Positions 1-64,000 of a stretch of DNA of 64,000 nucleotides are shown piece after piece. The stretch comes from an uncultured Bdellovibrionales bacterium. GTDB taxonomy: Bacteria > Patescibacteriota > Minisyncoccia > Moranbacterales > DUUL01. The position numbers were made by a program, and so were the translations under genes. The DNA is taken from the NCBI GenBank assembly GCA_964346295.1, contig CAYFUG010000004.1, forward strand, positions 532 through 64,531. Direction: 5' to 3'. The notes beneath the pieces are model-generated. The model ran no database searches, had not been told where the DNA came from, and saw nothing but the letters and a program-made list of their open reading frames with translations. Position 1 is the first letter of the stretch. Every line of letters starts with the position of its first letter.

Positions 1-2
1 CG

Positions 3-1250
3 GTGGAGCGGTCGCTTTTCGGTTTGCATTTAGCGGCTGGGACCACTTATTGGAAAATTTTTTGTCCACCGCAAATTGTGATTAATTCGGGCTCCTTAAC
101 TGATCAGCAGGCTCATTTTTGGGAGCGGCTTTACCGAGAAGGGATGGGGCAGTTTTATTTTGAAAATCAACTCGATCCTAACCAGCTAGCGCCCAAATTT
201 CCAGTGGTTGAATCGGAATTACCTTCAAATATGTCCTTTAATCCCCCTAGCCCCAATGATTCAGGCGAAATTTCAGATTTATCAGGTTATTTATTGCCTT
301 GGGGTGGAGGCAAAGACTCCATCGTGGCTTCAGAGTTGCTGAAGGAAAAGCTCTTAAATCAAAAAAAAGACCCTCAGGAGGAGATTTTACTGTTTTCGGT
401 ACGAAATTCCTTGATTCAGCAAAAAAGCGCCGAGAAGGCCCAAATTGAGCGAATAGTGGCCGATCGGAAGCTGGCCGACAATCTTCAGCAGGTGCAGAGT
501 GAAGGGGGTGGCTATGCCGGGCATGTGCCTATTACAGCCATTTATGCTTTTGTAGAGGCTCTAGTAGCGATTATTTGGGGCAAAAAAACCATTGTGATGG
601 CCAACGAAAAAAGTGCCGATGAAGAGAACTTGATCTATAAGGGTCTCAAAATTAACCATCAATATTCTAAAACTAGCCAGTTTGAGCAGGATTTTCAGAC
701 TTATTTGTCTCAGTTTGTCACTCCTAGCCTTCAATACTTCAGCATTTTGCGAGGCTATTATGAAATCAAAATAGCTCAAATTTTTGCTCAGTATCCTCAG
801 TATTTTGAGAGCTTTTCTTCTTGTAACCGTAATTTTTCTCTTAAAGACTCAGAGAAGTTAGAGAACGCTTCTCGTCTAAAAGAGAATTCAAACGAGAATT
901 TCCTAAAAGAAGGGGGAAAGCTTTGGTGTGGCAAGTGCCCTAAGTGCGGCTTTGTGTTTTTGCTTTTGGCGGCTTTTTTGCCTAAAGAAGAAGTGGTAGG
1001 CAAAATTTTTGGTCAAGACTTGCTAGATAATTCGGACCTCAAAGGTTTGTTTGAAGAAATTCTGGGCCTAGAAGGTCACAAGCCCCTGGAATGCGTGGGA
1101 ACGGTAGCAGAATCTCGTCTGGCGATGCTGAAAGTGATTGAAAAAGGAGAGTTTCAGGATAGTGTGTTGGTTTCTCAATTGGCTGAAAAGATTCTACTTC
1201 TGCAAGAGGAGATTTTGGCACAAGAGGGGGAGTTGATGGGGAATCTCTAA
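3..1250 (+). CDS. PP-loop / adenine-nucleotide-alpha-hydrolase-like protein, 5' end off-window; function unassigned
   Basis: ORF is open from the window edge. The translation has WGGGKDS (a variant of the SGGKDS PP-loop) and a C-terminal CGKCPKC cysteine motif. Confidence 0.6.
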   Translation: MERSLFGLHLAAGTTYWKIFCPPQIVINSGSLTDQQAHFWERLYREGMGQFYFENQLDPNQLAPKFPVVESELPSNMSFNPPSPNDSGEISDLSGYLLPWGGGKDSIVASELLKEKLLNQKKDPQEEILLFSVRNSLIQQKSAEKAQIERIVADRKLADNLQQVQSEGGGYAGHVPITAIYAFVEALVAIIWGKKTIVMANEKSADEENLIYKGLKINHQYSKTSQFEQDFQTYLSQFVTPSLQYFSILRGYYEIKIAQIFAQYPQYFESFSSCNRNFSLKDSEKLENASRLKENSNENFLKEGGKLWCGKCPKCGFVFLLLAAFLPKEEVVGKIFGQDLLDNSDLKGLFEEILGLEGHKPLECVGTVAESRLAMLKVIEKGEFQDSVLVSQLAEKILLLQEEILAQEGELMGNL

Positions 1251-1280
1251 ATATTAAGATGCAAATTTTGTATTAAAATT

Positions 1281-1925
1281 ATGGCTAAATACCTGATAAT
1301 TAATGCCGATGACTTTGGTTATAGTAAGATTTTCAATGAAGTTATTTTAGAACTGATCAAGAAGGATTTAATTCGCTCTACAACGGTAATGGTTGACAGA
1401 ATTACAGATAATCAAAAAGGGCAGTTCGACGACTTGGTTAGTCTTTCAAGGAGCAAAAACCTAAGTATCGGCCTTCACCTGGAATTTGAAAATTTGGACT
1501 ATTCTTCGCAAATAAAATCTCAGCATCAAAAATTCAAAGATTCTCTTGGTTTTAACCCATCGCATATTGATATTCATAAAGCACACAGCTTAATAGAATC
1601 CTTTTCTGCTGTCGCAGAATTTTGTAGAAAAAATAAACTCCTCCTGAGAAATAGTGGCGTATTCCATGAAGGAATAAAAACCACCGCCTCCGAAGCATTT
1701 TTCGGTAGCATTCCTGATTTTAATGAAATTGAGGAATGGATTAGAACTCTTGAAAATGGAAAATATTACGAAATTCTATTTCATCCTGGAAGATTTGATC
1801 CTACCTGTGAATCAAGTCTTAATAAAGACAGGGAGCGAGATGTGGAGCATATCAAAAAATTGAATTCGATTCTTGATGAAAATAATATAAGGGTTATTAG
1901 CTATTTGGATTTAGCTGATGTTTAA
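1281..1925 (+). CDS. ChbG/HpnK (YdjC-like) carbohydrate deacetylase family protein
   Basis: N-terminal LIINADDFGYS signature, plus GLHL and FHPG motifs typical of the YdjC family. Confidence 0.85.
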   Translation: MAKYLIINADDFGYSKIFNEVILELIKKDLIRSTTVMVDRITDNQKGQFDDLVSLSRSKNLSIGLHLEFENLDYSSQIKSQHQKFKDSLGFNPSHIDIHKAHSLIESFSAVAEFCRKNKLLLRNSGVFHEGIKTTASEAFFGSIPDFNEIEEWIRTLENGKYYEILFHPGRFDPTCESSLNKDRERDVEHIKKLNSILDENNIRVISYLDLADV

Positions 1926-1997
1926 ATAAGATTCCGGATATTTTCTTTTAAAAATGAAAATTCCGGAATGACATAATTTTTTAGATGCCATTTTTCC

Positions 1998-2732
1998 ATG
2001 CCAGTTTTCTTTTTTCAAGCTTTGGGTGCGGCCCTGGTGGCTAGCCTGGTCTCTTTGGTGGGAGTAGTGTTTTTGGGTTTGGCGCAGAAGAGACAAAAAA
2101 GATGGCTGTTTGGACTGATTAGTTTTTCGGCTGGAGCGCTTTTGGGAGGAGCTTTTCTTCATTTGTTGCCGGAAGCTCTGGAGGAGCTGGAGAGCGCCCA
2201 GGCTGTTTTTCGTTTAGCACTGGGAGGATTTGTGCTATTCTTCCTTTTGGAGCGAGTGTTGCTCTGGCATCATTGCCACGAGGATCATTGCGAAACTCAT
2301 CGGCTTTTGGGCTATCAAAATTTGGTTGGAGACGGCCTGCACAATTTTTTGGATGGCCTAGTTTTGTTAGCGGCTTTTTCGGTAAATATCGAGGTAGGTC
2401 TGGCAGCTACTTTGGCAGTGGTGCTGCACGAGATTCCTCAGGAGATTGGTGACTTTGCCGTGCTTCTGTATAGCGGCTTTTCTCGTGTTAAGGCTATTGT
2501 TTTCAATTTGATCTCCGCTTCTTTGGCAATTTTAGGGGTAATAGTAGGATTTTTCTTGTTGGATAGGATTCCTCACTTGGTAGGTTTTTTGCTTCCAATT
2601 GCCGCAGGAGGTTTTATTTATATCGCGGCGGCCGATTTAATCCCGGAATTGCATCGGGAAAAAAGCCTCCAAAAATCACTTTCGGCTTTTGGGTTGTTCT
2701 TGGTGGCGCTGGTAGTGATGGCAGTGATTTAG
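1998..2732 (+). CDS. ZIP family divalent metal transporter
   Basis: Multi-TM protein with a HEIPQEIGDFAVLL signature and a His-rich loop (HHCHEDHCETH). Confidence 0.9.
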   Translation: MPVFFFQALGAALVASLVSLVGVVFLGLAQKRQKRWLFGLISFSAGALLGGAFLHLLPEALEELESAQAVFRLALGGFVLFFLLERVLLWHHCHEDHCETHRLLGYQNLVGDGLHNFLDGLVLLAAFSVNIEVGLAATLAVVLHEIPQEIGDFAVLLYSGFSRVKAIVFNLISASLAILGVIVGFFLLDRIPHLVGFLLPIAAGGFIYIAAADLIPELHREKSLQKSLSAFGLFLVALVVMAVI

Positions 2733-2810
2733 TTTAGGTTGATAGTTTTTGAAGACCAGGTTTTCCCAGGAAATAATTTTAAAAAATTTTAAGGCAAAAT
2801 AAAATTTAAG

Positions 2811-5273
2811 ATGAATTTTAAAAGAGAACAAATACCTAGAGCCAAAGAGGCGATTCCAACTGTTTCCTTGGAAGCGAGAAATCGGAAAATAGCAGCGGCA
2901 CAGCCAGCTTTTGATAGGGAGCTTTTTCAAAGAGAATGGGAGGATCAGGGTTGGTCAGAGAAAGAGGTTCATCGGATGGCTTTAGTTAGTTTGAGTCCCC
3001 GAGCTTTGAGGGCCGCTTATAACTTAATAAGTGAGGATAATCCAAGTGATGCTGATCAATCAGTCTTGGAAGCGGAGTTGCCTGATGGACTTTCCAGAGA
3101 GTCGCTTTTAGAGATGGCCCAAAATGTCAAGTTAGAGGGGAGTTTTGGTTCTTCGGATATTTTTGCCTTTCAAGTTCCTAAACTGGTGGAAAAAAAGGAT
3201 TTGCCTCGAGAGTTGCAAAAAAGAGCGGATAAGAATGAGCTCCTAAAGTCAATGGAGAGGTTTTCCCAGGCGGACTTAAAAGAGCATGCTTATGTGGCGG
3301 ATATCGCCCTAGAAATTTATCCTGATAACGAGCGAAGACTGCGGTACACTCAGTTTTTCCTGGATAAAATAGAGACTATTAGAGGTAAATTTCCTGCGAA
3401 AGCAAGGGATAGAGAAGCTCGAGAGGCGGCGATCACTGAATTCGTGGAAGAGCAAAAAGAAGGTCTGTTTTTACGGGCTCAAGAGCAGTGGGACCCCCTT
3501 TTTTGCAATAATATAGAATCTTTAAGTAGAAAACTCAAAGGTCTGGTAAATTCTCCCGAGGGTAATCAGGAGGCTAAGAAATTTTACCGTGATCTTTTTC
3601 AGCATTACAAGACGGAAGGCGAGGAGTTAAGAAGTCTAAGAGAGCAATTAAGTTCCTGGGTGAGGCCGGACGAAAATTTTAAAGGGTTAAAAAGGCATCA
3701 ATTGTTGGGAATTAATTTTCTTCTTAAAAAAGAGCGGGCAATTTTAGCGGATGAAATGGGGCTCGGGAAAACTTTGACGGGAATTTTTGCCGCTTTGGGA
3801 GCCCAAACTAAGCGCAATGTGGTGATAGGCCCTAACTCCTTGATTTCTAATTGGCGAGAAGAGCTAAAACGAACTAATGTTCCCGAGGAAAATATTTTAG
3901 TAGTGAGGGGTAAAGAGGAGTTGGTAGCCTTAGAAGGTGGACCAGCGGGAGCTGATTCAAGCTTTCCAGTGTTTATTCTTTTTAATAATGAGAAACTAAG
4001 CGGAGATTATGCGGAGAGAATTACTCAACAAATTAATGATAACTCTCAAGATACGACTTTGATAGTGGATGAGGCTCATAACTTCAAGTCTTCTTGGGCT
4101 AATTCTAATCGAACAGAAGCTATAGCGGGATTGAAAAGTAAGAAGCTTTTCTTGTTGTCGGGGACCCCTATAGTAAACGGGGGAGAGGATTTGTATAATT
4201 ACCTGAGCTTAATAAGCTCAGAGGAATACCCCCAAGAAGCAATTTCCAAAAAAGGCTTTAAGCAAAAAATTAACACTCCCGAAGGAGCGGAGGAGGTTTA
4301 TAAAATTCTCAAAGGTTGCATGCTGAGAAGGAGAATCGCTGATTACGATCAAAGAATTAGGGAGATCAAGGAAGCGGCAGAAAAACAGGAAATAACAGTG
4401 GATTTGAAGGGTAAAATTAGAGAAGTCTATCTGAGGGTGATAAAGTCTTTTCAAGAAAAGGCCAAGACAAGCGATGTGCTCTCTCAGAAGGATTATATTC
4501 GAGCGTTACATCTTTTGAAAAAACTAGAAACCGATCCGTTTTTGGTAAGTGATCAGGCGAAGGAAAACACCATTTTCTCCTACCTAACCAGTCAGGAGCT
4601 AGAAGAAGTTTTTGAAACCACTGATCCGGAGCAAGTGGCAACAATTTTATCCCGGGAGCTTTTACCAGAAAAAATTCAAAAAACCATTGAGATGATCAGG
4701 AATCTCCCGTCTGATCAAAATGCGGTGGTTTATGTCTGCAACCCGGAAACAACCAAAAGAATGGCAGAGTTGTTAAATGAGCAAGGAGTGGTGAGTACTT
4801 TTATTTCTGGAGAAGTCAAAGATGATACCAGAAGGCAATCCAGGAGTGAGCGAATAGCAGATTTTAATGATCCTACCTCTGTTACTAGGGTCTTAGTGAT
4901 GAATCAAGTGGGAGGAGAGGGGCTTAACTTGCAATCCGCCAGTCATCTTTTTAAGCTGGATAGCCCTTGGACAGCTGCTCAAGATGCTCAAATTGACGCT
5001 CGGATTATTCGTCTGGGTCAGAAATTGGCGGTAAAAATTTATTCTTTTATTACTAAAAATCTCTCGGAATTAACCTCTTCGGACGGGAGTGGCCAACCGA
5101 TTAGAACCATTGATTCTTATGCCAGAAGAGTGGTTTTGCCCGCCAAAGAACGGCTAGCAGAATTCTTTTTAGAGGGCTTACTAACCAAGGCTGAACTAGA
5201 AGAACTGGAAGCAATGAGGGATGCTGAGAAAAGGATTATGCTTAGATTAGCAGGTGTAACAATCGCAGATTGA
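2811..5273 (+). CDS. SNF2-family DEAD/H helicase with long N-terminal extension
   Basis: Helicase motifs LADEMGLGKT (I), DEAHNFK (II) and LSGTPIVN (III). C-terminal helicase block GGEGLNLQSASHLFKLDSPW...RIIRLGQ. Confidence 0.9.
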   Translation: MNFKREQIPRAKEAIPTVSLEARNRKIAAAQPAFDRELFQREWEDQGWSEKEVHRMALVSLSPRALRAAYNLISEDNPSDADQSVLEAELPDGLSRESLLEMAQNVKLEGSFGSSDIFAFQVPKLVEKKDLPRELQKRADKNELLKSMERFSQADLKEHAYVADIALEIYPDNERRLRYTQFFLDKIETIRGKFPAKARDREAREAAITEFVEEQKEGLFLRAQEQWDPLFCNNIESLSRKLKGLVNSPEGNQEAKKFYRDLFQHYKTEGEELRSLREQLSSWVRPDENFKGLKRHQLLGINFLLKKERAILADEMGLGKTLTGIFAALGAQTKRNVVIGPNSLISNWREELKRTNVPEENILVVRGKEELVALEGGPAGADSSFPVFILFNNEKLSGDYAERITQQINDNSQDTTLIVDEAHNFKSSWANSNRTEAIAGLKSKKLFLLSGTPIVNGGEDLYNYLSLISSEEYPQEAISKKGFKQKINTPEGAEEVYKILKGCMLRRRIADYDQRIREIKEAAEKQEITVDLKGKIREVYLRVIKSFQEKAKTSDVLSQKDYIRALHLLKKLETDPFLVSDQAKENTIFSYLTSQELEEVFETTDPEQVATILSRELLPEKIQKTIEMIRNLPSDQNAVVYVCNPETTKRMAELLNEQGVVSTFISGEVKDDTRRQSRSERIADFNDPTSVTRVLVMNQVGGEGLNLQSASHLFKLDSPWTAAQDAQIDARIIRLGQKLAVKIYSFITKNLSELTSSDGSGQPIRTIDSYARRVVLPAKERLAEFFLEGLLTKAELEELEAMRDAEKRIMLRLAGVTIAD

Positions 5274-5302
5274 TCTTGCAAGAGGTCTGCTAGAAAAGCA
5301 AA

Positions 5303-5335
5303 AATGGGCGTACCCAAGAATCGGGTGCGCCCATT
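5303..5335. terminator. Bidirectional intrinsic terminator between convergent genes
   Basis: 13-bp stem AATGGGCGTACCC / GGGTGCGCCCATT with a 7-nt loop. A-rich upstream and T-rich downstream. Confidence 0.6.
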
Positions 5336-5364
5336 ATTTAGTGGATAAATTCCGAGCCTTTAAG

Positions 5365-5775
5365 TTAGGAAAAAATTGACTCTAAAGCTTCTTCTTTGAG
5401 CCATTCTCCTTTGAGGCCAAATTCTTCTACCAGTTTTGAGGCAGCTTCTGCTTGGTCTCCGGTAAGGCCTCGGAAAAGGATCAGGGTGCCTTCGTTTGGA
5501 TCTTCTCTAACCCGAAGAAGGGGAGGGAAAGCTTCCTTAGTCCCAAAATTAGCCCCAAAAAAGGTATCGAAAAGATTCAGATTTCTTGTCGCTAATTCTT
5601 CTGGGACTTCTCCAATGAAATTCACCGGGAAATTGAAAAGGGGCATTTCCCGGGCGGTTTTTCCCAGCCCCTCTAAAACCTCCCTTGAATCTCCCTCCTC
5701 CTTGAGGCGGAAGGCCAGGTTTAGGCCATTGGAGGAGCAGGAGCTGGGAGAGTAGCAAAGAATTTTATTTTCCAT
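5365..5775 (-). CDS. Hypothetical protein (136 aa)
   Basis: Longest of three overlapping ORFs here. AAGGAG lies 9 nt upstream of the ATG on the minus strand. No motif recognised. Confidence 0.55.
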   Translation of the reverse strand: MENKILCYSPSSCSSNGLNLAFRLKEEGDSREVLEGLGKTAREMPLFNFPVNFIGEVPEELATRNLNLFDTFFGANFGTKEAFPPLLRVREDPNEGTLILFRGLTGDQAEAASKLVEEFGLKGEWLKEEALESIFS

Positions 5776-6098
5776 GACATTTTCTCCTTTTTTTGGTTTA
5801 TTTTTCTATTTTAACCTCTTTGAATTTCAAAAACAAATCAATAGATCAAAATCAAAGAGGGAAAATTAGAAGAGCGTCGAACAAGTCGACTAGTTTGTTT
5901 AGCAGGGAATTGGATTTTTGTAAATAGCGGGATTTATAGGGCGGCTTTGATAAGAAAAGAGGGCCGCATAGTTGCCTAATTATTAGCTTCCCAGAAGCTT
6001 TAAAGCACATCGGTTTAGGCCGGTGTTTTTTGTTGGAAAAAATAAGATAGAACATTTTCGCCCCAGTAATTTTTTAGCTAAGATCCTTCGACTTTTTT

Positions 6099-6138
6099 CT
6101 TCGCTAGAGCTACGACGGACAAGCCGCTTGGGATGACA
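6099..6138. repeat. Short interspersed repeat, family A (CTTCGC...GCTAC.G..G.CAAG.CGCT.GGGATGACA)
   Basis: Related copies at 34324-34363 and 42283-42322. A related variant lies inside mnmA. Confidence 0.5.
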
Positions 6139-6195
6139 GTTGAAAAATTTTTAGATTTAGAGCGAAATTTATTGAATTACAATTCCATAAATTTG

Positions 6196-6239
6196 AATTA
6201 ATTTATAGATTATGCTTCTATATATTATAATTAATTTAT
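6196..6239 (+). promoter_or_regulatory. Pair of AATTAATTTAT direct repeats, 33 bp apart, just upstream of an AAA+ ATPase gene
   Basis: AATTAATTTAT at 6196-6206 and 6229-6239. The same 33-bp period is seen upstream of the two paralogous ATPase genes. Confidence 0.4.
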
Positions 6240-6257
6240 GGAGTTAATTTTAACAAA

Positions 6258-7505
6258 ATGGCTAATGATAAGGAATTCGGTAGATTTTTTAATTTAGAAA
6301 GACTTATTTCTACTGTTCCAGGTAAAATTCTGGTAATTCAGGGGCCTCGAGGAGCGGGCAAGACCCGAACTTTGAGGAAAATTGTTCGGGAATTAAGACT
6401 TGATTGTCACTGGGATTCTGGAGATAGTTTTAGATTACAGCAGCTATTCAGAGATCCGGAAGCAGCTAAGATTTTGCAGTATATCCAAAGCCGAGAGTGG
6501 TTAGTGGTAGAGGAAGCCCAGAAAATTCCCAATCTAAGAGAGGGGCTAGAAATTATAAGGAGGCATAAACTAAAACTAAAAATTATTCTGAGTAGTTCTT
6601 GGAGGCTAGATTTGGCTACTGCGCCTAAGGGCGAAGAGGAGCGGAGGACTTTTGGTCAAAATTTTTGGCAAGTAGATCAGCAGTTAGGATCAGAAGAAGA
6701 TCCTTGGGAGGAGCAAAAGACTATCATTGACTTGCTACCTCTTTCTCAGGCGGAACTTAACCAAAAATATACTCGGTTTCAACTGCGAGAATTGCTGCCT
6801 TGGTTTCTGATTTTTGGCACTTATCCTCAGGTGATAAGGGCGGCTAATAAGCCTCAAATTGAAGAATTTCTTGGGGAGTTAGTGTTTTCTCAGCTACTTC
6901 CAGAAGTGGTGATCCAGGGTAGAGTTAAGAAGCCAGAAAAACTCCTCCAGCTAAGCAAGCAAGTGGCTTTTCGGATAGGTGAGGAGCTTTCTCTTAACGA
7001 ACTTTCGGAATTGGTGGGGGTGGATGTTAAAACGATAGACCGCTACTTGGAATTGCTAGAAAAAGCCCTCATCATTAAGAAAATTTCACCTTTTAGTCGT
7101 AATTTGAAAAGAGAGATTGATTTTAAGGCTAAATATTATTTTTACGACACCGGAGTGCGCAATGCGCTAATTTCTCAATTTAATGAATTAGAAAATCGGA
7201 ATGATGGGGCGGCGTTATGGGAGAATTTTCTTGTGATGGAGAGAATTAAAATGTTTGAAATAAATCAAAAAAACGCCAGTTTTTATTTTTGGCGGACTTA
7301 CGATGGGCAGAGGGTAAATTGGATCGAGGAGACTAAAGAAAGACTGCGGGGAGGGGAATCTAAAGGTGAATTGCGAGGCTATCAATTTCAATGGAAGCAA
7401 ACTAACCGCAAGAGATCTAAAGCCCCTCAGGATTGGCTACGGACTTACCCAGTGACGAATCTTGAGATTATTAGGCCAAGTAACTATTTGGATTTTTTGA
7501 TTTAG
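6258..7505 (+). CDS. AAA+ ATPase of the AAA_14/DUF4143 type
   Basis: Walker A QGPRGAGKT. Overall architecture is shared with the ORFs at 7623 and 47103. Confidence 0.85.
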   Translation: MANDKEFGRFFNLERLISTVPGKILVIQGPRGAGKTRTLRKIVRELRLDCHWDSGDSFRLQQLFRDPEAAKILQYIQSREWLVVEEAQKIPNLREGLEIIRRHKLKLKIILSSSWRLDLATAPKGEEERRTFGQNFWQVDQQLGSEEDPWEEQKTIIDLLPLSQAELNQKYTRFQLRELLPWFLIFGTYPQVIRAANKPQIEEFLGELVFSQLLPEVVIQGRVKKPEKLLQLSKQVAFRIGEELSLNELSELVGVDVKTIDRYLELLEKALIIKKISPFSRNLKREIDFKAKYYFYDTGVRNALISQFNELENRNDGAALWENFLVMERIKMFEINQKNASFYFWRTYDGQRVNWIEETKERLRGGESKGELRGYQFQWKQTNRKRSKAPQDWLRTYPVTNLEIIRPSNYLDFLI

Positions 7506-7524
7506 TTTCTAGCTAAAATTAGCT

Positions 7525-7554
7525 AAAAACACCCCTAAAGCAGGGTGTTTTTTG
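7525..7554 (+). terminator. Intrinsic terminator
   Basis: AAAAACACCC-loop-GGGTGTTTTTT hairpin followed by a T-run. Confidence 0.7.
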
Positions 7555-7572
7555 AGCAAAGGGTTGACTTTT

Positions 7573-7632
7573 TGTAAATAAATGGTACCATGTTTAGACA
7601 TAAGATGTAAATAAATGGTACCATGTTTAGAC
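7573..7632 (+). repeat. 27-bp direct repeat x2 (period 33 bp) spanning the start codon of the AAA+ ATPase gene
   Basis: TGTAAATAAATGGTACCATGTTTAGAC at 7573-7599 and 7606-7632. The first copy yields a 6-codon mini-ORF, MFRHKM*. Confidence 0.8.
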
Positions 7633-8957
7633 GAAAAATCGAGAAAACTCTTTTAGAATGGAAAAATAGAGCAGAAAGGAAGCCTTTGATTTTAAGGGGT
7701 GCTCGCCAAGTAGGAAAAACTACTTTATTAGAGAGTTTTGCTCAAGAAAAATTTGCTGATTATCTGAAAATAAATTTTGATAATGGAGAAGATCTGAGGA
7801 ATTTTGAAAAAGTAGATAATTTAAAGGATTTTGAAGAAGTGGTTAAAGCCGTTTATCATAAACAGTTTAACAAAGACACTCTTGTTTTTATTGATGAAAT
7901 TCAAAATCTTCCTAATATAATCAAGCTTTTAAGGTTCTTTTGGGAAGACAGAAGAGAAATTCCAGTGGTAGCGGCGGGGTCGCTTTTGGAGGTAAAAATT
8001 AAACAAGAAGGCTTTTCTCTGCCGGTGGGAAGGGTAGAATTTGCCTATCTTTACCCCTTAAGCTTTTTTGAGTTTCTTGATGCCAGGGGAGAAGACCAAT
8101 TATTAGCCTATATTAAAGAGGCGAATTGGAAAAATCCTCTTGGTCAGACATTGCATCAAAAGTTAGAAGATTTTTTTCTGGAGTATGTTTTGTTGGGGGG
8201 TATGCCGGAGGTAGTAAAGACTTTTGTGAGGGAGGGTAGAGCAGATTTAGCAAGAATTTATCAGTCTTTGCTTCAAACTTATGCAGAAGATTTACATAAA
8301 TATTCCTCTCAATCCGAAGCTAAATACTTAAGATTTGTTTTCGATAATGCTCCTTTTTATGCTGGAAGTCTGGTTCATTATCAAAATTTTGCCCAGTCGG
8401 AATATCGCACTCGGGAGATGCAAGTAGCCTTCGAAGCCCTGCGGGATGCAATGCTCTTGGAAACCATTTTCTCTACCGGCTCTAAGCGCTTACCTTTAAC
8501 AGGTAAAAACAAGCGGCCTAAAAAGCTGCTTTTTCTAGATTCCGGGTTAGCAAGTTATAAAAGAGGTTTTGAAAGGAGTGACTTGAATTGGAACAGCTTA
8601 GATGATGCTTATAAAGGGGGAGTTTTTGAACAGACCATAGGTCAAAACCTCAAGTCTCTTTTTGCTAATGAGCAGAAAAAGCTTTTTTACTGGAGCAAAG
8701 AGAAGGCTCGGGGAGCAGCCGAGGTGGACTTCTGTTTCGAAAGTAGAGGCAAAATTGTGGGGCTGGAAGTTAAGGCGGGAGTGGCTACTCGAGCTCGTTC
8801 TTTGTTTAGTTTTGCTAGCCAAGTGGAAAATAGTGTGATTGTGAGAATTTATCCCGGACCACTTCGAAAAGAGCGAGTAAAACTAGGAGGAGATGAATTT
8901 TCTCTGGTTTCGCTCCCTTTTTACCTAATTGAAAGAGTTTTGGATTTTATAGATTAG
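7623..8957 (+). CDS. AAA+ ATPase of the AAA_14/DUF4143 type
   Basis: Walker A RGARQVGKTT, Walker B LVFIDEIQ, and a long C-terminal domain as in its paralogs. Confidence 0.9.
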   Translation: MFRRKIEKTLLEWKNRAERKPLILRGARQVGKTTLLESFAQEKFADYLKINFDNGEDLRNFEKVDNLKDFEEVVKAVYHKQFNKDTLVFIDEIQNLPNIIKLLRFFWEDRREIPVVAAGSLLEVKIKQEGFSLPVGRVEFAYLYPLSFFEFLDARGEDQLLAYIKEANWKNPLGQTLHQKLEDFFLEYVLLGGMPEVVKTFVREGRADLARIYQSLLQTYAEDLHKYSSQSEAKYLRFVFDNAPFYAGSLVHYQNFAQSEYRTREMQVAFEALRDAMLLETIFSTGSKRLPLTGKNKRPKKLLFLDSGLASYKRGFERSDLNWNSLDDAYKGGVFEQTIGQNLKSLFANEQKKLFYWSKEKARGAAEVDFCFESRGKIVGLEVKAGVATRARSLFSFASQVENSVIVRIYPGPLRKERVKLGGDEFSLVSLPFYLIERVLDFID

Positions 8958-8982
8958 AATTCTTTGCTAAAGAGTATATTTC

Positions 8983-9015
8983 AAAAACACCCCAATTATA
9001 ACGGGGTGTTTTTTG
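8983..9015 (+). terminator. Intrinsic terminator
   Basis: AAAAACACCCC-loop-GGGGTGTTTTTT. Confidence 0.75.
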
Positions 9016-9045
9016 ATAACATTAGAAGTCAGTGGGTAATTATCC

Positions 9046-9074
9046 TTGACATTTTTTTATAAATATGCTATTAT
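9046..9074 (+). promoter_or_regulatory. Module 1 promoter P1 (sigma70 consensus-like)
   Basis: TTGACA (9046-9051), 17-nt spacer, TATTAT (9069-9074) preceded by TGc. Followed by GTCCAGCTGAAATGG, which resembles the conserved start of the other module transcripts. Confidence 0.6.
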
Positions 9075-9127
9075 AGACCGTCCAGCTGAAATGGGGAGCA
9101 AAAACGGGGGCGAGTAGTGACACGATA

Positions 9128-9156
9128 TTGACAAGGTTTCAAAAATATGCTACACT
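9128..9156 (+). promoter_or_regulatory. Module 1 promoter P2
   Basis: TTGACA, 17-nt spacer, TGcTACACT. Followed by GTCAAGCTAAGAAAAGG (9162-9178), almost identical to 28912-28928 and 59154-59170. Confidence 0.7.
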
Positions 9157-9958
9157 GTATCGTCAAGCTAAGAAAAGGATTCAGGCGAGCACCTTAAAAG
9201 CACTATCATAAATTATTCTTTGAGGAGAGAGTAATCTATAAAAAGAGTTTAACAATTGGACCTTGAGGGCTAAAAAGATTTTTAAATTAGCTCCCTAGAA
9301 AGGTTGTTATTCAAATTAGATTACAAAGCGGATTTATTTCTCTCTCAAAGTTTTTTCATCGTTTTCTCATCGGCAAGAACGATGGGAACCGACAAGAGGT
9401 GGGAATGAATCCGTTTTTTATTGCTTTTGTGGCAAGCCCGATGGAGGAGAGAGTTAAAATCCAAAAGTTTCCGCGGTTACGAAGTCATAACTATTGAATC
9501 GCGAGAAAGTATTGGCCGTAGTTTTTTCTACACCTTCATCGGGCTTCTCGCAAAGTCGAGGAGCGATTCTCAGCGAAGAATCACTGAACCCAATTTAGAG
9601 CGTTTTAACAGCGCTCCTACAAAGAACCTTACAATCAGGAATTTCTAGAATTTATCTAAAAATTCCTAAAACAAATGTTTAAGCTTTGCTTTTGAAAAAC
9701 CTCCCCGCCGCTATTAACGCTTTGGCGGGGTGCTAAGCAAATCTAATTCTCACTCAGCCTTCAAGGCTGGCTCGGATTGATTTGTTGGCAGAGGAGAGAG
9801 GCTCTAGCAGAAAACTAGAGTTCCCGAGAGGAGAGAGCAAGGTCGAATCATGAACATTTCTTTTGTTTTAGCCGGTCTTTTATAAAGACGGGCGGACATC
9901 TGCCGGTAAGAAGTTTCAACGCAAATTTCTTGCTGGTGATGTCTCTCAACGGAGAGAC

Positions 9959-9977
9959 TGTTCTTTGAAAATCTTAG
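9959..9977 (+). promoter_or_regulatory. boxA-like antitermination motif (module 1)
   Basis: TGTTCTTTGAAAATCTTAG. The core TGTTCTTTGAAAA matches the Gram-positive rrn boxA consensus and the copies at 29130, 32104 and 59261. Confidence 0.55.
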
Positions 9978-10017
9978 TTACTGTTTAGTCTATTTTCTCC
10001 TTATTTTTAAGGTGAAA

Positions 10018-10110
10018 GGTGATTAGCTTCTTTAGGGTGGTTTGCCATTTGGTCATTGCAATTTGCAATTAGCAATTAGAAGGCAAGCCGCTGGAAAGGA
10101 GTTAATCACC
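10018..10110 (+). promoter_or_regulatory. Long imperfect hairpin following boxA (RNase III-like substrate)
   Basis: GGTGATTAGCTTCTTTAGGGTGGTTTGCC pairs with GGCAAGCCGCTGGAAAGGAGTTAATCACC. Pairs include G-U pairs. Confidence 0.55.
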
Positions 10111-10228
10111 AACAACCTTATTTCTAAATCCCGAAAAGGAAGGCAAAAGTAAAGGCCCGGTCCGCTTTGGGCGGATGGTCGGGAGCTACACTGACTTTTG
10201 CTGGAATTGGAGGGAGAAGGAGAGGATC

Positions 10229-11209
10229 ATGACCAATTTCGCGAGCAAATTTGACGGCAAGGGGATCCATGTAATCGCAACCGGTTCGGTGGACGGGGTT
10301 TTGACCACCGCGGCATTTTTGCGGGTGATCGGACTCCATGAGGAGAAGGCAGGGGTGGAGTTTACCCAGGCCTTCACGGTTGACAAGCTGAATCCGGCCC
10401 AGTGGCCGGAGGGGCGGCAGGTCGTTTTCGTGGACCTGGCGGTCAACAATCAGAACCCGGAGATGACGGCGGATTTCGTCCGGCGCATTCGGGAAGCGGG
10501 ACATGAGATCGTTGCCGTATGCGACGAGCACGACGCCGACGCCTGGAAGCGGGTGTTGGGGCAGGAGCCCTTTGAGGCCCTGATCGTAAAGCCCCAAAGT
10601 CAGAAAAAGGGCGAGGCCCAGTCCAGCGGCGCCATTTTATTGGAGGCGCTGGGGGACGAGGCCGATGACCACACTCGCGAGCTGTGCGAAGCCGCGAATG
10701 CCGCCGACCAAATGGATTTTTCCACCCATTTTGGCAGTTACGCCAATCGGGCGGTTAAGTCCGCCATGGGAGACAACTCCCGGCGGGTGCATTTGGCTGG
10801 GCACTTTGCTGCCAACCGGGAGCCGGACGAAGTTATCAGCAGCTGGTGCGCCGAGTACGAGGCGATTATCGCCACCCACGAGGAAGTCCTGGGAAACCGG
10901 GAAGACCTGGGAAGCGGGATCGTCCGGATCGACTGCACTGGCAAGAAGGTGGACATGACCACCTTGATGGGCCAGGTCTACGATCTGCCTGAAACGAAGG
11001 CCTGCCTGGTGATCGGGCCGGTGTATAACAAGGCCAAGGGCGGAATCGAGGTTATGGCCTCCTTCGGAACACGGATTGAAGGCTTCGACATTCAGGCCGC
11101 GATTCAGTCCGAAGGTGTTTCGGCCGGCGGCTTTGCCTCCAAGGCGAATGTCGATCTGGAAAACGAAAAGGCGGCCATTGAGGCCGTCAGAAAAGCGCTT
11201 AACGGCTAG
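10229..11209 (+). CDS. GC-rich cargo protein 1a (326 aa), weak DHH-phosphoesterase-like motifs; function unknown
   Basis: Start chosen at the ATG after GGAGGGAGAAGGAGAGG (the track ORF starts upstream at 10175). GC3-rich codons. Motifs HVIATGSVDG, VVFVDLAV and VAVCDEHDAD. Confidence 0.8.
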   Translation: MTNFASKFDGKGIHVIATGSVDGVLTTAAFLRVIGLHEEKAGVEFTQAFTVDKLNPAQWPEGRQVVFVDLAVNNQNPEMTADFVRRIREAGHEIVAVCDEHDADAWKRVLGQEPFEALIVKPQSQKKGEAQSSGAILLEALGDEADDHTRELCEAANAADQMDFSTHFGSYANRAVKSAMGDNSRRVHLAGHFAANREPDEVISSWCAEYEAIIATHEEVLGNREDLGSGIVRIDCTGKKVDMTTLMGQVYDLPETKACLVIGPVYNKAKGGIEVMASFGTRIEGFDIQAAIQSEGVSAGGFASKANVDLENEKAAIEAVRKALNG

Positions 11210-11685
11210 ACAGTAGCCCCGTTCGTAACTCTCCTCTCTGCTATTTTTATAGTAGAGCAGCGACGAGTGCGTTCGGGGCCTAGCCAAAGATTTTCGTGTG
11301 GTTCAGGGAAAGGAGTTTGTCGGCAACATTCGACAGCTCCTTCCTTCTAAGCTCGGCAACTGAAAGTTTTCAGCTGGTGGTTTTAGAAGGGAATAATGTT
11401 TCCCTAGAGAGTGTATCTCTAAGATATGCTCTAGTTCTTTGACAAGTCCTATTTATACTAGACTCTAAGCTCTGGAGGTTTGATTCTCAAGCTTTTCCCA
11501 TTCCTTAATTTCCTTAAATTCCTAGCTTTACCATCACTGCCTGAGAGCGCAAATACGAATATCCGTTGAAGTAGCGGAAAGTTGTCTAAAATTTGTGCTT
11601 GCAAGTGGTGATGGTAAAAACCCTGGCCGGAATGTTTCCGGTGGGGGTTGGAAGTAATTTTTGAAAAAAGGAAAAAGGAGAAGTC

Positions 11686-12459
11686 ATGGAAAACAATTCC
11701 AAAGAGATGGCGAAGGTTGTGGCTGAGGGATTAGTCGGATTTTTGTCTGGCACTCTTATACTGTTTATTATGGCAAGGATTGCTAGTCCAGGGCCTTCAG
11801 TGTTCCTTGGAATAGCTACAAACCTCCTGTTCTTCATGGGCAGGATTAACTGGATTGGGGGGTGGGAGAAAAAAATACTTTTCATTTTCACTCCAATTAT
11901 CCTCTGGATGGCTCTTATAGGAGCCTGGGGGTTGGGATTATTTCAAATGCCCGACCCAATCAGGCCACCCGTAATCGAAGAGGGGCCGGAGGTGGAGGCC
12001 GTTGAGCTTGATGCGGAAACTTTTATTCCCCGAGTTGAGCGAGAAGAGGGGAAGTTAAGAGTTTCCCTGCATCGACTTAGGCCGTCTACAGAGAAACTCT
12101 TTTTTGCCGTTCAAGAGAACGGCTATTTCTTTCTCGAGTTTAATTTTGGGGGAGGCCGTCTTGCTAAAATAGAGCGCAGAGCCTTCGCCTCCAGCGAAAA
12201 CCCCAGGGAAAGATGGGATTACAGGCTGGAGGGAGGGGCAAGCTCTTTGCTCGAATGGCTTCAGGAAGAGAGAGTTGCTCTTGGAGACCGCGACATGGAA
12301 GATTTCGAAAAATTCATGGAGTGCTTCGGTTTCCAGGGCGAAATCGCCAGGGCGTTTTTCTTGGCCTGCCAGTTTGGAATGGACTGGCCGGAAAAATATT
12401 CACTCGAGACCCAGTTGGCTCGAGAGCTTTTCCGGGAATTAATTTCCGGGGAGCTGTAA
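11686..12459 (+). CDS. Cargo protein 1b: N-terminal membrane segments plus soluble domain, unknown function
   Basis: AAGGAG lies 6 nt upstream of the ATG. Two or three hydrophobic helices at the N-terminus. Intermediate GC. Confidence 0.75.
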   Translation: MENNSKEMAKVVAEGLVGFLSGTLILFIMARIASPGPSVFLGIATNLLFFMGRINWIGGWEKKILFIFTPIILWMALIGAWGLGLFQMPDPIRPPVIEEGPEVEAVELDAETFIPRVEREEGKLRVSLHRLRPSTEKLFFAVQENGYFFLEFNFGGGRLAKIERRAFASSENPRERWDYRLEGGASSLLEWLQEERVALGDRDMEDFEKFMECFGFQGEIARAFFLACQFGMDWPEKYSLETQLARELFRELISGEL

Positions 12460-12758
12460 AAATAGGACTACTAAAGAATAGGATGGGGCGCGCGTTGGAT
12501 CGTCAACCGCGCCTCCCCTATCATCCGGTGAGACCGGATCTGATGAGGTTTTCTGAATAACATTTCAGAGTCAAAGCCGAAATAGGGATTGTTTCTTTGT
12601 AATGTTTTTAGTGGTAAAAGTTAGCCTTTTGTGGGCTGTAGTGTCAAATTCAAAAACCTCTCTCCTCCTCTATTGGTTATAAATACTAGCTATTTAGTCA
12701 CTAGAGTTGAATTTGATGCTCAGCCCAAAGGAGGCTAAGTAAATAAAAAGTAAAAACA

Positions 12759-12785
12759 TCTCTTATCCAGGGGGTGTTTTTTGAT
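12759..12785 (+). terminator. Terminator-like hairpin, likely 3' end of module 1
   Basis: ACATCTC-loop-GGGGGTGT stem with G-U pairs, followed by TTTTTT. Confidence 0.45.
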
Positions 12786-12858
12786 GGAAATTTTGATTAA
12801 TTGGAGTTTTTTGCTAAAATTCAAAAAAGATCTGAGAAATAAAAGGATAAAAAAAATT

Positions 12859-15192
12859 ATGGAAAAGGAAAATCAACAACCATTAGAAAAGGGTAAGCCT
12901 GAAGAAGTTAGGAGGAGCCCCGAAAGTCAAGCAGGGAATTTCTGGAAATGGGAAGATTTAGAATTAGGTGAATTAACCCTAAGAAGAGTAGCGGAATTGA
13001 AAGCACAGATTGAAGCAGAAGGGCGAAGAGAACAAGAAGGCCTGAATAAAGAGCAAAAAGAATACAACAGTCATCGATTAGTAGTTTTTGAGCCAGGAAG
13101 AAGCTCTGGAGAGTTAGTTACTAGAACTTTAGGGAAAGTTGGCCTTGTAAAAGAAAACCCTCAGGAGCTGAAGGTGGAGCCAGGGAAAGTTTACGATGTG
13201 ACAATTGTAGAAGAGGTTTCTGGGAAGGGAAAGGGAGGATTTTTTCAATTAAGAGTAGAAGAGGAAATTGATCCGGATCAAATCGATGACCGGACTTTGT
13301 TTCGCTATAATAACTTGGAAGTAAAAGAGGCGGCTGAAAATCCAAAAGGAACTAATTTGCGACAGCTGTCTTTTGAGCAGAGAAAGGGAAGATGGGGCGC
13401 AGTTTATCGAGATTACAAAGGATCTGATTTGGATGGGGTGGAGCGTACTGGGCCTCGCTTAGTTACTCTCAATGAAGAGAATTTTTCGGTTGGAGAGGTC
13501 AAAGAAGGAGAGGAGTATCTGGTAGTACTTGGAGAAACTGGCAGAGAAATACCCACTAGAAGAGGTGGAAAAATGGTTTTGCAAAAAGGAATGGTTCTGA
13601 AGCCGGCTCGAGAATGGCTAATGCAGCCTCGCTTTAATCGCTTGGGTGGAATCGAGTTGTATTTGCTGCGGGGAGTCAAAAAGGAGAGTCTTGTTCAGGT
13701 TGGCTCTCGGGAAGATATTGAAAAAAAGCTTCCAGTTGAGATCCCTTCTGAATACCGGGCCAAGTTAGAAGCAATGTTGAAAATAAAAGAGTGGGAAAAA
13801 GGGCAGAATCAAGAACGAGATAAAATAGCAGTGGAATTTATCAGAGGATTTCAAGAGGCTTGGGAGCAGGCGGAGGCGAGGTATTGTGAAGAAGAGGTGG
13901 AGCTAAAGGAAGTCAGTGAGGATTTTTGCCGGTTTGAGTGGGATAATCAGGATTATACTTTTGAGCCTTATCTTCCACCTTCGGAATTAGGAAGAGCGCC
14001 CGGCTTTTTTGTGAAAAAGGGTGATAAACCAGGAATTAAAAGCAGTGAAGATCCGGTGAGTGAGCATCCTTATTTTAAGGCTTGGGAGGAGCAGAGAGGG
14101 CAAGACCCGGATTATCTTTTAAAGACAGAAATTGTGCGGGCTTTAATGAAGTATTCTCAGGAAGATCCCTTAGAGATTGATTGGGGGGATAGCGGCATTT
14201 TCGATAGTTCTGCAATGCGAAATTTAGTAGGGGATATTAGATCTCAGGGGGCAGAGATGGATTTAGACTTGGATAACCAAGGGGCAGCAGTGGCTAGGGT
14301 TAGTAATGAGGAGGCTAAAGAGGTTTACTTAGGAAGCTCGGGATTAGGCCAAGGAAGATTGAAAGGCAGTTTGGTTTTTCGGTCAGCCTTAGTGGAACAA
14401 GGAGGGCGGTATTTTATTCGGTATGTGGTGGACCCGGAGAAGACTGAGTTAAAAGTAAATTCAAAGACACTTCACCTTAAATTGAAGGCAAGAATCAAAA
14501 CGGAAATTCTGGATCCGTTGATAGAAGAATTGTCTCAAGCAACCAAAGAGGGAGAGCAGTTGATCAAAATGGGCGGTCAAGAAGAAGAGGGGGAAGTAGC
14601 CAGAGGGGGTTCTGGGGAAACATTGGAGACCGATCAAGGAACCCCGGGAGCTTTTGATCCAGGTGAAATGGAAGGAGGAGGAGATCAAGAAAGCTTCTCA
14701 AAAGGATCCGCACCAAACAGTTATCGGGAGCTTAATCTAGGGGAATTATCAGATGATGAATATGGACGGGCAGGAGCCTGTGCAAATGAAGTATTGAATT
14801 ATGCTAAGTATGATCGGAACCTTTCTTTTAGTGTCGGGGAGGCAAATAGTACTAGAGATGAATTGACTCAACTGGTTGCTTTTGAGAGGCGATACAATCC
14901 GGAGGGCCCTATCGCTGAGGCTATTCAAGGGACTGAGCGCTTAACTGGTCAGGACTGTGCTGTTGTTTGGAGGATTTACAAAAGGGAAGAGATTAGCGCA
15001 ACTTCTGAAAATTCGGAGAGCGCCCAGGGGAGTCCAGAAGTAGCAGAGGAAGTCTTAGGGGAGCCTGTTCCCGCTCAAGGAGATACTCAACAAGCATCTC
15101 CTACGGCAGGCTCGTTGGCTGATTTAAAAGCGATGTTTGGAGGAGAGGGGTCCAAAAAGAAGAATAAAAAATCTTCCAAAAAGAAAAAATAA
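12859..15192 (+). CDS. Large acidic/Lys-tailed hypothetical protein
   Basis: Long ORF (track start 12781; alternative ATG at 12784). I favour ATG 12859 (MEKENQQ...). No SD and host-like composition. C-terminus is KKKNKKSSKKKK. Confidence 0.7.
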   Translation: MEKENQQPLEKGKPEEVRRSPESQAGNFWKWEDLELGELTLRRVAELKAQIEAEGRREQEGLNKEQKEYNSHRLVVFEPGRSSGELVTRTLGKVGLVKENPQELKVEPGKVYDVTIVEEVSGKGKGGFFQLRVEEEIDPDQIDDRTLFRYNNLEVKEAAENPKGTNLRQLSFEQRKGRWGAVYRDYKGSDLDGVERTGPRLVTLNEENFSVGEVKEGEEYLVVLGETGREIPTRRGGKMVLQKGMVLKPAREWLMQPRFNRLGGIELYLLRGVKKESLVQVGSREDIEKKLPVEIPSEYRAKLEAMLKIKEWEKGQNQERDKIAVEFIRGFQEAWEQAEARYCEEEVELKEVSEDFCRFEWDNQDYTFEPYLPPSELGRAPGFFVKKGDKPGIKSSEDPVSEHPYFKAWEEQRGQDPDYLLKTEIVRALMKYSQEDPLEIDWGDSGIFDSSAMRNLVGDIRSQGAEMDLDLDNQGAAVARVSNEEAKEVYLGSSGLGQGRLKGSLVFRSALVEQGGRYFIRYVVDPEKTELKVNSKTLHLKLKARIKTEILDPLIEELSQATKEGEQLIKMGGQEEEGEVARGGSGETLETDQGTPGAFDPGEMEGGGDQESFSKGSAPNSYRELNLGELSDDEYGRAGACANEVLNYAKYDRNLSFSVGEANSTRDELTQLVAFERRYNPEGPIAEAIQGTERLTGQDCAVVWRIYKREEISATSENSESAQGSPEVAEEVLGEPVPAQGDTQQASPTAGSLADLKAMFGGEGSKKKNKKSSKKKK

Positions 15193-15245
15193 AAATCCAA
15201 GAGGTAGATATATTAAAGAGAGATAAAAAGTGACTTTCAGAGTAG

Positions 15246-15279
15246 AAAAAACCACTTGCCAGTAGGCAGGTGGTTTTTT
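15246..15279. terminator. Bidirectional intrinsic terminator
   Basis: AAAAAACCACTTGCC-AGTA-GGCAGGTGGTTTTTT between convergent genes. Confidence 0.75.
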
Positions 15280-15292
15280 AGTTAGAGAAGAG

Positions 15293-18200
15293 CTATAAAT
15301 TTGTCAAGATTGGCATATCAACAAAAGTATTAGAAGATCCAGAGTGGGTGATCTTATAATGAGTAAGAAAAATCCGATCTGTTTTGTCTGCTAAATTTTC
15401 CTGAGTTAGCTTTATTCCCAGGTTGATACCAATTTGAACAGCCAAGGCGGCTGACCAGCGTCCTGCTAGTATCCTAATTTTACTTTTTTCGGGAGAATTT
15501 TTAAGTACCAAGATTACTTGAGAGGAGATGTTTCTGACTAGCTCGCTAATAATTTCTGGTTTATCTAAATCCAGAAAGCCCTTAACGCCAATTTCACAAT
15601 CGAATTTCTCTATTGGAAAAACTTCCCCTGCTAAATTTGTCACTCCTTTTGACTTGATCTCCTCTTGATTTTCCAGGGGGTTATTTTGCCCGATGTGAAG
15701 ATTAATATACCCGTTCTTATCTGGAGTTAATTCTCTTTTTTCTGGCAAAGGCCGAAAGAAAGAATTGGGAATGGAAAGCTTTCCTTCGGTTTGGCGCCAC
15801 TCCTCGATTTGTTCTAGAGTAGCCTGAAGATTTTTATTTTCAGGAAAGGCAGTTTGAAGGTCTTCTAGTAGCCGAGGATTAGCGCGGGTGGTTTCCTTCC
15901 AAAATTGAGGAAAATCCCCGTAAGGATATCGGTCAAGAAGTCGCTCTAAGTTTTGAGCAAACTCCGGGTGGATAGCTTCTTTATTCTCCTTAGCCAAGAG
16001 CCCCAGGTAGTTAGCGAGGGTGGTTTCATTGACAACTTGCAAATCTCGCTTTCGATTTTCTTCCTGGAAAGCCTGATATTCACCAGAAAGCACAATTTTT
16101 TCTAGAGCGGGAATTAAATTACTAGGCTCTGGTTGACTATTTTCTAGGGCAGGGCGGGTTAATTTGCCTAAAATCCCGTAAGCTTTGCTGGCGATTTTAG
16201 CTGGTAGATAGGGGAATTGAAAAGCGGCGTAGTGCTCGTTCATGCCAGTGGGAACCAAAAACTTCTTGCGATCCATTTTGGGAGCTAATCGGTAAACACG
16301 ATGAAGGGCGGTGGGATTTTCGCTGATATTTGCCAAGATAGGAAGCAGTTCTTGAGTTGGGTCAAGTGCTTCCATCCAGCTGAGATCTAAATCTTCCAAG
16401 CCGTTGAGAGCATTGTGAATATCTTCTACTTGGTCTAAATAATGCCGCAACATCTTTAAGGCCCGTTGATTTTTAGCCTTGATGATTTGGGGTGGGTCTT
16501 GATAGCCTTCTTGAGTGGCAGCTTGGTTCCAGGCTAGCCGGGAAAGATCATCCATTTCTTCATAAAGTTCGAAATCGCTCTCGTAAATCCGGAAAGATTT
16601 TCCATCGTCAGAGAAGATTAAATCCAGACAACCCTCGGGAGCACGATATTGACCACGGTGCTCTGACGGGTAGTGGGCTTCATAATTTTCAAAGTCTAAT
16701 TTTCCTGCCAGCTGGCTAGCTCTTTGCCGGAAATCCTTTTTGTTGTCCGAGCGTTCAAAGCTCAAGAGATCTTTGAGGACGGTAAGAATTTCTTCTTGAT
16801 TGAGGCTGGTGCCAGCGGGGCCGGTTGCCACAATACCCCGGTGGCCGCCAAACTGACTTTGCTCCACCGAAAAAGTAGGTCGGGAGCCGTGCCAATTCTC
16901 GTACTGATTGAGCCGAGCGATTAATCTCTCCAGGTCGAAGTTTTCTCCGGTGGTATCTCTCAAGGAGGTCAAAACTAACTTAGGAGGTAACTCTTCTTCA
17001 GGCTGGTCGATATCAACCCGGTCCACTTGGAAAAGTAAAAAATCAGGCTCAAAATTATACTGTTGCTTAATTTGATTGGCTAAAAATCCGCTGGCTCCTT
17101 CTAAGTTTTTTAAATCATCTCCCGTAAGGTCTACTGCGGCAAGTTTAATTCCTCGGAAGGTGGTGGCGGTTTCTAGAAATCTTCCCTCTGCGCTGCTGAT
17201 TTTTTCGGTGGCAGTTCTTTTTAATTGGCTTTGAAGTTCTTGGTTTTGGGCTTCAACTTGCCCTCGGTTTTCCCGATAGTCCGAGTCAATTTCTGCAGCA
17301 GCTGCTTGTAGCGTACTTGAATCGCTGGAGTCTTGGCCGCGTTGGAGCATTTGATCCATAATCCGAATCATTTGCTGGATGAATTCCGGGCGATTTTCCT
17401 GGTGCTTAGAGAGATCACTAGAGTGTTGCTGGTCAAAAATTTTCTTTTTGGTGTAAAAAATTTGCTTAAGAGCAGCTAAATCCTTGGCTCGAAGATTTTG
17501 AGGCTGAAAGCGGCCACCATCACGGTTGTCAGCACTGGAAAGCCACTGGCCTAATTCCCAGAGTTGAGCCTGACGAATCAATTTAGGATTTTTCTCTTTT
17601 GTTTCACTTCTCAAGAGTTCTTTTAAAGCTTCCGGATTAGAGAAATTTTTACTATTGGCTCGTAAAATAGCTTCGGTGGTGGAATGGCCTCGGTCTAGGT
17701 CATCGTTGTAGTTTCCAGAAACTTGAGCATTGATCCCGAATTGCTCTTTTTGATCACGGTTGATGCCTTCCAGGACTAAAGTGCCACTATCTCTCAGGGC
17801 TTCTTCGGTTACTTGAGCGCCGAAGTTTATTTCTAAAGCATTGATATCTCGGCCTTGAAGGGCGACATAAAGGCTAAAAAGTTGGTCTAAGTCGAAATCA
17901 TTCCAGGAATGGCCTAAAAAGACTCGAGAGTGGTCTAGGCCTTCTACTAGTCGTTCAGGAGCCATTTCGGGCGAGGCGGCAATTTCACTTTCAGCAGGAA
18001 GGGTGATTACTTCTAGCATACAGTAAACCCTTCCTTGAGGACTTTTAGTTTTCCGGATCCTCAAGCTTGCACTATCTGGAATAGTGCCAGAGTTATAAAT
18101 GGCATTTCCCACTACTTCTGGGCTAACTTGGATGTCGTTTTCAGGTCCAAGGCCTGACCGGATAAACCCAAATTTACCCTTGCTTTTTCTTTTTTTTTCG

Positions 18201-18340
18201 AATTCAAGGGGCGCAGTATTAACAACTGTGGTTTCACCTCCCACTTCTAAATCAGTCAAAGCTTCTAATCCGTTAGCTGGAAGGGTTGTTTCCGCGTCAG
18301 GCGTTTCTGTGGGCGACTTGGGTTTGGGAGGGGCTTCCAT
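15293..18340 (-). CDS. Very large hypothetical protein (about 1016 aa)
   Basis: Uninterrupted ORF. The probable start is the internal ATG (MEAPPKPK...) rather than the track start at 18412. No motif recognised. Confidence 0.75.
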   Translation of the reverse strand: MEAPPKPKSPTETPDAETTLPANGLEALTDLEVGGETTVVNTAPLEFEKKRKSKGKFGFIRSGLGPENDIQVSPEVVGNAIYNSGTIPDSASLRIRKTKSPQGRVYCMLEVITLPAESEIAASPEMAPERLVEGLDHSRVFLGHSWNDFDLDQLFSLYVALQGRDINALEINFGAQVTEEALRDSGTLVLEGINRDQKEQFGINAQVSGNYNDDLDRGHSTTEAILRANSKNFSNPEALKELLRSETKEKNPKLIRQAQLWELGQWLSSADNRDGGRFQPQNLRAKDLAALKQIFYTKKKIFDQQHSSDLSKHQENRPEFIQQMIRIMDQMLQRGQDSSDSSTLQAAAAEIDSDYRENRGQVEAQNQELQSQLKRTATEKISSAEGRFLETATTFRGIKLAAVDLTGDDLKNLEGASGFLANQIKQQYNFEPDFLLFQVDRVDIDQPEEELPPKLVLTSLRDTTGENFDLERLIARLNQYENWHGSRPTFSVEQSQFGGHRGIVATGPAGTSLNQEEILTVLKDLLSFERSDNKKDFRQRASQLAGKLDFENYEAHYPSEHRGQYRAPEGCLDLIFSDDGKSFRIYESDFELYEEMDDLSRLAWNQAATQEGYQDPPQIIKAKNQRALKMLRHYLDQVEDIHNALNGLEDLDLSWMEALDPTQELLPILANISENPTALHRVYRLAPKMDRKKFLVPTGMNEHYAAFQFPYLPAKIASKAYGILGKLTRPALENSQPEPSNLIPALEKIVLSGEYQAFQEENRKRDLQVVNETTLANYLGLLAKENKEAIHPEFAQNLERLLDRYPYGDFPQFWKETTRANPRLLEDLQTAFPENKNLQATLEQIEEWRQTEGKLSIPNSFFRPLPEKRELTPDKNGYINLHIGQNNPLENQEEIKSKGVTNLAGEVFPIEKFDCEIGVKGFLDLDKPEIISELVRNISSQVILVLKNSPEKSKIRILAGRWSAALAVQIGINLGIKLTQENLADKTDRIFLTHYKITHSGSSNTFVDMPILTNL

Positions 18341-18654
18341 TTTGATGTTGGTTTTGATTTGAGATAATAAAAATCTAAAACTAGAATAGCAGAAAGACAG
18401 GTAAATTTGCAATACTAGACAAATCCGGAGTCAAATTCCGGAATTGTCCGGAGTTGACCTTCGAGCTCGTTTTGGTTAGTTGCCGATTTAGCAAGAAGTG
18501 GTAAAATTATCTGCATTCAAGAGTCAAAAAAATAAATATTTACGTCTTCCTTGATTTTGCTCAATTCCCTTTGCCCCCTTTCTCCCTTTACAAAAGAGGG
18601 GAGTCGAAATAGACCCGTCGGTAAAATTGAGGAAACTCTAATCATTTCAACAAC

Positions 18655-19716
18655 ATGATCAAACGCAAAAAAACTAGGCAAATACAAGTAGGGAAAGTAA
18701 AAATTGGAGGGGATGCGCCGGTAGTGGTGCAATCAATGACTAACACTGATACCCGAGAGGTGGCGGCTACCGTGGAGCAGATTAACGCCTTAGAGGGGGC
18801 TGGTTGCGAATTAGTGCGAGTGGCAGTTCCCGATCAAGCAGCGGCCAAAAAGTTAGGCGAGATTAAAGCTCAAATTAATATTCCCTTAGTAGCCGATATT
18901 CATTTTTCGGCCGATCTAGCCTTGGAGGCGATTGCTCAAGGGATTGACAAGCTCCGGATTAACCCCGGCAATATGCGGCCCCAGGAAAAGATTCTTGAGA
19001 TTGTGGCGGCTTGCAAAAAGAAAAATATTCCTATCAGGATTGGAGTGAACGCCGGTTCTCTGGAAAAAGATCTGCTGGAAAAACATGGTGGCAAGGCCAC
19101 CGCTGAAGGAATGGTAGAATCGGCTTTGCGGCATATTAAAATTTTAGAGGAACTAGATTTTCAGGATATCGCCATTTCTCTCAAGGCCTCGGACATTGAG
19201 CGCACGGTGGAGGCTTATCGATTACTTAGCAGCCAGGTGGATTATCCTTTGCATGTAGGCGTGACGGAGGCGGGGACCAAGTTTCGAGGCACTATCATGT
19301 CCAGTGTGGGAATTGGGATGCTACTTTACGAAGGTATCGGGGATACCATCCGAGTTTCTCTGACTGATAATCCTCTGGAAGAGTTGCCAGTGGCTTGGGA
19401 GCTTTTAAGTGTGCTCGATTTGCGCCACAAAAAGCCTACGGTGACCAGTTGCCCCACCTGTGGCCGAACCGAGATTGATCTGGTAAAATTAACCAATCAG
19501 GTAGAAGAACTGGTGAAAGACTTTCCGACTCATTTGCACATTGCCGTAATGGGTTGTGTGGTGAATGGTCCGGGTGAGGCTCGAGAGGCGGATATTGCGG
19601 TAGTAGGAGGAAGAGGTGTGGGGCTAATTTGTCGTAAGGGCGAAACTCTCAGAAAAGTGAAGGAAGAAGATTTATTGGAAGAGTTTAAAAAGGAATTAGA
19701 TAAAGAGGTTGTGTAA
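18655..19716 (+). CDS. ispG: 4-hydroxy-3-methylbut-2-en-1-yl diphosphate synthase
   Basis: The N-terminus (KTRQIQVGKVKIGGDAPVVVQSMTNTDT) and the C-terminal CPTCGR...GCVVNGPGEA Fe-S motifs are diagnostic of IspG/GcpE. Confidence 0.95.
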   Translation: MIKRKKTRQIQVGKVKIGGDAPVVVQSMTNTDTREVAATVEQINALEGAGCELVRVAVPDQAAAKKLGEIKAQINIPLVADIHFSADLALEAIAQGIDKLRINPGNMRPQEKILEIVAACKKKNIPIRIGVNAGSLEKDLLEKHGGKATAEGMVESALRHIKILEELDFQDIAISLKASDIERTVEAYRLLSSQVDYPLHVGVTEAGTKFRGTIMSSVGIGMLLYEGIGDTIRVSLTDNPLEELPVAWELLSVLDLRHKKPTVTSCPTCGRTEIDLVKLTNQVEELVKDFPTHLHIAVMGCVVNGPGEAREADIAVVGGRGVGLICRKGETLRKVKEEDLLEEFKKELDKEVV

Positions 19717-19963
19717 TTTTTAATCCAGAATTTTAAACTTTCAAATCCGCTTTCGCTAAAGCTACAGCTAGGCATGGCAATTTTAAATACAAAAACTAAC
19801 TTTATAGCCTTAGAGAGCTAATTTTTATTAAAAATTGAGTCATTAAGTTATTGTTTTGAAATTAAAAATTTAAAATTAGAAATTGAGCGTTGCTTGTGGC
19901 TTAAGGCTGGATTAATTTAAAGATATCCTCGATTAAGTGAATATTTAAAATATCAAACCTAAA

Positions 19964-21265
19964 ATGCACCAGGAAATAGTTAACAAAAAGAAAAAGATTG
20001 CGGTGATTGGCTTGGGCTATGTGGGCCTGCCAATTGCTTTGGAGTTTGCCAAAAAGTTTTCCGTGATAGGATTCGATATTAGCACCGAGCGAGTAGCCAT
20101 GATGAAGAAGGGAATCGACCCTTCCGAAGAACTGGATAGAGCGGTTTTTGAAGGTTGTGATATTGAATTCACGGCCGACCCCGAAGATCTTCGGGCGGCT
20201 AACTTTTTTGTGGTAGCAGTACCTACTCCGATTGATCGGCATAATCAGCCGGATTTAAAGCCACTTTTAGCGGCGAGTAAAACGGTTGGGAAGGTCTTAG
20301 ATAAAGGAGATTTTGTGGTCTACGAATCAACGGTTTATCCGGGTTGTACGGAGGAGGATTGCGTGCCAATTTTAGAAAAAGAATCCGGTCTCAAGTTCAA
20401 AAAAGACTTTAAGGTAGGTTTTTCTCCGGAACGGATCAATCCCGGCGACAAAAGTCACACCTTAACCTCCATTGTTAAAGTAGTCTCTGGTTGCGACGAG
20501 AAATCACTGGCAGAGATTGGCAAAATTTACGGGGAAATTATTACGGCAGGGATTCACCCGGCTAGTTCCATCAAGGTAGCCGAGGCTTCTAAAATTATTG
20601 AAAACACTCAGCGTGACATCAACATTGCTTTCATGAACGAGTTAGCAGTGATCTTTGGAAAAATGGGGATTAATACCTACGAAGTATTAGAAGCGGCTCG
20701 CACTAAGTGGAACTTCCTTCATTTTTTTCCTGGCTTGGTGGGAGGGCATTGTATCGGGGTAGATCCTTACTATCTTAGTTATAAAGCTAAAGAGCTGGGT
20801 CACCATCCTCAGATGATCGATGCTGGGCGTCAAATCAATGACGGAATGGGAGCCTATGTTGCTGGTCAAATTGTAAAAAAGATTATTGCTCGAGAAAAAA
20901 ACATTCGAGATGCGAGAATTTTGATTATGGGAGTGACTTTTAAGGAGAATGTTAGTGATATTCGTAATTCTAAAGTAGTGGATATTTATCGAGAATTAGT
21001 AGATTTTGGGGCACTAGTGGAATTAGTAGATCCCTTAGCGGATTCTAATGAGGTGAAAAAAGAGTACGGCTTTGATTTGACTAAAAACCCCCAAGGGAAG
21101 TATGATGCAATTGTGCTGGCAGTTGGTCATCGGGAGTATCGAGAGCTTTCGGAAGATTACTTTACAAAGCTTTCTACTGAGAAGGGTTTTGTGGCAGATG
21201 TGAAGGGTTTTTTGAAGAAGAGGCTTGCTGGCGAGGGCAGTAAGCTAGGGTATTGGAGTTTGTAG
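19964..21265 (+). CDS. Nucleotide-sugar (UDP-N-acetyl-hexosamine type) dehydrogenase
   Basis: Rossmann KIAVIGLGYVGLP and catalytic GGHCIGVDPYY, as in the WecC/TviB/WbpO family. Confidence 0.9.
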   Translation: MHQEIVNKKKKIAVIGLGYVGLPIALEFAKKFSVIGFDISTERVAMMKKGIDPSEELDRAVFEGCDIEFTADPEDLRAANFFVVAVPTPIDRHNQPDLKPLLAASKTVGKVLDKGDFVVYESTVYPGCTEEDCVPILEKESGLKFKKDFKVGFSPERINPGDKSHTLTSIVKVVSGCDEKSLAEIGKIYGEIITAGIHPASSIKVAEASKIIENTQRDINIAFMNELAVIFGKMGINTYEVLEAARTKWNFLHFFPGLVGGHCIGVDPYYLSYKAKELGHHPQMIDAGRQINDGMGAYVAGQIVKKIIAREKNIRDARILIMGVTFKENVSDIRNSKVVDIYRELVDFGALVELVDPLADSNEVKKEYGFDLTKNPQGKYDAIVLAVGHREYRELSEDYFTKLSTEKGFVADVKGFLKKRLAGEGSKLGYWSL

Positions 21266-21520
21266 TTCTAGAAGGGATTTCTAGCTTTTGAACCTTGCGT
21301 TAGGATTTCATCCAATATGGCAAGAATCTTGTTGTCGTCACCCGATTTTCGATTGCAGAGTTATCTGGAATTGGAGCTTCTCTGAAATTTGAAAGCCCCC
21401 AGTCCTTTGCTGTCTTGTTGTGCTTGTACAAGTTGTGCAAGTTGATAAAATAATTCTAAAATTTAAAATTTAAAGGCTAGTCAGAATGACTAGTTGTAAT
21501 TTCCAATACTAAATCATTTT

Positions 21521-23302
21521 ATGAAAGAGCACACTAAAAAATTAGGGGGAAAGTTTTTGGCGATTATTTTGTTAGCAATTTTAGGGACAGTATTAGTGAG
21601 TCCGCGGGAAACCGGGATTGCTGGGATCGACAATTTTACTGACCGCTTCAGCTATAATTTAGGACTGGATTTAGCGGGAGGAGCTCGATTGACTTATCAG
21701 GCTGATATGAGTCAGGTTGATTCTGGTGATCAAGGAGAGGCCTTGAGTGGTTTGCAGGATGTAATTGAGCGGCGAGTAAATGCTTTTGGGGTAGCGGAGC
21801 CAAAGATTCAAACTGTTCAGAGCGGTAACAATTATCGCCTAGTAGTGGAATTGGCTGGCATTAAGGACCTAGGAGAGGCTAAGGAGATGATCAAAGAAAC
21901 GCCCTTTTTGGAGTTTAAGGAGCTAGGAGAGCCTCGAGACGAGAGCGATTTAACCGAGGAGGAAAATCAATTAATCGAGGAACAAATTACTCAAATAGAA
22001 GATTCTAATGAAGAGCAACGAAAAAAGGCTCAGGAAGTACTAGAAAAAGCTCTGCAAGGAGAGGATTTTGCTCAGTTAGCAGAGGAGTATTCAGAAGACA
22101 CTGTGAGCACGGAGCAAGGAGGGGATTTAGATTTTTTTAAGCGAGGGATAATGACAGAGTCTTTCGAAGAGACAATTTTTAGCGAAGAATTAGGAATCGA
22201 TGAGATTCACCCCGAGTTGGTGAAATCTCAATTTGGCTATCATATCATTAAAAAAACTGGGCAGCGAGGAGAGGGGGAAGAAGAGGAAGTAAAAGCTTCT
22301 CACATTCTTTTTAAGACCACGGAATCGGATCAATTGCGGCAAGCTTTTTTGGATCAGTTCTTGCAAGGCAACTTTGAGACTACTGAATTGACCGGAAAAG
22401 ACCTAGAAGGGGCTCAGATGGTGATTCAAAGTCAGCCGGGTCAAATTACTCAGCCGGTGGTACAGCTCCAGTTCAACAGTGAAGGAAGGGAAAAATTCAA
22501 GCAGATTACTGAAAGAAATGTAAGTAAGCCGGTAGCGATTTTTTTGGACGGACAGATTATTAGCTCCCCGGTGGTTAATAGTGTGATTAGAGATGGAAAG
22601 GCGGAGATCAGCGGTAAGTTTTCTGTTAAGGAGGCTAAGGAGTTGGCGCAACGCTTGAATGCGGGAGCCTTGCCGGTACCAATTAACTTAGTTAGTCAAG
22701 AAAGCGTAGAACCTTCTTTGGGGCAGAACGCTCTAGAGAAAAGTTTGCGAGCGGGAGCCTTGGGAATGGCGGCGGTAGCGATCTTTATGATTTTTTACTA
22801 CCGACTAGCGGGGATAGCAGCGGTGCTAGCCTTGGCTTTTTACGCCTTAATGATGGGCAGTATTTTTAAGTTTTCTTCGGTGTCTCAAATTACCGCCATT
22901 ACTTTAACTCTTTCGGGGATTGCTGGATTTATTCTTTCCTTGGGAATGGCGGTGGATGCTAACATTCTCATTTTCGAGCGAATGAGTGAAGAGGTGGCTC
23001 GAGGTCGGGATCTAAAAAAGGCTCTTAAGGAGGCTTATAAGCGAGCTTGGACTTCTATTCGAGACGGTAATGTTTCTACTCTGCTTACTTGTGGAATTTT
23101 AATGGCCTTTGGAAGTAGTTTTATTCAGGGTTTTGCGATTATTCTGGGTCTAGGAGTATTGCTCTCAATGTTTACTGCGATTGTGATTACCCGAGTTTTT
23201 ATGGAGCTACTGTTGCAAATCAGTTTTGTTAATAAGGCTCCGGGCTTGGTGATTGCACCCAAGCGGGTTAGAGGGTATAATAGAAAACGGAAACGCTCTT
23301 AG
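21521..23302 (+). CDS. secD: Protein translocase subunit SecD with parvulin-like insert
   Basis: LGLDLAGGARLTY, VAIFLDGQIISSPVV, and TM block LSGIAGFILSLGMAVDANILIFERMSEE. The internal GGDLDFF...FGYHIIKK...KASHILF segment resembles PpiC. Confidence 0.9.
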   Translation: MKEHTKKLGGKFLAIILLAILGTVLVSPRETGIAGIDNFTDRFSYNLGLDLAGGARLTYQADMSQVDSGDQGEALSGLQDVIERRVNAFGVAEPKIQTVQSGNNYRLVVELAGIKDLGEAKEMIKETPFLEFKELGEPRDESDLTEEENQLIEEQITQIEDSNEEQRKKAQEVLEKALQGEDFAQLAEEYSEDTVSTEQGGDLDFFKRGIMTESFEETIFSEELGIDEIHPELVKSQFGYHIIKKTGQRGEGEEEEVKASHILFKTTESDQLRQAFLDQFLQGNFETTELTGKDLEGAQMVIQSQPGQITQPVVQLQFNSEGREKFKQITERNVSKPVAIFLDGQIISSPVVNSVIRDGKAEISGKFSVKEAKELAQRLNAGALPVPINLVSQESVEPSLGQNALEKSLRAGALGMAAVAIFMIFYYRLAGIAAVLALAFYALMMGSIFKFSSVSQITAITLTLSGIAGFILSLGMAVDANILIFERMSEEVARGRDLKKALKEAYKRAWTSIRDGNVSTLLTCGILMAFGSSFIQGFAIILGLGVLLSMFTAIVITRVFMELLLQISFVNKAPGLVIAPKRVRGYNRKRKRS

Positions 23303-23464
23303 AAACTGTCTGAAAAGTATTATCCTACTGCAAATCCCAAATCTCGACTGCAAATTTATCAAATCTCGTCACCGTAGCTTAGGTTACAACTTCCTCAATT
23401 TTCAAAATTTTCGCACGAGATTATGAAATTTTCGTCGACGAAGAATACTTCTCAGACAGTTTCT
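23301..23464. repeat. MITE-like palindromic element (family B relative), 164 bp
   Basis: 21-bp terminal inverted repeats AGAAACTGTCTGAAAAGTATT / AATACTTCTCAGACAGTTTCT. Central CACCGTAGC...TTAC core. Overlaps the secD stop codon. Confidence 0.7.
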
Positions 23465-23836
23465 TAGGGGAACTTGAAGGAGGGCTTCCAAATTTTGAAA
23501 ATTTTAGAGCTAGATTATAAAGAGCAGTTCCCCCTTTTGAAGGGGGGTGACCGGTAACAGTCTTTCTGGTTATTAGGGGTTGTAGAAACTAGAAAAGCAA
23601 TTGATTTCAAAACTAAAACTAAAATTAAAATAAAAAAGAGAATTTGATTTGAGTTTAGATATTTGAGCTCAGAGGTTGAGATTGAAAATTAGTTATTAAG
23701 CCAGAAACCCCGCCTCTGGCGGAGTGCAGGGAAAACTAATTTTTATCTATCACTCGCAAGCTCGCTCTGATTCAAATTGTTTTCTCTACAAAATAAAAAT
23801 GAAAATTAAAAGTAGAAAAGGGGGTGAGGAAGCTTA

Positions 23837-24118
23837 ATGCATGCTTTATTTTCCCGAACTTTCTTCTTATTTGCTTCTATGGCTCTAGCGGCCGCGATGT
23901 ACGGATGGGGAATCCAAGATATTTGGCTGGCTTCTACGCAATGGATGCAAGTGGCAACTGTCTTTTTACTAATGGCGATTTTTGTGAAGATGAGTGAAGA
24001 GGACGACAAACGAATTGAAGAAGAAATGCGAAAAATTGCCGAAGAAAAGGCTAAAAATGCCCCAAAGAGCAAGAAGAAAGACAAGAAAGATCACAAGTCT
24101 TTTAAGTTGTCTAAATAG
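23837..24118 (+). CDS. Small two-TM protein with Lys-rich tail (hypothetical)
   Basis: GGGGTGAGG lies upstream of the ATG, and the N-terminus is hydrophobic. An equally long antisense ORF exists, so the call is tentative. Confidence 0.4.
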   Translation: MHALFSRTFFLFASMALAAAMYGWGIQDIWLASTQWMQVATVFLLMAIFVKMSEEDDKRIEEEMRKIAEEKAKNAPKSKKKDKKDHKSFKLSK

Positions 24119-24122
24119 AACG

Positions 24123-24264
24123 GAGCCTTACTCATTTTGAAAATTTCGTTGTTGAAATCCGGGCTTCCCTTTCACCGTACACTTCAGTACGGCTCAAGCA
24201 AAGCCTACCTGCCTGTCGGCAGGCAGGGATTTCGCCTAGAACTCTCCTAAAATGAGAAAGTCTC
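24123..24264. repeat. MITE-like palindromic element, family B
   Basis: TIRs GAGCCTTACTCATTTT / AAAATGAGAAAGTCTC. Core TCACCGTACACTTCAGTACGG hairpin. Confidence 0.65.
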
Positions 24265-24377
24265 TTAGGCTATTCTAAGAAAAAGGAAAATTGCTTCATG
24301 GATTTGTTTTAGATAAGGTCCCTCAATTTCGCTCGGGCTGACAGAGGGCTCGTTTTAATTTAAATTAAATCAGGATT

Positions 24378-24995
24378 TTGAAGCAAGGCTTTTTAGTTAT
24401 TGCTCATAATATCCGCAGTTGCTACAATGTTGGCTCGATTTTTCGTAGTGCGGATGCTTTGGGCGTGGAAAAGATTTATTTAACCGGCTACACTCCCAGA
24501 CCGGGTGTTTTGGTTACTTCCGATGCTGAAAGTGGTCTTGATAAATTAAGCTTTAAGGTAAATTCTCATTCCGATTCAAATTTAAGTCTCGGAGAAAGAA
24601 GAGGCCCCAAAACGAGCTTTACTGAGGCGCTAAAAGCTAAAAAAGATGCCAAAAAGATTGCTAAAACGGCTTTAGGAGCAGAAGAAGTAGTTGCTTGGGA
24701 ATACCAGAGGCAATTAGGACCACTGATTCAAAAATTGCAGTCGCAAGGGGTGCAAGTGGTAGCTCTGGAGCAAGCTTCTAATAGTCTAAAATTAACTGAT
24801 TTTAAGCCCAATTTTCCTTTGGCGCTGCTAGTGGGTAACGAAGTGCGAGGAATCTCTCCTCAAATACTGAAAAAAGTGGACAAAATCGTAGAAATCCCGA
24901 TGCAAGGAAAGAAGGAGTCCTTGAATGTTGGGGTGGCATTTGGAATCGCCGGTTTTTGGCTCCAAGCTGTTGATTTTGGTAAATTTCGTTGTTGA
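24378..24995 (+). CDS. TrmH/SpoU-family RNA 2'-O-methyltransferase
   Basis: NVGSIFRSADALGVEKIYL, LLVGNEVRGIS and IPMQGKKESLNVGVAFGIA motifs. TTG start as in the track. Confidence 0.85.
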   Translation: MKQGFLVIAHNIRSCYNVGSIFRSADALGVEKIYLTGYTPRPGVLVTSDAESGLDKLSFKVNSHSDSNLSLGERRGPKTSFTEALKAKKDAKKIAKTALGAEEVVAWEYQRQLGPLIQKLQSQGVQVVALEQASNSLKLTDFKPNFPLALLVGNEVRGISPQILKKVDKIVEIPMQGKKESLNVGVAFGIAGFWLQAVDFGKFRC

Positions 24996-25080
24996 AGTCT
25001 CCACTTCTCGCTCACCGTAGCTTTATTACGGCTTGCTTCGATGCTCGACTTCGCCTAGAACCTTACTCAAAATCAATAGC
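24966..25080. repeat. MITE-like palindromic element, family B, overlapping the last 30 nt of the TrmH gene
   Basis: TIRs GCTGTTGATTTTGGTAA / TTACTCAAAATCAATAGC. Core CTCACCGTAGCTTTATTACGG. Confidence 0.65.
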
Positions 25081-25342
25081 TTGGCCTAGACTGTGGCTGC
25101 TTCAGATTAAACTCAAAATATTGTCTAAAATTTCCTCCCGCTTTTGCCAGTGCTACAGATGGGACAGATAAAACTTGAAAAACTTAGGCCTAGTCGTAGT
25201 TATTCTCTATTCCTGTTTTAAAAATTGCTTTCGCGACTAAATTTGGAAATTGCAGTAGAGATTAGATTTTTAAAACAGGCTCTTAGTGCCTAAGTGCTAT
25301 TTTAAAAAATAAAAAATCTAAGAAAGACTAAATTAAAAACTA

Positions 25343-28009
25343 GTGGAGAGACTTGTTGTCGATAGAAGTGAAGAGAAGAGAAACGGACCGGAAAGAAATC
25401 CGGGGTTTTTTCAGTTAGCTGCTTATCCAAAAGAAGATTGGGATTTGTTAAGGGCTGTGAATAAGGTGTTGTCGAAAGATAGTAGTCGAGTTTATGGTTT
25501 GCAGAGGGCTTTATTGGATTATCCCGAACTAGGGAACGAAGAGACAAAGGAGGTAATTTTAGAAAAGATGGAAGAAGAACTTTTAAGCATTTATTCTGAT
25601 GATTTAAGACTGGAAAATGGAATAAACTCGATAAAAGATGCTTTTGAGGGAATAAGGGGGATTTATTTAGGGAAAATAGAGACAGAGAAGGTTGTGATCG
25701 AGCGAGTCAACCAGCTTTACCCAGCGGAGTTGGAAGCCTTTGAGGATTTATTGGGCGACTTTATAGTTTATAAAAAAGTTTTACCTAAAGATGTTATTCA
25801 GGCAATTTACAGAAATAGGCTAGAGAAAATTGGAAATGTAAATCTTAATAATCTTTTTAGTTATGGAGATGTAGGCTTAGAAAAAGAGTGTTTAGGGGTT
25901 AATGAAAGAATTTTTGAAGCTCTAGAGGAGCTAGCCTTGTTTTCTGATATTTCCGAAGGTCAGAAAGCGGAACTTTTTCAGTCAGTGGCAAGGGGGTTAT
26001 TTGGAAGGGAAAAAAAGTTTTTTGTAGACCCAGAAAAGGCTTTGAGATTTGTAAGAGTCACTTTTCAAAGTCCAGAGACCAAGCGCTATGCCAAGCCACT
26101 TTTCATGAATTATTGGTGGGAGTGGGAGAATGCTATTGAAAAAATGCAGTCAGAAATTGATTTTGAAGATCAGAGCAAGGAGAATATTAGGAAAATAGCA
26201 GAGTTGGCGGAAATTTACGGGGCAGTTTACGGAGAATTGATAAAGAGGGGAATCGAACCTAATAATGATGGGGCAGTTTACATGTTGAATTTTATTAACC
26301 AGGCGGGAGGAGTAGACGATTTTTACCTTAACTTAAAGGTTAAGCAAGCCGTTTTTCTTATTCAGGCTGATGCTTGCCTTTATTATGAGGAAGGCGAGGA
26401 TTGGCAAAAGGAAGGAAGGGCGCAGTTGATTTATAGTGCGGCTCAAACTTTGGGAACTGATCTGCAGCTTAGTGGCGAGGAGCTGCAGCAATTTTTAACT
26501 GATATAAAAGGTTTTTTTGGGCAAAAATTAACTGCCGAAATTGAACCTCTTGTTAAGGGGCAGGTGGCAGCTCCGGGAGTAGAAGGGCATTTTGATGATG
26601 ATTTTGATCTGGTGCTACTGGAGGAGGAGAGAGGCAATGAAGGTGATAGGCTGAAGTTTAGCGAATTTATTAAGTTGAATTACTACGATGTTATTGAAGA
26701 GGGCGATTTTCTGGATTTGATGTTTATGCAAAATTTATTCATCAAGAAGCGAATTTCCCAGGAGTTAGGCGTGGCTTTGCATAACTTAGAGTTGAGAGCT
26801 CAGAATCAGTTTTTAAACTTCATTAAAAATGCCTCCCAGGAGAGAGTGAGACAAGTGGCAGAATTCGTAAAAAATCCAGCAGAAGAAGAGCAGCGCTTAA
26901 ACCGCCTGAGAGTCTTTCTTTCCTTGGAAGAGGGCCATTTTTCAGGAGATCAGCTATTGGACTTGCCTTCCAGGATTGATGCTGACCAAGCGCAGCAAGT
27001 TTTTGACCAGTATGGGAGACTGGTTCAAGACGCTTTTTCGGAGCAGTCGACCCTTCAAGAAGTGCTAAAGAATCCGGAGGATTTGGCCAAAATTGATCAA
27101 GAAAAAATCACTCAAAATTTGCTCTTCCGAGGCCAAAAAATCCTTCAAAGGCTAATTGAGTCTAGCGAGCCAGAGAGAGAGGCAGAAAGTGTTTTATCCA
27201 GCCTTTTAGCACAAAAATGGCAAATTCAACTAGCGGGAGCAGTTTTTAGGGAAGGGATCGAGGCTGGGATGAGTTTAGATGATTTAGAGGGTGGCAGAAT
27301 TGAGGTTTTAACCGTCCAAGACTTAATTCAAAAACCAGAATTGGTGGCTAAAATGAGGGATATTTATTCTAATAATTTCTCCAAAAAACCTGATTTGCAA
27401 GGAGCGGTTTTGCAAGGATTTGATCAAAAAATGACAGAAGGAGGCGTTAATTCGGAGTTTGCTTTGGCCTTTGTGGGCGAAGAATTGGTGGCTTTTAGCC
27501 GCAGTGATCATGTAGACGAAAAAACTCGCTATTTTGCTTCTCTAAACTCTTCTTATGGCGGTGCCAAGTTTGGAGAAGCTCTGAGGAGGAAAAGAGAGGC
27601 TCAGGTGGGAGAAAATTTTGATATTCGGGCTCATAGTGAGCCAGAAAGTGCCATGAGTACGCTGTATATTGGCCCAGAGGGAGGATTTATAGCCGATGGG
27701 GTAGAATTTAATTATCACAACACCGAGGCTAATTTATTCAGTATTACTAGACAAAAAACCCCGCCCAGTTACTATGCTTGGAGTAAGCCTCGAGAAGAGC
27801 TAGTCAAAGAGGCGAAAGAACTTGCGGATAGTGAGATAAGTAGCATTTCTCTAGAAAAGGGTAAGCCTCTGGTTTTAAGCCTCCAGGGGCTAGAAAATAC
27901 ACTAGTGGCACTAAAAACCCTACTCAATGAGCAGGGCGGCCAGTTGACCAATTATTGGTTTCAGGGCGGAAGATATTTTTTAGCTATAGAAAACCCTAAA
28001 TCAAGCTAA
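25343..28009 (+). CDS. Large hypothetical protein (up to 888 aa)
   Basis: Long ORF with a GTG track start; the first ATG is at 25568. No motif recognised. Confidence 0.7.
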   Translation: MERLVVDRSEEKRNGPERNPGFFQLAAYPKEDWDLLRAVNKVLSKDSSRVYGLQRALLDYPELGNEETKEVILEKMEEELLSIYSDDLRLENGINSIKDAFEGIRGIYLGKIETEKVVIERVNQLYPAELEAFEDLLGDFIVYKKVLPKDVIQAIYRNRLEKIGNVNLNNLFSYGDVGLEKECLGVNERIFEALEELALFSDISEGQKAELFQSVARGLFGREKKFFVDPEKALRFVRVTFQSPETKRYAKPLFMNYWWEWENAIEKMQSEIDFEDQSKENIRKIAELAEIYGAVYGELIKRGIEPNNDGAVYMLNFINQAGGVDDFYLNLKVKQAVFLIQADACLYYEEGEDWQKEGRAQLIYSAAQTLGTDLQLSGEELQQFLTDIKGFFGQKLTAEIEPLVKGQVAAPGVEGHFDDDFDLVLLEEERGNEGDRLKFSEFIKLNYYDVIEEGDFLDLMFMQNLFIKKRISQELGVALHNLELRAQNQFLNFIKNASQERVRQVAEFVKNPAEEEQRLNRLRVFLSLEEGHFSGDQLLDLPSRIDADQAQQVFDQYGRLVQDAFSEQSTLQEVLKNPEDLAKIDQEKITQNLLFRGQKILQRLIESSEPEREAESVLSSLLAQKWQIQLAGAVFREGIEAGMSLDDLEGGRIEVLTVQDLIQKPELVAKMRDIYSNNFSKKPDLQGAVLQGFDQKMTEGGVNSEFALAFVGEELVAFSRSDHVDEKTRYFASLNSSYGGAKFGEALRRKREAQVGENFDIRAHSEPESAMSTLYIGPEGGFIADGVEFNYHNTEANLFSITRQKTPPSYYAWSKPREELVKEAKELADSEISSISLEKGKPLVLSLQGLENTLVALKTLLNEQGGQLTNYWFQGGRYFLAIENPKSS

Positions 28010-28762
28010 TTTTCGGGAATAATCCCAGTGAAATTCGAACAGGGATTTGTGCATTTGGTAAATATTGGGATCTTGGATTAGCATAGCGATTTTGTGTTCT
28101 TCTGAAAGGGAGATGTAAATGACTTTTCCTTCGTAAATTTGCATTACAGAACCCGAGAAGGGGTATTTTTCTTGATCAATAAGCTTAATTTCTGTAATAT
28201 CTCGCAGATAATTTTGCAAGTAATTTTTGGCAAAGGCAGAGTCCAGGACCAGAACCTTTTTGTTAAGGTTAAGCTTGGATCTTTTTTTCATGTAGCACTG
28301 ATTGATTTTTTCGGTGTATTTGATAACAGCCTCCAGGTCGGCATAAGTGTAAATAATTTCTTGACTGGTGAGAGTGTCTTCCAGGGCCTCTTGAATGCCT
28401 TCTAGTCCCTCAAAATAGCGGACGTCAGGTTTCTGAGAAACTAAATTAAATTCTGATGTCAGTGCATCTAGATTGGCCGCTAGGTTTTTATGAGTTTTTT
28501 CTAGTTGGGAAGATTGATCGCGGAGTAATTCTTCTAATTGATTAGGGTGTTGAGGATAAAAATGAGTCAATTTTCCCTTTTTTTTGCTAATTACCAGGCT
28601 TTTTTCTTCTAAAGATTCTAAAACATTGTAAACCACCCCCTTTTGGAGGGTGGTTTTTTTAATGATTTCGCTGGCAGGAACTGCTCCAGAGCGAAGCAGG
28701 AATTCGTAAATAGTGGCTTCATTAGGGGTCAGTCCAACTTGAGTAAGGATGTCTTGGTACAT
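28001..28762 (-). CDS. TrmB-family transcriptional regulator (paralog 1)
   Basis: N-terminal wHTH GLTPNEATIYEFLLRSGAVPASEIIKKTTLQKGVVYNVLESLEEKSLV. Divergent from the module 2 promoter. Confidence 0.8.
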   Translation of the reverse strand: MYQDILTQVGLTPNEATIYEFLLRSGAVPASEIIKKTTLQKGVVYNVLESLEEKSLVISKKKGKLTHFYPQHPNQLEELLRDQSSQLEKTHKNLAANLDALTSEFNLVSQKPDVRYFEGLEGIQEALEDTLTSQEIIYTYADLEAVIKYTEKINQCYMKKRSKLNLNKKVLVLDSAFAKNYLQNYLRDITEIKLIDQEKYPFSGSVMQIYEGKVIYISLSEEHKIAMLIQDPNIYQMHKSLFEFHWDYSRKLA

Positions 28763-28877
28763 GTTATTGAAGGTTAGTATTCTGTAAAAAGACTATTTTA
28801 AATGTATTTTTAAAAGATATTTCTACTTTAAATAAGGTAAAATAATAGATTAAGTTAAATTTTTAGTCATTAAATAC

Positions 28878-28906
28878 TTGACAATTTTTTAATAATATGC
28901 TACAAT
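28878..28906 (+). promoter_or_regulatory. Module 2 promoter (consensus sigma70, extended -10)
   Basis: TTGACA, 17-nt spacer, TGcTACAAT. A/T-rich upstream tract. Followed by GTCAAGCTAAGAAAAGG (28912-28928). Confidence 0.75.
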
Positions 28907-29129
28907 GCCTTGTCAAGCTAAGAAAAGGGTAAAACTCCGAAGCTTGAAGAACTGAAAGGTTCTAGCCAAATAAGAATAGTTGGCTCTTAGTACATTATAT
29001 CGAGAATAACCACACAACACAAACCACAGGAAAGTTTCTTGCAAGGCTTTTCTAGAGGTGTTTTTTGTGTTGTGGAAACATTCTCTAGCAAGAGCCCTGC
29101 AAAAAACTCTCCTATCACGGGGAGTTTTT

Positions 29130-29154
29130 TGTTCTTTGAAAACTCAGAAATCAG
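29130..29154 (+). promoter_or_regulatory. boxA-like antitermination motif (module 2, leader copy)
   Basis: TGTTCTTTGAAAACTCAGAAATCAG. Preceded by a terminator-like hairpin at 29101-29130. Confidence 0.6.
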
Positions 29155-29172
29155 TAAAGTGGTTTTCTCCTA

Positions 29173-29251
29173 GGGCTTTTGTCCTTGGTAGGCAGCTTAG
29201 TGCTTATGAAAGTTTGTAAGCGCTGAGCTGTTTATCAAGCAAGGAAAGCCC
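29173..29251 (+). promoter_or_regulatory. 79-nt imperfect hairpin after boxA (RNase III-like)
   Basis: GGGCTTT...CCTTG...CAGCTTAGTGCTTAT-GAAAG-...GTAAGCGCTGAGCTG...CAAGG...AAAGCCC. Confidence 0.6.
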
Positions 29252-29335
29252 GGGCGTCCTAGTCACCGGGAAATTTTACAAAAAAATTATCCGGGCTGTA
29301 CTAGGCAGCCCATTTTTCAGAAAAGGAGAAAGACC

Positions 29336-29785
29336 ATGAAGAAGAATTTCAAACTCGTTCCCGGATCCAAAGGTGCTCGCCGCTCCTTCGCCGTTACTTG
29401 TGGCCTGCAAGAGGGCTACGAAGACGGAACCCTTCACACTTTCCAGGAGGCCGTTGAGGTTGCCTTGGAATGGATGAGGGGGCGGGCCGCCGCCGGTGAG
29501 CAGTACTTGACTGGGACCTTCGTCCAGGGTGAGGTGGTGTTTGCCTGGCCCGAAGGCCCTGGCAAGGCCGGTGGCGGTCACGAGGCGACGGTGATTTACC
29601 AGGGCGAGGTCAGCCCGATCTACAACGCGGGCATGACCGATGAAGAGGCCGTCGAGATCCTCAATGACCTGGCGGCCCATCTGGGGACCGCTCTGGGCCA
29701 GACCCGGGTCTATGTCGCCTTGTGCGACCAGATCTGGATTCTCCAGGCGGAAGAGACGGAAACCCCCACCGGGGAGACCGTCTAG
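29336..29785 (+). CDS. GC-rich cargo protein 2a (149 aa), unknown function
   Basis: AAAGGAGAAAGACC-ATG. GC3-rich. Antisense shadow ORFs are present. Confidence 0.75.
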   Translation: MKKNFKLVPGSKGARRSFAVTCGLQEGYEDGTLHTFQEAVEVALEWMRGRAAAGEQYLTGTFVQGEVVFAWPEGPGKAGGGHEATVIYQGEVSPIYNAGMTDEEAVEILNDLAAHLGTALGQTRVYVALCDQIWILQAEETETPTGETV

Positions 29786-30072
29786 CGGCCGTTTTTCTGT
29801 CCCCCTTCAATTTGCTTTTGGCATTTAGGAGGGGGCAGCGCTGATTTCTGAGTAAGAGGGTTCAAGGAAGGCGGATTCACATTGTGCGTCCGCCTCCTTT
29901 TCTCAAATCTCAAGTTTAATTGAGGTTTGAGATGAAGGATTGCACCTTGAAAAATTTTCCCTATTTCTCCTTTCAATTGCCTTTTTTCACTTAGTGAAAA
30001 CAAATCCAACTTCGTTGATTGAAGTGAGGCAATTGACGATTTTCAACTGAAAAAAGGGAGAGGAGAAGGGGC

Positions 30073-30513
30073 ATGAAAATTCGAGTCAGGGATCCCAAAG
30101 AGGCGGCCGCCATTACCGGTGGCTGCACCTTTGAACCGGCTATCGGTTGGTGGACCTATACCGACCAGCCGGAAGAGCACGGAAGGCTGGGGCGGCTGTT
30201 TGAGGGGGAGCGGGATGCTTTATATATCCCCACACTCCAGAAAAATGGTCAGCCGGTGGCGGAAGAGGCCATTGCCCGCTTTAAGGTGCGAGCCAAGGAG
30301 TTGGGTTTTGGTGAAATCTCCGGAGCCTCCGGTATGTGGATTTTGTCCGACACGGGGGAGGCCCAGGTCGAGTACATCTGGATCTGTTGGGCTTCCCAAG
30401 TTTCGGATGAGACGCGGTCTCAGATGGCCGCGTTGGCAGAGGAAATCAAAGCCGCCACTAACCAGGACTGCGTGGCCTGGGAAAACGGCGGCCAGCTATT
30501 TTTCACGGGATAA
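30073..30513 (+). CDS. GC-rich cargo protein 2b (146 aa), unknown function
   Basis: GGGAGAGGAGAAGGGGC-ATG. Confidence 0.75.
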   Translation: MKIRVRDPKEAAAITGGCTFEPAIGWWTYTDQPEEHGRLGRLFEGERDALYIPTLQKNGQPVAEEAIARFKVRAKELGFGEISGASGMWILSDTGEAQVEYIWICWASQVSDETRSQMAALAEEIKAATNQDCVAWENGGQLFFTG

Positions 30514-30526
30514 GGAGGAGACACTT

Positions 30527-31306
30527 ATGAAACGGATTTTTGTTGTCCCTATCAACGATGGGGAGGCGGTAGAGATTAGGAATCTCCTACAGGATGGCGG
30601 TGAAGTGGTTGTGGAAAGCGTCCTCCGTTGGGGAGCCCGATGGGAGAAGCTGGAACCGGAGGTGGTGGCGGAGATCGAAAGGCTTCGCTCCCTTAATCCG
30701 GGAGTTCAGATCTACGGCGTGGAGCTGGCCGGCCCCAATCAGTGGGGGGCTCGCAACATCGACCACCACAAGTACCAGGATGAGGATCGGAGTAATTCCA
30801 AGTCCTCCCTGGAGCAAGTGGCGGAGTTGTTGGGCGTCCAGCTGACCCGGCACCAATTTTTGGTTTCGGAGAATGACAAGGGTTGGATCCCGGCGCTAAT
30901 AGCGGCCGGAGCCAGTCCCGACGAGATCGAACTGGTGCGGGCGCAGGATCGCCAGGCCCAGGGGGTTACCCCTGACGACGAAGCCCAGGCTCTTCGGGAT
31001 ATCGAGGCGGCCCAGTGGCAAGGTCGGAAGGTCTGGCTCCAGTGTCTCAAGGGGGCCACCTCGGCCCACACTGACCGGCTCTTTGGTCAGTTTGACGAAG
31101 CCCTGACGGTGGATGGGGTCAACGGAAAGTGGATCTATTTTGGTCCGCGATCCGAAGATTTCTTCGCCCTCACCGAAGGGGGCACCGAAGGGATACGCTG
31201 GAAAAGCCCTCGACCAGGGGGGTACTCCGGGGCGGAAAAGCCCCAGGAGGAGACCCAGGAAGCAATCCGGAATTTTTTTGGGAGTAATTCCCTTACCTCT
31301 TTTTAG
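30527..31306 (+). CDS. GC-rich cargo protein 2c (259 aa), contains NIDHH motif; unknown function
   Basis: Start taken at the ATG after TAAGGAGGAGACACTT, 14 nt after the 2b stop. The track ORF 30119-31306 has an implausible N-terminal extension that overlaps 2b. Confidence 0.75.
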   Translation: MKRIFVVPINDGEAVEIRNLLQDGGEVVVESVLRWGARWEKLEPEVVAEIERLRSLNPGVQIYGVELAGPNQWGARNIDHHKYQDEDRSNSKSSLEQVAELLGVQLTRHQFLVSENDKGWIPALIAAGASPDEIELVRAQDRQAQGVTPDDEAQALRDIEAAQWQGRKVWLQCLKGATSAHTDRLFGQFDEALTVDGVNGKWIYFGPRSEDFFALTEGGTEGIRWKSPRPGGYSGAEKPQEETQEAIRNFFGSNSLTSF

Positions 31307-31457
31307 CTAAGACGCACTAAGGAGAAGGACAAAATCAGCGTCGGGTTCAGATGGGCTGGCGAGAACCTCGTTAGCCCATCCTTTCCTAGTTCAGCACTAA
31401 AGTGGTGGTGGGCTAAGAAGGGATTAACGAAAAATCACCAAAAAAGGAGGCCCCAAA

Positions 31458-32003
31458 GTGTCTTTAACAAAAGAGCAATTCTCCAGATTAGCGAAGGTAG
31501 CGCTCCAGGTGGCAAAAGAGCGGGGCCAGAGCTTTTACGGGTGGGTTAATCCGCCTCAAATAGAGAGTGGAAAATTGACCCATGACTCCGGAAAAGGACC
31601 CCAGAAGATTTCTCCGGAAGAATCCCTGGCGATTTATAAGAGGAAGCTGGACGGGGTCTATGGGGAGAGATTCATTACCTCTTTGGGCACAATAGCTGCT
31701 TTGATAGCCAATGGCTATTCGGTGCGGCTGGTGCAGTTTTACAAGGAGGTAGGCCTGCCTTTTGACGCGGAGGGTTGGCTAGTGGTGATAATCGAAACCA
31801 TGCCAATTTTCCATGTTTCGCCGGGGGATCTGCGCCTGGAGCAGGTGGCGGATCTGGTTGAGGTGCTAGATGACAATCAAGCGCCCGATGTCTGCCACAA
31901 GGGCACCGACAAGCCGGGAGAGTTTGCGGCTCTTTTGCAGGGCTCTCTTTCTCCGGAGTTGGATTTGGTCAAGATTGCCCAGGAAAACAGTGGCAATTTT
32001 TGA
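31458..32003 (+). CDS. GC-rich cargo protein 2d (181 aa), unknown function
   Basis: AAAAAGGAGGCCCCAAA-GTG start. Confidence 0.7.
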   Translation: MSLTKEQFSRLAKVALQVAKERGQSFYGWVNPPQIESGKLTHDSGKGPQKISPEESLAIYKRKLDGVYGERFITSLGTIAALIANGYSVRLVQFYKEVGLPFDAEGWLVVIIETMPIFHVSPGDLRLEQVADLVEVLDDNQAPDVCHKGTDKPGEFAALLQGSLSPELDLVKIAQENSGNF

Positions 32004-32037
32004 TTCTGTCTACTTTCGATTTTCGTTCATTTCCAAT

Positions 32038-32084
32038 GGATCAGGTGTCATTGTGCATCTGATCCGGAATTCTGAGCTTAGCTC
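32038..32084 (+). promoter_or_regulatory. Conserved trailer element: hairpin plus CCGGAATTCTGAGCTT
   Basis: GGATCAGGTG...CATCTGATCC hairpin, then CCGGAATTCTGAGCTTAGCTC. Homologous to 60573-60616. Partly complementary to the transcript 5' end at 28914-28924. Confidence 0.5.
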
Positions 32085-32103
32085 TATTAAGAGGTAGGTT
32101 CAG

Positions 32104-32128
32104 CGTTCTTTAAAAACTCAGAAATCAG
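32104..32128 (+). promoter_or_regulatory. boxA-like motif (module 2, internal spacer copy)
   Basis: CGTTCTTTAAAAACTCAGAAATCAG. Confidence 0.55.
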
Positions 32129-32269
32129 GAAAATCCAACTTTCTATCTTTTCTCTTTGTCTTCTAAAAGTTGTTGGTTACCCGAGAGAATTTAATCTAGT
32201 TAATGAACTGAATTAGCCAGTTAAGTTTTTTTGGGCAACCAACAACCAAGGAAAGAGAAGGAGGAAGAC

Positions 32270-32518
32270 ATGAGATACCAAGGAGCGAGAGAATACAAGG
32301 GCCAGAGGGTGGAAATCCAGCTGCGGGCTGGGGGCAATAATCCCGGAAACGCCTCGGTAACGCTGGTTATCAAAATGGATGGCCAGGAGGTTTTTCGGAG
32401 AAGTGCCGGCCGAGACGGAATGGGCCAGGTGGAAGCCCTGGCCGTGGCTGAAGTGGCCAAGGTCCAAGAGTTGGGCGAAGAAATATATATCGTCCAGTTC
32501 AATGCCGAAGCTATCTAG
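32270..32518 (+). CDS. GC-rich cargo protein 2e (82 aa), unknown function
   Basis: GAAGGAGGAAGAC-ATG. The track ORF starts at an upstream TTG. Confidence 0.65.
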   Translation: MRYQGAREYKGQRVEIQLRAGGNNPGNASVTLVIKMDGQEVFRRSAGRDGMGQVEALAVAEVAKVQELGEEIYIVQFNAEAI

Positions 32519-32703
32519 CCCTTACCTTAGAATTTTTTTGATTTCTAGGCCCTCTCCATCAGGCCTCCTGCGAAGTTAGCAGGTTTTAAAAATTTGGATG
32601 GTAGTCCGAGCGGCGGAAATGACTCAAAACTATCCGCAAAATTAGCCCTGACAATCAGGGCCGGCCGAGGCAAGCGCAATGCCGCTTTAGCCTAAGAGGC
32701 CAC

Positions 32704-32836
32704 CAAAAGGCCCGAAAGAGTCTGGCCAACGCGCTAAATCTTTCGGAGGGACGAACTTGTTGAACACAACATTTTCGTCCCCTCTACTAGCAACTTAATT
32801 TGAGACTTGATCTTTTATTGAGTTGCTTGAGAGAAT
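32704..32836 (+). repeat. 133-bp direct repeat, copy 1 (structured element flanking cargo gene 2f)
   Basis: 131/133 identical to 34003-34135. Contains GGCCCGAAAGAGTCTGGCC and GAGGGACGAA...TTCGTCCCCTC hairpins. Confidence 0.9.
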
Positions 32837-32852
32837 CTATTTTGAAAGGCGA

Positions 32853-32864
32853 GTTCTTTGAAAT
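32853..32864 (+). promoter_or_regulatory. Short boxA-core-like string
   Basis: GTTCTTTGAAAT. Only the core is conserved. Confidence 0.35.
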
Positions 32865-32924
32865 ATATCCAAAGCTTCATTGTAATCTTTGGGTACTTCA
32901 ACCAAACCAGAAAAGGGGGATGCC

Positions 32925-33971
32925 ATGGGTAAATTTCAGGAAATCACACTGGAATTATTGTTGGAAAATGAAGTTTTGAGGAAGTATCTTCTCAAGGCAA
33001 GAATTGGTCCAGCTAAAAAAGGCGACGGTGCTTTTGTGGGGACTTATGATATTGCCCCGAAGGAGTTTCGGAGTTTTGGAATTGTTTTGCCCAGGGGCGG
33101 GATGATTATTCCAGGGGCAGATCCTGTCAAGTTAAAGGAAATGGTCAAGGAGCCTGAGCGCCGGCGTGAGGCGGAGGACTTGGCAAATCGTCGTGCTGTT
33201 GAAAAAGATTATCTCAATCAGGTGAAAGAGATAATTGCTGAAGCTGGCCTCACGGATATTGAAGTGGTGGAAGAAGACGGAGTGGACTTCCATAGTATCG
33301 GCGCCACCAGCTGGCACAAGAGCTTTTTGGTAAGAGAAGGAGAGAAAATCTTCAGTCTTCACAGCGAAGAGGAGCCGTATCGTGGCTTAGATGACGATGG
33401 TTCGTACGAGCCGTGGAGGACGGAGTTTACTCCGTTGGAAGAGGTGAAATCCTTCCTTGAAGAGGAGGCGCGTCTTGTTGGTCCGAGAAAAATGTTTGCT
33501 GATCGGATCAGGCGGCTTATTGATATAAGCCACAATGTTGGTCAGCAAGGGCCAGATGAAACTGGCTGGGATCGCCCTCGAGTGGAATTATTTTTGTACG
33601 ATGACTATAAAAAAGGCAGGGACTGGGGTTTTTTCGGTCATCGTTGTCAGGGTATCTCTTCGGCCCACAGGATTTACTATCGAAAAAAACTCTATGAGAT
33701 TACCGAAGAAGGCATTTCTCGCCTTGAGTATGAAATCGGAGAAAGGGAGGAGGCGCTAGAAGCAAGACGAGCGATGCTCAAAAGACTCTTCGAAGAGAAG
33801 GGCAGAGTTTTTGAGGAACTCAAAGAAGAGAAAGATTGCTATGCCGGAAAGTCACTGGCAACCGGCAAGGCAAAGTACGATGAGTGGACTGAAACGCGCT
33901 ACTTTCTCGGCGACACAGAAGTTACCGAGGAAGAGCGTGATTGGCTGAAGGGCTTACCTAAGGATAATTAG
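32925..33971 (+). CDS. Cargo protein 2f (348 aa), Glu/Arg-rich, unknown function
   Basis: AAAAGGGGGATGCC-ATG. The track start at 32889 is a TTG. Confidence 0.75.
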   Translation: MGKFQEITLELLLENEVLRKYLLKARIGPAKKGDGAFVGTYDIAPKEFRSFGIVLPRGGMIIPGADPVKLKEMVKEPERRREAEDLANRRAVEKDYLNQVKEIIAEAGLTDIEVVEEDGVDFHSIGATSWHKSFLVREGEKIFSLHSEEEPYRGLDDDGSYEPWRTEFTPLEEVKSFLEEEARLVGPRKMFADRIRRLIDISHNVGQQGPDETGWDRPRVELFLYDDYKKGRDWGFFGHRCQGISSAHRIYYRKKLYEITEEGISRLEYEIGEREEALEARRAMLKRLFEEKGRVFEELKEEKDCYAGKSLATGKAKYDEWTETRYFLGDTEVTEEERDWLKGLPKDN

Positions 33972-34002
33972 TGGATAAGGCCCTCAAGACTCTTCAAATT
34001 TT

Positions 34003-34135
34003 CAAAAGGCCCGAAAGAGCCTGGCCAACGCGCCAAATCTTTCGGAGGGACGAACTTGTTGAACACAACATTTTCGTCCCCTCTACTAGCAACTTAATTT
34101 GAGACTTGATCTTTTATTGAGTTGCTTGAGAGAAT
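34003..34135 (+). repeat. 133-bp direct repeat, copy 2
   Basis: See 32704-32836. There are two substitutions between the copies. Confidence 0.9.
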
Positions 34136-34169
34136 TTTGATAGATCTTAGGAAAGTTAATAGATACAGC

Positions 34170-34204
34170 AAAAAAGCGCCGGTATTAGTCCCGGCGCTTT
34201 TTTA
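34170..34204. terminator. Strong bidirectional intrinsic terminator (end of module 2; also downstream of gyrA)
   Basis: AAAAAAGCGCCGG-TATTAGTC-CCGGCGCTTTTTT. Confidence 0.8.
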
Positions 34205-34243
34205 TTCTACTGCTTTTAGCTATTCAATTCCCCTAATCCCTCC

Positions 34244-34363
34244 TCCTTTGCTAAAGCTATGGTCGGCAGGCTTTTGTAAGGGGGTTGCTGAGCAGGGAAA
34301 GGCTAAGATCTCTTGACTTCCTCCTTCGTCAAAACTTCGGAGGACAAGACGCTCGGGATGACA
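34244..34363. repeat. Two adjacent family-A short repeats
   Basis: CCTCCTTTGCTAAAGCTATGGTCGGCAGGCTTTTGTAAGGGGG resembles the mnmA-internal copies. CTTCGTCAAAACTTCGGAGGACAAGACGCTCGGGATGACA resembles 42283-42322. Confidence 0.5.
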
Positions 34364-34373
34364 AAGAAAAAAA

Positions 34374-36866
34374 CTACAATACGGCGCTGGCGGCAATCTT
34401 TTCATTTTTCTTAAGCCGCATAATGCGCACTCCTTGAGTAGCGCGATTAAGGACAGAAATCTTGTCAATGGGAGTGCGAATGATTTGTCCTCGGTTAGAG
34501 CTAACAATCAAATCCGCTTTTTCTTCTTGATCTTCTTGAGTGATGACATGAGCCGCTACCAAGGGGCCGGTTTTTTCCGTCACGAAAGCAGTTTTAATGC
34601 CGCTACCAGCGCGAGACTGAGTTTTGTAGCGCTTGAGGGGAGTTCGTTTGCCGTAGCCGTTTTCCATCAGCACTAGCAATTGATCTTCTTTTTTAGCACC
34701 CGCTTCTTCTTTTCTCTTGCGGATCACGCTCATACTGACAATTTCATCCTCCTTCTTAAGGCGGATAGCTTTGACACCAGCGGCAACTCGCCCCATGGGA
34801 CGAGCCTGACTTTCTTTAAAGCGAATTGATTGGCCCTGGTGAGTAGTCAAGATTAAGTCATCGGTGCCATCGGTGAGACCGACCCAACCCAAGGCGTCAT
34901 CTTCGTCCAAGCGAATAGCGATCATGCCTCCGCGACGCACATTCTCAAAATCCTTGAGGGCGGTTTTTTTGATTTTGCCCTTACGAGTTTGCATCACCAT
35001 GTATTGACACCGGGTATCTTTGGAGACAGCTAGGATGGAAGTTATCTTTTCATCTGGGGAGATTTGAATAAAATTGACAATTGCCTGACCTTTGGCGGTA
35101 CGGGAAGACGGGGGAATTTCGTAAGTTTTCAATTTAAAGACTTGGCCACCACTAGTGAAGAAAAACAGATCGTCGTGAGTCATAGTGGCGAGTACTTTGT
35201 CTACGGCGTCGCCTTCTTTAATATTGCCGCCGGCCACTCCTTGACCACCGCGTTTTTGGCTGCGCAAAATGGTGGGGGCGATGCGTTTAATGTAACCATC
35301 CTCAGTAAAGCTGATAATAGTCTCTTCGTTGGCTACCAAATCCTCTTGAGAAAATTCTCCGGCATTGGAATCGATAATTTTAGTGCGGCGTTCGTCGCCG
35401 TACTTCTTTTTGATCTCTAGGAGTTCCTCTTTGATGATACTCAAGATTTTTTGAGGGTCGGCTAGGATAGTTTCTAATTCTTCAATTAGTTTTAGCTTTT
35501 CCGCTAGCTCTTCCTCAATTTTTTGGCGCTCTAGACCGGCGAGGGTTTGCAAGCGCATCTCCAAAATTGCTTCGGCTTGCCGGTCGGAAAATTTGAATTT
35601 GGCCACTAAGTTCTCGTGAGCCTTTTCTTTGGTAGCGGATCCTCGAATAGTCTCAATTACCTCATTAATGTGATCCAGAGCTTTCTTGAGTCCTTCCAGA
35701 ATGTGAGCTCGCTCCTGGGCCTTCCTTAATTCAAATTCAGTACGGCGAGTAACTACCGTTTGGCGGTGAGCTACATAATATTCCAGCACCGACTTCAAGT
35801 TCAGCACTCGGGGCTCCAGGCCATCCACCAAGGCCAGCATATTCAAATGGAAAGTTTTTTGTAGCTCGGTCATAGAGTAGAGCTGGTTTAAAACTTTCTT
35901 GGGAAAAGTATCTTTTTTGAGCTCGACTACAATTCGGACACCATCCTTGTCAGATTCGTCTCGTAAGTCTTTAATGCCTTCAATTTTACCGGTCTTTACT
36001 AACTGGGCAATTTTTTGAATCAGAGTTGCTTTGTTAGTTTGGTAGGTAACTTCGCTTACTACAATTTGGAATTGACCGTTTTTAACTTCCACAATATCTG
36101 CCTGAGCCCTTGTAACCATGCCGCCTCGACCCGTGGAATAAGCGTTCAAAATGTCCTGGCGATTATAGAGAATGCCAGAGGTGGGAAAGTCGGGACCTTG
36201 AATGTATTTAACTAATTCTTCAATGGTGATATCGGGGTTTTCAATATAAGCAGTGATACCATCCACTAGCTCGCTCAGATTATGAGGAGGAATATTGGTA
36301 GCCATCCCAACCGCGATTCCTAGGGCGCCATTCAAAAGTAATTGAGGAAGTTTGGCGGGTAAGGTGGCTGGTTCTTTGCGAGTTCCGTCGTAGTTTTCTT
36401 TCCAATCCACAGTCTCTTTCTCAATATCAAAGAGCATTTCGTCGGAAATAGATTGAAGCTTAGCCTCGGTGTAACGCATGGCGGCTGGGTTGTCGCCGTC
36501 CATAGAACCAAAGTTTCCTTGGCCTTCTACTAGAGGGTAGCGCAAAGAGAAATCTTGAGCCATGCGAACCATGGCAATGTAAACAGAAGCGTCGCCGTGA
36601 GGATGATATTTACCCAATACCTCACCGACTACGGTGGCGCTTTTGCGGAATTTGGCACTAGAACGCAGACCCAGCTTCCACATGGCATATAAGATGCGGC
36701 GTTGCACCGGCTTGAGGCCATCCCGGACATCCGGCAGGGCGCGGGTAACAATTACGCTCATGGCATAAGAGAGATAGGATTCTTCCATTTCCGAGACAAT
36801 GGGGCGAGGTTGGACTTTTCCGATATTGCTAGTTTCGTTGGATTCGTTTTGGTTGTTGGGTTGCAT
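34374..36866 (-). CDS. gyrA: DNA gyrase subunit A
   Basis: [37 protein letters not shown] and AAMRYTE motifs, plus C-terminal beta-pinwheel repeats. Confidence 0.97.
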
Positions 36867-37204
36867 TGGGCTAGTTGTCTAGTTTTTAGTTTATGGTTGG
36901 TAGTTTTAGGCTGGATCTATTAGAGATGCAGAGTGAATCTATTATTGAGTTGTCTGATAATGTATATGTCTAGGAGCACAGATTTGTAAGTTACTATAAA
37001 AATTGGCAAAAAAGTCTGATACAAGGTCTGATATTAAGTGAAGTTAATTTAGTTTAATTTTAGTCTAAAAACACCAAAAAAATCTCCAGAATCAACTTTT
37101 AATTCTGGTGGCTAGCAGAGGCTTAATTACGGTAAGGTATTTTTTAAATTTATCAATTAAATCAATCTCTCCGAATTCTTTCTTAGAGGCAATTGATAAC
37201 TCAA

Positions 37205-37489
37205 TTAATCTTCTAGTTCAGTCAAATCAGATTGATTAGAGAATAAGTAAGTTTTCAATTCCTGAGCAAATTCTGAGTCGTTTTGCTCTAGCCAGCCAAT
37301 CAACATCGCAGCGTGCTCTTTTTCTTCCTGGGCGTTGTGTAGTAAGATTTTCCTAAGATTCTCATCCTGACAAGCGTCTGCTCGTTGTTGGTACCAATCT
37401 ACGGCTTCTAATTCTTCTTTGAGGGAGTCGATAGCTCTTTTGAGCTCCAAGGTTTTGGGAGAAACTTTGTTTCTCTCTTCGTGAAGCAT
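37205..37489 (-). CDS. Small ferritin-like (EncFtn-like) four-helix protein
   Basis: EELEAVDWYQQR...NAQEEKEHAAML pattern (E..H metal-binding helices). Assignment is by resemblance only. Confidence 0.5.
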   Translation of the reverse strand: MLHEERNKVSPKTLELKRAIDSLKEELEAVDWYQQRADACQDENLRKILLHNAQEEKEHAAMLIGWLEQNDSEFAQELKTYLFSNQSDLTELED

Positions 37490-37559
37490 AGTATTGAGTT
37501 TAAGGTTTAGGTTAAATCTATTACAATCATAAAAAATTTAAAGGAAAAAGTAAAGCTAA

Positions 37560-38255
37560 TTAGCGATAAAGGTCTAATACTACTAACCAAATCAAAAGAG
37601 CTTCTCGGCTGTAGCGACGAGCGCGGGTGGTAAGCTTAGTCCACCAAGAGTAGTGGGAACGATCGATAGTGCCCAGGCTGTCGACGGCTAACCCTACACC
37701 TACTAGCCCTAATTTTTGACAATGGTAAATAATCCGGGGTAGATGGTAGTGTTGAGAGATAAAAACCACTTCTCTTTGAGAAGAGAATTTATCAATTTCT
37801 GATCGGCAAGTATCAGGGGTGCTAAGAGCCAGAGGATCCAACTCGATTTTATCTTTGGGAATCCCCGCATTTTCAAGTTCTCTGAACATTACTTGGGCCG
37901 CCCGGGGAGCGTTGGAGGCCACCAAGGAATCAGTTTTATTTTCTTCCCAGATAATTTTTCCTGCTGCTAAGCGCTCCTGGAGAATGGGGGAGGGTTTTTG
38001 ATCGGATCCAAGATTAGCTCCAAAAATTAGAGCAGCGTCTGACTTTTGGAGATCTTCAGGAGAGGTGAAAATTTGGTCTCTAGTAATTTGAAGAAGAATC
38101 AAGTAGGGTGACCAAAAAACAGCTAGAGCCAGGATGGCTAGAAGCAGAAACCAGAAAACCTTTTTTTTAAAGCTTCGTGGGGCAGGTTTCGTGGGGAAAT
38201 CTTTGAGGGAGGGACTCTCTGATTGAGAAAAGAGAGGTTGAGGCTTAGTATCCAT
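37560..38255 (-). CDS. DUF218 (SanA/YdcF/ElyC-like) membrane-anchored protein
   Basis: N-terminal TM. ALIFGANLGSDQKPSPILQERL...LVASN...TPDT pattern. Confidence 0.75.
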   Translation of the reverse strand: MDTKPQPLFSQSESPSLKDFPTKPAPRSFKKKVFWFLLLAILALAVFWSPYLILLQITRDQIFTSPEDLQKSDAALIFGANLGSDQKPSPILQERLAAGKIIWEENKTDSLVASNAPRAAQVMFRELENAGIPKDKIELDPLALSTPDTCRSEIDKFSSQREVVFISQHYHLPRIIYHCQKLGLVGVGLAVDSLGTIDRSHYSWWTKLTTRARRYSREALLIWLVVLDLYR

Positions 38256-38586
38256 GTTGAATTGTCATTAGGATGCCCAGGATAACAAATCCCCCTAAGG
38301 CACCAAAGAGGAATGATTCGGCGGGTGAAAGGACTTTATTGAAGTCATAGCCAACAATAATACAAAAGAAGATTAAAAGAAGCGTCATTCCTACAAAAAT
38401 TTGAAAAATGGGGACTGTTCTGTCGTCCATTTTAATAACAATAGGAAGGAAAATCAGGGCATTTAAAAAAGCTCCCACTAGCCAAAGAAAAGCTGAAAAA
38501 TTATCTTCTCCAGTGAGCTTTAGAGTTGCTATCATTAAACAAGCCAGAGGTGGCAATAAAAAAAATATTCTCATTGCTTTAAGCAA
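38245..38586 (-). CDS. Small integral membrane protein (hypothetical)
   Basis: Four hydrophobic segments. Overlaps the downstream gene start by 11 nt. Confidence 0.5.
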   Translation of the reverse strand: MLKAMRIFFLLPPLACLMIATLKLTGEDNFSAFLWLVGAFLNALIFLPIVIKMDDRTVPIFQIFVGMTLLLIFFCIIVGYDFNKVLSPAESFLFGALGGFVILGILMTIQHGY

Positions 38587-39073
38587 AATGGTTTAAAAAA
38601 GGATTTAAGTTACTTGACAATCAATTGAGAAAAAGATAACTTCTAACTTAATTGCTTTTTATTGAGTCCGCTAAGGCAGCGTAACATTTTTTAGGGAATA
38701 AATCTACCCCCTGAGTAAGGAGGACTGGACTTTCTTGGAAAATGTTGTTAATATTGTAGACATAATTTGTCAGACTTCCTTAGGAGGGTAAATTAATTCC
38801 TGTTTAATTTCTTTAATATGCCTTAAATAAGGGTAAATTTAAAAAAGAAATTTTAATTAGGAAATTGATTAAGAGTTTTAATTTTATGTTAATGATCTTA
38901 ATTTAATTTCTCAAAATTTAATTTCTCATCTCAAAAGGGATTAGTTTATTTTTCTGGAAAATCTGAAATTTAATCTACGACTTGAACTCTGCTTGCTGGC
39001 TAGACTTGCAAAATTTAGAGAAGCAGTTTATAATAAAGTTAGAAATGCAGGAGGGTCAAGTTTTAAAAGAGTT

Positions 39074-39868
39074 ATGATGTTAGATGAAGAATTGATTAAA
39101 CTGGGCCTTTCCGAGAAAGAGGCAAAAGTTTACTTGGGGGCAATTCAATTAGGAGCCTCCACTGTCCAAAAAATTTCTCAGAAGTCTCAAGTTAACCGGG
39201 CGACTACTTATGTGATTATCGAGAGTTTAATGCGAATGGGCTTGATGTCTACTTTCGAGGAAGGTAGAAAAACTTTCTATGTTGCAGAGAAGCCTCGTCG
39301 TTTGGTAGAGTTCTATAAAAATAAGAAGACTCGCCTGGATGAGAAGATTGAAAGGTTAAGCGAGATCGTGCCGGAGTTGAATTCTCTTTATAACGATCAT
39401 TCCGACCGACCCAGAGTGAAGTATTATGAGGGCAGTGAGGGTTTATTAGCGATTTATGATGATTTCGAAAGTACTTTATCAGGGGGGCAAGAGATATTAA
39501 TATTTACTCCCATTGATGATTTCAAGAAAATCAAGAAGCCTCAGATGAGTCAAAGGATTGAGAAGTTTAGAGACAAGAGATTGAAAAAAGGAGTGAGAGC
39601 CAGGACTATATATAGCTCTGCGAGCGGAAGGGACGAAATATTTGAAGAAAGTATTAGAAAATTAGGTGAAGAGATCCTATTTTTAGAAAAAGATAAGAGT
39701 GGTCTCAATGGTTTAGACGCGGGTTTAAATGTTTATGGTAATAAGGTTTTCCTTTTTAGTTACCAAGGCAAGAGAGGCGGAGTTTTGATAGAGAGTCAAA
39801 GCGTGGCCAATCTTTTAGGAGGTATATTTGAAATAGTTTGGTCTCATTTGAAATCTTTAAAAAAGTGA
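39074..39868 (+). CDS. TrmB-family transcriptional regulator (paralog 2)
   Basis: LGLSEKEAKVYLGAIQLGASTVQKISQKSQVNRATTYVIIESLMRMGL. Start moved to the ATG preceded by TTGCAA-17-TATAAT. The track start at 38993 is a TTG. Confidence 0.75.
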   Translation: MMLDEELIKLGLSEKEAKVYLGAIQLGASTVQKISQKSQVNRATTYVIIESLMRMGLMSTFEEGRKTFYVAEKPRRLVEFYKNKKTRLDEKIERLSEIVPELNSLYNDHSDRPRVKYYEGSEGLLAIYDDFESTLSGGQEILIFTPIDDFKKIKKPQMSQRIEKFRDKRLKKGVRARTIYSSASGRDEIFEESIRKLGEEILFLEKDKSGLNGLDAGLNVYGNKVFLFSYQGKRGGVLIESQSVANLLGGIFEIVWSHLKSLKK

Positions 39869-40024
39869 ATTTAATTAATATTAATTAATTTAAACGATAT
39901 GGCACCAGGTTTAAAAATGAAAAGAAGGTCAGTCAAGAAAAGGGCTCAGAAGAAATAATTTCTTTGAGAAACTTTTGTCTATAAAATAAAAGCCGGGTTT
40001 TTGGTCTGGTTTTTATTTTAGGTT

Positions 40025-40882
40025 TTGATTTTTATGCATAATCAAGCGAGAGCAATGCAGGATTTTGAAATGCTAAGAGCACTTCAAGTAATTCAGCTCG
40101 ACTTAGGACCAAATCACTTGGTTGATTTGGGTTTTGTTCGAATTGTAATTTGCCCTTATGCGGATAATGAATTTTGGAACTTTGCAGTTTTTCAGGACGA
40201 AATCACATCATCTCAACTGAGGGAATTGGAGCAAAAATTTCAACAATTAGAAGAAGAGGCAGATAAGGACTTTGCTATTTGTGCTTCGGATAATCAGACT
40301 CAGGTTCTAAGACTAGTGAAGAAGACTGGCTACAAGAATATTCTGCACCGGTCGTTTTTTGTTAAAGACCTGGATGGATTTCAGGAAAGGACGCTTGATA
40401 GCCCTTTCGATAGTTTCAGTGAGAAGCTCCGTTTTGAAAAAGTTCAATCTGATCAGGGCTGGGAGGATTTTGTAAAAGTCTTTGATGAAGCTTTTAGGGA
40501 GGAAAATTCTGCCTCTCTTCATCCGGGGCCGATATATCTGGAGGTAATGGAAGAGGTCTGGCGTAAAGATCAGTCCAAGGGAGGCAAGATTGTTAATCAT
40601 CTCGTTTTGTACCAAGAGGGTGAGCCAGTGGCGGTAGCTTCTAATTTTAATTCTTTGCAGCATCGGATGAGTTATATCTCTAATGTAGGAGTGCATCCTA
40701 GGTTCAGAAAAAAGGGATTGGGAGGTCGGATAGTCAATTTTTGTCTGGCCGATTCTCAAGAATTTGGCAATGAGCAGGCAACCTTAGTAACAGAAAACAA
40801 CGCCGGCTTGAGAAGTTTCTATCGAGGATTGGGATTCCAGAATTTATTTGACTTTAGCTATTATGCCAAAAAATCCAATTAA
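40025..40882 (+). CDS. GNAT-family N-acetyltransferase
   Basis: C-terminal VGVHPRFRKKGLGGRIV acetyl-CoA-binding motif. Confidence 0.75.
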   Translation: MIFMHNQARAMQDFEMLRALQVIQLDLGPNHLVDLGFVRIVICPYADNEFWNFAVFQDEITSSQLRELEQKFQQLEEEADKDFAICASDNQTQVLRLVKKTGYKNILHRSFFVKDLDGFQERTLDSPFDSFSEKLRFEKVQSDQGWEDFVKVFDEAFREENSASLHPGPIYLEVMEEVWRKDQSKGGKIVNHLVLYQEGEPVAVASNFNSLQHRMSYISNVGVHPRFRKKGLGGRIVNFCLADSQEFGNEQATLVTENNAGLRSFYRGLGFQNLFDFSYYAKKSN

Positions 40883-42125
40883 AAAGCCTAAGATATTGGT
40901 GGCGCTGAGCGGAGGGGTAGACTCGGCGGTGGCGGCCCTGCTTCTTCTGGAGCAGGGTTTTGAGGTGCAAGGGATTCATTTTTTGCTGAGTAGCGAGAAA
41001 TTGATTAGCGCAGAAAAAGTTCGGTTGATTGCTAATGAATTGGGGGTCGAGCTAGAAGTAAGAGATATTTCTCGGGAGTTTCAAAAAGAGGTGGTGGATA
41101 GTTTTGCTAAAACTTATCAAAAAGGAGCGACGCCTAACCCTTGCGTGATTTGCAACCGGAAGGTAAAATTTAAGCAGTTACTCCAGGCTCGCGAGGAGCT
41201 AGGCTGTGATCTAGTAGCCACCGGACATTACGCACGGATTGCTGCTGGTGAGGGCTCCCTGAAGGCGATCTCCACTCAATCCTCTCAATCTCTCCATCTT
41301 CGCCAGGACTACAGTCGACAGGCTCTACAAAAGGGGGAGACTGAGGGTTTTTTTCTTCAAAAGGCCAAGGATCAGCGCAAGGATCAGTCCTATTTTCTCT
41401 ATCGATTAACCCAGGAGCAGTTGCAATTTTGTCGCTTTCCCTTGGGGGAGCACTTCAAAGATTGGGTCAAGCAGCGGGCTAAAGATTTAAATTTAGGCCT
41501 AGAAAGGCAAGGAGAGTCCCAAGACATTTGTTTTTTTGAGCCAGAGGAAAGCCTGCGAGATTTTCTTGGAAGGCGCTCTAAACAAAACTTTACAGAAGCT
41601 TCAATAATTTCGGACAAAGGTGAGCCTTTGGGGAAATGCGAGGGTTTGGAGTTGTTCACGATTGGCCAGCGCAAGGGCCTAAATCTCAGTGGGGGGCCTT
41701 GGTATGTTTTGAATAGAGATTTCACCAAGCGGCAGCTGGTAGTCACTCGCGATTCGGAAAGCCCGGATTTTTGGCAAAAGGGAATTTTTATCGAGCAAGT
41801 CAACTGGATTAATCAATCTCCTCAGCCGGGAAAATGGTACGACTTGCAAATTCGTTATCAAGGAAAAGTTTATCAAGGGATGCTTGAGAAATTAAAAGAG
41901 GGGCTTCGAGGGCAGGGCGGGGGATATTCCGTCCCCACTCCTACGGGGGTTGCTCAATCCCCCCAGCCCCTCCTCCTTCGCCAGGACTACAGTCGACAGG
42001 CTTTACGAAAGGGGGAGCCTAGCTGGAAGGTTAGCTTGAAGGAGGCGGCCCGGGCGGTAGCAGCGGGGCAATCGTTGGTGGTGTATGAGGGTAGTCAAGT
42101 TTTAGGGGGAGGAATCATCTTCTAG
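40863..42125 (+). CDS. mnmA: tRNA 2-thiouridine(34) synthase MnmA, with two in-frame repeat insertions
   Basis: ILVALSGGVDSAVAA PP-loop, NPCVICN, ATGHYARI, KDQSYFL and ESQDICF motifs. Start at the ATG (MPKNPIKKPK). Confidence 0.9.
   Translation: MPKNPIKKPKILVALSGGVDSAVAALLLLEQGFEVQGIHFLLSSEKLISAEKVRLIANELGVELEVRDISREFQKEVVDSFAKTYQKGATPNPCVICNRKVKFKQLLQAREELGCDLVATGHYARIAAGEGSLKAISTQSSQSLHLRQDYSRQALQKGETEGFFLQKAKDQRKDQSYFLYRLTQEQLQFCRFPLGEHFKDWVKQRAKDLNLGLERQGESQDICFFEPEESLRDFLGRRSKQNFTEASIISDKGEPLGKCEGLELFTIGQRKGLNLSGGPWYVLNRDFTKRQLVVTRDSESPDFWQKGIFIEQVNWINQSPQPGKWYDLQIRYQGKVYQGMLEKLKEGLRGQGGGYSVPTPTGVAQSPQPLLLRQDYSRQALRKGEPSWKVSLKEAARAVAAGQSLVVYEGSQVLGGGIIF
41298..41339 (+). repeat. 42-bp repeat inside mnmA, copy 1
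   Basis: CTTCGCCAGGACTACAGTCGACAGGCTCTACAAAAGGGGGAG, encoding LRQDYSRQALQKGE. Confidence 0.8.
41976..42017 (+). repeat. 42-bp repeat inside mnmA, copy 2
   Basis: 40/42 identical to copy 1, encoding LRQDYSRQALRKGE. Confidence 0.8.
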
Positions 42126-42282
42126 TTAGTAGTTTTTGATTTTTAGTTCTTAGTTAATTTCAGAAGGGAATAATTTTTTGGCGTTGCTAACTAAAAATAC
42201 ACAGCTATTGTCATTCCGACTGAAGCGAAGCGAAATGGAGGAATCTTAGCTGAAAAATAATATAAGATCCCTCGACTCCCTC

Positions 42283-42322
42283 CTTCGCCAAGGCTACGGC
42301 GGGCAAGGCGCTCGGGATGACA
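42283..42322. repeat. Family-A short repeat (intergenic copy)
   Basis: CTTCGCCAAGGCTACGGCGGGCAAGGCGCTCGGGATGACA. A second repeat type, GTCATTCCGACTGAAGCGAAGCGAAATGGAGGAATC, lies at about 42208-42245. Confidence 0.5.
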
Positions 42323-42370
42323 AACTAAGAATTTTAGAAGCTATACTTTATTGGCAATACCAATTTTTTT

Positions 42371-42871
42371 ATGAAGAAGTTTTTTCAACGGCATCGCAAA
42401 TTATTTTTGATCGTATTTGTTTGCTTGGTATTTTTGTGGAGTGGCTGGCAAGTTGCCAAGTGGGGGTTTAGAGAACTAGCACAAAGAGGAATTTTGCAAG
42501 GTGAGCAAGTTCACGCAGTTAGTTTTTTTGTTAACCTCAACGAATTGGAAGTGGCGACCGGTGAAGGAATTGATCGGGGTCAGATCGAAATTTTTTGGAA
42601 CGGCGAGCGGGTTTTTGCTGAAGGTAGAGTTTTGAAGTCGAATTTCAACAAGCGAGAAGTGCGTTATAAATACGGCCCTCAATCGTTTGGGGTCAAGTAC
42701 CGAGGAAAGGAATTAAGCAAGTCAGAGGATATTAAATTTATTGATTACAAAGCTAATAATTGGGATTGTAGCCACTATAAATTTGATATAGTTCAAGAAG
42801 AAAATGGCAAGGTGGCAGCTTATTTTTCTTCTGATTATGGCCACAGTAAAATAAAATTTACCCAAAATTAA
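42371..42871 (+). CDS. Membrane-anchored hypothetical protein
   Basis: ORF with a single N-terminal TM segment. No motif recognised. Confidence 0.55.
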   Translation: MKKFFQRHRKLFLIVFVCLVFLWSGWQVAKWGFRELAQRGILQGEQVHAVSFFVNLNELEVATGEGIDRGQIEIFWNGERVFAEGRVLKSNFNKREVRYKYGPQSFGVKYRGKELSKSEDIKFIDYKANNWDCSHYKFDIVQEENGKVAAYFSSDYGHSKIKFTQN

Positions 42872-43021
42872 TTTGATTTTATGAACGAGTTTTTTGAATT
42901 TTTTATCAAGCGATTGTTATGGGTTTGGATGCCGCTCTATGCACTGTATAGAGTCATTCTTGACTTTATTGAAGAGCGAGAACAGACCTGAGAGTTTTTT
43001 GAGTTGCTTTAATCAAGAAAT

Positions 43022-44218
43022 TTGACTTCAAAGAAAAAAAAACAGACCAGTTTTTTAGGGGACAAGAAGGTGGCTTTAGTCCACGATTTTTTGTTATACT
43101 GGGGGGGAGCGGAGGCCACTTTGCAAGTGTTGGCCAAAATGTTTCCTCAGGCGCCGATTTACACCCTGCTTCAGGATGAGCAGTTTACCAAAAAGCACTT
43201 CAGGGGGCGAGAAATCCGGACCTCGTTTTTACAGAAAATTCCCCGCTGGATCCGCAAAAAACACACTCGCTTATTGCCGCTAATGCCAACCGCCATTGAG
43301 TCGCTCAATTTGCGGGATTATGACTTGGTAATTTCCTCCTCTTCGGCTTTTGCCAAGGGAATTGTGGTGAAGCCTAAGACCACCCATGTTTGCTACATGC
43401 ACGCCCCTATGCGTTATGTCTGGGACTACTATCACCAGTATTTTCAAGAGCGCTTTGGCAATCGAGCTAAAATTTTTACCCGGACTTTTCTCAACTACTT
43501 GCGAACTTGGGATCGAGCCAGTGCCGACCGGGCTGATCATCTGGTTGCCAATTCTCGTTACACTGCTCGGCGAATCGAAAAATATTATCGTAGAGAATCC
43601 ATGGTGATTTATCCCCCAGTGGAGGTGGAAAAATTCGCCCTCAGTCCGGACAAGGCAAATTCCAGTATTTCTTCTAGCTCTGATTTGATAGAGAAGCAAA
43701 ATCAGGCCAGGAGAGGTAGCTATTTTTTGACAACGGGGCGCTTAGCGACTTATAAGCGGGTAGATCTTTTGATTGAGGCTTTTCAGAAGCTCAAGTTGCC
43801 GCTAGTGATAGTGGGTGATGGCCCGGAGCGTAAAAAGCTAGAGAAATTAGCCCAAGGGAACAGCAAGATAAAAATTTTAGGCTGGCAAAGTGAGGAAAAA
43901 TTAATTCGACTTTATCAAAATTCCCGGGCCTTTGTTTGTGCCACCGAAGATGATTTCAATATCACTTGCGTGGAGGCAATGGCAGCCGGAACGCCGGTAA
44001 TTGCCTTAAAAAAGGGCGGCGTGCAGGAAACAGTAATCGAAGGTCAGACGGGAATATTTTTCCAGGAGGCACGGTTGGAGCTAGTGGTGGATGGAGTGCG
44101 GCGGTTTATTGAAAAAGAGGCTGATTTTGACTCGGAGGTGATTCAGGCTCGAGCGAGGGAGTTTTCGAGGGAGAGATTTGAGAAGGAGATGCGAAAGTAC
44201 TTGACTTCCATTTTTTGA
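43022..44218 (+). CDS. Glycosyltransferase family 4 (GT-B, group 1)
   Basis: VALVHDFLLYWGGAE at the N-terminus and EDDFNITCVEAMAAGTPVIALKKGGVQETV (E-x7-E region). The start could be the TTG at 43022 or the GTG at the KKV-ALVH position. Confidence 0.85.
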   Translation: MTSKKKKQTSFLGDKKVALVHDFLLYWGGAEATLQVLAKMFPQAPIYTLLQDEQFTKKHFRGREIRTSFLQKIPRWIRKKHTRLLPLMPTAIESLNLRDYDLVISSSSAFAKGIVVKPKTTHVCYMHAPMRYVWDYYHQYFQERFGNRAKIFTRTFLNYLRTWDRASADRADHLVANSRYTARRIEKYYRRESMVIYPPVEVEKFALSPDKANSSISSSSDLIEKQNQARRGSYFLTTGRLATYKRVDLLIEAFQKLKLPLVIVGDGPERKKLEKLAQGNSKIKILGWQSEEKLIRLYQNSRAFVCATEDDFNITCVEAMAAGTPVIALKKGGVQETVIEGQTGIFFQEARLELVVDGVRRFIEKEADFDSEVIQARAREFSRERFEKEMRKYLTSIF

Positions 44219-44320
44219 AAATTTTGGTGTCAAAATCTCCGCTACTCCCTCACCGTAACTCTCAGTACGCCTCGCTCGCTGCTCGATTTCTCCTAAAAAT
44301 TTCCTAAAAAATGAAAGTCC
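44203..44320. repeat. 118-bp MITE-like palindromic element, family B, overlapping the GT4 stop
   Basis: TIRs GACTTCCATTTTTTGAAAATTTT / AAAATTTCCTAAAAAATGAAAGTCC. Core CTCACCGTAACTCTCAGTACG. Confidence 0.75.
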
Positions 44321-44417
44321 TTAAATATTTCTCGGATAGATGATAACTAGATTAAAATAAGACCCTGGATATTCTTTTTGGAAATTCCGGAATGGCAGGG
44401 TTTTAATTACAATCAAT

Positions 44418-44768
44418 ATGGGGATTCAAGTGGAATTTAATCCGGATTTGGCACTGAGAAATATTCAGCATTTTAATTCGGGGAAGCGCCAAAAAGAAGA
44501 GTGCATCCCAAAGCCTTTAGAAGAGGGTGGAGTCTATAACTTTCTGAAAGAAGGCCAGCGCAATTATTGGCTAGAAGGCGAGTTGCCGCTTTTAGAAACG
44601 GAAGGCGGGGGTCAGCTCTCTCGGCCTCGGGCCAGTATTGTGATTTTAGAGGCGACACACCTTTTAAAAAATGGTAAAATCTATACTAAGGGTAAGTATC
44701 AAGTGAAGAAGATCTTAGAAGAAGGGGAGGGGATTTATTTTGAAGGATTTAGTAAGGTGAGGAGTTAA
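44418..44768 (+). CDS. Hypothetical protein (116 aa)
   Basis: ORF only. Confidence 0.5.
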   Translation: MGIQVEFNPDLALRNIQHFNSGKRQKEECIPKPLEEGGVYNFLKEGQRNYWLEGELPLLETEGGGQLSRPRASIVILEATHLLKNGKIYTKGKYQVKKILEEGEGIYFEGFSKVRS

Positions 44769-44923
44769 TTTTCAAACCCGCTTTCATCTTAGGGCTTCAG
44801 CGAGGCGCAGCAATTTTTAATATTTTAATGATTGAATTTTAAATAAGCAGAGCAGGAAAAACAAAAACAGCCCTTTTAGGGCTGCTTGAAAGCTTATTTT
44901 TATTCTAAATATAGCAAAGCAAT

Positions 44924-44999
44924 AGAAGGGGGAACACTCGTTAAAATGTCTTCTTCTGCTATAATGTCGGTAGACATTTTAACGAGTGTTCCCCCTTCT
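44924..44999. repeat. Perfect 28-bp inverted repeat with a 20-nt loop that contains an extended -10 (TGCTATAAT)
   Basis: AGAAGGGGGAACACTCGTTAAAATGTCT (44924-44951) and its exact reverse complement (44972-44999). TATAAT at 44960-44965. Confidence 0.9.
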
Positions 45000-45191
45000 G
45001 TCAATACCCCTGAAAACAAAATTGTAATTGATAGCAGCAGTGAAATTTGTATTAAAAGTAACAACTTTGAAAGTTTCAGCATAAGTGATTTATTAGAAAA
45101 TATTAAGATTCTGATTAAGCATATTTTAGCATATTCAAGGGAAAAATCAAGGGTAAAAATCGATTCTAAGCGAGTAATTTGTCAAGCAAAG

Positions 45192-46835
45192 ATGAAAACA
45201 AAAACAAAAGCTAGTTCGCAGTCAGAAGAGGGGGGAATTTGGGATAGTTTTTGGGCTTGGGAGGCCCAGTTTAAAGAAGCTTTTTTTCGCAAAAGAAAAT
45301 TGCTGAGTGGGATGATTTTGGGACTGGTGCTGGTGGCCGGATTGCTTTTACGGCTAGGCTTCGCCCCTGCTAATCTGGCGGCAAATCCCGCTTCGGAGCC
45401 TTTTGTTTCCATTCTCCAAGAGCGCACTTTTTGGTACGATGAGGCGTTTACCGGAATTTTGCTAAAAGCCTCCTGGAAAGAGATGAATCAGATGATCTAT
45501 GACGATGTTCACCCTCCCCTTTATTACTGGTTGGCCAAGCCCTGGAGCGCAGCCTTTGACTATTCTCCGGTGGGGATTCGCTCTTTCTCTTTACTGTTTG
45601 GAATGCTGACAATAGTCTCTTTGTTTTGGATCGGATCGCGACTATTTGGCCCTAAGGCGGGTCGGTTGGCGGCAGCCTTGGCAGCCTTTTCGCCTTTTGC
45701 AGTGCAATATTCTCAAGAAGCTCGAATGTATGCCTTACTGGGCTTTTTGTTTTTGTGGGCTAGTTGGTTTTTCTATCGGGCTTTAGACAAAAATCGCCTC
45801 CAGGATTGGCTGATCTGGGGAGTTTTAGGCGGGCTTTGTTTTTACACTCACTACTTATCGTTGTTCTTTTTCGTTTCTTTTTATATTGCCTTTTATTTTT
45901 ACCAAGTGCTATTTCTCCAGGGCGGCTATTTTTGGTCCCTGTGGGGACAAAAGCGGCCGCTATTTTGGTTGGGAGTAGCGATAATAGGTGGCTTTTTTGC
46001 CAGTTGGTTGAAAGTTTTTTGGGTCCATTTTACCAAAACAGACGGGGACTTAGGCTGGATTGCGCCTTCTAACCTCAGTGATTTACCAGGAACACTGCAG
46101 ATTTTCCTTTTTGGTCATCCTCCGGGAGCAGGAGGCACGCCCGATGCTAATCCGTTAAAATTCTTTTTTGATCAAAGCTCGGTAGGACTTCTCGTCCTAG
46201 TGGCTATGGCGGTTTTGATTTTTTGCGCTTGGATTAAAAAGCGGCGTCGGCCGGAAATTCTAGTCTTGGGGACGATTTCCTTGGGCGCCTTACTGCTTTT
46301 AATTATCATCTCTCATTTTGACATTAAGTTTTATGTGGCCCGTTACATGATGCCAGCGGCAGTGATTTTTTACCTGCTTTTGAGTGGTTTGATAGTTTCT
46401 GCTACTCGGTGGCGACCAGGGCTGAAGGCAGTGATTTTTCTAGTGGCTTATTTGGCTCTCTTGTCAACTCTTCAACCGATTGACTACGCTCGGGGTTGGG
46501 CTAGGCTATATCAAGTGGATCAAGAAGTGGATTATCTCAAAAGCCGAATTCTGATAGCCAATGGTCCTTTTGAATACACTTCGGCTCGTTACTATTTTGG
46601 TCAAGAGCGAGTACGGTTTTTCAGCCCGGGTAATCTGGGAGAGGATTTTTCTGGTTGGGTGGTGGTGGGGAACCACAATCGCCTCAGTAGCAAAGAAGAG
46701 CTTCGGGCTAGCCCAAACTTTACAATTGTAGATCGGCAGTGTGAGTGGGAGGAGCTGAACTTAGAGGGCTATTCGATGAATATGAAGAGGTACGGGGAGA
46801 TGAGATTGTGCGTGCCGGGAACTTCCAAATTTTGA
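45192..46835 (+). CDS. Glycosyltransferase family 39 / ArnT-PMT-like membrane glycosyltransferase
   Basis: Polytopic membrane protein with DEAFTGIL...DVHPPLYYWL and SPFAVQYSQEARMY. Start moved to ATG 45192. The track ORF begins at 44886, across the palindrome. Confidence 0.8.
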   Translation: MKTKTKASSQSEEGGIWDSFWAWEAQFKEAFFRKRKLLSGMILGLVLVAGLLLRLGFAPANLAANPASEPFVSILQERTFWYDEAFTGILLKASWKEMNQMIYDDVHPPLYYWLAKPWSAAFDYSPVGIRSFSLLFGMLTIVSLFWIGSRLFGPKAGRLAAALAAFSPFAVQYSQEARMYALLGFLFLWASWFFYRALDKNRLQDWLIWGVLGGLCFYTHYLSLFFFVSFYIAFYFYQVLFLQGGYFWSLWGQKRPLFWLGVAIIGGFFASWLKVFWVHFTKTDGDLGWIAPSNLSDLPGTLQIFLFGHPPGAGGTPDANPLKFFFDQSSVGLLVLVAMAVLIFCAWIKKRRRPEILVLGTISLGALLLLIIISHFDIKFYVARYMMPAAVIFYLLLSGLIVSATRWRPGLKAVIFLVAYLALLSTLQPIDYARGWARLYQVDQEVDYLKSRILIANGPFEYTSARYYFGQERVRFFSPGNLGEDFSGWVVVGNHNRLSSKEELRASPNFTIVDRQCEWEELNLEGYSMNMKRYGEMRLCVPGTSKF

Positions 46836-46994
46836 ACCCCGCACTAGAGCTTTGCTCAATGCGGGACAAGAATCTCGTTGTTGCCGGTTGCGTTTCGAAC
46901 TCATCGTACCTTTAGTGCGACTCGTCCGAAGCCTCACCCTTCTTTCCCACTTTCCGCTAAGGCTACAGAAGGGACAGATAAAACTTGAAAGTCC
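46819..46994. repeat. Composite MITE-like element overlapping the GT39 stop
   Basis: Left end GAACTTCCAAATTTTGAAC. Right part GCTACAGAAGGGACAGATAAAACTTGAAAGTCC is shared with 25152-25178. Confidence 0.5.
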
Positions 46995-47017
46995 TGTCTT
47001 ATCCGGAAATATTCCAT

Positions 47018-47098
47018 TGATAAAATTTCCAGGAAAAACAATCAGTGGAGTGATATAAATTCCTTGATTTTTTATCAGTGGAGTGATAAAATTTCCAG
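47018..47098 (+). repeat. 33-bp tandem repeat (about 2.5 units) immediately upstream of the AAA+ ATPase start
   Basis: GATAAAATTTCCAGG at 47018 and 47084. ATCAGTGGAGTGATA at 47040 and 47073. Confidence 0.8.
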
Positions 47099-47102
47099 GT
47101 AA

Positions 47103-48377
47103 ATGATTAATTCTAGAAAAATGATTTCAAGAGAAATTTATCCTAAGCTTTATAGTTGGGCGAAAAAGGGCAAGATTATTATTTTGAAGGGACCTCGTCA
47201 GGCGGGGAAAACGACCCTGATGAATTTTTTATTAGACAATCTTAAAAAAGAAGGTCAAAATACCGCTTATTTGTTGGCAGATGACATTGATAAGCAAGAG
47301 TTGTTTAAGTCTCCAGCCGCTCTGGAATTTTACTTGAGTCAGAAGTATAATTTTCCCGAAAAACATCTTTTTCTTTTTATTGATGAGTTTCAATACATTG
47401 ATCAGGCGGGACTCTTCATTAAAAACTTTTTTGATAAGCATCAGGGCCAGGTAAATTTAATTTTAAGTGGGTCTAGTTCCCTGGAAATCACTCAAAATCA
47501 AGAGTTTTTGACCGGTCGGGCGGTGGAGTTTGAAATGGGAACTGTTAATTTTCGAGAGTTTTTTAATTTTCGAGAAGGAACTCGGATTAAAAAATTTCCC
47601 CTTGAAAGCCAGGATGATTTAAGTAATTTTTATAAATCCTTTGAGAGTAAGCTAAGCCTCGCCTTAAAGAATTTTTTAGTTTTTGGGGGGTATCCTGAGG
47701 TGGTGGAAACCTCATTAGAGGAAGATAAGAAAGTAATTTTAAAGTCGATTGTTAAGAAATATTTAGAAAAGGATGTGGCGGGTTTTTTGCAAATCGAAAA
47801 TATCACTGCCTTTAACAACTTAACGAAGATTTTGGCTTCTCAAATTGGTAATTTAGTTAATATTAGCGAACTGGCTAATACGGTAAACTTATCCATTAAC
47901 ACCGTTAAAAGATATCTGGATGTTTTGCAAGGGACATATGTCTTTAGTCTGGTGCGACCATATGCTAAGAACATTCGCAAGGAGCTAAGCAAAATGCCTA
48001 AAGTTTATATTCAAGACTTGGGGGCAAAAAATTATCTTTTAGGTGATTACAAAGACAATTTATTTGGTGGCAAGGAAGTGGAAAATTTTGTTTTTTTAGG
48101 GATGGCTAATAATTTAAGTTCAGAAGGAGTTAACTTCTATCGAACCAAGGGAGGCTCAGAGGTCGATTTTATTTTAGAAAAAGAGGGTGGCTTGAATTTG
48201 ATAGAAGTTAAATATCGGTCGGTTTCCAAGATCAAAGAGCCTCTGGCATTCGCCAATTTTTCGGAAAATTATGGAGACAGAGTTCAAAACAAGATTGTGA
48301 TTTCCAAAGATGTTTTAAAAAAAGATGGGAATATTTACTTTATTCCGGCGGTGCTTTGGCCCTGGATAGAGTTATAG
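47103..48377 (+). CDS. AAA+ ATPase of the AAA_14/DUF4143 type
   Basis: Walker A KGPRQAGKTT, Walker B LFIDEFQ. Paralog of the ORFs at 6258 and 7623. Confidence 0.9.
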   Translation: MINSRKMISREIYPKLYSWAKKGKIIILKGPRQAGKTTLMNFLLDNLKKEGQNTAYLLADDIDKQELFKSPAALEFYLSQKYNFPEKHLFLFIDEFQYIDQAGLFIKNFFDKHQGQVNLILSGSSSLEITQNQEFLTGRAVEFEMGTVNFREFFNFREGTRIKKFPLESQDDLSNFYKSFESKLSLALKNFLVFGGYPEVVETSLEEDKKVILKSIVKKYLEKDVAGFLQIENITAFNNLTKILASQIGNLVNISELANTVNLSINTVKRYLDVLQGTYVFSLVRPYAKNIRKELSKMPKVYIQDLGAKNYLLGDYKDNLFGGKEVENFVFLGMANNLSSEGVNFYRTKGGSEVDFILEKEGGLNLIEVKYRSVSKIKEPLAFANFSENYGDRVQNKIVISKDVLKKDGNIYFIPAVLWPWIEL

Positions 48378-48419
48378 CTTTCAGGTGGTTTTTTAGGCAA
48401 ATTAAATTAAAACAAAAAT

Positions 48420-49652
48420 ATGAAACAAACTAAAATTATTACCGAAAAGTGGGAGCAGGTGAGTCCAAGATTTATCTCTAGCTACCAAAAGACAGGAGGT
48501 TATCAGGATTTGGCTAAAGCCTTAAAAATGGGTCCGGATCAGGTACTTCAAGAGGTGTTAGCGTCTGGTCTGGCCGGTCGGGGCGGGGGCGGATTTCCTA
48601 CCGGAAAAAAGTGGCAAACGGCTTTAGAACAAAAAGCTTCGGAAAACTACTTTATCTGCAATTTGGATGAATCGGAGCCAGGGACTTACAAAGATCGCTA
48701 TTTAGCGGAAAGTAGTCCTCACCAGCTTTTAGAGGGCATTATGATTGCTTCTTTTGCCCTCAAGGTGAAGAAGGCTTACATTTACCTCAATGGAAATTTT
48801 CACGCCGCTCGGCAGTTGCTGCAAAACGCCCTTCAACAAGCCCAGGAAGCCGGATTTTTAGGAGAGAATATCTTGGAGAGCGGTTTTGATTTAGAAATCG
48901 AACTATTCGTGGGGGCGGGGGCCTATATTTGCGGAGAGGAATCAGCTTTGATTAATTCTATTGAGGGTAAAAGAGGGGAGCCACGGCGCCGGCCTCCTTT
49001 TGCTTGTGTTTGCGGACTGCATAATCGCCCTACGGTTGTGAACAACGCCGAAACTATTGCCAACTTGCCTTGGATAATCCAGAATGGCGGCAAGGCTTAT
49101 TCCCGGGTTGGCCTGCCAGATCAGCCGGGTACTAAACTTTTTTCCATCGGGGGAATGGTGCGTAACCCTGGTTTGTACGAGTTTCCTTTGGGCGTCAGTG
49201 TGCGAGAATTGGTTTACAAAGCGGGAATGGGCATGCGGCCAGGATTGGATTTTTGGTTTGCTCAAGTGGGGGGATCAGCCGGTCGCCTGGTAACGCGCAA
49301 TTTATTGGATGAAATTCCTAGTTATTCTCGCAAGGCTCGGATTTCGGTAGGATCGGGGGCGGTGCTGGTGGTAGATAAAAACCAGGACATCAAGGAACTT
49401 TTACTAGCTTGGAGCCGGTTTTTTGCTCGGGAGTCTTGCGGGCAGTGTGTTCCGTGTCGAGAGGGGACTTTCCGTTTGCAGCAGCTTGTAGAGCGCTTGG
49501 GGGGAGAAAATTTCAGTCAAGATGATTGGGAGGACATGCAGCGCATTATTTTCACTCTGGAGCGGAGTACTTTTTGCGCTTTAGGGAAGTTTGCAGCGGT
49601 GGCGATTAAGGATGCGCTGGAGCTGAAGTTGGTGGAGGCTTCCAAATTTTGA
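48420..49652 (+). CDS. NuoF-like NADH-binding FMN/Fe-S flavoprotein (51-kDa subunit family)
   Basis: GLAGRGGGGFPTGKKW, GAGAYICGEESALINSIEG and ESCGQCVPCREG motifs. Confidence 0.9.
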   Translation: MKQTKIITEKWEQVSPRFISSYQKTGGYQDLAKALKMGPDQVLQEVLASGLAGRGGGGFPTGKKWQTALEQKASENYFICNLDESEPGTYKDRYLAESSPHQLLEGIMIASFALKVKKAYIYLNGNFHAARQLLQNALQQAQEAGFLGENILESGFDLEIELFVGAGAYICGEESALINSIEGKRGEPRRRPPFACVCGLHNRPTVVNNAETIANLPWIIQNGGKAYSRVGLPDQPGTKLFSIGGMVRNPGLYEFPLGVSVRELVYKAGMGMRPGLDFWFAQVGGSAGRLVTRNLLDEIPSYSRKARISVGSGAVLVVDKNQDIKELLLAWSRFFARESCGQCVPCREGTFRLQQLVERLGGENFSQDDWEDMQRIIFTLERSTFCALGKFAAVAIKDALELKLVEASKF

Positions 49653-49754
49653 AAATTTTGGTGTTGCAAGCTGCGTTTGGCACTCACCGTACCCTTCAGT
49701 ACGGCTCGCACCAAGCCTCGCTTGCGCCTAAAAATTTCCTAAAATTTGGAAGCC
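49637..49754. repeat. 118-bp MITE-like palindromic element, family B, overlapping the NuoF-like stop
   Basis: TIRs GGCTTCCAAATTTTGAAAATTTTGGTG / CCTAAAAATTTCCTAAAATTTGGAAGCC. Core CTCACCGTACCCTTCAGTACGG. Confidence 0.8.
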
Positions 49755-49815
49755 TTAATCCAGCGGTTATTTTTAGTGGGAGATTTTTACAAGTTAACTT
49801 TTAAAATTTATTAAA

Positions 49816-50349
49816 ATGCAAAATCAGCCTAAAAATTGGCCTCAGGGGGGGGCAGAGCGAGGTAGCAGACAAGAGTTTTTTAATGCTCCAGAAAGAGAGC
49901 AGCAAGTAAGGGCTAAAAGATTAGATTCCTTGCTTGCTAGAGAGCGAGGAAATTATTTAGATTTTTGCCTGAATTTGTATAAATACCCTGATAGATTCAA
50001 AGGTAATTCTGAGAAAAATACAAAAATTTTTAATCAGCTTAGCTCTGGAAGTAGGATTTTAGAGAGGGCATTTGCTTTTTTTCTTGCTCAAAAAAGAAAT
50101 CAGGACACAAAAGGAGCCCATGAGGAATTGGGAAATATTATACAAAGTGATACTGGTGGTATTTCTGACCCTAATAATTTTCAGATTGATATCGATAAGG
50201 CTAAAGAAATGTTTCGATGGGGATTAGATTTGTATGTCAACGGAGGTGGTGAAAAAATTGGTAGGACACCTACTATCTCTGGAGGAGAGATTGATTCTTT
50301 GGTGGACGATATGGGGGAAATTTTAACAAAGGTAAATCAGTGGAGGTAG
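49816..50349 (+). CDS. Hypothetical protein (177 aa)
   Basis: ORF only. Confidence 0.55.
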   Translation: MQNQPKNWPQGGAERGSRQEFFNAPEREQQVRAKRLDSLLARERGNYLDFCLNLYKYPDRFKGNSEKNTKIFNQLSSGSRILERAFAFFLAQKRNQDTKGAHEELGNIIQSDTGGISDPNNFQIDIDKAKEMFRWGLDLYVNGGGEKIGRTPTISGGEIDSLVDDMGEILTKVNQWR

Positions 50350-50373
50350 TTTAATTAAAATCAAAAATTAAAA

Positions 50374-51525
50374 ATGGAGCGATTAATCAATCTCAAAAAG
50401 CCGGGTAATTTTGCTGGTAATCCAGAGGAATTCAGAGCTCTAGTAGCCTCGGCGAGTTCAAGTGAATCAGAGGCAGTTAAGAGCTTCTTGGAAAAAGCCG
50501 AGGATGAAGAATTCGAAACCTTTTCTTTGTTTTTAGAAAATGCTGATAAGCACTTAGGACTTTCTTTTGATCAGCTGGAGGAGTTGAAAGTTTTGTTAAT
50601 TAAAAACTTGCGAGGAGAGGGCAAGGAAGATTTTTTAAGGGCAATGCAAAGGGCCAATCAGATTTTGCAATTTCAAGGTAGGGATGGTTTACTTGATACT
50701 ATTCAAGCTAAGAGAAGGGCTAGGGATGGTGCTAAAGTTTTAGTTGAACCAGCCTTGGCTTGTCTGTTGGCAGTTTTCTTAACAGTAGGAATTGCGGGAG
50801 AAGCGTTTTCTTCGACTGATATGGAGGGAATGACTTTTAGAGAAGTCAGGGAATTTGTTACGAGTGGAAATCAAGAAAGTGATAAGAAGCTACCCTTTAA
50901 AATCCTTGGTATGAAAACTGCTAGCAATGGAGCTTGGCGAGCAGTAGAAAGCGAAATAAGACATTCAAGGGAGCCCATTACAAAAATAGCAAGAAAGGTG
51001 ACGGAAGGAGTTGAGAGAGTCTATTTTTATTATGAAGGTGAGATTAGGCCTAGTTACTCTTGGAGTGGAAGGAAAGGCGAAAGTGACGTTGTTGAGTCAG
51101 TAGGAGGGGCTAAAGAAATCTCTGCAAATCTTTTAGAAGATGGCTTTAGAGGGAGTGTCGATCAATTGAAAGAATCATCAAGTAGAGCTGTTTTTAGTAA
51201 GTTAAGTAAAAACCAGCGAGAGGCTCTAGGGGATTTTTTATCTAATATAACAAGCAATCCTCAAGTAGGGGTAAGCTTTAATGAGTACACTCTTTCCTCG
51301 GGCAAGACAATCTTGATTCCTTTGGTAAGTTATTTTATTGGAGGGTATGAAGTCAAGGTTAAGTTTCTTTTTAATAGGACAGAAATTACAGCTAAAGGGA
51401 AAGAGAAGGAGTTGGGTGGTCAGGAAACTAAGCATATTTTAATTAAGAAAGGAGGTGGTTTTTCTAGTTCTGACATATTAAGTTTAATTAATGGACAAGA
51501 TGACCCGGAAAATCAGCGTCAGTGA
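50374..51525 (+). CDS. Hypothetical protein (383 aa) with one central TM-like segment
   Basis: ORF only. Same strand as, and tightly spaced with, the previous ORF. Confidence 0.6.
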   Translation: MERLINLKKPGNFAGNPEEFRALVASASSSESEAVKSFLEKAEDEEFETFSLFLENADKHLGLSFDQLEELKVLLIKNLRGEGKEDFLRAMQRANQILQFQGRDGLLDTIQAKRRARDGAKVLVEPALACLLAVFLTVGIAGEAFSSTDMEGMTFREVREFVTSGNQESDKKLPFKILGMKTASNGAWRAVESEIRHSREPITKIARKVTEGVERVYFYYEGEIRPSYSWSGRKGESDVVESVGGAKEISANLLEDGFRGSVDQLKESSSRAVFSKLSKNQREALGDFLSNITSNPQVGVSFNEYTLSSGKTILIPLVSYFIGGYEVKVKFLFNRTEITAKGKEKELGGQETKHILIKKGGGFSSSDILSLINGQDDPENQRQ

Positions 51526-51540
51526 CGACAATCTAAGAGA

Positions 51541-52860
51541 ATGAAAAAATTTAACAAACCACAATTATTGGCGCCGGCGGGGAGTTTGGAGAAGATGAAA
51601 ATTGCTTTGGCTTTTGGAGCGGATGCGGTCTATTTGGGGCTGCCGGATTTTTCTTTGCGAGCCCGAGTTAATAATTTCACTCCAGAGCAGTTGGAGGAGG
51701 CGGCGGAGTATTGCCGAGAGCGAGGCAAACAGTTTTATCTCACTCTCAATATTTACGCTCATCAAAGGCATCTAGAAAAGCTTCCGGAGCAGATCGCGTT
51801 AATCCGTAAGTTGCAGCCCAGTGCCGTGATCGCCTCGGATCCGGGGGTTATTACTCGTCTAAAAGCAGAGGTGCCGGAAATCCCTCTCCATCTTTCTACC
51901 CAGGCCAATGTCACCAATGCCGAGGCGGCTAGATTTTGGTGGGAGCAAGGGATCGAGCGGGTGATTTTGGCTCGAGAGCTAAGCTTGTCAGAGATTAAAC
52001 AAATCAAAAAAGCAGTACCAGAGTTGGAGTTGGAGTGTTTTGTTCACGGGGCAATGTGCATGGCCTATAGCGGCCGGTGCCTGCTTTCTAGCTGGATAAC
52101 AGGAAGAGGGGCGAATGTGGGGGATTGCGCACAGCCTTGCAGGTGGTCATATCGTCTTCAAAATGAAGAATTGTTTAAGATTCAGGACGATCAAGAGCGG
52201 TTTGAGATTGAGTTGGAGGAGGATCAAAATGGGACTTATCTTTTCAATAGCTACGATATCAATTTGATTGATCAGTTGAACAAATTACTGGAGGCCGGAG
52301 TGGAGTCCTTCAAGATAGAGGGGCGTTCTAAAAGTGTTTATTATGTGGCGGTGGCCACCCGCGCTTATCGAAAAGTTTTGGATGCTGCTTTTGATTTTCT
52401 CCAGGATAAGCTCTCGCAGAATGCTTATGAAGAGCTAATTAAAGAGCAAAAACAGGAGTTAGAAAAACTCTCTCATCGGGGGTACTGGACCGGATTTTTG
52501 CTGGGTCAGCAGCCGCCGCATCTCACAGATCAAGACGCAGTGCGGAGTGACTGGGAGTTTGTGGGAATCGCGGCCTCAACTGAATCCGGGAGCTCTAGCT
52601 CTAAGCCAAGCACCAAATTAAATCCTAAAAAATCTGAGGGAAAGTGGCGGGCGGTGTTTGCGCACAATGCTTTGCGAGAAAATGACCAGGTGGAAGTGGT
52701 GACGCCAGAGGAGAATTATTTGGTGGAAATTAAAAAGATCGAAAATAGTCAGGGTGAGCAGGTGGATTCGGCCCACGGTGGCCAAAATGAAATTTTTTCG
52801 GTAGAATTCTCGCAGGTGATTGAAGAGGAAGTTTTTTTGCTGAGGAAGAAAATTAGTTAG
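51541..52860 (+). CDS. Peptidase U32 family protein
   Basis: LLAPAGSLEKMKIALAFGADAVYLG at the N-terminus, plus ECFVHGAMCMAYSGRCLLS and CAQPCRW cysteine motifs. Confidence 0.9.
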   Translation: MKKFNKPQLLAPAGSLEKMKIALAFGADAVYLGLPDFSLRARVNNFTPEQLEEAAEYCRERGKQFYLTLNIYAHQRHLEKLPEQIALIRKLQPSAVIASDPGVITRLKAEVPEIPLHLSTQANVTNAEAARFWWEQGIERVILARELSLSEIKQIKKAVPELELECFVHGAMCMAYSGRCLLSSWITGRGANVGDCAQPCRWSYRLQNEELFKIQDDQERFEIELEEDQNGTYLFNSYDINLIDQLNKLLEAGVESFKIEGRSKSVYYVAVATRAYRKVLDAAFDFLQDKLSQNAYEELIKEQKQELEKLSHRGYWTGFLLGQQPPHLTDQDAVRSDWEFVGIAASTESGSSSSKPSTKLNPKKSEGKWRAVFAHNALRENDQVEVVTPEENYLVEIKKIENSQGEQVDSAHGGQNEIFSVEFSQVIEEEVFLLRKKIS

Positions 52861-52965
52861 AATTTCTAATTTTAATTATTAGGGCGATGCATGGATTAAT
52901 TGAAAAATTTAAGAAGCATGTAATCGAAGAGTCGGGCAGATCAGATTTTATTCATCATAAGTGGT

Positions 52966-53475
52966 TTGAAATATCATCTGGAGATTGTGGAGAGGATTGC
53001 TAATGAGCTGTGCGATGCCTACCCGGAGGCTGATCGAGACTTAGTGAATGCGCTGGTCTGGCTCCATGATTATGGCAAAATCCTTGATTTTGATAATCAG
53101 TACCAGGCCACTCTTGAGGCGGGTAAAAAGAAGCTTTTAGAGTTAGGATTATCTCCTGAATTTACTTCTCGAGCAATTGAGTATGTTGATATCACCAATA
53201 AAAAATTAGAACTTGACATTGCTAAGCAGTCAATTGAGGTGCAGATTATTTCTTCGGCCGATGTAGCCGCTCATTTCGTGGGACCTTTTTTCAGCCTGTG
53301 GTGGTACGAAAATCCCGATAAGCCTTTCGAAGAACTGATGGCTGATAACTTAAAAAAGGCCCAAAAAAACTGGGAAAGAAAAATGGTCTTGCCAGAAATT
53401 AGAGAGAAATTTTATCAAAGATATAGAATTACATTAGAAAATAGTGGACAATTTCCCGAGCGATTTTTAGATTAA
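52966..53475 (+). CDS. HD-domain phosphohydrolase-like protein
   Basis: H...WLHDYGK...D pattern. A possible upstream N-terminal piece in another frame is described in the findings. Confidence 0.75.
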
Positions 53476-53489
53476 ATTTATCGACTGAA

Positions 53490-54254
53490 ATGAAATTAAC
53501 GGCTTTGCAAAAGGCCCGGACGGTGGTTTCAGTAAACTTCTTTATTTTGTTTATTATAGCCACATTAACTCCTCGTTTGGTGAGGGGCGATTTTTGGGTT
53601 TTGGGGGAAGAGACGATTGAAGGGATGTTTCTCTCTTTGGAATTTTTAGCAATGGTCTTGATTTTTCGCTACTATGATCAGCACAGCAAGAAGAGCGAGG
53701 AGGATCGCTTGGAGCTAGAGGGTCAGTTAAAAAAGAAAGAGCGAGAGCTTCTAGGTACTTTGGAATATTTGGGTAAGGTAAATGTAAAGATTTCTTTGGT
53801 GCGCTCTATCATAGAAAATACTAAAGCGCCAGGCAGTCGGAGTGAATTACGAGAAATTTATTCTCAACTGCTTAGTAGCGTGCGAAGTCTTGCTAAGAGA
53901 AAAAAGATTTTTTTGAAAATTGTCGATTTAGAAGAAGGAAAGACTATTAGTGAACAGACAGAGACTATGAAAGAAGAAGATAGCGGTAAAAAGCAGGCTT
54001 TTCATTTTGAAAATAAGACTCTGCTAGAAGCTTATAAATCTAAACAAGAGCTAATAAAAAATGCAGAAGGGAAGCAATTTAGGGTTTATTATTCTAGGCT
54101 AGAAAACTTCTCTCTGAAGGCTTTTATTATTGTTCCTAAAAACGGGCAAGGAGATCCCACGGAAGATGAAAAGGAATTTTTGCAGGCGATTGCCAATCAA
54201 TGCGAGGTGGTATTTTTGTTGTTTAATTCGGCTTATTATAAGTGCAAAGTTTAG
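53490..54254 (+). CDS. Membrane-anchored coiled-coil hypothetical protein
   Basis: Two N-terminal TM segments, then a charged helical region. Confidence 0.55.
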   Translation: MKLTALQKARTVVSVNFFILFIIATLTPRLVRGDFWVLGEETIEGMFLSLEFLAMVLIFRYYDQHSKKSEEDRLELEGQLKKKERELLGTLEYLGKVNVKISLVRSIIENTKAPGSRSELREIYSQLLSSVRSLAKRKKIFLKIVDLEEGKTISEQTETMKEEDSGKKQAFHFENKTLLEAYKSKQELIKNAEGKQFRVYYSRLENFSLKAFIIVPKNGQGDPTEDEKEFLQAIANQCEVVFLLFNSAYYKCKV

Positions 54255-54386
54255 CAAGAATCATCCCAGGATTAGAGAGTTTTGTTCCTCGAGAAGTCTC
54301 AATAGTTATGTTCTAAGTGCAAAGGCAACTGAGAAGCTATTGTGGGATTTAATCTTTTATCAAATTATCAAATTTAAACTAAACAA

Positions 54387-55868
54387 ATGGAAAAACCGAA
54401 AATTCACTTGGGGTCACTGGAAGAGTATCGAACTTCCGTCCTTAAGTATCTAGAATGGATGTTAAGCCGCTACTATCAAGGTCAAGATTTGAGCAAAATT
54501 TCTCTAGAGGAAATTGAAAAAGATTCCCTGGAGATCAATGCTTATGAAAATTTCTCTCATCTTAAGCCGATTGATGAGAAGGCAGTGACTATTTTAGATG
54601 ACGAACGAATCAATACTAAGTGGGCTGAGAAGGCAGTTTTGGAGGGCAAGATTCTTTGGGAGCATACGGCAGCTGGTGAGGCCACTCGTTTGGGATTGGG
54701 CACCAAGTACCTTCTTAATTTAAGTCGTTTTTCTCTAGACGAGGTGATTTTTCATATGAAAAAGGAAGCTCAGAAAGAGCTATCCAAGCAAGAACTTTCG
54801 GAATCAGAAAAGGAGGAGCGGCTCAAGAATATTGAGAAGCAAATTGATCGGGATCAGGTTTTAGCTCAGATGGGCGGTGACCCCAGCGAACTGGGAGAAA
54901 TTTCCTTGGGTAATCGGCATATGTTTCAATTGGCTTTCGACATTAAAAAGCTGGCTCAAAATAACGGAGTTGATCCAGGGGAGGCACTTGCCAAGCAGAA
55001 AAATTTAATAATTCTCAATGAGCAAACCGCCGAAGAAATCATCGAAGAGTTCAAGCGCTTCAACTTCTTTGGCTTTGAACCGGAGAATATTTATTTTATG
55101 GTTCAGCGAGCTTTTCACGGGATTTATTTAAGAGAAGGAGGTCTCTTTTTTGATATCACCACTGAACGTAATAAGCGTTTGCATAATCATGGCCAGATGA
55201 TCATGCAAAAAACTCACGACGAAATGATTTTTCAGGTTGATCGCAATAATTTGCGCAATCGTAAGTTTCTTTTTAGCCAGGAGCTTGAAGATCTTTTAGC
55301 TCAGCACAAAGATTTATTGTCCTATAATGTAGAAGATCTAGCCTACCTTAATAGTGCGATTGATCTGCCTAGTTTAGCTTTGGCGCTTGAGTTAAAAGAT
55401 CAAGGTTACAATATGACCATGGAAATTGTGGCTAATAATCCTATTAAGCCACAAAAAGGAGGAGCCTGCTTTTACGATTCTAAGTTGAAGCGAGTAGTGA
55501 TGATTGAGTCCAATCAGCTTAAGGACATTAAAAACGAAGAAATTAAGCACCTTAATAAAAATTTTAATCACTATGTTGATCCAGTAGTAGCGTTTCGGGC
55601 AGTTAGAGAACAAGGACTGCCGCTTAGCTTTGATGTTAAAGCGGCTTTTAATCAAAGCGGAGAAGCTCAAAAATATATCTATCCTTGTCCGGTCCAAGGA
55701 GATGTCAATTTTTTGGTTAAAACCGCTTTTGTGATGCGCAAGAATATCAAGCCAATTTCTAACTGGAAGTCTCCCGCTACTACTCCGGCTGCTGTTAAGG
55801 CGATGTTGGATCAAGACGCTCAAGAAGGCTTCTTGGATTTGGTAGAGAAGGTTCAGAATGGGAAGTAA
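54387..55868 (+). CDS. Putative UDPGP-family sugar-1-phosphate nucleotidyltransferase-like protein
   Basis: TAAGEATRLGLGTKY resembles the (L)xGGxGTRLG loop of UDPGP/UAP enzymes. The CDS is solid; the function is tentative. Confidence 0.5.
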   Translation: MEKPKIHLGSLEEYRTSVLKYLEWMLSRYYQGQDLSKISLEEIEKDSLEINAYENFSHLKPIDEKAVTILDDERINTKWAEKAVLEGKILWEHTAAGEATRLGLGTKYLLNLSRFSLDEVIFHMKKEAQKELSKQELSESEKEERLKNIEKQIDRDQVLAQMGGDPSELGEISLGNRHMFQLAFDIKKLAQNNGVDPGEALAKQKNLIILNEQTAEEIIEEFKRFNFFGFEPENIYFMVQRAFHGIYLREGGLFFDITTERNKRLHNHGQMIMQKTHDEMIFQVDRNNLRNRKFLFSQELEDLLAQHKDLLSYNVEDLAYLNSAIDLPSLALALELKDQGYNMTMEIVANNPIKPQKGGACFYDSKLKRVVMIESNQLKDIKNEEIKHLNKNFNHYVDPVVAFRAVREQGLPLSFDVKAAFNQSGEAQKYIYPCPVQGDVNFLVKTAFVMRKNIKPISNWKSPATTPAAVKAMLDQDAQEGFLDLVEKVQNGK

Positions 55869-55944
55869 GGAGTTTTAAATTTTGAAAGGATTCGAGTGAA
55901 TTATCAAGATACTTTTTGGAAAAATTGTTTAATTTGATTTTTTT

Positions 55945-56360
55945 AAACTAAAATACTACAATTCCTAGTCGCTTGGTCTAGCTTTGTCTAGATCAAGAGG
56001 AAAGTCTGGACACCAGCCGGCTTTCAATTGGAAGCCAGTTAAAAGGGTAATCGGTAACGCCGATCGGGCTCGATGTGAGTCGAGTCAAGGGATAGCGCCG
56101 CAGAGACAATACTAGTTAATGCTCTGCATTAACGAAAGGTGAAAAGTGTCGAGGGGCTCATTTCTTCGGAATTTGAGCTACTCGACTCGGCTATTGGCGA
56201 CAATAGTTTGTGGCAAGCCCTACCCGGTGCAAGGCCGTGTCTTCTCGTAAAAGAGAGGAAGTGCCGCTAAAGTTCAGCAGTGATGTTGAATGTAGATAAA
56301 TGACTAGGCCAATTTACTTTGGTAGATTGGTACAGAATCCGGCTTATTTTATCTAGTTTT
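55945..56360 (+). ncRNA. rnpB: RNase P RNA (bacterial type A-like)
   Basis: GAGGAAAGTCTGG (55997-56009) and ACAGAATCCGGCTTA (56332-56346) form the universal P4 strands. P1 pairing is AAACTAAAATA / TATTTTATCTAGTTT. GC-rich relative to its surroundings. Confidence 0.85.
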
Positions 56361-56658
56361 CAGTTAGTAGTTTTCAGTTTTTAGGCCGCATGGAGGCAGC
56401 GCAGGTTATAGAAGCGAGTCCTTTGTAAAAATCTCGAGCGTTGTTTACAGCTTTCTTTATTAGTAGAACACCTCTATTTTTCTTCATGAGGCATTTTGTC
56501 TCCTATATAAGGCAATAAACGCCGTCATTAAAACTGGAGCGGTTTGAAATTGAAATTTAAAAATGTAAACAACGCTAAGGAATCTTACAAGTTATTTCTT
56601 ATCTTGAATTTTCTGGTGTAGTATATGCTGAGCTAAGATAGAAAATAAAATCAAAAGA

Positions 56659-57144
56659 ATGGGTCAATTTGTTTATTTTATACCCCATTTATTCCCACTG
56701 ATTGTCGGAGGGGTGGTAATTTTCTCTCTGGGACATTTTAGCTTTAAATTCTTTATGCACCTTGTGAATAGGAGGTTTTATGTAGCTCCTAGGGAAGGCT
56801 CTATTCTTGGTAAGACGGCAGCTTTCTTGTCTTTGGGATTTTTACCAATTTTTTTCTTAGTAGGAATGCTGGAGTCTAAATTGGATGGATTTTTGAATGA
56901 CCTAATGTTAAATTCTAGTATTTTTCAGCGGGGGACTTTTTTAAGAAAAGCTATCTTTTATCTAGAGCAAAGTTCACTTGCTCTGATTTTTCTAGTTGTT
57001 TATTTAATTTTTTACTCATTTTTAATCTTTCTTTCATATTCCAAAGAGTCAAATAAAAAGTGGGCCTTTCTTTCAGAAGTTGTAATTTTTATTGGGATAG
57101 GCTATTTGGGCTATTTGCTTTTAGTGGCATTTGGAGTGGGATGA
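56659..57144 (+). CDS. Integral membrane protein (hypothetical)
   Basis: Four or five hydrophobic segments. Confidence 0.55.
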   Translation: MGQFVYFIPHLFPLIVGGVVIFSLGHFSFKFFMHLVNRRFYVAPREGSILGKTAAFLSLGFLPIFFLVGMLESKLDGFLNDLMLNSSIFQRGTFLRKAIFYLEQSSLALIFLVVYLIFYSFLIFLSYSKESNKKWAFLSEVVIFIGIGYLGYLLLVAFGVG

Positions 57145-57172
57145 TTTTTTAGTTTTAATTGCTTCATTTTCT

Positions 57173-58018
57173 ATGGTTAAAAGATCTTCGGGTAAAATTA
57201 AATATGGAGTGGTTGGGGGAGTTTTTTTATTGGTTTTATTGGTGGTCTTTGTGACTAGAGGGAGCGATAAAAAACCCCTGGAGGGCTTTTGGAATTGGAC
57301 AGTGCGGCCAGTAGCAGGAGTTTTTTCGGCAGTGGGAGGTTGGTTTGGTCAAAAAACTTCGGTGGTTACTTCCATTGGGGAAGTTAAAGAGGAGAATAAC
57401 CGCTTAACGGAGGAGAATTTAAAATTAAAATTTCAATTATCTCAATTGGCTAGTATTCAGCGAGAAAACGAGGAGTTGCGGAGTTTGTTGGCCTTGGCAC
57501 CAGTGGATAAATACGATCTGGAATCAGTGCTGATTGTGGGGCGAGATGTGAATGGTCAAAGAGAGGTGGTTTATCTTAGCAAGGGCAGCAAGCAGGGCAT
57601 TCAAGAGGGGATGGGAGTAGTGGTAGGTGAGGGGGTGTTGATTGGAAAAATTTCTAAAGTTTTTGCTAATTCTTCACAAATGGAGTTTTTAGTGAGTGAT
57701 ATGCGAGTAAACGCTGAAATTGTGGAAGCGGGAGCCAAGGGTGTAGTGGTGGGCCGCTATGAAACGGCAGCGCTAATGGAGATGATTCCTCGGACAGTAG
57801 AGGTAAACAAAGGCGATGCGATTATCACTTCTGGGGTGGGAAAAACTCTCCCCAGGGGTCTTTTGATCGGTTATGTAGCGGAAGTTAAACCTTCTTCTAA
57901 CCAGCTTTTCCAAGAGGCTAGTATTGAATTTTTGGTGGATTTTCAAAAAATTCGGGGAGCGTGGGTGGTGAAAAAGGCTAAGGATGAGGAAGAGGAAGTT
58001 GACCGAGTAGAAAACTAA
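57173..58018 (+). CDS. mreC: Rod shape-determining protein MreC
   Basis: N-terminal TM, coiled coil EENNRLTEENLKLKFQLSQL...ENEELRSLL, and C-terminal beta domain (VITSGVGKTLPRGLLIGYV). Start at ATG 57173. Confidence 0.85.
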   Translation: MVKRSSGKIKYGVVGGVFLLVLLVVFVTRGSDKKPLEGFWNWTVRPVAGVFSAVGGWFGQKTSVVTSIGEVKEENNRLTEENLKLKFQLSQLASIQRENEELRSLLALAPVDKYDLESVLIVGRDVNGQREVVYLSKGSKQGIQEGMGVVVGEGVLIGKISKVFANSSQMEFLVSDMRVNAEIVEAGAKGVVVGRYETAALMEMIPRTVEVNKGDAIITSGVGKTLPRGLLIGYVAEVKPSSNQLFQEASIEFLVDFQKIRGAWVVKKAKDEEEEVDRVEN

Positions 58019-58051
58019 CTCTTTTGGCTAATATAAGGCGTTTATTGATTA

Positions 58052-58837
58052 TTAAGCTGGCAAAGTTTTCCAAAGTTGCTCAAATTGGGTGCGTTGGAGA
58101 GCGTAGATTTGAGGATCTTCGATAATGATGGAAATTAACCCGGAGGACCCGATTGCCTGGTAGGAGATTTTATTGTGATAAATTTGAATGGAAGCGCTGA
58201 AGTTAAGGGCGCTTTTTTTAATGAAACGCACTTGAGTGATGGCCTGGTAATTAGCGGGAGCAGTTCGATATTCTTCGATTATTCCGGGTTCATCAAGATC
58301 GATAATCCTTTTTTGGAGCCCCAAACGGGCTCTTTTTTGAGTGTAGCGAGCGTTGATCTTCTCATTGTTTTTGGCTAATTTCGGATCAGTGGTTCTAAAA
58401 ATAGCAGCAGAATCGATTAAAGTGAGAATTTCCGTGTCGCTGCGCAAAGTGTCCTCCAGCACTTTCTCTAGACCTTCGGAGCCCTCTAAAAAGCGAATTC
58501 CTGGTCGATTGAGGCCCAAATTGTATAAAGAAGCTAAGTTAGGCGCCATCTCTAAGAAGGCGCTTTTTTGTTGCTTAAATTCTTGCTCTTTTTGATCGAG
58601 GATTTTTTGGATTTGAGCCGGGTGTTGAGCGGAAAAACGGGCTACTTTGCCTTTTTTATCAAGCCTAAAGACTAGTTCCAGGTTCTCTAGCTCAGCCAGA
58701 ATTTTATAGGCGGCTTCTCTGGGGCGGTTGGTTTTTTGGGCAATTTCTCGGGCTCGGGTCGGTCCGTTTTGGTAGAGGAATTCCAAGATTTGGGCTTGGG
58801 AGGGGGTGAGGCCGATGCTTTGGAGAAGTTCCAGCAT
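58052..58837 (-). CDS. TrmB-family transcriptional regulator (paralog 3)
   Basis: GLTPSQAQILEFLYQNGPTRAREIAQKTNRPREAAYKILAELENLELV. Divergent from the module 3 promoter. Confidence 0.8.
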   Translation of the reverse strand: MLELLQSIGLTPSQAQILEFLYQNGPTRAREIAQKTNRPREAAYKILAELENLELVFRLDKKGKVARFSAQHPAQIQKILDQKEQEFKQQKSAFLEMAPNLASLYNLGLNRPGIRFLEGSEGLEKVLEDTLRSDTEILTLIDSAAIFRTTDPKLAKNNEKINARYTQKRARLGLQKRIIDLDEPGIIEEYRTAPANYQAITQVRFIKKSALNFSASIQIYHNKISYQAIGSSGLISIIIEDPQIYALQRTQFEQLWKTLPA

Positions 58838-58846
58838 ATTGAGAAG

Positions 58847-58964
58847 AACTTCCAGATTTGGCGAATCTCGATGTTACTCGCTGCGTTTAGTACTCACCAT
58901 ACTTCTTAGTACGCCTCCCACTAAGCCTCACTTGCACCTAGAGCTTCACTCAAATCTGAAAGTT
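58847..58964. repeat. 118-bp MITE-like palindromic element, family B
   Basis: TIRs AACTTCCAGATTTGGCGAA / TTCACTCAAATCTGAAAGTT. Core CTCACCATACTTCTTAGTACG. Confidence 0.75.
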
Positions 58965-59119
58965 TTAAAGTAAGCTGTTTATTTTGTCATGGGTAATTTT
59001 AGCACATTTATATTTTTTGTAAACTTTTAAGATTACATTTTTTAGGCTTATTTAATTATTTTATCTTTATTGAGTTATTTTTTAAAGTAACATTTTCAAT
59101 TTTAGTGTAGTTTTGATTA

Positions 59120-59148
59120 TTGACAAATATTAATTATTATGCTACAAT
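59120..59148 (+). promoter_or_regulatory. Module 3 promoter (consensus sigma70, extended -10)
   Basis: TTGACA, 17-nt spacer, TGcTACAAT. A/T-rich upstream. Followed by GTCAAGCTCAGAAAAGG (59154-59170). Confidence 0.75.
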
Positions 59149-59260
59149 GCTCTGTCAAGCTCAGAAAAGGTTCAGATTCGTGGGTTTTGATTGTTGGAAT
59201 AATTTTGAGATCCGGAAAAAGGCTTAAAAAGCTTTTCTCGGGCTCTCAAAGCAGAGCCTA

Positions 59261-59285
59261 GGTTCTTTGAAAACTTAGAAATCAG
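59261..59285 (+). promoter_or_regulatory. boxA-like antitermination motif (module 3)
   Basis: GGTTCTTTGAAAACTTAGAAATCAG. Confidence 0.6.
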
Positions 59286-59324
59286 TTACTTCGAGATTCT
59301 TACTTGGAAATTGATAAAGAGGGT

Positions 59325-59384
59325 AGTTATCAGTCTTTTGAGGCTCTAAATTGCAAAATTTGGGGCTTGAGATGACTGATAACT
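59325..59384 (+). promoter_or_regulatory. 22-bp-stem hairpin after boxA (RNase III-like or terminator-like)
   Basis: AGTTATCAGTCTTTTGAGGCTC pairs with GGGCTTGAGATGACTGATAACT (2 mismatches, several G-U pairs). Followed by TATTTTTTATTTT. Confidence 0.6.
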
Positions 59385-59420
59385 TATTTTTTATTTTCTT
59401 TTATCAACAAGGAGGATATC

Positions 59421-60554
59421 ATGAAAAAAATTTTTTTATACAGTCCGGGCGCGGATCTGCTCCTTTCCTGGGGCGCTCATTTGATCGAACGGCCTGATCT
59501 GTCAATCGAACGGGACATGCTCGCGGGCGCGATCAGCGAATGGAACCGGAACGAATTGCTGGCGGATTTCCTGGAATCCTGGCCGACCATGCTGGAAGAC
59601 GCCAACAAGGCGCAAGCGTTTTTTGAAGCTCGTCCCGTCATTCCCAATGATTTCACCGATCCTGACTGGAATGAGGCCATTGACGCCCTGCGGGCGTTCG
59701 ACCAGGTCGTTCATCTGTGGGTCGCGGTCGAAGACTTGTTCAGTGACAACGCGCCGGAAGTCATCGACGAACTGGAAGGCCGTTGTTACGACATTTCCGA
59801 ATGGCTTGACAACGCCGAATCGTTTACCAGCCTTCGTCTGGCCCCCTTGAACGAATGGCGGAAAAACCGGATTGAACGCGTCGAAGCGTCTTCCCGGTTC
59901 CTGTTTCCCTGGCTTGCCGATATGGCATGGGCCCCCGCCGACGCGCTGGAACAGCTTGAAGCCCATTGGAACGCGGTTCGGGAAAAAGGCGTTGGCGGCC
60001 TTTCATTTATCGCCGAGCCGGACCGCCTCATTTTCTGGGATTATTTAAAACGCGACATCGGGCTTCAGCAGGAAATGGAAAACCGCCGGCGGCTGGACAT
60101 CGCCATCGCCGACGCCGTGGATCAGAGCCTTCCGCTTCAACTGTTGCGGGTATACGAGAAGCATGTGCAAATATCCGACGTGCCGGAACACGTCCTTCGC
60201 CATGGACTGGCCAACGCGGCCTGCGCCGCCCTGACGGGCGACCGGCATGACGAAGCGTCCCATGAAGACCTGGGCCCCGCCCTGGAAGCGGCCATGGCGC
60301 AAAACGCTCCCATCGAGCGCGTGCTGACGACCGCCCTTTGCGGCCCCTTTCTTACCGACGCCCAGCGGCTTGCCGCGTTCAAGCGGGCCGCGATGAAGCT
60401 GGAAAAAGACGTCTCGGTGGGCGGTTTGGAGGGAATCTTCACCCAGGTGGACCTATGGATGAAAAACGAACTGACGGACGGCGATTTTGCCGACGCGATG
60501 ATGGCCGCCTGGGACCGGATGGCGGAAAACGCCATGAAAGGAGGTGATAACTGA
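59421..60554 (+). CDS. GC-rich cargo protein 3 (377 aa), unknown function
   Basis: CAAGGAGGATATC-ATG. GC3-rich. Several shadow ORFs on both strands. Confidence 0.8.
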   Translation: MKKIFLYSPGADLLLSWGAHLIERPDLSIERDMLAGAISEWNRNELLADFLESWPTMLEDANKAQAFFEARPVIPNDFTDPDWNEAIDALRAFDQVVHLWVAVEDLFSDNAPEVIDELEGRCYDISEWLDNAESFTSLRLAPLNEWRKNRIERVEASSRFLFPWLADMAWAPADALEQLEAHWNAVREKGVGGLSFIAEPDRLIFWDYLKRDIGLQQEMENRRRLDIAIADAVDQSLPLQLLRVYEKHVQISDVPEHVLRHGLANAACAALTGDRHDEASHEDLGPALEAAMAQNAPIERVLTTALCGPFLTDAQRLAAFKRAAMKLEKDVSVGGLEGIFTQVDLWMKNELTDGDFADAMMAAWDRMAENAMKGGDN

Positions 60555-60572
60555 TTTCTAGTGGTTCTTTTC

Positions 60573-60616
60573 GGATCAGGCTCGCAATGCGCGCTTGGTC
60601 CGGAATTCTGAGCTTG
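60573..60616 (+). promoter_or_regulatory. Conserved trailer element: hairpin plus CCGGAATTCTGAGCTTG
   Basis: GGATCAGGC...GCTTGGTCC hairpin. TTCTGAGCTTG (60606-60616) is the exact reverse complement of CAAGCTCAGAA at the transcript 5' end (59156-59166). Confidence 0.55.
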
Positions 60617-60672
60617 TCTGGAGCAATTTGATTGCTTTAGGCAAGTTGAGAATTCTTGAGTGATATTTTTTC

Positions 60673-60707
60673 AAACCTGGCAGATCTAAAGATAGGCCAG
60701 GTTTTTT
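60673..60707 (+). terminator. Intrinsic terminator (end of module 3)
   Basis: AAACCTGGC-loop-GCCAGGTTTTTT. Confidence 0.75.
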
Positions 60708-60813
60708 GATGGTGCTCAATTTCCCTGTCTCCCTTTGCAAAAAAAAGGGGGAGCTGGGAAATTGTTTTTTGTTTAGCTAACTGTTAAAATTAGGCTATCA
60801 ATTTCTATCAACT

Positions 60814-61050
60814 CTAGGAAGATCTTAAAAAATAAAAACTAATGTTGGGCGAAAAAATTATCGATAAAAAAAGATTTGATTCTCGTTTTTTATCCTCATG
60901 AGTGTACTTCATTGCGTCTCCTCGTTGTTCAATGATCTTGTCAATTTGCTTTTCTGATAGCTCCGGATCATCGTTTCCAGTGAATTTTGCCATCATCATT
61001 TGAAGTCTCCGCTCCTCTGTTTTTTCAGATTTTTCCAATTCCTTGCTCAT
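60814..61050 (-). CDS. Small hypothetical protein (78 aa), downstream partner of a 2-gene pair
   Basis: Its start overlaps the upstream gene's stop (ATGA). Confidence 0.4.
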   Translation of the reverse strand: MSKELEKSEKTEERRLQMMMAKFTGNDDPELSEKQIDKIIEQRGDAMKYTHEDKKRESNLFLSIIFSPNISFYFLRSS

Positions 61051-61298
61051 TGCGTTGTTTTTTGAAGGTAATTAAGCAAAAAAACGCTCCCTTTGGATTT
61101 TCTTGAGTCTTCTTCTTTTTCAAAGTAATAATCTAAAGAATCCCTCAATTCCTTTTTCAGTAAGATAGAAATCAAAAAACGAGCCTCTCTTGAAGTGATT
61201 AAACTTTCCTTTTTCGCTTCAACGATTCTATCAATTTTTAAGTCAAGTTCGTCGGAGTAGTTGTTCTTGGGACGGATTGTGATGCTAGTAGTATTCAT
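61047..61298 (-). CDS. Small protein with ribbon-helix-helix-like N-terminus (83 aa)
   Basis: SITIRPKNNYSDELDLKIDRIVEAKK...SREARFLISILL fits a beta-strand/helix/helix pattern. Tentative. Confidence 0.45.
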   Translation of the reverse strand: MNTTSITIRPKNNYSDELDLKIDRIVEAKKESLITSREARFLISILLKKELRDSLDYYFEKEEDSRKSKGSVFLLNYLQKTTQ

Positions 61299-61521
61299 TA
61301 GATTGATTTTATCTTTATGGTTTCATTTTAACTCAATTAGAGAAAAAATCAAGAAAGCAATTGAGGCAGTTAATCCTGAAGCTCCCTTCTTTAGAGATTT
61401 TTTTGTGAAAAATTTACCAGTTGCGAGAGTTGGAAAATCTTGTAAACTGAAAATGTAGTTAGCAGATTTTAATTTCCTTATCTATTCCAAACAGGCTCTA
61501 AGCCACTATTCAGATTATGTT

Positions 61522-62046
61522 ATGGGCAAGATCATTTTTTTCTTTTTATTTCTCACTTTTTTTGTCGAGTTCTCTCTTTTGGCAGCTTTTCCGGGGGATT
61601 TTTTTGCGGGAGCCGGTTTTTTCGCAGTTTTTTTGCTGGCAGTAACTCTCAAGCGAGATGAGGAGGAAAGTCTATTTTGGGCTATTTCCGGAGGTATTTT
61701 CTTGGATTATTTCTCGTCTTTGCCCTGGGGAACTAATGCCTTGGCTTTTGGATCAATAGTTTTTTTGGCTGCTTTAGTAAAACAGAAGTTGCTTTCTCAG
61801 GACCAGCGCTTTTATCAAGCTTTTGTCTTGGTGCTGGTCTTGGAGATCATCTTTTCAATCCTGATTCTTTTGTGGGGTAATTTTTTATCGTTAATCACGG
61901 GAGAGGGTTGGTTATGGCTAGGTTCTTCGGCGGGAAGTTACTTAATTTCGCAGGTGTTTTTTGCTCTTTGGGGAGGATTTTTCTACAAGATACTGTGGCT
62001 GGGAGAGAGTTATTTGGAGAAGAAAGAGAGACGGTTGATTGTCTAA
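61522..62046 (+). CDS. mreD: Rod shape-determining protein MreD (probable)
   Basis: 174-aa polytopic membrane protein directly upstream of PBP2. Size and position are typical of MreD. Confidence 0.6.
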   Translation: MGKIIFFFLFLTFFVEFSLLAAFPGDFFAGAGFFAVFLLAVTLKRDEEESLFWAISGGIFLDYFSSLPWGTNALAFGSIVFLAALVKQKLLSQDQRFYQAFVLVLVLEIIFSILILLWGNFLSLITGEGWLWLGSSAGSYLISQVFFALWGGFFYKILWLGESYLEKKERRLIV

Positions 62047-62142
62047 GACAGTCCCCAAGAAAGCTTCCGAGACAGCTTTCAGAAAAGTTTTCCAGGAATA
62101 TTTTTTAGATAGATTTTGAAATTGAAAATTAGCTCTTTTATC

Positions 62143-64000
62143 ATGGGTTTATTTAAAAAACACAAAAAAATAGCGAACTTTGAGATCGATAATCCCTTAG
62201 GCTACTCTCGCCGGAAGAGTGGCTTAGGGGAGGCGGAAGAGTCAGATAAGGATTCAGCCTCTCTTAATCGTGGGATAGCTTGGCTAATAATGGCCGGTTT
62301 TTTCGCATTGCTATTTGGCAGGGTTTTTTATCTGCAAATAATATCCGGGGAGCATTATAGGGAGATAGCTAGGGAAAATCGAATTCAATCCAAGGTGATT
62401 CCAGCCTTGAGGGGATTGATTAAGGATCAAGAGGGAGTGGCTTTAGTGCAAAATAAACCTGGATTTGATGCGGTAGTGATTCCGGCCTTACTCCCTAAGG
62501 AAGAAAAGGAATTAGAAAAAGGCATGGAGATATTTTCTCAAATGGTTGATATAAGCAAGGAAGAGTTGCGAGTTCAGGTTAAACAATATCGACCCTATGA
62601 TCAGAACATGCATTTAATTGAGGAAGGAATCTCAGAAGAGAAAGCCTTAGCAATTGCCGAAAAACAAGGGGAGTTTCCAGGGTTCGAAGTGGCGAACTTT
62701 GCTAAGCGCTATTATCCGCGAGGACCGGCTTATGCTCATATTTTGGGGTACGAAGGGAAAGTTAATCAGGAGGAGTTGGACTTAAATCCTGGCTATCTCT
62801 CAACTGATAATATCGGAAAGAGTGGCTTAGAGTATACTTATGAGCAATACTTAAAGGGAGAGCACGGAGAGTATCAATTCGAGGTAGATTCTCAGGGGCG
62901 TTTAAAAAAAGAATTAGGAGAGGATCCTCCAATTCCCGGGAGTGATCTAGTTTTGCATTTGGATAGTCAATTGCAAGAGATGATTTATCAAGAGTTATCC
63001 TTGGTAATGGAGGAAAATCCAGATGCTACTGGAGCCACGGCAATCGCAATCGACCCTCGGAATGGAGGAGTACGGGCACTGGTAAGTGTTCCTTCTTTTG
63101 ATAACAATCTTTTTTCTGGAGGAATAGGGCAGGAGGATTACAATAAGTTATTGCATAATCCTAACCGCCCACTCTTTAATCGGGCAGTGAGCGGAGAGTA
63201 TCCTCCGGGCTCCACTTTTAAGCCGGTGGTAGCCCTGGCAGCCTTAAATGAAGGTACTGTTAGCGAAAACCTCATTCTCCAATGCAAAGGAGGGATTAAA
63301 GTAGGAGAGTGGTATTTTCCAGATTGGAAAACCCATGGCCCGACCGATATCAAAAAGGCGATTGCTGAGAGTTGTAATGTATATTTTTATGCTATAGGAG
63401 GAGGTTGGGGAGATGTTCCAGCCTTGGGAGTTGATCGAATTAACAAATATGCCAAGGGGTATGGATTCGGAGAAATTTTAGGTATTGATTTGCCCGGAGA
63501 AAAGGGGGGGCTAGTGCCGAACGATGCTTGGAAGCAGCGTCGATTTGGGGAGAGTTGGTATGTGGGAGATAGTTATCATATTTCGATTGGCCAGGGTTAT
63601 TTTTTAGCCACTCCTCTTCAGGTGGCTAACATGACAGCAGCAGTGGCTAACGGGGGTACTTTATATCGACCTCAGTTAGTAGACAAGATAGTAAATGCGG
63701 AGACCAGACAGGAAAAACAGCTGTCCTCTGTGGTGTTGGGCAAGGAAATAGTTTCTCCGGAGGCAATGCGAACAGTGCGGGAGGGCATGAGAGACACCGT
63801 GATAACGAAACATGGAAGCGGATGGCCCCTTAAGGAGTTGAAAGTGACTAGTGCTGGGAAAACTGGGACGGCTCAATTTGGAAATGAAGATAAGACTCAC
63901 TCTTGGTATACTTCTTTTGCGCCTTATGAGAACCCGGAACTGGCGATGGTGGTGTTAGTTGAATCAGGAGGAGGAGCTTTTGATTGGGCGGTTCCAGTTA
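62143..64000 (+). CDS. mrdA: Penicillin-binding protein 2 (elongasome transpeptidase), 3' end off-window
   Basis: Not in the ORF track because no stop lies in the window. My own translation from ATG 62143 gives an N-terminal TM segment, GRVFYLQIISGEHY, PGSTFKP (SxxK), AESCN (SxN) and AGKTGTA (KTG). Confidence 0.92.
   Translation, partial: MGLFKKHKKIANFEIDNPLGYSRRKSGLGEAEESDKDSASLNRGIAWLIMAGFFALLFGRVFYLQIISGEHYREIARENRIQSKVIPALRGLIKDQEGVALVQNKPGFDAVVIPALLPKEEKELEKGMEIFSQMVDISKEELRVQVKQYRPYDQNMHLIEEGISEEKALAIAEKQGEFPGFEVANFAKRYYPRGPAYAHILGYEGKVNQEELDLNPGYLSTDNIGKSGLEYTYEQYLKGEHGEYQFEVDSQGRLKKELGEDPPIPGSDLVLHLDSQLQEMIYQELSLVMEENPDATGATAIAIDPRNGGVRALVSVPSFDNNLFSGGIGQEDYNKLLHNPNRPLFNRAVSGEYPPGSTFKPVVALAALNEGTVSENLILQCKGGIKVGEWYFPDWKTHGPTDIKKAIAESCNVYFYAIGGGWGDVPALGVDRINKYAKGYGFGEILGIDLPGEKGGLVPNDAWKQRRFGESWYVGDSYHISIGQGYFLATPLQVANMTAAVANGGTLYRPQLVDKIVNAETRQEKQLSSVVLGKEIVSPEAMRTVREGMRDTVITKHGSGWPLKELKVTSAGKTGTAQFGNEDKTHSWYTSFAPYENPELAMVVLVESGGGAFDWAVPV

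What the first reader, a model, noticed from the sequence alone, without database searches (positions are those of the whole stretch)
28878..34204. rRNA-operon-like transcription scaffold carrying six GC-rich, SD-led orphan genes (archetype of a three-member family)
Seen in the sequence, in order:
- a consensus TTGACA-17-TGcTACAAT promoter with an A/T-rich upstream tract
- a conserved transcript start, GTCAAGCTAAGAAAAGG
- an AT-rich structured leader
- TGTTCTTTGAAAACTCAGAAATCAG (29130)
- a 79-nt imperfect hairpin
- four GC-rich ORFs
- a conserved hairpin plus CCGGAATTCTGAGCTT trailer (32038-32084)
- a second boxA-like copy (32104)
- two more ORFs
- a strong terminator (34170-34204)

Established knowledge: strong promoters, a leader boxA, a second boxA in the internal spacer, and leader/trailer stems are the defining layout of bacterial rrn operons. 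They underlie Nus-factor antitermination and RNase III processing. TGTTCTTTGAAAACT is the Gram-positive-type rrn boxA.

Inference: protein-coding cargo sits where 16S and 23S would be, which would give Rho-resistant, high-level, processed transcripts. No rRNA sequence is present. I know of no described system with this organisation.
Basis: partly seen in the sequence, partly recalled or inferred. Interest (0 to 1): 0.92.

Follow-up and report, generated by a model that had tools for sequence, protein, structure and literature searches.

The report
Strong boxA expression cassettes in CPR bacterium
An ultra-small (CPR/Patescibacteria-type) bacterium carries three insulated high-expression gene cassettes with rRNA-operon-style control signals. 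Their GC-rich cargo includes enzymes related to CRISPR signal-degrading phosphodiesterases and a captured piece of another organism's CRISPR regulator, which hints at a possible counter-defence toolkit.

Summary
The sequence features are real. Three loci (about 9046-12460, 28878-34204, 59120-60707) share a consensus TTGACA-17-TGnTAnAAT promoter and a conserved transcript start. They also share a boxA-like GTTCTTTRAMAA element found nowhere else in the 64 kb, long hairpins before each SD, and flanking terminators.

The genes are not all orphans:
- O3 is an NrN-family DHH phosphodiesterase (PDB 9lq9, profile E 1.7e-44; TM 0.81).
- P7 (locus 1) has a DHH/DHHA1 fold.
- P8 (locus 3) is an in-frame fragment, the sigma-binding N-domain of Csx30. 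It is 92% nucleotide-identical to csx30 next to gRAMP/Cas7-11 in a GC-rich organism from the same microbial-mat sample.

O1-O2-O3 and P7 cassettes recur across Patescibacteria. They often sit beside a divergent TrmB regulator, run 8-29 GC points above their genome, and carry boxA only on the cassette strand. In relatives, type III hammerhead ribozymes occupy the spacers.

So this is an old family of regulated, probably antiterminated and processed protein operons, not a gutted rrn operon. The comparison with the organism's true rrn operon could not be made. A counter-defence role for the cargo is plausible but unproven.

The parts
28001..28762 (-). Divergent TrmB-family transcriptional regulator, the likely regulator of locus 2
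   Evidence: Pfam TrmB E 1.2e-10. It is 36-41% identical to the TrmB genes upstream of locus 3 and of orthologous cassettes L019 and L020. GC is host-like at 0.38.
28878..28906 (+). Consensus sigma-70 promoter with extended -10 (TTGACA-17-TGCTACAAT), preceded by an A/T-rich tract
   Evidence: 11 of 12 hexamer matches plus the TG. The consensus pattern has 3 matches in the window against 0.09 expected. It belongs to promoter family D1.
28912..28928 (+). Conserved transcript start GTCAAGCTAAGAAAAGG
   Evidence: Exact copy at 9162 and a 1-mismatch copy at 59154.
28912..29335 (+). Structured 424-nt leader. It includes the hairpin 29002-29085 and two hairpin-plus-T-run sites (29109-29124 and 29293-29311).
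   Evidence: MFE -163.6 kcal/mol, z = -9.35. Terminator-like sites. No Rfam family matched.
29131..29142 (+). Leader boxA-like element GTTCTTTGAAAA (the conserved block extends over 29130-29154)
29167..29256 (+). Long near-perfect hairpin after boxA, a candidate double-strand RNase site
   Evidence: -55.2 kcal/mol, z = -5.78.
29336..29785 (+). O1, 149 aa, function unknown. It recurs upstream of the O2-O3 pair in some related loci.
   Evidence: tblastn hits in L020, L027, L028, L049 and others. No Pfam or PDB match. GC3 0.76.
30073..30513 (+). O2, 146 aa, function unknown. It lies directly upstream of O3 in every CPR-type locus where it was detected.
   Evidence: About two dozen loci show O2 immediately before O3; 20 of them are aligned. 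No Pfam or PDB match.
30527..31306 (+). O3, 259 aa, an NrN-family DHH phosphodiesterase
   Evidence: Profile against PDB 9lq9 'NrN' E 1.7e-44. PADLOC DHH_CorA 3.2e-31. AF2 pLDDT 94. Foldseek hit 9lqa TM 0.81, E 3.7e-20. H80 is invariant and D79/H81 are at least 90% conserved; E13 is invariant and D117 at least 90% conserved.
31458..32003 (+). O4, 181 aa, function unknown
   Evidence: Homologous segments in L093 and L095. No family hit.
32038..32079 (+). Trailer: a hairpin plus CCGGAATTCTGAGCTT. Its TTCTGAGCTT is complementary to the transcript start.
   Evidence: The same 16-mer lies at 60600-60615. These are the only two exact + strand matches to TTCTNAGCTT in the window. In this locus the pairing has one A-G mismatch.
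32105..32116 (+). Spacer boxA-like element GTTCTTTAAAAA (conserved block 32104-32128)
   Evidence: (family D12).
32169..32248 (+). Long hairpin after the spacer boxA and before the O5 SD
   Evidence: z = -5.88.
32270..32518 (+). O5, 82 aa, with no relatives found
   Evidence: No hits.
32704..32836 (+). First copy of a 133-nt structured direct repeat that brackets O6
   Evidence: 98% identical to 34003-34135.
32925..33971 (+). O6, 348 aa. It matches the first ~345 residues of 441-508 aa relatives, so it may be C-terminally truncated.
   Evidence: The relatives have no Pfam domains.
34003..34135 (+). Second copy of the 133-nt repeat
34172..34204 (+). Intrinsic terminator that closes locus 2
   Evidence: A GC stem followed by a T run, read. 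Downstream lies the convergent gyrA gene.
9046..9156 (+). Locus 1: tandem promoters (TTGACA-17-TGCTATTAT and TTGACA-17-TGCTACACT, 82 nt apart)
   Evidence: Family D1. Sequence.
9960..9971 (+). Locus 1 leader boxA, followed by the long hairpin 10018-10110
   Evidence: Hairpin z = -8.07.
10229..11209 (+). P7, 326 aa, a DHH/DHHA1-fold phosphoesterase with a DEH motif
   Evidence: AF2 pLDDT 96. Foldseek hits to PggH 7d62 (TM 0.60), GdpP, NrnA and RecJ, E about 1e-9. 114 homologue clusters, of which the few that carry a source name are mostly Patescibacteria MAGs. D99, E100 and H101 are invariant.
11434..11445 (+). Locus 1 spacer boxA GTTCTTTGACAA, ahead of ORF 11686-12459
58052..58837 (-). Divergent TrmB/MarR-type regulator of locus 3. 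The regulator plus cassette sit between mreC and mreD.
   Evidence: Pfam TrmB 6.6e-11. MreC at 57131-58018 and MreD at 61522-62046.
59120..59170 (+). Locus 3 promoter (TTGACA-17-TGCTACAAT) and conserved start GTCAAGCTCAGAAAAGG
59262..59273 (+). Locus 3 boxA, followed by the long hairpin 59313-59395
   Evidence: Hairpin z = -7.72.
59421..60554 (+). P8, 377 aa: the N-terminal (sigma-binding) domain of Csx30. The captured fragment spans 59434-60537. The first 4-5 codons and the last 5 differ from csx30 and presumably belong to the cassette.
   Evidence: PDB 8eey_E Csx30 E 2.7e-7. 87% aa identity to the 576-aa P0103. 92% nt identity over 1104 nt without gaps to csx30 in L023 and L107, and 86% to L022. 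The junctions are sharp. The donor genes adjoin gRAMP/Cas7-11 (PADLOC E = 0) and a CHAT protease.
60573..60615 (+). Locus 3 trailer: a hairpin plus CCGGAATTCTGAGCTT, with a 12-nt perfect complement to the transcript start
60676..60707 (+). Intrinsic terminator that closes locus 3
   Evidence: Read.

Best explanation
The three loci belong to an old family of insulated high-expression protein cassettes in Patescibacteria (CPR).

Shown by the sequence:
- Each cassette opens with a near-consensus sigma-70 promoter; loci 2 and 3 and many orthologous cassettes also have a divergent TrmB-type regulator gene.
- It is transcribed through a long, highly structured leader.
- It contains a boxA-like RNA element in the leader and again in internal spacers.
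- Long hairpins sit just before each Shine-Dalgarno site.
- An intrinsic terminator closes each locus; locus 1 also has one just upstream.

Inferred mechanism:
- TrmB sets promoter activity.
- The boxA RNA recruits NusB/NusE. The resulting termination-resistant polymerase can read through the many hairpin and T-run sites and through Rho.
- The long stems are cut or act as stabilisers. In relatives, type III hammerhead ribozymes do this job. Each cistron would then end up as a separate, stable, well-translated mRNA.

Cargo: it includes two DHH-type phosphodiesterases (O3, NrN-like; P7, PggH/NrnA-like), several unknowns, and in locus 3 a captured in-frame N-terminal domain of Csx30 from a type III-E CRISPR host.

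The resemblance to rrn operons reflects shared use of the same transcription and processing toolkit. It does not indicate descent from an rrn operon.
For: - Promoter, start and boxA are shared by the three loci and are rare elsewhere in the window.
- GTTCTTT[GA]A[AC]AA is found 12 times on the cassette strand and never on the other strand in 332 kb of CPR-type loci. It lies upstream of cargo ORFs or 100-130 nt after them.
- A long hairpin follows boxA in 7 of 9 cases, z -4.7 to -8.1, with unrelated sequences.
- The leaders fold far better than shuffles.
- Hairpin-plus-T-run sites lie inside the leader ahead of the first ORF.
- Full-length Hammerhead_3 matches (36-47 bits, E 4e-9 to 5e-4), plus further sites that match only the catalytic-core pattern, lie in leaders and spacers of orthologous cassettes, all on the cassette strand. 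In L028 the hammerhead ends 5 nt before a boxA.
- TrmB is divergent upstream in loci 2 and 3 and in L019, L020, L024, L025, L030, L031, L035, L095 and L096.
- Cargo GC stays at 0.48-0.61 while flank GC ranges from 0.23 to 0.49.
- The assembly is reproduced independently.
- BoxA control of non-rRNA transcripts is established (PMC7665894; bioRxiv 10.1101/091223).
Against: - No transcript data are available. NusB/NusE binding, read-through and cleavage are all inferred.
- The organism's own rrn boxA could not be recovered, so calling the motif boxA rests on its match to the Firmicute/E. coli consensus, which I give from my own knowledge.
- The exact boxA 12-mer is absent from several orthologous loci (L019, L025, L030, L031, L035).
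- No hammerhead or other known ribozyme occurs in the window itself.
- Nus/boxA complexes are best known to counter Rho rather than intrinsic terminators.
- Locus 1 has no adjacent TrmB gene.
Confidence: 0.5

Rival explanations
1. One reading: these are rrn-operon scaffolds in which protein genes have replaced 16S and 23S, that is, pseudo-rrn operons.
For: - BoxA-like elements in both leader and spacer, tandem promoters in locus 1, long stems, and a 5'/3' complement.
- The cargo holds about 50-60% GC regardless of genome GC, as rRNA genes do.
Against: - No rRNA fragments even at permissive thresholds.
- Orthologous protein cassettes occur across divergent Patescibacteria, many of them next to a TrmB regulator, so the arrangement is ancient and protein-coding.
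- The leader/trailer complement is weak outside locus 3.
Confidence: 0.12
2. Gene-capture platform or mobile cassette: the scaffold (regulator, promoter, leader, trailer) is an insertable module that acquires foreign coding fragments by recombination, somewhat like an integron.
For: - Locus 3 (TrmB plus cassette) sits between mreC and mreD.
- A csx30 fragment was captured in frame with sharp junctions.
- O6 is bracketed by 133-nt direct repeats and may be truncated.
- Repeated spacer modules occur in L020.
- A Y1 transposase lies next to the P7 orthologue in L024.
Against: - No integrase or transposase was found among the annotated window ORFs.
- O1-O3 and P7 are conserved in similar contexts at 45-67% identity, which points to vertical descent.
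- Only one clear capture event is documented.
Confidence: 0.25
3. Ordinary housekeeping: nucleotide-salvage and nanoRNase operons (DHH phosphodiesterases, with NDK and a DEAD helicase in relatives) are expressed strongly because CPR bacteria scavenge nucleotides. On this reading the GC excess is codon bias of highly expressed genes.
For: - P7 has an NrnA/PggH-like fold.
- NDK and a DEAD helicase sit in the orthologous operon L020, and a DEAD helicase in L025.
- The family is widespread in Patescibacteria.
Against: - It does not explain a truncated Csx30 under the same scaffold.
- The closest solved relative of O3 is a SAM-AMP-specific enzyme that does not cut pApA or cyclic oligoadenylates (PMC10600005).
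- A GC3 shift of 0.2-0.35 is large for expression-linked codon bias. No ribosomal-protein genes were available in the window for comparison.
Confidence: 0.3
4. The conserved 12-mer is not a Nus site. It is another cis element, for example an RNase entry site, a site for an unknown RNA-binding protein, or a ribosome standby site.
For: - Its position is fixed relative to a long hairpin and the SD rather than to the promoter.
- In relatives it follows a hammerhead cleavage site, so it would lie at the new 5' end.
Against: - By my own knowledge it is identical to the Firmicute-type rrn boxA and matches 10 of 13 positions of E. coli TGCTCTTTAACAA.
- It is strictly strand-specific.
Confidence: 0.2
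5. Assembly chimera at the GC transitions.
For: Abrupt GC steps.
Against: - The same arrangement appears in independent ENA and Logan assemblies.
- The cargo is in frame with scaffold start and stop codons.
- Orthologous loci show the same contrast.
Confidence: 0.02

Closest known systems
Bacterial rrn operon antitermination and processing system (boxB-boxA-boxC, NusB/NusE/NusA/NusG/SuhB, RNase III leader-trailer helices)
   Same: Strong (in locus 1 tandem) promoters, a boxA-like element in leader and spacer, a hairpin just before boxA, long stems and insulating terminators.
   Different: No rRNA is present and the cargo is translated. The 5' strand of the putative leader-trailer pairing is the very start of the transcript. 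The loci are linked to a TrmB regulator. Identity with the organism's own rrn signals is untested.
BoxA/Nus-dependent non-rRNA targets: the suhB leader (bioRxiv 10.1101/091223, PMC5725501) and CRISPR array leaders (PMC7665894)
   Same: A boxA on the transcript near the 5' end of a non-rRNA unit, proposed to prevent premature termination.
   Different: Here there are multi-cistron protein operons with a second boxA in internal spacers, each followed by a long hairpin. They occur in Patescibacteria, which those two studies, as far as I read them, do not discuss. No function has been tested.
Hammerhead ribozymes in bacterial intergenic regions, and the synthetic RiboJ insulator (hammerhead plus hairpin before the RBS). 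Both are cited from my own knowledge.
   Same: In relatives, a type III hammerhead, then boxA, then a hairpin precede the SD. Self-cleavage would uncouple each cistron from its upstream RNA.
   Different: The window itself has no ribozyme, only long hairpins. The hammerheads score just under Rfam's gathering threshold (36-47 bits against 48.5).
NrN, the CorA-associated DHH phosphodiesterase of type III-B CRISPR that degrades SAM-AMP (PMC10600005; PDB 9lq9-9lqc)
   Same: O3 shares its fold (TM 0.81), its DHH motif, and the residues mutated in the deposited structures (E21 and D119 correspond to E13 and D117).
   Different: No CorA, Cas10 or CRISPR array is nearby. O3 is always paired with the unknown O2. 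About 28% identity. Substrate unknown.
Csx30 of type III-E CRISPR (Craspase substrate and anti-sigma factor for CASP-sigma/RpoE; PMC10028731)
   Same: P8 is the N-terminal domain that suffices to bind CASP-sigma. It is 87% identical in protein to full-length Csx30 genes that lie next to gRAMP.
   Different: P8 stops at the inter-domain linker (about residue 377). It lacks the C-terminal domain that Craspase recognises and cleaves. It sits in a genome window with no type III-E genes, under a foreign promoter.
Anti-CRISPR and anti-signalling proteins of mobile elements, such as viral ring nucleases and SAM-AMP lyases proposed as anti-CRISPRs (PMC10600005 discussion)
   Same: A signal-degrading phosphodiesterase and a dominant-negative-looking fragment of a CRISPR regulator.
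   Different: They are encoded in a cellular (episymbiont-type) chromosome, not in a virus or plasmid. The site of action and any delivery route are unknown.

Membership tests
rrn (rRNA) operon | Contains 16S/23S/5S rRNA genes | tested here: not met
   Rfam at gathering and at permissive thresholds finds no rRNA in the window or the loci. Conserved rRNA motifs are absent from all fetched loci.
rrn (rRNA) operon | boxA in the leader and again in the internal spacer | tested here: met
   GTTCTTTGAAAA at 29131 and GTTCTTTAAAAA at 32105. The same arrangement occurs in locus 1 (9960 and 11434).
rrn (rRNA) operon | Leader-trailer helix enclosing the mature product | tested here: inconclusive
   A 12-nt perfect complement in locus 3, 10 nt with one mismatch in locus 2, an imperfect one in locus 1, and none in L024 or L025.
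rrn (rRNA) operon | Same promoter and boxA as the genuine rrn operon of the same genome | not testable with these tools
   The extended boxA gave 0 hits in metagenome contigs and only chance hits in GTDB genomes. No fetched locus holds rRNA.
BoxA/Nus-factor antiterminated transcription unit | boxA consensus on the transcribed strand downstream of the promoter | tested here: met
   All 5 copies in the window are on the + strand and lie 109-812 nt downstream of a conserved transcript start or in a spacer.
BoxA/Nus-factor antiterminated transcription unit | Conservation of the element in relatives beyond chance | tested here: met
   12 hits on the + strand against 0 on the - strand for GTTCTTT[GA]A[AC]AA in 332 kb of CPR-type loci. 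It is present in L024, L028, L047, L051 and L052, and absent from several others.
BoxA/Nus-factor antiterminated transcription unit | NusB/NusE binding and boxA-dependent read-through | not testable with these tools
   This needs biochemistry or transcriptomics.
NrN family (DHH phosphodiesterase, SAM-AMP specific) | Sequence and fold homology with an intact DHH catalytic motif | tested here: met
NrN family (DHH phosphodiesterase, SAM-AMP specific) | Genomic association with CorA or a type III CRISPR-Cas10 system | tested here: not met
   No such genes in the window or in the gene tables of the CPR loci that carry one. The GC-rich locus L021, which lacks the CPR cassette context, has Cas10 and RAMP genes about 3.5 kb away.
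NrN family (DHH phosphodiesterase, SAM-AMP specific) | Hydrolysis of SAM-AMP | not testable with these tools
   Enzymology is needed.
Csx30 (type III-E accessory protein) | Homology to the Csx30 N-terminal, sigma-binding domain | tested here: met
   PDB 8eey_E E 2.7e-7. 87% identity to full-length proteins that lie next to gRAMP.
Csx30 (type III-E accessory protein) | C-terminal domain with the Craspase recognition surface and cleavage loop | tested here: not met
   P8 ends at residue 377. The alignment shows that the last ~200 residues are missing. The domain map comes from PMC10028731.
Csx30 (type III-E accessory protein) | Encoded beside gRAMP/Cas7-11 and Csx29 | tested here: not met
   None in the window. 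This is true of the donor-type loci L022, L023 and L107.
Type III hammerhead ribozyme | Complete catalytic core with three stems | tested here: not met
   Not present in the window. It is present in the orthologous cassettes L019, L028, L029, L031, L035, L036 and L047 as full-length RF00008 matches at 36-47 bits (gathering 48.5); L030 and L032 match only the catalytic-core pattern.
Integron gene-cassette array | IntI tyrosine recombinase with attI and attC sites | tested here: not met
   No recombinase among the window ORFs scanned, although not every small ORF was scanned. The spacer repeats are direct repeats, not attC-like.
DHH/DHHA1 phosphoesterases (NrnA, PggH, GdpP, RecJ) - applies to P7 | Two-domain DHH/DHHA1 fold with a metal-binding motif | tested here: met
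   Foldseek probability 1.0, E about 1e-9. The motif is DEH (D99, E100, H101 invariant) instead of DHH. There is no sequence-level Pfam hit.

The most novel reading that the evidence does not exclude
The cassettes are a counter-defence arsenal of an episymbiotic Patescibacterium aimed at its host's type III CRISPR signalling. On this reading:
- O3 (with its partner O2) destroys SAM-AMP-type messengers.
- P7 destroys other (cyclic) oligonucleotide signals.
- P8 is an uncleavable Csx30 decoy. It keeps the host's CASP-sigma factor sequestered even after Craspase is activated.

The rrn-style promoter, boxA and processing scaffold would then be a plug-in platform that lets newly captured, compositionally foreign host gene fragments be expressed at high level. 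The capture of csx30 from an organism living in the same mat would also point to the host.
Probability: 0.2. Interest if true: 0.92.

Novelty: new variant of a known kind. Interest (0 to 1): 0.75.

Why it matters
- It would add Patescibacteria, and multi-gene protein operons, to the short list of non-rRNA transcripts governed by boxA.
- It would show a natural design of promoter, ribozyme or hairpin, boxA, hairpin and SD. This design parallels engineered insulators.
- The persistent 8-29 point GC excess of the cargo across genomes of 23-49% GC is unexplained. It is a clean comparative signal for selection on mRNA composition.
- The captured Csx30 N-domain is a concrete, testable candidate inhibitor of type III-E signalling.
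- It is also a rare genomic clue to who interacts with an uncultured CPR bacterium. Donor-type and recipient contigs occur in the same mat sample.

Tried and rejected
- **Finding the genuine rrn operon or close relatives by DNA pattern.** The extended boxA 24-mer gave 0 hits in metagenome contigs. A looser pattern in GTDB genomes gave 14 loci; none of the 4 scanned with Rfam holds a known RNA and the 2 read in full look like chance matches. No rRNA motifs occur in any of the 107 loci.
- **Rfam on all three loci at permissive thresholds.** Nothing credible turned up.
- **Family and structure searches for the unknown ORFs.** Pfam, PHROGs, PADLOC and PDB sequence searches for O1, O2, O4, O5 and O6 gave no significant family.
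- **Profile comparison of P7 with O3.** They are unrelated at sequence level.
- **Phage origin.** tblastn of O3 and P8 against 50,697 phage records gave no match.
- **CRISPR targeting of this genome.** I extracted spacers from the type III-E arrays on L022 (8) and L107 (16). None matches the window beyond 14-nt chance hits.
- **Leader-trailer complement in the orthologous loci L024 and L025.** Absent.
- **Cloning or synthetic artefact.** I raised this because GGATCC and GAATTC occur near the junctions. I rejected it because the sites are at background frequency (13 and 23 in 64 kb) and the loci recur in environmental assemblies.
- **Naming the organism from cluster annotations.** No names are held for its proteins. 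The assignment to Patescibacteria rests on named homologues (Taylorbacteria, Portnoybacteria, Uhrbacteria) and on synteny.

Full report

- The promoter is TTGACA (28878) - 17 nt - TACAAT (28906), with a TG two bases upstream of the -10 and an A/T-rich tract before it. It is the best promoter-like site in the region (11 of 12).
- The strict pattern TTGACA-N16-18-TANAAT has only three matches in the 64 kb (0.09 expected). Two of them head loci 2 and 3.
- The 17-mer GTCAAGCTAAGAAAAGG recurs exactly at 9162 and with one mismatch at 59154.
- The extended boxA string recurs at 29132, 32106 and 59263, where none is expected.
- The shorter core TTCTTTRAMAA has five matches in the window. All are on the + strand and all lie inside the three loci: 9961, 11435, 29132, 32106 and 59263 (1.5 expected).
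- The leaders fold far better than shuffled controls (z = -9.35 and -4.66).
- The cargo ORFs have strong SD sites, clear codon-position periodicity, and GC3 of 0.48-0.76 against 0.37-0.48 for gyrA, secD and other host genes.
- Locus 2 is assembled identically in a JGI metagenome and in two independent ENA microbial-mat assemblies and a Logan assembly. The GC steps are therefore not assembly joins.

**2. The family in the window**

All three loci have the same plan.
- Locus 1 (9046-12460): tandem promoters 82 nt apart, a leader of about 1.07 kb, boxA at 9960, a long hairpin, P7 (10229-11209), a second boxA at 11434, then ORF 11686-12459.
- Locus 2: the finding itself.
- Locus 3 (59120-60707): promoter, start, boxA at 59262, a long hairpin, P8, trailer and terminator.

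Other shared features:
- Loci 2 and 3 share a trailer, a hairpin plus CCGGAATTCTGAGCTT. Its TTCTGAGCTT is the reverse complement of the transcript start. These are the only two exact + strand matches to TTCTNAGCTT in the window.
- That pairing is perfect over 12 nt only in locus 3. It has one mismatch in locus 2, is imperfect in locus 1, and is absent in the orthologous loci L024 and L025. I treat the leader-trailer helix as possible, not shown.
- Loci 2 and 3 each have a divergently transcribed TrmB-family regulator immediately upstream (28001-28762 and 58052-58837). The two are 36% identical to each other.
- Locus 3 with its regulator lies between mreC and mreD.

**3. The genes are not all orphans**

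O3:
- It has 101 homologue clusters.
- A profile of 36 members hits the solved protein 'NrN' (9lq9) at E = 1.7e-44.
- PADLOC calls it DHH_CorA (3.2e-31).
- An AlphaFold model (pLDDT 94) superposes on NrN bound to SAM-AMP with TM 0.81.
- H80 and E13 are invariant, and D79, H81 and D117 are conserved in at least 90% of the family. E13 and D117 correspond to the residues mutated in the deposited structures.
- NrN is the CorA-associated phosphodiesterase of type III-B CRISPR. It specifically degrades the second messenger SAM-AMP (PMC10600005).

P7:
- It has 114 homologue clusters. Of the five that carry a source name, four are from Patescibacteria MAGs (Portnoybacteria, Uhrbacteria, 'Patescibacteria group') and one is labelled Pseudomonadales.
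- Its model (pLDDT 96) has the two-domain DHH/DHHA1 fold of PggH, GdpP, NrnA and RecJ.
- It carries an invariant DEH motif.

P8:
- It matches Csx30 of the type III-E system (PDB 8eey_E, E = 2.7e-7).

The rest:
- O1, O2 and O4 have homologues in related loci, and O6 has 45 representative clusters. None has an assignable family.
- O6 matches only the first ~345 residues of relatives of 441-508 aa.
- O5 found no relative among the related loci or in the domain libraries; it was not searched against the large protein collections.

**4. P8 is a captured fragment**

- Its nearest relatives are 572-576 aa proteins (87% and 81% identity). They are encoded directly upstream of gRAMP/Cas7-11 (PADLOC E = 0) and near a CHAT protease, on GC-rich contigs (0.53-0.56) that also carry CRISPR arrays.
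- At DNA level, window 59434-60537 is 92% identical, without gaps, to csx30 in L023 and L107, and 86% to L022. Homology stops abruptly at both ends.
- The first 4-5 codons (MKKIF) and the last five codons before the stop (KGGDN) have no counterpart in csx30 and presumably belong to the cassette.
- P8 therefore corresponds to residues ~10-377 of Csx30.
- Strecker et al. (PMC10028731) map a linker at 377-406 and the Craspase cleavage site at 427-429. They show that the N-terminal domain suffices to bind the sigma factor CASP-sigma. They also show that the C-terminal domain is what Craspase recognises.
- P8 thus keeps the sigma-binding domain and lacks everything the protease needs.
- Against the donor-type gene there are 33 synonymous and 42 non-synonymous codon differences out of 367 codons. 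By my rough estimate this corresponds to a dN/dS of about 0.4, so the copy is not a free-running pseudogene.
- L107 comes from the same ENA sample (ERZ922771) as one of the CPR contigs that carries locus 2. Donor-type and recipient organisms therefore co-occur.
- The window contains no type III-E genes.

**5. Relatives show what is conserved**

- I fetched loci with O3 or P7 homologues.
- In every CPR-type locus where O2 is detected, it sits immediately upstream of O3, often with O1 before it.
- A TrmB gene lies divergently upstream in most loci with enough upstream flank (L019, L020, L024, L025, L030, L031, L035, L095, L096). L026 and L047 have none.
- Near-consensus promoters with an extended -10 head the leaders in L024, L025 and L047.
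- The cargo is always GC-richer than its genome. O3 orthologues are 0.48-0.57 against far flanks of 0.23-0.49. P7 orthologues are 0.49-0.61 against 0.32-0.46.
- NrN homologues in loci that lack the O2 partner show at most a 0.11 excess and usually 0.03-0.07. The TrmB genes have host-like GC.
- Because these proteins are only 45-67% identical to each other, the excess cannot come from one recent transfer. It is maintained, and I cannot explain it.
- The 12-mer GTTCTTT[GA]A[AC]AA occurs 12 times on the cassette strand and never on the opposite strand in 332 kb. It lies upstream of cargo genes or 100-130 nt after them. It is missing from several loci.
- A long, near-perfect hairpin of unrelated sequence follows boxA in 7 of 9 cases (z -4.7 to -8.1).

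**6. Hammerhead ribozymes in relatives**

- The leader of L047 contains a complete type III hammerhead (RF00008, 47.0 bits against a gathering score of 48.5, E = 4.3e-9, full model).
- A core-motif scan and a second Rfam run found more, all on the cassette strand and all in leaders or spacers: L019 (two, flanking the O1-like gene), L028, L029 (two), L031, L035 and L036 as full-length Rfam matches. Further sites in L030, L032, L035 and the end of L047 match only the catalytic-core pattern.
- In L028 the hammerhead ends 5 nt before a boxA.
- The window has none. At the corresponding places it has long hairpins.
No paper ranked at the top of a search combining 'hammerhead ribozyme' with the CPR names holds both terms.

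**7. Mechanism**

Shown: the promoters, the conserved start, the strand-specific boxA-like element, the hairpins, the terminators, the TrmB linkage, the identities of O3, P7 and P8, and the ribozymes in relatives.

Inferred:
- TrmB controls the promoter.
- boxA RNA recruits NusB/NusE, which makes RNA polymerase resistant to Rho and helps it pass the hairpin and T-run sites at 29109-29131 and 29293-29318.
- The long stems are RNase III-type substrates or stabilisers. They play the role the hammerheads play in relatives.

BoxA control of non-rRNA transcripts has precedent in suhB (bioRxiv 10.1101/091223) and in CRISPR arrays (PMC7665894). That GTTCTTTGAAAA is the Firmicute-type rrn boxA is my own knowledge, not a tool result. 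The organism's own rrn operon could not be obtained.

**8. What the cargo does**

There are two readings.
- Conservative: nucleotide turnover and salvage (DHH nanoRNase-like enzymes, with NDK and a DEAD helicase in L020 and a DEAD helicase in L025).
- Bolder: counter-defence against type III CRISPR signalling. On this reading O3 removes SAM-AMP-like messengers, P7 removes other oligonucleotide signals, and P8 acts as an uncleavable anti-sigma decoy.

The second reading explains why a Csx30 N-domain from a co-resident organism sits under this scaffold. It needs a way for the proteins to meet the host system, for which there is no evidence. No spacer from the two donor-type arrays matches the 64 kb available. 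I give it about 0.2.

**9. Verdict**

The rrn analogy is a fair description of how the scaffold probably works, but these loci are not rrn operons, and there is no sign that they derive from one. Several of the 'orphans' have informative relatives. The finding is best filed as a new variant of boxA-type antiterminated, processed operons. It has two features that deserve follow-up: the maintained GC excess of the cargo, and the in-frame capture of a CRISPR regulator domain.

Noticed in passing
L047 6487-6541; L019 8741-8795 and 9416-9470; L028 3384-3452; L029 1362-1416 and 1978-2032; L031 7423-7478; L035 8850-8904; L036 811-870: Type III hammerhead ribozymes (RF00008, full model, 36-47 bits, just under the gathering score) punctuate the orthologous cassettes in other Patescibacteria. 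All are on the cassette strand. Pairs that flank a gene could release RNAs with 5'-OH and cyclic-phosphate ends.
   Followed up: partly
window 57131-62046: The TrmB regulator plus locus 3 sit between mreC (57131-58018) and mreD (61522-62046), which are normally adjacent genes. This suggests that the whole module was inserted there.
   Followed up: partly
window 32704-32836 and 34003-34135: A 133-nt structured direct repeat (98% identical) brackets O6. L020 likewise has repeated spacer modules between its cistrons (5078-5164, 6293-6375, 10098-10124; 7895-7990, 10176-10285).
   Followed up: partly
window 6258-7505, 7623-8957, 47103-48377: There are three paralogous AAA_14/DUF4143 ATPases (PADLOC candidate defence family PDC-S01). 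Two of them are preceded by 33-nt tandem direct repeats (7573-7638 and 47018-47128). An orthologue lies between TrmB and the P7 cassette in L024.
   Followed up: no
window 24122-24206, 44200-44284, 49634-49718; 6079-6147, 34304-34372, 42263-42331; 34223-34290, 41275-41342, 41953-42020: Several families of 60-85-nt intergenic repeats (62-85% identical) are scattered through the window. Their function is unknown.
   Followed up: no
window 55953-56363: Bacterial class A RNase P RNA (144.6 bits). Its upstream region has a TACAAT -10 but not the TTGACA/TG consensus of the cassettes.
   Followed up: partly
window 2811-5273: An SNF2-family helicase with similarity to ZorD, DpdE and DrmD defence helicases. 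The scores are well below the curated cut-offs.
   Followed up: no
L107 1-1210 and L022 20-610: These are type III-E CRISPR arrays with the repeat GTTGGGGAAGCCGCTCTGATTTGATGTCACGGAAC, on the csx30 donor-type contigs. L107 is from the same ENA sample as a CPR contig that carries locus 2. No spacer matches the window.
   Followed up: yes
L021 10001-20744: In a GC-rich locus that lacks the CPR cassette context, the O3 homologue lies about 3.5 kb from a type III CRISPR effector cluster (Cas10 palm and RAMP proteins). This fits the CRISPR-linked ancestry of the family.
   Followed up: no
L024 11222-11716: An IS200/IS605-type Y1 transposase gene lies directly downstream of the P7 orthologue.
   Followed up: no
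L020 3949-3969 and 13079-13099: A 21-nt complement (81%) links the leader to the region just before the operon terminator, 9.1 kb away. It could be a leader-trailer helix or a chance match.
   Followed up: no

What the first reader, a model, noticed from the sequence alone, without database searches (positions are those of the whole stretch)
29101..29904. Terminator-like hairpins placed inside the modules suggest antitermination-dependent expression
Several hairpins followed by U-runs lie between the promoter and the cargo, or between cargo genes:
- AACTCTCC-TATCAC-GGGGAGTTTTTT (29105-29130) abuts the boxA motif.
- GGAAGGCGGA...TCCGCCTCCTTTTCTC (29866-29904) lies between cargo genes 2a and 2b.
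- GGGCTG...CAGCCCATTTTT (29293-29317) lies just before the first SD.
- In module 3 the 22-bp hairpin (59325-59384) is followed by TATTTTTTATTTT just before the SD.

The module 2 leader also has mutually exclusive helices. CCACACAACACAAA pairs with TTTGTGTTGTGG, while TTCTTGCAAGGCTTTTCTAGAG can pair with CTCTAGCAAGAGCCCTGCAA. Together with boxA, this resembles a processive-antitermination or attenuation design.
Basis: partly seen in the sequence, partly recalled or inferred. Interest (0 to 1): 0.55.

Follow-up and report, generated by a model that had tools for sequence, protein, structure and literature searches.

The report
Structured leaders with boxA sites
The hairpins are real RNA structures in the untranslated parts of rRNA-operon-style expression cassettes of a probable Patescibacteria chromosome, but nothing shows they are regulated terminators: they fit better as a stem-loop next to the boxA site and as mRNA end-protection or processing hairpins.

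Summary
All four hairpins and both alternative helices exist at the stated coordinates, give or take one base. They fold far better than shuffled sequence (z -3.7 to -8.5; whole leader z -9.6).

The terminator reading is weak:
- A U-rich tail follows 8 of 37 module hairpins against a 15% background (p=0.20).
- Internal terminator-like hairpins are absent from most of 33 related modules.
- Hairpin 1 ends immediately 5' of boxA, so boxA cannot suppress it.
- Hairpin 1 forms in both alternative folds (-49.4 and -47.0 kcal/mol), so helices A and B do not gate it.

What is supported:
- Six boxA-like sites (GTTCTTTGAAAA, up to 1 mismatch) lie on the + strand in module non-coding DNA, against 1.9 expected.
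- Five of the six are directly preceded by a hairpin of unrelated sequence, the boxB position of rRNA leaders.
- Cargo genes have a hairpin just 5' of the Shine-Dalgarno site (p=0.0013 against host genes). All eight 2a-homologue loci have one, but only the window copy carries a U-run.

Best reading: an rRNA-style Nus/boxA loading platform plus stability or processing hairpins. Interpretation partly supported.

Side result: the cargo are stand-alone relatives of type III CRISPR accessory proteins (SAM lyase fold, NrN, truncated Csx30).

The parts
28001..28762 (-). TrmB-family regulator, divergent from the module 2 promoter
   Evidence: Pfam PF01978, E 1e-10. The same divergent arrangement occurs at module 3 (58052-58837) and in L004 and L006.
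28878..28906 (+). Module 2 promoter: TTGACA, 17-nt spacer, TACAAT with an extended TG
   Evidence: 11 of 12 consensus positions. Paralogues at 9046, 9128 and 59120 (family D1). The same promoter family occurs in Patescibacteria MAGs and metagenomes.
28913..28947 (+). Hairpin at the predicted 5' end of the transcript (UCAAGCU...AGCUUGA)
   Evidence: Present in the MFE fold. The CAAGCU...AGCUUG pairing recurs after the same promoter in many related loci.
29010..29102 (+). Bistable element: helix A (29010-29023 with 29064-29075) or helix B (29036-29057 with 29083-29102)
   Evidence: Constrained folds give -49.4 and -47.0 kcal/mol. Conservation could not be tested.
29100..29131 (+). Hairpin 1: 13-bp stem including the A6/U6 extension, in the boxB position directly 5' of boxA. 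By sequence it also has intrinsic-terminator form.
   Evidence: -16.8 kcal/mol, z -5.9. It forms in both leader conformers. Five of six boxA copies in the window have such a hairpin.
29131..29154 (+). boxA-like GTTCTTTGAAAA plus the conserved downstream CTCAGAAATCAG (boxC position)
   Evidence: Repeat family D12. Motif enrichment. More accessible than its flanks in the folding ensemble.
29174..29250 (+). Long, G.U-rich hairpin with a 26-bp core; candidate site for a double-strand-specific RNase
   Evidence: -46 kcal/mol on the + strand against -24 on the complement; 8 G.U pairs.
29293..29317 (+). Hairpin 2 (7 bp) plus AUUUUU, 11 nt before the Shine-Dalgarno site at 29323-29328
   Evidence: -13.1 kcal/mol. 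It belongs to a class of hairpins next to the Shine-Dalgarno site found at cargo genes.
29336..29785 (+). Cargo 2a, 149 aa, SAM lyase / SAM-AMP lyase-like fold
   Evidence: 54 homologues. AlphaFold2 pLDDT 92.8. Foldseek hits 6zm9/6znb at E 2e-6 and 9gad.
29746..29797 (+). Hairpin spanning the 2a stop codon, plus GUUUUUC
   Evidence: -21.1 kcal/mol.
29866..29904 (+). Intercistronic hairpin plus UUUUCUC, 81 nt after the 2a stop
   Evidence: -21.0 kcal/mol, z -5.9. Analogous hairpins with U-rich tails follow the 2a homologues in L004 and L122 only.
29959..30071 (+). Helix that pairs the Shine-Dalgarno region of 2b (GGGAGAGGAGAAGGGG) with an upstream CCCUAUUUCUCCUUUC
   Evidence: -39 kcal/mol fold.
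30527..31306 (+). Cargo 2c, NrN-type DHH phosphodiesterase homologue
   Evidence: PADLOC DHH_CorA, E 3e-31. PDB NrN 9lq9, E 1e-17.
32072..32128 (+). Second hairpin plus boxA/boxC-like unit, between 2d and 2e
   Evidence: Hairpin -17.1 kcal/mol. boxA with 1 mismatch. Repeat family D12.
34173..34200 (.). Canonical bidirectional terminator at the end of module 2
   Evidence: 10-bp GC stem with U-runs on both strands.
59120..59148 (+). Module 3 promoter
   Evidence: 11 of 12 consensus positions.
59240..59285 (+). Module 3 hairpin plus boxA/boxC-like unit
59325..59396 (+). 22-bp, G.U-containing hairpin plus U-rich tail, before the Shine-Dalgarno site of 3a
   Evidence: -33 kcal/mol on the + strand against -17 on the complement.
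59421..60554 (+). Cargo 3a: N-terminal two thirds of a type III-E Csx30
   Evidence: NCBIfam NF041234, E 4e-45, profile positions 2-347 of 560. 92% nucleotide identity to csx30 of L159.
9941..9971 (+). Module 1 leader hairpin plus boxA
11408..11445 (+). Module 1 internal hairpin plus boxA (GTTCTTTGACAA)

Best explanation
The hairpins are functional RNA structures in the untranslated parts of rRNA-operon-style expression cassettes.

Each cassette has:
- a near-consensus sigma-70 promoter, paired with a divergent TrmB-family regulator at modules 2 and 3;
- a long, very structured leader;
- one or more units of hairpin, boxA and a conserved downstream motif, in the boxB-boxA-boxC order of rRNA leaders;
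- GC-rich, horizontally acquired genes.

Proposed mechanism (inferred, not shown):
1. As boxA RNA emerges, NusB-NusE and the other Nus factors load on RNA polymerase. The adjacent stem may contribute.
2. The polymerase becomes processive across several kilobases of structured, partly untranslated RNA. This includes the weak terminator-like hairpins downstream of boxA (29293-29317, 29746-29797, 29866-29904, 59325-59396).
3. The conserved job of those downstream hairpins is more likely protection or processing of mRNA 5' and 3' ends, and control of ribosome access, than regulated termination.
4. Hairpin 1 is first of all the boxB-position stem. Its U6 tract lies before boxA, so it can only act as a boxA-independent brake that ends a fraction of transcripts as a roughly 218-nt leader RNA. 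Helices A and B do not gate it.
For: boxA sites:
- Six sites with up to 1 mismatch against 1.9 expected, all on the + strand and in module non-coding DNA.
- An extended 24-28-nt conserved unit is present in three copies (family D12).
- boxA-like motifs occur in the non-coding parts of distant homologous modules.
- nusB and rnc lie next to the module in the relative L003.

Hairpin next to boxA:
- Five of six window boxA copies have a hairpin ending 0-2 nt upstream, with unrelated stem sequences. With the 26% control frequency, my binomial estimate for 5 of 6 is about 0.006.
- NusB-NusE has a dsRNA site contiguous with its boxA site (PMC3177189).

RNA-level structure:
- Leaders are extremely structured (z -9.6) and strand-asymmetric through G.U pairs.
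- Hairpins next to the Shine-Dalgarno site are stronger at cargo genes than at host genes (median -8.7 against -4.8 kcal/mol, p=0.0013).
- Such a hairpin is present in all eight 2a-homologue loci.

Terminator form:
- The host's own terminators have the same A-tract, GC stem and U-tract form as hairpins 1 and 2. Some termination at these sites is therefore credible.

Precedent:
- BoxA-dependent protection of long non-rRNA transcripts is established for CRISPR arrays (PMC7665894).
Against: - No rRNA operon of this organism could be recovered, so the motif's identity as this lineage's boxA rests on its resemblance to rRNA boxA sequences of other bacteria (my own knowledge).
- Hairpin-boxA adjacency is not general outside this genome: 10 of 22 sites against 26% of controls, p=0.13.
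- U-runs after hairpins are not enriched (p=0.20).
- Most related modules have no canonical terminator-like hairpin in the first 1.5 kb.
- Leaders have G equal to or above C and are highly structured, so they are not obvious Rho substrates.
- In E. coli the rRNA antitermination system acts mainly against Rho (own knowledge).
- In L149 and L151 the motif sits directly against the Shine-Dalgarno site, which hints at a different role, for example in translation.
- No nus genes or rho are in the window.
Confidence: 0.4

Rival explanations
1. Processing and stability only. The hairpins are RNase (for example RNase III) sites and protectors of 5' and 3' ends, which turn a polycistronic precursor into stable individual mRNAs. 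The U-runs are a by-product of U-rich spacers, and no termination or antitermination decision is made at them.
For: - Hairpins next to the Shine-Dalgarno site are conserved by position in all eight 2a-homologue loci without U-runs, and are enriched against host genes.
- There are 22-26-bp G.U-rich duplexes.
- Self-cleaving ribozymes occur in the same kind of spacer: a type III hammerhead in L121 directly 5' of boxA, and a hammerhead candidate at window 12516-12587.
- rnc lies next to the module in L003.
- U-tails are not enriched.
Against: - It does not explain the conserved boxA units.
- Hairpins 1 and 2 are indistinguishable in form from the host's own terminators.
- This reading is compatible with, rather than exclusive of, the best explanation.
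Confidence: 0.3
2. Attenuator or riboswitch-like switch. The bistable helices A and B sense a ligand, protein, temperature or translation of a leader peptide, and so decide whether hairpin 1 terminates.
For: - The two conformers lie within 2.4 kcal/mol of each other.
- There are weak, sub-threshold Rfam resemblances to attenuator leaders: Phe_leader at 29.9 bits against a cut-off of 55, plus rnk and rimP.
Against: - Hairpin 1 forms in both conformers. Helix B overlaps only about 3 nt of its A/U extension.
- No ATG lies in the leader. The only reading frame (GTG at 29058) has a poorly spaced Shine-Dalgarno-like sequence.
- No Rfam family reaches its threshold.
- No comparable element occurs in modules 1 or 3.
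Confidence: 0.08
3. Separate small RNA. The promoter mainly makes a roughly 218-nt structured RNA (28913-29130) that ends at hairpin 1, a true terminator. The cargo is expressed only by occasional read-through or from another start.
For: - Hairpin 1 has full intrinsic-terminator anatomy: A6, GC stem, U6, -16.8 kcal/mol.
- The 5' segment is highly structured.
- The 5' end motif is conserved across lineages.
Against: - Other modules place boxA 40-800 nt from the start with no U-run terminator before it.
- No second promoter is predicted before 2a.
- The leader body is not conserved.
Confidence: 0.12
4. Chance. The hairpins and U-runs are accidental features of AT-rich intergenic DNA.
For: - The simple terminator scan is not enriched.
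- U-tails are at background frequency.
Against: - Fold z-scores run from -3.7 to -9.6.
- G.U strand asymmetry is strong.
- Hairpins recur at fixed positions before boxA and before the Shine-Dalgarno site.
Confidence: 0.05

Closest known systems
rRNA operon antitermination site (boxB-boxA-boxC with NusA/B/E/G and accessory factors)
   Same: - A U-rich boxA 12-mer close to rRNA boxA sequences.
- A stem-loop directly 5' of boxA and a conserved motif 3' of it.
- Further boxA copies in internal spacers.
- Tandem promoters at module 1.
- Long processing-type stems.
   Different: - The cargo is protein-coding, horizontally acquired genes; no rRNA is present in the window.
- The factor set and activity are untested.
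- Hairpin 1 carries a U6 tract.
BoxA-mediated antitermination of non-rRNA transcripts (CRISPR arrays; PMC7665894)
   Same: boxA is placed near the start of a long, largely untranslated transcript outside rRNA operons.
   Different: - Here the transcripts are mRNAs with several boxA copies.
- The leaders are not C-rich, so the need to counter Rho is unclear.
Phage lambda N/nut antitermination
   Same: A strong promoter, a promoter-proximal boxA plus stem-loop, and terminator-like hairpins inside the operon.
   Different: - The order is hairpin then boxA (lambda has boxA then boxB).
- No N-like protein was identified.
- The locus is not a prophage.
Intercistronic and 5' stabiliser hairpins and RNase III sites (phage T7 early mRNA, ompA-type 5' stem-loops)
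   Same: Stable hairpins just 5' of Shine-Dalgarno sites and after stop codons, and 22-26-bp duplexes.
   Different: No cleavage data exist. Some of the hairpins carry U-runs.
Terminator/antiterminator attenuators (trp, T-box, riboswitches)
   Same: Two mutually exclusive helices lie upstream of a terminator-like hairpin.
   Different: The terminator is not part of the competition, and there is no leader peptide or known aptamer.

Membership tests
rRNA-type boxA / Nus-factor loading site | A single-stranded, U-rich 12-mer matching the lineage's rRNA boxA | tested here: inconclusive
   GTTCTTTGAAAA is enriched and conserved and relatively accessible. It resembles rRNA boxA sequences of other bacteria (own knowledge). 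The organism's own rRNA operon could not be obtained for comparison.
rRNA-type boxA / Nus-factor loading site | A stem-loop (boxB) next to boxA | tested here: met
   Five of six copies in the window. This is not general in other lineages (10 of 22, p=0.13).
rRNA-type boxA / Nus-factor loading site | NusB-NusE binding and boxA-dependent read-through | not testable with these tools
   Needs binding assays and in vitro transcription. nusB was only seen in the relative L003.
Intrinsic (factor-independent) terminator | A GC-rich stem of 5-14 bp, a short loop, and a U-tract immediately 3' | tested here: met
   Met for hairpins 1 and 2, which have the same form as the host's gene-end terminators. The 29866 hairpin meets it partly. 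The 22-bp stem of module 3 is atypical.
Intrinsic (factor-independent) terminator | The hairpin plus U-tract combination is conserved or enriched | tested here: not met
   8 of 37 against a 15% background. Absent from most related modules. U-run lacking in 7 of 8 2a-homologue loci.
Transcription attenuator / riboswitch | An antiterminator helix mutually exclusive with the terminator stem | tested here: not met
   Hairpin 1 forms in both conformers.
Transcription attenuator / riboswitch | A known aptamer or leader-peptide family | tested here: not met
   No Rfam family reaches threshold. No credible leader ORF.
Integron gene cassettes (attC) | An integrase plus attC imperfect palindromes with R''/R' core sites at cassette ends | not tested
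   No systematic attC or integrase search was run. No integrase appeared among the roughly 30 window ORFs scanned against Pfam. I did not notice GTTRRRY/RYYYAAC boundary sites when reading the spacers. Considered only as a lead.

The most novel reading that the evidence does not exclude
The modules are a Patescibacteria-wide capture-and-express platform. The platform comprises:
- a TrmB-controlled consensus promoter;
- a hairpin at the transcript's 5' end;
- boxA units;
- processing hairpins and hammerhead ribozymes.

It drives stand-alone copies of type III CRISPR accessory proteins taken from other organisms:
- a SAM/SAM-AMP lyase-like protein;
- an NrN phosphodiesterase;
- Csx3 ring nucleases in relatives;
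- a Csx30 truncated before the region where its protease is reported to cut (own knowledge).

An episymbiont could use these to blunt the CRISPR signalling of its host or neighbours. On this reading, boxA-dependent processivity is what lets foreign GC-rich genes behind long structured leaders be expressed.
Probability: 0.15. Interest if true: 0.85.

Novelty: new variant of a known kind. Interest (0 to 1): 0.45.

Why it matters
If boxA units really load Nus factors here, this would be a use of the rRNA antitermination machinery for protein-coding, horizontally acquired genes in Patescibacteria. Transcription control in that group is essentially unstudied. It would also give a simple sequence signature (promoter, 5' hairpin, boxA) for finding such cassettes.

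The hairpins themselves are ordinary mRNA architecture unless 3'-end mapping shows regulated termination.

The cargo adds interest: relatives of SAM-AMP-degrading enzymes and a truncated Csx30, with no CRISPR effector in the window. The platform may express anti-CRISPR-type functions.

Tried and rejected
Searches that gave nothing useful:
- A metagenome scan for the extended boxA unit GTTCTTTRAAAACTYAGAAATCAG found nothing, not even the source contig.
- The genome scan with the promoter/+1 pattern returned mostly chance matches. Only about 11 were true promoters, and none lay upstream of rRNA.
- Rfam at gathering and at relaxed thresholds found no family in the leaders. There were only sub-threshold attenuator-like and miRNA-like hits.

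Covariation could not be tested:
- L002 is 99.95% identical to the window.
- The nearest 2a homologues are at most 68% identical, and the nearest TrmB homologues at most 57%.
- The close 3a homologues sit inside type III-E operons with no homologous leader.
- A MAFFT alignment of the six hairpin-boxA units is not structure-aware, so it was not used for pair counts.

Ideas considered and dropped:
- Leader-peptide attenuation: no ATG in the leader.
- Integron attC sites: not systematically tested. No integrase was noticed among the ORFs scanned.
- Cargo being mis-called structured RNA or rRNA fragments: GC3 > GC1 > GC2 and 54 protein homologues show real coding.
- Prophage: no phage structural or integrase genes were found among the ORFs scanned against Pfam; the PHROGs scan covered the cargo proteins only.
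- A second, upstream boxA that could act on hairpin 1: none within 3 mismatches.
Full report
**Setting**

The window is contig Ga0153774_1000134 of JGI metagenome 3300012002. It is a bacterial chromosome fragment with about 41% GC. It carries IspG (GcpE), SecDF, GyrA, MnmA, RNase P RNA and many ORFs with no family match. Its characteristic promoter recurs in MAGs labelled Patescibacteria, Falkowbacteria, Moranbacteria and Parcubacteria, so I treat the organism as a probable Patescibacterium. That is an inference.

- Each follows a near-consensus promoter, TTGACA-N17-TACAAT followed by GTCAAGCTAAGAAAAGG. There are four copies (family D1).
- Each has copies of GTTCTTTGAAAA.
- Cargo ORFs have GC3 of 0.59-0.76 against 0.37-0.48 for host genes. 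The order GC3 > GC1 > GC2 confirms the reading frames.

**Observation**

| Element | Coordinates | Energy (kcal/mol) | z |
|---|---|---|---|
| Hairpin 1, with A6/U6 extension (13 bp) | 29100-29131 | -16.8 | -5.9 |
| Hairpin before the 2a Shine-Dalgarno site | 29293-29311 | -13.1 | -3.7 |
| Intercistronic hairpin | 29866-29897 | -21.0 | -5.9 |
| Module 3 hairpin | 59325-59384 | -33.2 | -8.5 |

- The whole 428-nt leader folds at -167 kcal/mol, z -9.6.
- The long stems are rich in G.U pairs and about twice as stable on the + strand as on the complement (29160-29250, which holds the 29174-29250 stem: -46 against -24; 59321-59387: -33 against -17). This argues for function as RNA.
- Helices A and B exist and define two conformers at -49.4 and -47.0 kcal/mol.

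**Are they terminators?**

By form, hairpins 1 and 2 match the host's own gene-end terminators: A-tract, 7-11-bp GC stem and U5-6. Examples are at 7529, 8987, 15250, 34173 and 60675. Three tests nevertheless fail to single them out.
1. Among 37 stable hairpins in the non-coding parts of the three modules, 8 have a U-rich tail. The background frequency of such windows is 15% (binomial p=0.20).
2. A strict terminator scan of the first 1.5 kb of 33 modules sharing this promoter family found 14 sites against 4.8 +/- 2.0 in shuffles. Three of the 14 are in module 2 of the window. Modules 1 and 3 and most other modules have none.
3. All eight loci carrying a homologue of cargo 2a have a GC-rich hairpin just 5' of the Shine-Dalgarno site, with unrelated stem sequences. 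Only the window copy is followed by a U-run.

Cargo genes as a group have stronger pre-Shine-Dalgarno hairpins than host genes (median -8.7 against -4.8 kcal/mol; Mann-Whitney p=0.0013). The conserved feature is therefore a hairpin next to the Shine-Dalgarno site, not a terminator.

**Hairpin 1 and boxA**

GTTCTTTGAAAA with up to one mismatch occurs six times: 9960, 11434, 29131, 32105, 32853 and 59262.
- All six are on the + strand and in module non-coding DNA. The expectation is 1.9, and none of 100 shuffles reached six.
- Three copies share a 24-28-nt unit that includes CTCAGAAATCAG (family D12).
- Five of the six are directly preceded (0-2 nt) by a hairpin of unrelated sequence. This is the boxB-boxA-boxC order of rRNA leaders.
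- NusB-NusE has a dsRNA site contiguous with its boxA site (PMC3177189).

Outside this genome the adjacency is not general: 10 of 22 sites against 26% of control positions, p=0.13.

- Its U-tract ends at 29130 and boxA begins at 29131. No boxA-like sequence within 3 mismatches lies between the predicted start and hairpin 1. boxA RNA therefore does not yet exist when the polymerase would terminate there.
- Hairpin 1 forms in both the helix A and the helix B conformers, so the bistable element is not an antiterminator for it.

No ATG-initiated leader peptide is present, and Rfam gives only sub-threshold resemblances to attenuator leaders.

**Support for processive antitermination in general**

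- boxA-like motifs occur in spacers of distant homologous modules: L119, L121, L122, L142, L146, L149, L151 and others.
- A relative has nusB and rnc next to its module (L003).
- BoxA-dependent protection of long non-rRNA transcripts has precedent (PMC7665894).

Against this:
- The leaders have G equal to or above C and are highly structured, so they are not obvious Rho substrates.
- In L149 and L151 the motif abuts the Shine-Dalgarno site.
- The organism's rRNA operon could not be recovered to confirm that this motif is its boxA.

**Processing**

- A type III hammerhead ribozyme lies in L121 directly 5' of a boxA-like motif, between a 2a homologue and the next gene. Rfam RF00008 gives 42.7 bits, E 2e-6, below the gathering score of 48.5. 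The core is intact.
- The window has a candidate of the same type at 12516-12587. Stems I, II and III are 7, 6 and 5 bp, with CUGAUGA...GAAA and a predicted cut after C12522. A descriptor search found none in 300 shuffled windows. Rfam does not report it even at E up to 10, so it remains a candidate.
- Together with the 22-26-bp duplexes, this makes RNA processing a serious alternative or complement to termination.

**Conclusion on mechanism**

The most likely picture (confidence about 0.4) is an rRNA-style Nus/boxA platform.
- Hairpin 1 is the boxB-position stem and at most a boxA-independent brake.
- The downstream hairpins are mainly stability, processing or translation-control elements. 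A modified polymerase would read through them.

Rivals:

| Rival | Confidence |
|---|---|
| Processing and stability only | 0.30 |
| A separate ~218-nt leader RNA ending at hairpin 1 | 0.12 |
| A genuine attenuator | 0.08 |
| Chance | 0.05 |

Nucleotide-level covariation could not be tested. The only close sequence is 99.95% identical, and the nearest homologues of 2a and of the TrmB regulator are at most 68% and 57% identical.

**What the cargo is**

- 2a belongs to a 54-member unnamed family. Its AlphaFold2 model (pLDDT 92.8) matches phage SAM lyase (6zm9/6znb, E 2e-6, TM 0.60-0.73) and the SAM-AMP lyase of CorA-type III CRISPR systems (9gad).
- 2c matches the PADLOC CorA-associated DHH profile (E 3e-31) and PDB NrN (9lq9, E 1e-17).
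- 3a matches NCBIfam Csx30 of type III-E systems above the curated cut-off, but only profile positions 2-347 of 560.
- 3a is 92% identical at the nucleotide level over 59434-60537 to csx30 in L159, from the sister sample 3300012009. The homology stops at the ORF ends.
- L159 and L160 are type III-E CRISPR-Cas loci. L160 encodes Csx29, an RpoE-like sigma factor, Csx31, Csx30 and Cas7-11. The shorter L159 holds a Csx31 C-terminal fragment, Csx30 and Cas7-11.
- Homologues of 2a elsewhere sit beside Csx3-domain proteins and bpMoxR-VWA pairs.
- No Cas effector is in the window.

TrmB-family regulators are divergent from modules 2 and 3 and from the modules in L004 and L006. This echoes repressor-controlled strong promoters of anti-CRISPR operons (own knowledge). 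These points do not bear on whether the hairpins terminate, but they raise the interest of the cassettes as a whole.

Noticed in passing
window 59421-60554; L159 358-2088; L160 6001-7719: Cargo 3a is the N-terminal two thirds of a type III-E Csx30 (NCBIfam NF041234, E 4e-45, profile positions 2-347 of 560). It is 92% identical at the nucleotide level to csx30 in a type III-E locus from the sister sample (L160 shows the full Csx29, RpoE-like, Csx31, Csx30, Cas7-11 set). The homology stops at the ORF ends, and no Cas7-11 or Csx29 is in the window.
   Followed up: partly
window 29336-29785 and 30527-31306: Cargo 2a has a SAM lyase / SAM-AMP lyase-like fold (Foldseek E 2e-6). Cargo 2c is an NrN-type DHH phosphodiesterase homologue (PDB 9lq9, E 1e-17; PADLOC DHH_CorA). 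Both resemble enzymes that degrade the SAM-AMP signal of CorA-type III CRISPR systems, yet stand alone here.
   Followed up: partly
window 12516-12587 (+): Candidate type III hammerhead ribozyme 57 nt after the stop of ORF 11686-12459. Stems are 7, 6 and 5 bp, with a CUGAUGA...GAAA core and a predicted cut after C12522. There were no descriptor hits in 300 shuffled windows, but Rfam does not report it. An upstream hairpin (12479-12520) overlaps the 5' arm of stem III.
   Followed up: partly
L121 1395-1449: Type III hammerhead ribozyme (Rfam RF00008, 42.7 bits, E 2e-6, just under the gathering score). It lies directly 5' of a boxA-like GTTCTTTGACAA, between a 2a homologue and the next gene.
   Followed up: partly
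window 9128-9173, 28878-28923, 59120-59165; loci L030-L098 and L123-L158: A promoter family, TTGACA-N15-GCTAYAMTG-N4-RTCAAGCT, is shared across Patescibacteria MAGs and metagenomes. The start of the transcript usually forms a CAAGCU...AGCUUG hairpin. In the window the -35 TTGACAA and the +1 TTGTCAA form an inverted repeat that could be an operator. In one lineage the same promoter drives a tRNA (L127, L131, L134, L138).
   Followed up: partly
window 28001-28762 (-), 58052-58837 (-), 38993-39868 (+): TrmB-family regulators are transcribed divergently from the promoters of modules 2 and 3, and likewise in L004 and L006. They are likely the transcriptional regulators of the cassettes.
   Followed up: partly
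window 9224, 9446, 9793, 9830; leaders of L004, L006, L155: A GGAGAGAG motif (often RGGAGAGAG in or next to a hairpin) recurs in module leaders of several lineages. A related GAGAGTTAGAGTGG occurs in the leaders of L036, L038, L063, L067 and L144. Its meaning is unknown.
   Followed up: no
window 32704-32836 and 34003-34135: 133-nt direct repeats, 98% identical, flank ORF 32889-33971. This suggests a recent duplication or a cassette boundary.
   Followed up: no
window 29336-33971: GC3 of the module 2 genes falls with distance from the promoter: 0.76, 0.67, 0.68, 0.59, 0.63, 0.48.
   Followed up: no
window 29959-30071: A long helix pairs the Shine-Dalgarno region of 2b with an upstream pyrimidine tract, giving possible translational control of 2b.
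   Followed up: no
window 60537-60548: A near-perfect extended Shine-Dalgarno sequence, AAAGGAGGTGAT, sits at the 3' junction where homology to csx30 ends, just before the 3a stop codon. It may be a remnant of a neighbouring cassette.
   Followed up: no
window 32030-32116 and 60565-60672: The spacers after 2d and after 3a share an element: a GGATCAGG...hairpin, then GGAATTCTGAGCTT, then a second hairpin. It ends in a boxA in module 2 and in a degenerate AATTCTTGAGTGA in module 3.
   Followed up: no
L003 1126-8260: In a relative, the GC-rich module is inserted between rpsP and the KH-protein/trmD genes of a conserved ribosomal operon, next to nusB and rnc. This indicates that the modules are inserted islands.
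   Followed up: no
window 24122-24206, 44200-44284, 49634-49718, about 58880: REP-like intergenic repeats containing CACCGTAC...CAGTACGG recur after host genes.
   Followed up: no

What the first reader, a model, noticed from the sequence alone, without database searches (positions are those of the whole stretch)
32038..32128. Conserved hairpin-CCGGAATTCTGAGCTT trailer with structure-preserving changes, directly followed by an internal boxA
The segments 32038-32084 and 60573-60616 share a hairpin whose loop and several stem positions differ while pairing is kept. The stems are GGATCAGGTG/CATCTGATCC versus GGATCAGGC/GCTTGGTCC, with U-A to U-G and G-C to G-U changes. Both are followed by an identical CCGGAATTCTGAGCTT. 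In module 2 this trailer is followed within 20 nt by a boxA-like copy, as in a 16S-23S spacer. In module 3 it is followed by the terminator. Module 2 therefore looks like two fused units and module 3 like the minimal unit.
Basis: seen in the sequence. Interest (0 to 1): 0.65.

Follow-up and report, generated by a model that had tools for sequence, protein, structure and literature searches.

The report
rRNA-operon-style leader-trailer clamps around genes
The conserved hairpin plus CCGGAATTCTGAGCTT most likely forms the downstream half of an RNA clamp that pairs with the very start of the same transcript, so that a tiny symbiotic-type (Patescibacteria) bacterium packages protein-coding genes, including a freshly captured piece of a CRISPR gene, the way bacteria normally package ribosomal RNA.

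Summary
An identical 16-mer sits at 32064-32079 and 60600-60615, each after a hairpin that keeps its pairing. A diverged third copy at 11307-11357 was missed.

It pairs 11/11 in module 3 and 9/10 in module 2. In module 1, each of two tandem promoters has its own nested partner, with compensatory changes.

A second helix class joins the bases just 3' of each boxA to the bases at or just after the stop codon, in five of six boxA units, using three unrelated sequences.

The modules therefore copy the rRNA-operon layout of promoter(s), boxB-boxA, leader-trailer helices and spacer boxA. They enclose ORFs instead of rRNA:
- a DHH-fold phosphodiesterase;
- an NrN homolog;
- the N-terminal two-thirds of Csx30, 92% nt-identical to a gene beside gRAMP in a GC-rich contig from a consecutively numbered JGI sample.

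Orthologous operons in other Patescibacteria carry hammerhead ribozymes before boxA in their spacers.

Pairing, processing and antitermination are inferred, not shown. There are only three or four copies, and competing local hairpins exist. I rate this a new variant of a known kind.

The parts
32038..32065 (+). Module 2 trailer hairpin (the finding)
   Evidence: 10-bp stem, (present in the MFE)
32064..32079 (+). Module 2 conserved 16-mer; 32070-32079 UUCUGAGCUU is the 3' strand of the class-1 (outer) leader-trailer helix
28878..28906 (+). Module 2 promoter, TTGACA-17-TACAAT with TG extension
28915..28924 (+). Module 2 5' box AAGCUAAGAA, starting 9 nt after the -10 box; 5' strand of the class-1 helix (9/10 pairs, one A x G)
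29099..29142 (+). Module 2 leader boxB-like hairpin (terminator-like, 29099-29132) and boxA GUUCUUUGAAAA (29131-29142)
29142..29155 (+). Class-2 helix 5' strand directly after boxA (boxC-like position)
   Evidence: 14 bp with 29840-29853; rank 1 of 3197 windows; 0/500 shuffles
29840..29853 (+). Class-2 helix 3' strand after orfA
29866..29897 (+). Hairpin after orfA, a weak paralog of the trailer hairpin; followed by UCCUUUUCU, complementary to leader 28921-28929
32082..32116 (+). Internal boxB-like mini-hairpin (32082-32093) and internal boxA GUUCUUUAAAAA (32105-32116)
32120..32134 (+). Class-2 5' strand of the orfE unit
   Evidence: 15 bp with 32532-32546 (20/500 shuffles)
32532..32546 (+). 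Class-2 3' strand, 14 nt after the orfE stop
59120..59148 (+). Module 3 promoter, TTGACA-17-TACAAT
59156..59166 (+). Module 3 5' box CAAGCUCAGAA, 5' strand of the class-1 helix
   Evidence: 11/11 with 60606-60616; longest ungapped helix found in an unbiased scan; rank 3 of 3197 by energy
59240..59273 (+). Module 3 boxB-like hairpin (59240-59259) and boxA (59262-59273)
59275..59287 (+). Module 3 class-2 5' strand
   Evidence: 13 bp with 60549-60561, present in the MFE
60549..60561 (+). Module 3 class-2 3' strand, overlapping the stop codon 60552-60554
60573..60601 (+). Module 3 trailer hairpin
60600..60616 (+). Module 3 16-mer; 60606-60616 is the class-1 3' strand
60631..60656 (+). Competing local arm: pairs with the trailer (60602-60627) to give a ~25-bp local hairpin; resembles a degenerate copy of the 5' box
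   Evidence: ddG 9.3 kcal/mol in favour of the local form once it is transcribed
60673..60707 (+). Module 3 intrinsic terminator
9046..9156 (+). Module 1 tandem promoters P1 (9046-9074) and P2 (9128-9156)
9082..9091 (+). P1 5' box CCAGCUGAAA
   Evidence: 10/10 with 11368-11377; longest ungapped helix in an unbiased scan; present in the MFE
9162..9174 (+). P2 5' box GUCAAGCUAAGAA
   Evidence: 11/13 with 11345-11357
9941..9990 (+). Module 1 boxB hairpin (9941-9958), boxA (9960-9971) and class-2 5' strand (9977-9990)
11204..11217 (+). Module 1 class-2 3' strand, overlapping the stop codon 11207-11209
   Evidence: 14 bp, 1/500 shuffles
11307..11377 (+). Module 1 trailer: hairpin 11307-11344, P2 partner 11345-11357, P1 partner 11368-11377
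11408..11454 (+). Module 1 internal boxB hairpin (11408-11432), boxA GUUCUUUGACAA (11434-11445) and class-2 5' strand AGUCCUAUUU (11445-11454)
12460..12469 (+). Class-2 3' strand AAAUAGGACU, immediately after the stop of ORF 11686-12459
   Evidence: 4/500 shuffles
12516..12602 (+). Candidate type III hammerhead with a long stem II (12516-12587), followed by the boxA-like GUUUCUUUGUAA (12591-12602)
   Evidence: Only full-architecture match in the window; shuffles average 0.04; not recognised by Rfam
10229..11209 (+). Module 1 ORF1, DHH/DHHA1 phosphodiesterase fold
   Evidence: AF2 pLDDT 96.3; Foldseek PggH 7d62 E 4e-10; also GdpP, NrnA, RecJ
11686..12459 (+). Module 1 ORF2, unknown
29336..32003 (+). 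Module 2 cargo: orfA 29336-29785, orfB 30073-30513, orfC 30527-31306 (NrN homolog), orfD 31458-32003
   Evidence: DHH_CorA 3e-31; PDB NrN 9lq9 1.4e-17
32270..33971 (+). orfE 32270-32518; third boxA-like site 32853-32864; orfF 32925-33971, flanked by 133-nt direct repeats
59421..60554 (+). Module 3 cargo: N-terminal ~2/3 of Csx30
   Evidence: NCBIfam CAS_csx30 4.4e-45, profile 2-347/560; 92% nt identity to L001 over 59434-60537 only
28001..28762 (-). Divergent TrmB-family regulator upstream of module 2
58052..58837 (-). Divergent TrmB-family regulator upstream of module 3 (36% identical paralog)

Best explanation
The hairpin plus CCGGAAUUCUGAGCUU is the 3' closing element of an RNA architecture copied from ribosomal RNA operons.

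Each module is transcribed from a strong sigma-70 promoter. Its first bases (CAAGCUNAGAA) later pair with the UUCUNAGCUU(G) of the trailer. This forms an outer leader-trailer helix that closes the primary unit, with the conserved hairpin sitting immediately 5' of the 3' strand.

Inside, each boxB-boxA site is followed at once by a strand in the boxC position. That strand pairs with the bases at or just after the stop codon of the enclosed ORF, forming the inner helix.

BoxA presumably recruits NusB/NusE-type antitermination. This would carry RNA polymerase through 0.25-1.1 kb of untranslated, terminator-studded leader and spacer. Where another unit follows, a fresh boxA sits just after the trailer, as in a 16S-23S spacer.

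The helices most likely act as processing sites (RNase III-type) and end-protecting clamps, which separate and stabilise the units.

Shown here: the complementarity, its positional conservation, the compensatory differences between copies, and thermodynamic plausibility.

Inferred: the transcription start sites, the actual pairing in vivo, Nus binding, any cleavage, and the effect on stability or translation.
For: 1. Position of the 5' box. It starts 8 nt after the -10 hexamer at all four promoters.

2. Class-1 partners. In an unbiased scan of everything downstream, the longest ungapped helix for the module 3 box and for the module 1 P1 box is exactly the trailer site: 11/11 at 60606-60616 and 10/10 at 11368-11377. 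Modules 2 and 1-P2 pair 9/10 and 11/13.

3. Covariation in class 1. In my hand-made alignment of the four pairs, 88.6% of cells pair against 16-48% when slid, and 3 pairs carry changes on both sides. P1 and P2 have nested partners in the order expected for RNA helices.

4. Class-2 helices exist in 5 of 6 boxA units, with three unrelated sequences:
- CUNAGAAAUCAG family;
- GUUACUGUUUAGUC / GGCUAGACAGUAGC;
- AGUCCUAUUU / AAAUAGGACU.
Shuffle tests give 0, 1, 4, 20 and 32 of 500. The module 2 helix ranks 1 of 3197 windows.

5. Trailer order is conserved in modules 1 and 3: class-2 3' strand, then hairpin, then class-1 3' strand.

6. Folding. Folding module 3 up to 60618 gives an MFE that contains both helices and the hairpin. 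The module 1 P1 fold contains its class-1 helix.

7. Hairpin covariation.

8. BoxA. It keeps G2, C5, U6-U8 of the E. coli / Aquifex boxA (PMC3177189). It occurs only in the modules. Terminator-like hairpins lie inside the units.

9. Precedent. [quoted passage not shown]

10. Relatives. Orthologous TrmB-linked operons place hammerhead ribozymes just before boxA in their spacers. So processing upstream of each boxA is a conserved theme. The window has one hammerhead-plus-boxA-like pair of its own.
Against: - Only three modules (four promoters) exist, and modules 2 and 3 are paralogs, so independent events are few. No further copies were found in public data.
- The outer helix is short (10-13 bp) and imperfect in two of four cases. 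By energy it ranks only in the top 1.5-5.6% of windows for modules 1 and 2.
- Once downstream sequence is included, local alternatives are more stable. In module 3 a 25-bp local hairpin wins by 9.3 kcal/mol. In module 2 pairing with the internal boxB/boxA region wins by 17 kcal/mol.
- The class-1 alignment was assembled by hand.
- The 5' box could be conserved for promoter or operator reasons instead. TTGACA at -35 and TGTCAA at +1 form an inverted repeat, and a TrmB regulator is encoded next door.
- Transcription starts are unmapped.
- No RNase III gene lies in the window.
- The organism's own rRNA leader could not be examined.
- The orfF unit has no class-2 helix.
Confidence: 0.55

Rival explanations
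1. The hairpin is a 3'-exonuclease barrier and the single-stranded, AU-rich CCGGAAUUCUGAGCUU is a recognition or cleavage site for an endonuclease such as RNase Y or J. The element would define the 3' end of the upstream mRNA segment and release the boxA-headed downstream unit, with no long-range pairing.
For: The hairpin lies 19-35 nt after the stop codon and has no U-tract. The 16-mer is perfectly conserved while its surroundings drift. It sits where relatives have a self-cleaving hammerhead, just before boxA. A relative's locus encodes RNase Y.
Against: It does not explain why the motif is the exact reverse complement of the transcript's first bases. It does not explain why module 1 P1, with a different 5' box, has its own exact 10-nt complement 11 nt after the P2 partner.
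Confidence: 0.15
2. The trailer is a switch arm. It pairs locally with downstream sequence, and this controls whether the next boxA is exposed or whether the terminator is read. In module 3 the partner is 60631-60656. In module 2 it is 32095-32109 and 32116-32125, which include the start of the internal boxA.
For: The local structures are the MFE once downstream sequence is present. In module 2 GGAAU pairs with GUUCU of boxA.
Against: The local partners differ in sequence and position between modules 2 and 3, and module 1 has no convincing one. The conserved part is the strand complementary to the leader. This reading is compatible with the main explanation as a second conformation, not an exclusive alternative.
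Confidence: 0.1
3. The complementary boxes act in DNA. They would be inverted repeats marking cassette boundaries for a recombinase (integron or MITE-like), or paired operators for the neighbouring TrmB-family regulator.
For: Cargo differs between modules. In module 3 foreign DNA fills exactly the ORF body. The TrmB-plus-module-3 block sits between mreC and mreD. The 5' box overlaps the promoter region next to a regulator gene.
Against: - The island between mreC and mreD (about 58019-61521) is much larger than the repeat-bounded segment (59156-60616).
- The promoters outside the left repeat are conserved too.
- No recombinase lies nearby.
- Two different nested repeat pairs in module 1, and three unrelated class-2 pairs placed at boxA and the stop codon, are not what one protein-binding site predicts.
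Confidence: 0.07
4. The element is a remnant of the duplication that produced modules 2 and 3 and has no function of its own.
For: Only two identical copies exist. Paralogous promoters and boxA regions show common descent.
Against: The 16-mer is 100% identical while the leaders are about 65% identical and the other flanks cannot be aligned. The hairpin changed while keeping its pairs. A diverged third copy keeps the same architecture.
Confidence: 0.05
5. Hairpin plus 16-mer is a new small self-cleaving ribozyme that replaced the hammerhead found at the same spacer position in related operons.
For: Positional equivalence with hammerheads that lie directly upstream of boxA in L096, L095, L086, L084 and at window 12516-12602. 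Spacers near known ribozymes are a recognised hunting ground for new ones (my own knowledge).
Against: Only about 16 conserved nt plus a variable hairpin. The module 1 copy changes CCGGAA to CCUUCC. There is no tertiary or pseudoknot signal. No Rfam ribozyme family matches even at E up to 1.
Confidence: 0.04

Closest known systems
Pre-rRNA leader-trailer helices with the rrn antitermination signals boxB-boxA-boxC (E. coli rrn; PMC10250234)
   Same: Strong (in module 1 tandem) promoters. A hairpin then boxA in the leader. The strand right after boxA pairs with sequence just past the enclosed gene. A second boxB-boxA sits in the spacer before the next unit. Terminator-like hairpins lie inside the unit.
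   Different: The helices enclose protein-coding ORFs with Shine-Dalgarno sites, not rRNA. They are 10-15 bp rather than 25-40 bp. There are two nested classes, one using the extreme 5' end. The inner 3' strand overlaps or abuts the stop codon. The 5' strand follows boxA immediately rather than after 18-19 nt.
BoxA/Nus-dependent antitermination of non-rRNA transcripts (CRISPR arrays; PMC7665894)
   Same: BoxA is placed in long untranslated RNA, where Rho or terminators would otherwise stop transcription.
   Different: Here there are several boxA copies per operon, each coupled to a bracketing helix, and the cargo is translated ORFs.
Intercistronic processing elements of polycistronic mRNAs (phage T7/lambda RNase III hairpins, from my own knowledge; hammerhead ribozymes in the related Patescibacteria operons found here)
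   Same: The position between cistrons and directly upstream of the next unit's boxA. The presumed role is to separate and stabilise segments.
   Different: T7-type sites are local hairpins, and hammerheads carry a catalytic core. The trailer has neither and relies, on this reading, on long-range pairing.
Type III CRISPR accessory genes: Csx30 (III-E; PMC9825189) and NrN (III-B CorA systems; PMC10600005)
   Same: The module 3 ORF scores as Csx30 and module 2 orfC as NrN.
   Different: No Cas effector, Csx29, CorA or CRISPR array is in the window. The Csx30 copy is truncated at profile position 347 of 560. SbCsx30 is cut at L407|D408, which would lie beyond that truncation if numbering corresponds roughly; I did not map the loop onto this homolog.

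Membership tests
rrn-type Nus antitermination site (boxB-boxA-boxC) | BoxA sequence with the nucleotides contacted by NusB/NusE (G2, C5, U6, U7, U8) | tested here: met
   xGUUCUUUGAAAA at 9960, 29131 and 59262, with variants at 11434 and 32105. Compared with the E. coli numbering in PMC3177189.
rrn-type Nus antitermination site (boxB-boxA-boxC) | Stem-loop (boxB) immediately upstream of boxA | tested here: met
   9941-9958, 11408-11432, 29099-29132, 32082-32093 and 59240-59259
rrn-type Nus antitermination site (boxB-boxA-boxC) | Same boxA as in the organism's own rRNA leader | not tested
   No rRNA gene lies in the window or in any fetched locus.
rrn-type Nus antitermination site (boxB-boxA-boxC) | NusB/NusE binding and read-through of terminators | not testable with these tools
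   Needs biochemistry or reporters.
Pre-rRNA-type leader-trailer helix | Sequence just 3' of boxA is complementary to sequence just 3' of the enclosed gene | tested here: met
   5 of 6 boxA units
Pre-rRNA-type leader-trailer helix | Covariation supports the helix | tested here: inconclusive
   Three unrelated class-2 sequences, and 3 double changes in class 1. However there are only 3-5 instances and the class-1 alignment was hand-made.
Pre-rRNA-type leader-trailer helix | Long helix (25-40 bp) enclosing a stable RNA | tested here: not met
   The helices are 10-15 bp and enclose ORFs with SD and start codons.
Pre-rRNA-type leader-trailer helix | RNase III cleavage | not testable with these tools
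   No rnc gene in the window; no RNA data.
Intrinsic terminator | GC-rich hairpin followed by a U-tract | tested here: not met
   Hairpins 32038-32065 and 60573-60601 are followed by GGAAUUCUGAGC and are not called by the scan. The real module 3 terminator is 60673-60707.
Known self-cleaving ribozymes / any Rfam family | Match to a covariance model | tested here: not met
   No hit at the trailers at E up to 1.
Mobile-element terminal repeats / integron attC | Repeats at the ends of the inserted DNA, with a recombinase nearby | tested here: not met
   The island between mreC and mreD is larger than the repeat-bounded segment, and the neighbours are TrmB-family genes.
Csx30 (cargo of module 3) | NCBIfam equivalog score above cutoff; full length about 560 aa; encoded beside gRAMP/Csx29 | tested here: inconclusive
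   Score 154.5 against cutoff 125, but only profile positions 2-347 are present and no gRAMP/Csx29 is in the window. The full-length homolog P0002 lies beside gRAMP.

The most novel reading that the evidence does not exclude
Patescibacteria of this lineage carry a reusable, rRNA-operon-like expression chassis: TrmB-controlled strong promoter, repeated boxA, nested leader-trailer clamps, hammerheads. Foreign genes are slotted into this chassis. The cargo seen here is two DHH-type phosphodiesterases, one of them an NrN homolog (the enzyme that degrades the type III CRISPR signal SAM-AMP), plus a cleavage-site-less Csx30 fragment just taken from a co-occurring type III-E carrier. On this reading the cargo is a counter-defence arsenal of a parasitic cell, and the clamped RNAs are an unusually stable or translationally gated mRNA form.
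Probability: 0.12. Interest if true: 0.85.

Novelty: new variant of a known kind. Interest (0 to 1): 0.6.

Why it matters
BoxA antitermination and leader-trailer helices are textbook features of ribosomal RNA operons. Finding the whole layout, nested and repeated, wrapped around protein-coding genes would mean the machinery is used as a general device for making long, structured, processed mRNAs in ultra-small bacteria.

It also gives a concrete, testable RNA model, with defined helices and compensatory mutants, for an uncultivated phylum.

The cargo adds a second point. A 92% identical piece of a CRISPR type III-E gene sits precisely between native translation signals, next to signal-degrading-type enzymes. 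This hints at recent gene capture from a neighbour or host, and possibly at interference with CRISPR signalling.

Tried and rejected
- Extended boxA 24-mer scans of viral and JGI metagenome contigs: 0 hits.
- Trailer 17-mer scan of metagenomes: 53 chance hits, none with the hairpin or boxA.
- gyrA-anchored loci from 80 Patescibacteria genomes: best 70% aa identity, no synteny, no motifs, no rRNA genes.
- Covariance model of hairpin plus trailer: only the three training copies, plus a weak hit at the orfA hairpin.
- nhmmer of the window's leaders and spacers against related operons: nothing.
- Other assemblies carrying module 2 (L090-L092) are 99.95-100% identical, so they give no variation.
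- Rfam at gathering and E-value thresholds: only RNase P, and nothing at the trailers.
- Intrinsic terminator reading of the hairpins: rejected, no U-tract.
- An earlier candidate for the module 1 class-2 helix (9966-9975 / 11287-11296) was dropped in favour of 9977-9990 / 11204-11217. The later pair is stronger and positionally homologous.
- 5'-end/trailer complementarity in related operons L084-L086: not found; those use hammerheads.
- Pfam, PADLOC, NCBIfam and PHROGs on orfA, orfB, orfD, orfE, orfF and ORF 11686-12459: no informative hits.
- Sequence-profile search of PDB for the module 1 ORF family: nothing. Only the fold comparison worked.
Full report
**Context.** The window is about 43% GC and chromosomal. 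It carries RNase P RNA, gyrA, a SecD-PPIase fusion, mreC and mreD. GyrA is at most about 70% identical to Patescibacteria (CPR) MAGs. The source is a 65-kb JGI contig (3300012002, Ga0153774_1000134). The same strain occurs in a microbial-mat metagenome.

Three + strand 'modules' stand out by GC of 50-57%: M1 about 9046-12600, M2 28878-34203, M3 59120-60707.

**The observation.** CCGGAATTCTGAGCTT occurs exactly twice, at 32064-32079 and 60600-60615. Each copy is fused to the 3' arm of a hairpin (32038-32065; 60573-60601) whose 5' arm GGATCAGG is shared. The 3' arm and upper stem differ while pairing is kept.

A diverged third copy in M1 was overlooked: hairpin 11307-11344, then UUCUAAGCUCGGC. 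Over the three copies, 86.7% of stem cells pair against 23-53% in slid controls, and three pairs change on both sides.

BoxA-like GTTCTTTAAAAA begins 25 nt after the M2 trailer. In M3 a terminator follows after 57 nt.

All four promoters have the form TTGACA-17-TAnnnT. M1 has two of them, 82 bp apart. Each is followed, 8 nt after the -10 box, by a conserved box: CAAGCU(A/C)AGAA, or CCAGCUGAAA at M1-P1.

The reverse complement of the M3 box is UUCUGAGCUUG, which is the end of the 16-mer. I scanned everything downstream of each promoter for the longest ungapped helix. The top hits were:
- M3: 59156-59166 with 60606-60616 (11/11);
- M1-P1: 9082-9091 with 11368-11377 (10/10).

M2 pairs 9/10 (one A x G) and M1-P2 pairs 11/13 with 11345-11357. 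In M1 the two partners are nested in the order RNA helices require. P1's different box has its own matching partner.

In the four-row alignment, 88.6% of cells pair against 16-48% when slid, with three double changes. I assembled that alignment by hand.

By duplex energy the M3 pair ranks 3rd of 3197 windows. The M1 and M2 pairs fall only in the top 1.5-5.6%.

**A second helix class.** The bases directly after each boxA pair with the bases at or just after the stop codon of the enclosed ORF.

| Unit | 5' strand | 3' strand | Length / note |
|---|---|---|---|
| M2 orfA | 29142-29155 | 29840-29853 | 14 bp; rank 1 of 3197 |
| M2 orfE | 32120-32134 | 32532-32546 | 15 bp |
| M3 | 59275-59287 | 60549-60561 | 13 bp; overlaps the stop |
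| M1 ORF1 | 9977-9990 | 11204-11217 | 14 bp; overlaps the stop |
| M1 ORF2 | 11445-11454 | 12460-12469 | 10 bp; abuts the stop |

Dinucleotide-shuffle tests give 0, 20, 32, 1 and 4 of 500, in table order. The three sequence families are unrelated, which is helix-level covariation. The sixth boxA-like site (32853, before orfF) has no such helix.

In M1 and M3 the order in the trailer is the same: class-2 3' strand, hairpin, class-1 3' strand. After orfA there is also a hairpin (29866-29897), weakly recognised by a model of the trailer hairpin. It is followed by UCCUUUUCU, which is complementary to leader 28921-28929. The orfA unit therefore looks like a minimal M3-type unit embedded in M2.

**Folding.**
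- M3 leader plus trailer, folded up to 60618, gives an MFE that contains both helices and the hairpin.
- The M1-P1 fold contains its class-1 helix, and the M2 fold contains the 14-bp class-2 helix.
- Adding downstream sequence makes local alternatives more stable. In M3 the trailer pairs with 60631-60656 (about 25 bp, ddG 9.3 kcal/mol). In M2 it pairs with the internal boxB/boxA region (ddG 17).
- The long-range outer helix is therefore plausible co-transcriptionally but is not the only possible state.

**Comparison with what is known.** In E. coli rrn operons the leader carries boxB, boxA and boxC. BoxC is the 5' strand of a 25-40-bp leader-trailer helix that overlaps the RNase III site, and a second boxB-boxA sits in the spacer (PMC10250234).

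The window's boxA keeps G2, C5 and U6-U8 (PMC3177189). It is always preceded by a small hairpin and occurs nowhere else in the 64 kb. Terminator-like hairpins lie inside the units, so antitermination would be needed.

BoxA is already known on non-rRNA transcripts such as CRISPR arrays (PMC7665894).

The differences are:
- the enclosed genes are ORFs with strong SD sites;
- the helices are 10-15 bp;
- there are two nested classes;
- the inner 3' strand sits on the stop codon.

I found no description of this arrangement for Patescibacteria, but the search was limited.

**Relatives.** Homologs of orfD and orfC lie in other Patescibacteria contigs, in operons with the same divergent TrmB-family gene, a TTGACA-17-TATACT promoter, 0.5-1.3-kb leaders and long spacers.

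Those spacers carry type III hammerhead candidates with complete cores, in L096 directly followed by a boxA-like site. All are below the Rfam gathering score of 48.5:

| Locus | Bits | E-value |
|---|---|---|
| L096 | 43.8 | 2e-6 |
| L096 (second) | 36.1 | 3e-4 |
| L095 | 41.9 | 7e-6 |
| L086 | 32.2 | 0.003 |
| L084 | 30.0 | 0.014 |

The window has one full-architecture hammerhead candidate, with a long stem II, at 12516-12587. It is followed by GUUUCUUUGUAA. It is the only such match in the window, and shuffles average 0.04. Rfam does not call it.

An RNA-processing element just upstream of each boxA is therefore a shared theme. In the window the hairpin-trailer occupies that slot twice.

**Cargo.**
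- The M3 ORF is Csx30 by NCBIfam (4.4e-45, profile positions 2-347 of 560).
- It has only three non-self homologs in 5.8 billion proteins. These are 572-576 aa in the two contigs long enough to show full genes, where each lies immediately upstream of a gene that in L001 scores as gRAMP/Cas7-11 (PADLOC E=0). One also has a CHAT protein upstream.
- DNA identity to L001 is 92% over 59434-60537 only, which is the ORF body between the native ATG+4 codons and the native tail.
- L001 has 55.7% GC. It comes from JGI sample 3300012009 (Ga0153773), numbered consecutively with the source sample (Ga0153774).
- SbCsx30 is cleaved at L407|D408 (PMC9825189), beyond the truncation point if numbering corresponds roughly; I did not map the cleavage loop onto this homolog.
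- Branch-specific changes (16 synonymous, 16 nonsynonymous) resemble those of the intact L001 gene (12, 11). There is no GC decay, so the transfer is recent and the ORF is not obviously degenerating.
- orfC is an NrN homolog (PADLOC DHH_CorA 3e-31; PDB NrN 9lq9 1.4e-17).
- M1 ORF1 has a DHH/DHHA1 phosphodiesterase fold (pLDDT 96.3; best match PggH, E 4e-10).
- Whether this amounts to counter-defence, nucleotide scavenging or something else is open.

**Rivals.** I considered five alternatives, all scored lower:
- a stabilising hairpin plus an endonuclease site;
- a local switch controlling boxA exposure;
- DNA-level repeats (cassette boundaries or TrmB operators);
- a neutral duplication remnant;
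- a new ribozyme.

The main reasons for ranking them lower are the exact complement to the transcript start, P1's private partner, and the three unrelated class-2 pairs anchored at boxA and the stop codon.

**Verdict.** The best reading (confidence 0.55) is that the element is the 3' half of an rRNA-operon-style leader-trailer clamp in boxA-controlled, processed, protein-coding units. I rate it a new variant of a known kind. The evidence comes from one genome fragment and no RNA data.

Noticed in passing
window 59421-60554; L001 358-6371; L002 2643-10803: The module 3 ORF is the N-terminal ~2/3 of Csx30. It is 92% nt-identical (59434-60537 only) to a full-length gene next to gRAMP/Cas7-11 in a 55.7% GC contig from a consecutively numbered JGI sample. 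This is recent capture of a CRISPR type III-E accessory gene fragment into native translation signals.
   Followed up: yes
window 30527-31306 and 10229-11209: orfC is an NrN homolog (type III-B CorA-associated DHH phosphodiesterase). Module 1 ORF1 has a confident DHH/DHHA1 phosphodiesterase fold (PggH/GdpP/NrnA-like). No Cas effector or CRISPR array is nearby.
   Followed up: yes
window 12516-12602; L096 6741-6809, 7416-7470; L095 7298-7365; L086 3191-3241; L084 6700-6775: Type III hammerhead candidates lie in the intercistronic spacers of this operon family, often directly followed by a boxA-like site. The window's copy has a long stem II and is missed by Rfam.
   Followed up: partly
window 58019-61521: The TrmB gene, module 3 and a small minus-strand ORF (61047-61298) sit between mreC (57131-58018) and mreD (61522-62046), which are normally adjacent. 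This looks like an inserted island. No target duplication was looked for in detail.
   Followed up: partly
window 9992-10002/10217-10227; 29167-29171/29324-29328; 59296-59301/59412-59417: In all three modules the Shine-Dalgarno region is predicted to pair with a pyrimidine-rich anti-SD shortly after the class-2 strand. The pairing encloses a long GC-rich hairpin domain, which suggests possible translational gating.
   Followed up: partly
window 9222, 9444, 9791, 9828; L084 4043, 4069, 4511; L085 4847, 4994; L095 5922, 6175; L096 5582: GAGGAGAGA recurs in the long leaders of these operons, 4 times in the module 1 leader against about 0.4 expected per strand in the whole window. It is SD-like and its role is unknown.
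   Followed up: partly
window 32704-32836 and 34003-34135: 98% identical 133-nt direct repeats flank orfF (32925-33971). The first is followed by a boxA-like site (32853). L086 has an analogous repeated element at 2274 and 4037, each before a boxA-like site.
   Followed up: no
window 28878-28915, 59120-59157, 9128-9165: The -35 hexamer TTGACA and the +1 region TGTCAA form an inverted repeat spanning the promoter, next to divergent TrmB-family genes. This may be an operator.
   Followed up: no
window 24122-24260, 24975-25079, 44200-44317, 49634-49752, 58927-58962: A family of 45-130-nt intergenic repeats (TTTTGAAAATTT...CACCGTA...CAGTACGGCTC) lies downstream of genes. A second family is at 6079-6147, 34304-34372 and 42263-42331. 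They are REP-like elements of unknown role.
   Followed up: no
window 7573-7638 and 47018-47128: 33-nt tandem repeats lie immediately upstream of, or overlap the starts of, two of the AAA_14/DUF4143 ATPase genes (7623-8957, 47103-48377).
   Followed up: no
L084 3765-3775/4091-4101; L085 4542-4550/4797-4805 and 4558-4570/4975-4987: In two related operons the strand after the boxA-like site pairs with sequence 250-430 nt downstream. The pairing encloses a conserved noncoding leader domain (L084 and L085 leaders are homologous, nhmmer 1e-41), which may be an unannotated structured RNA.
   Followed up: no
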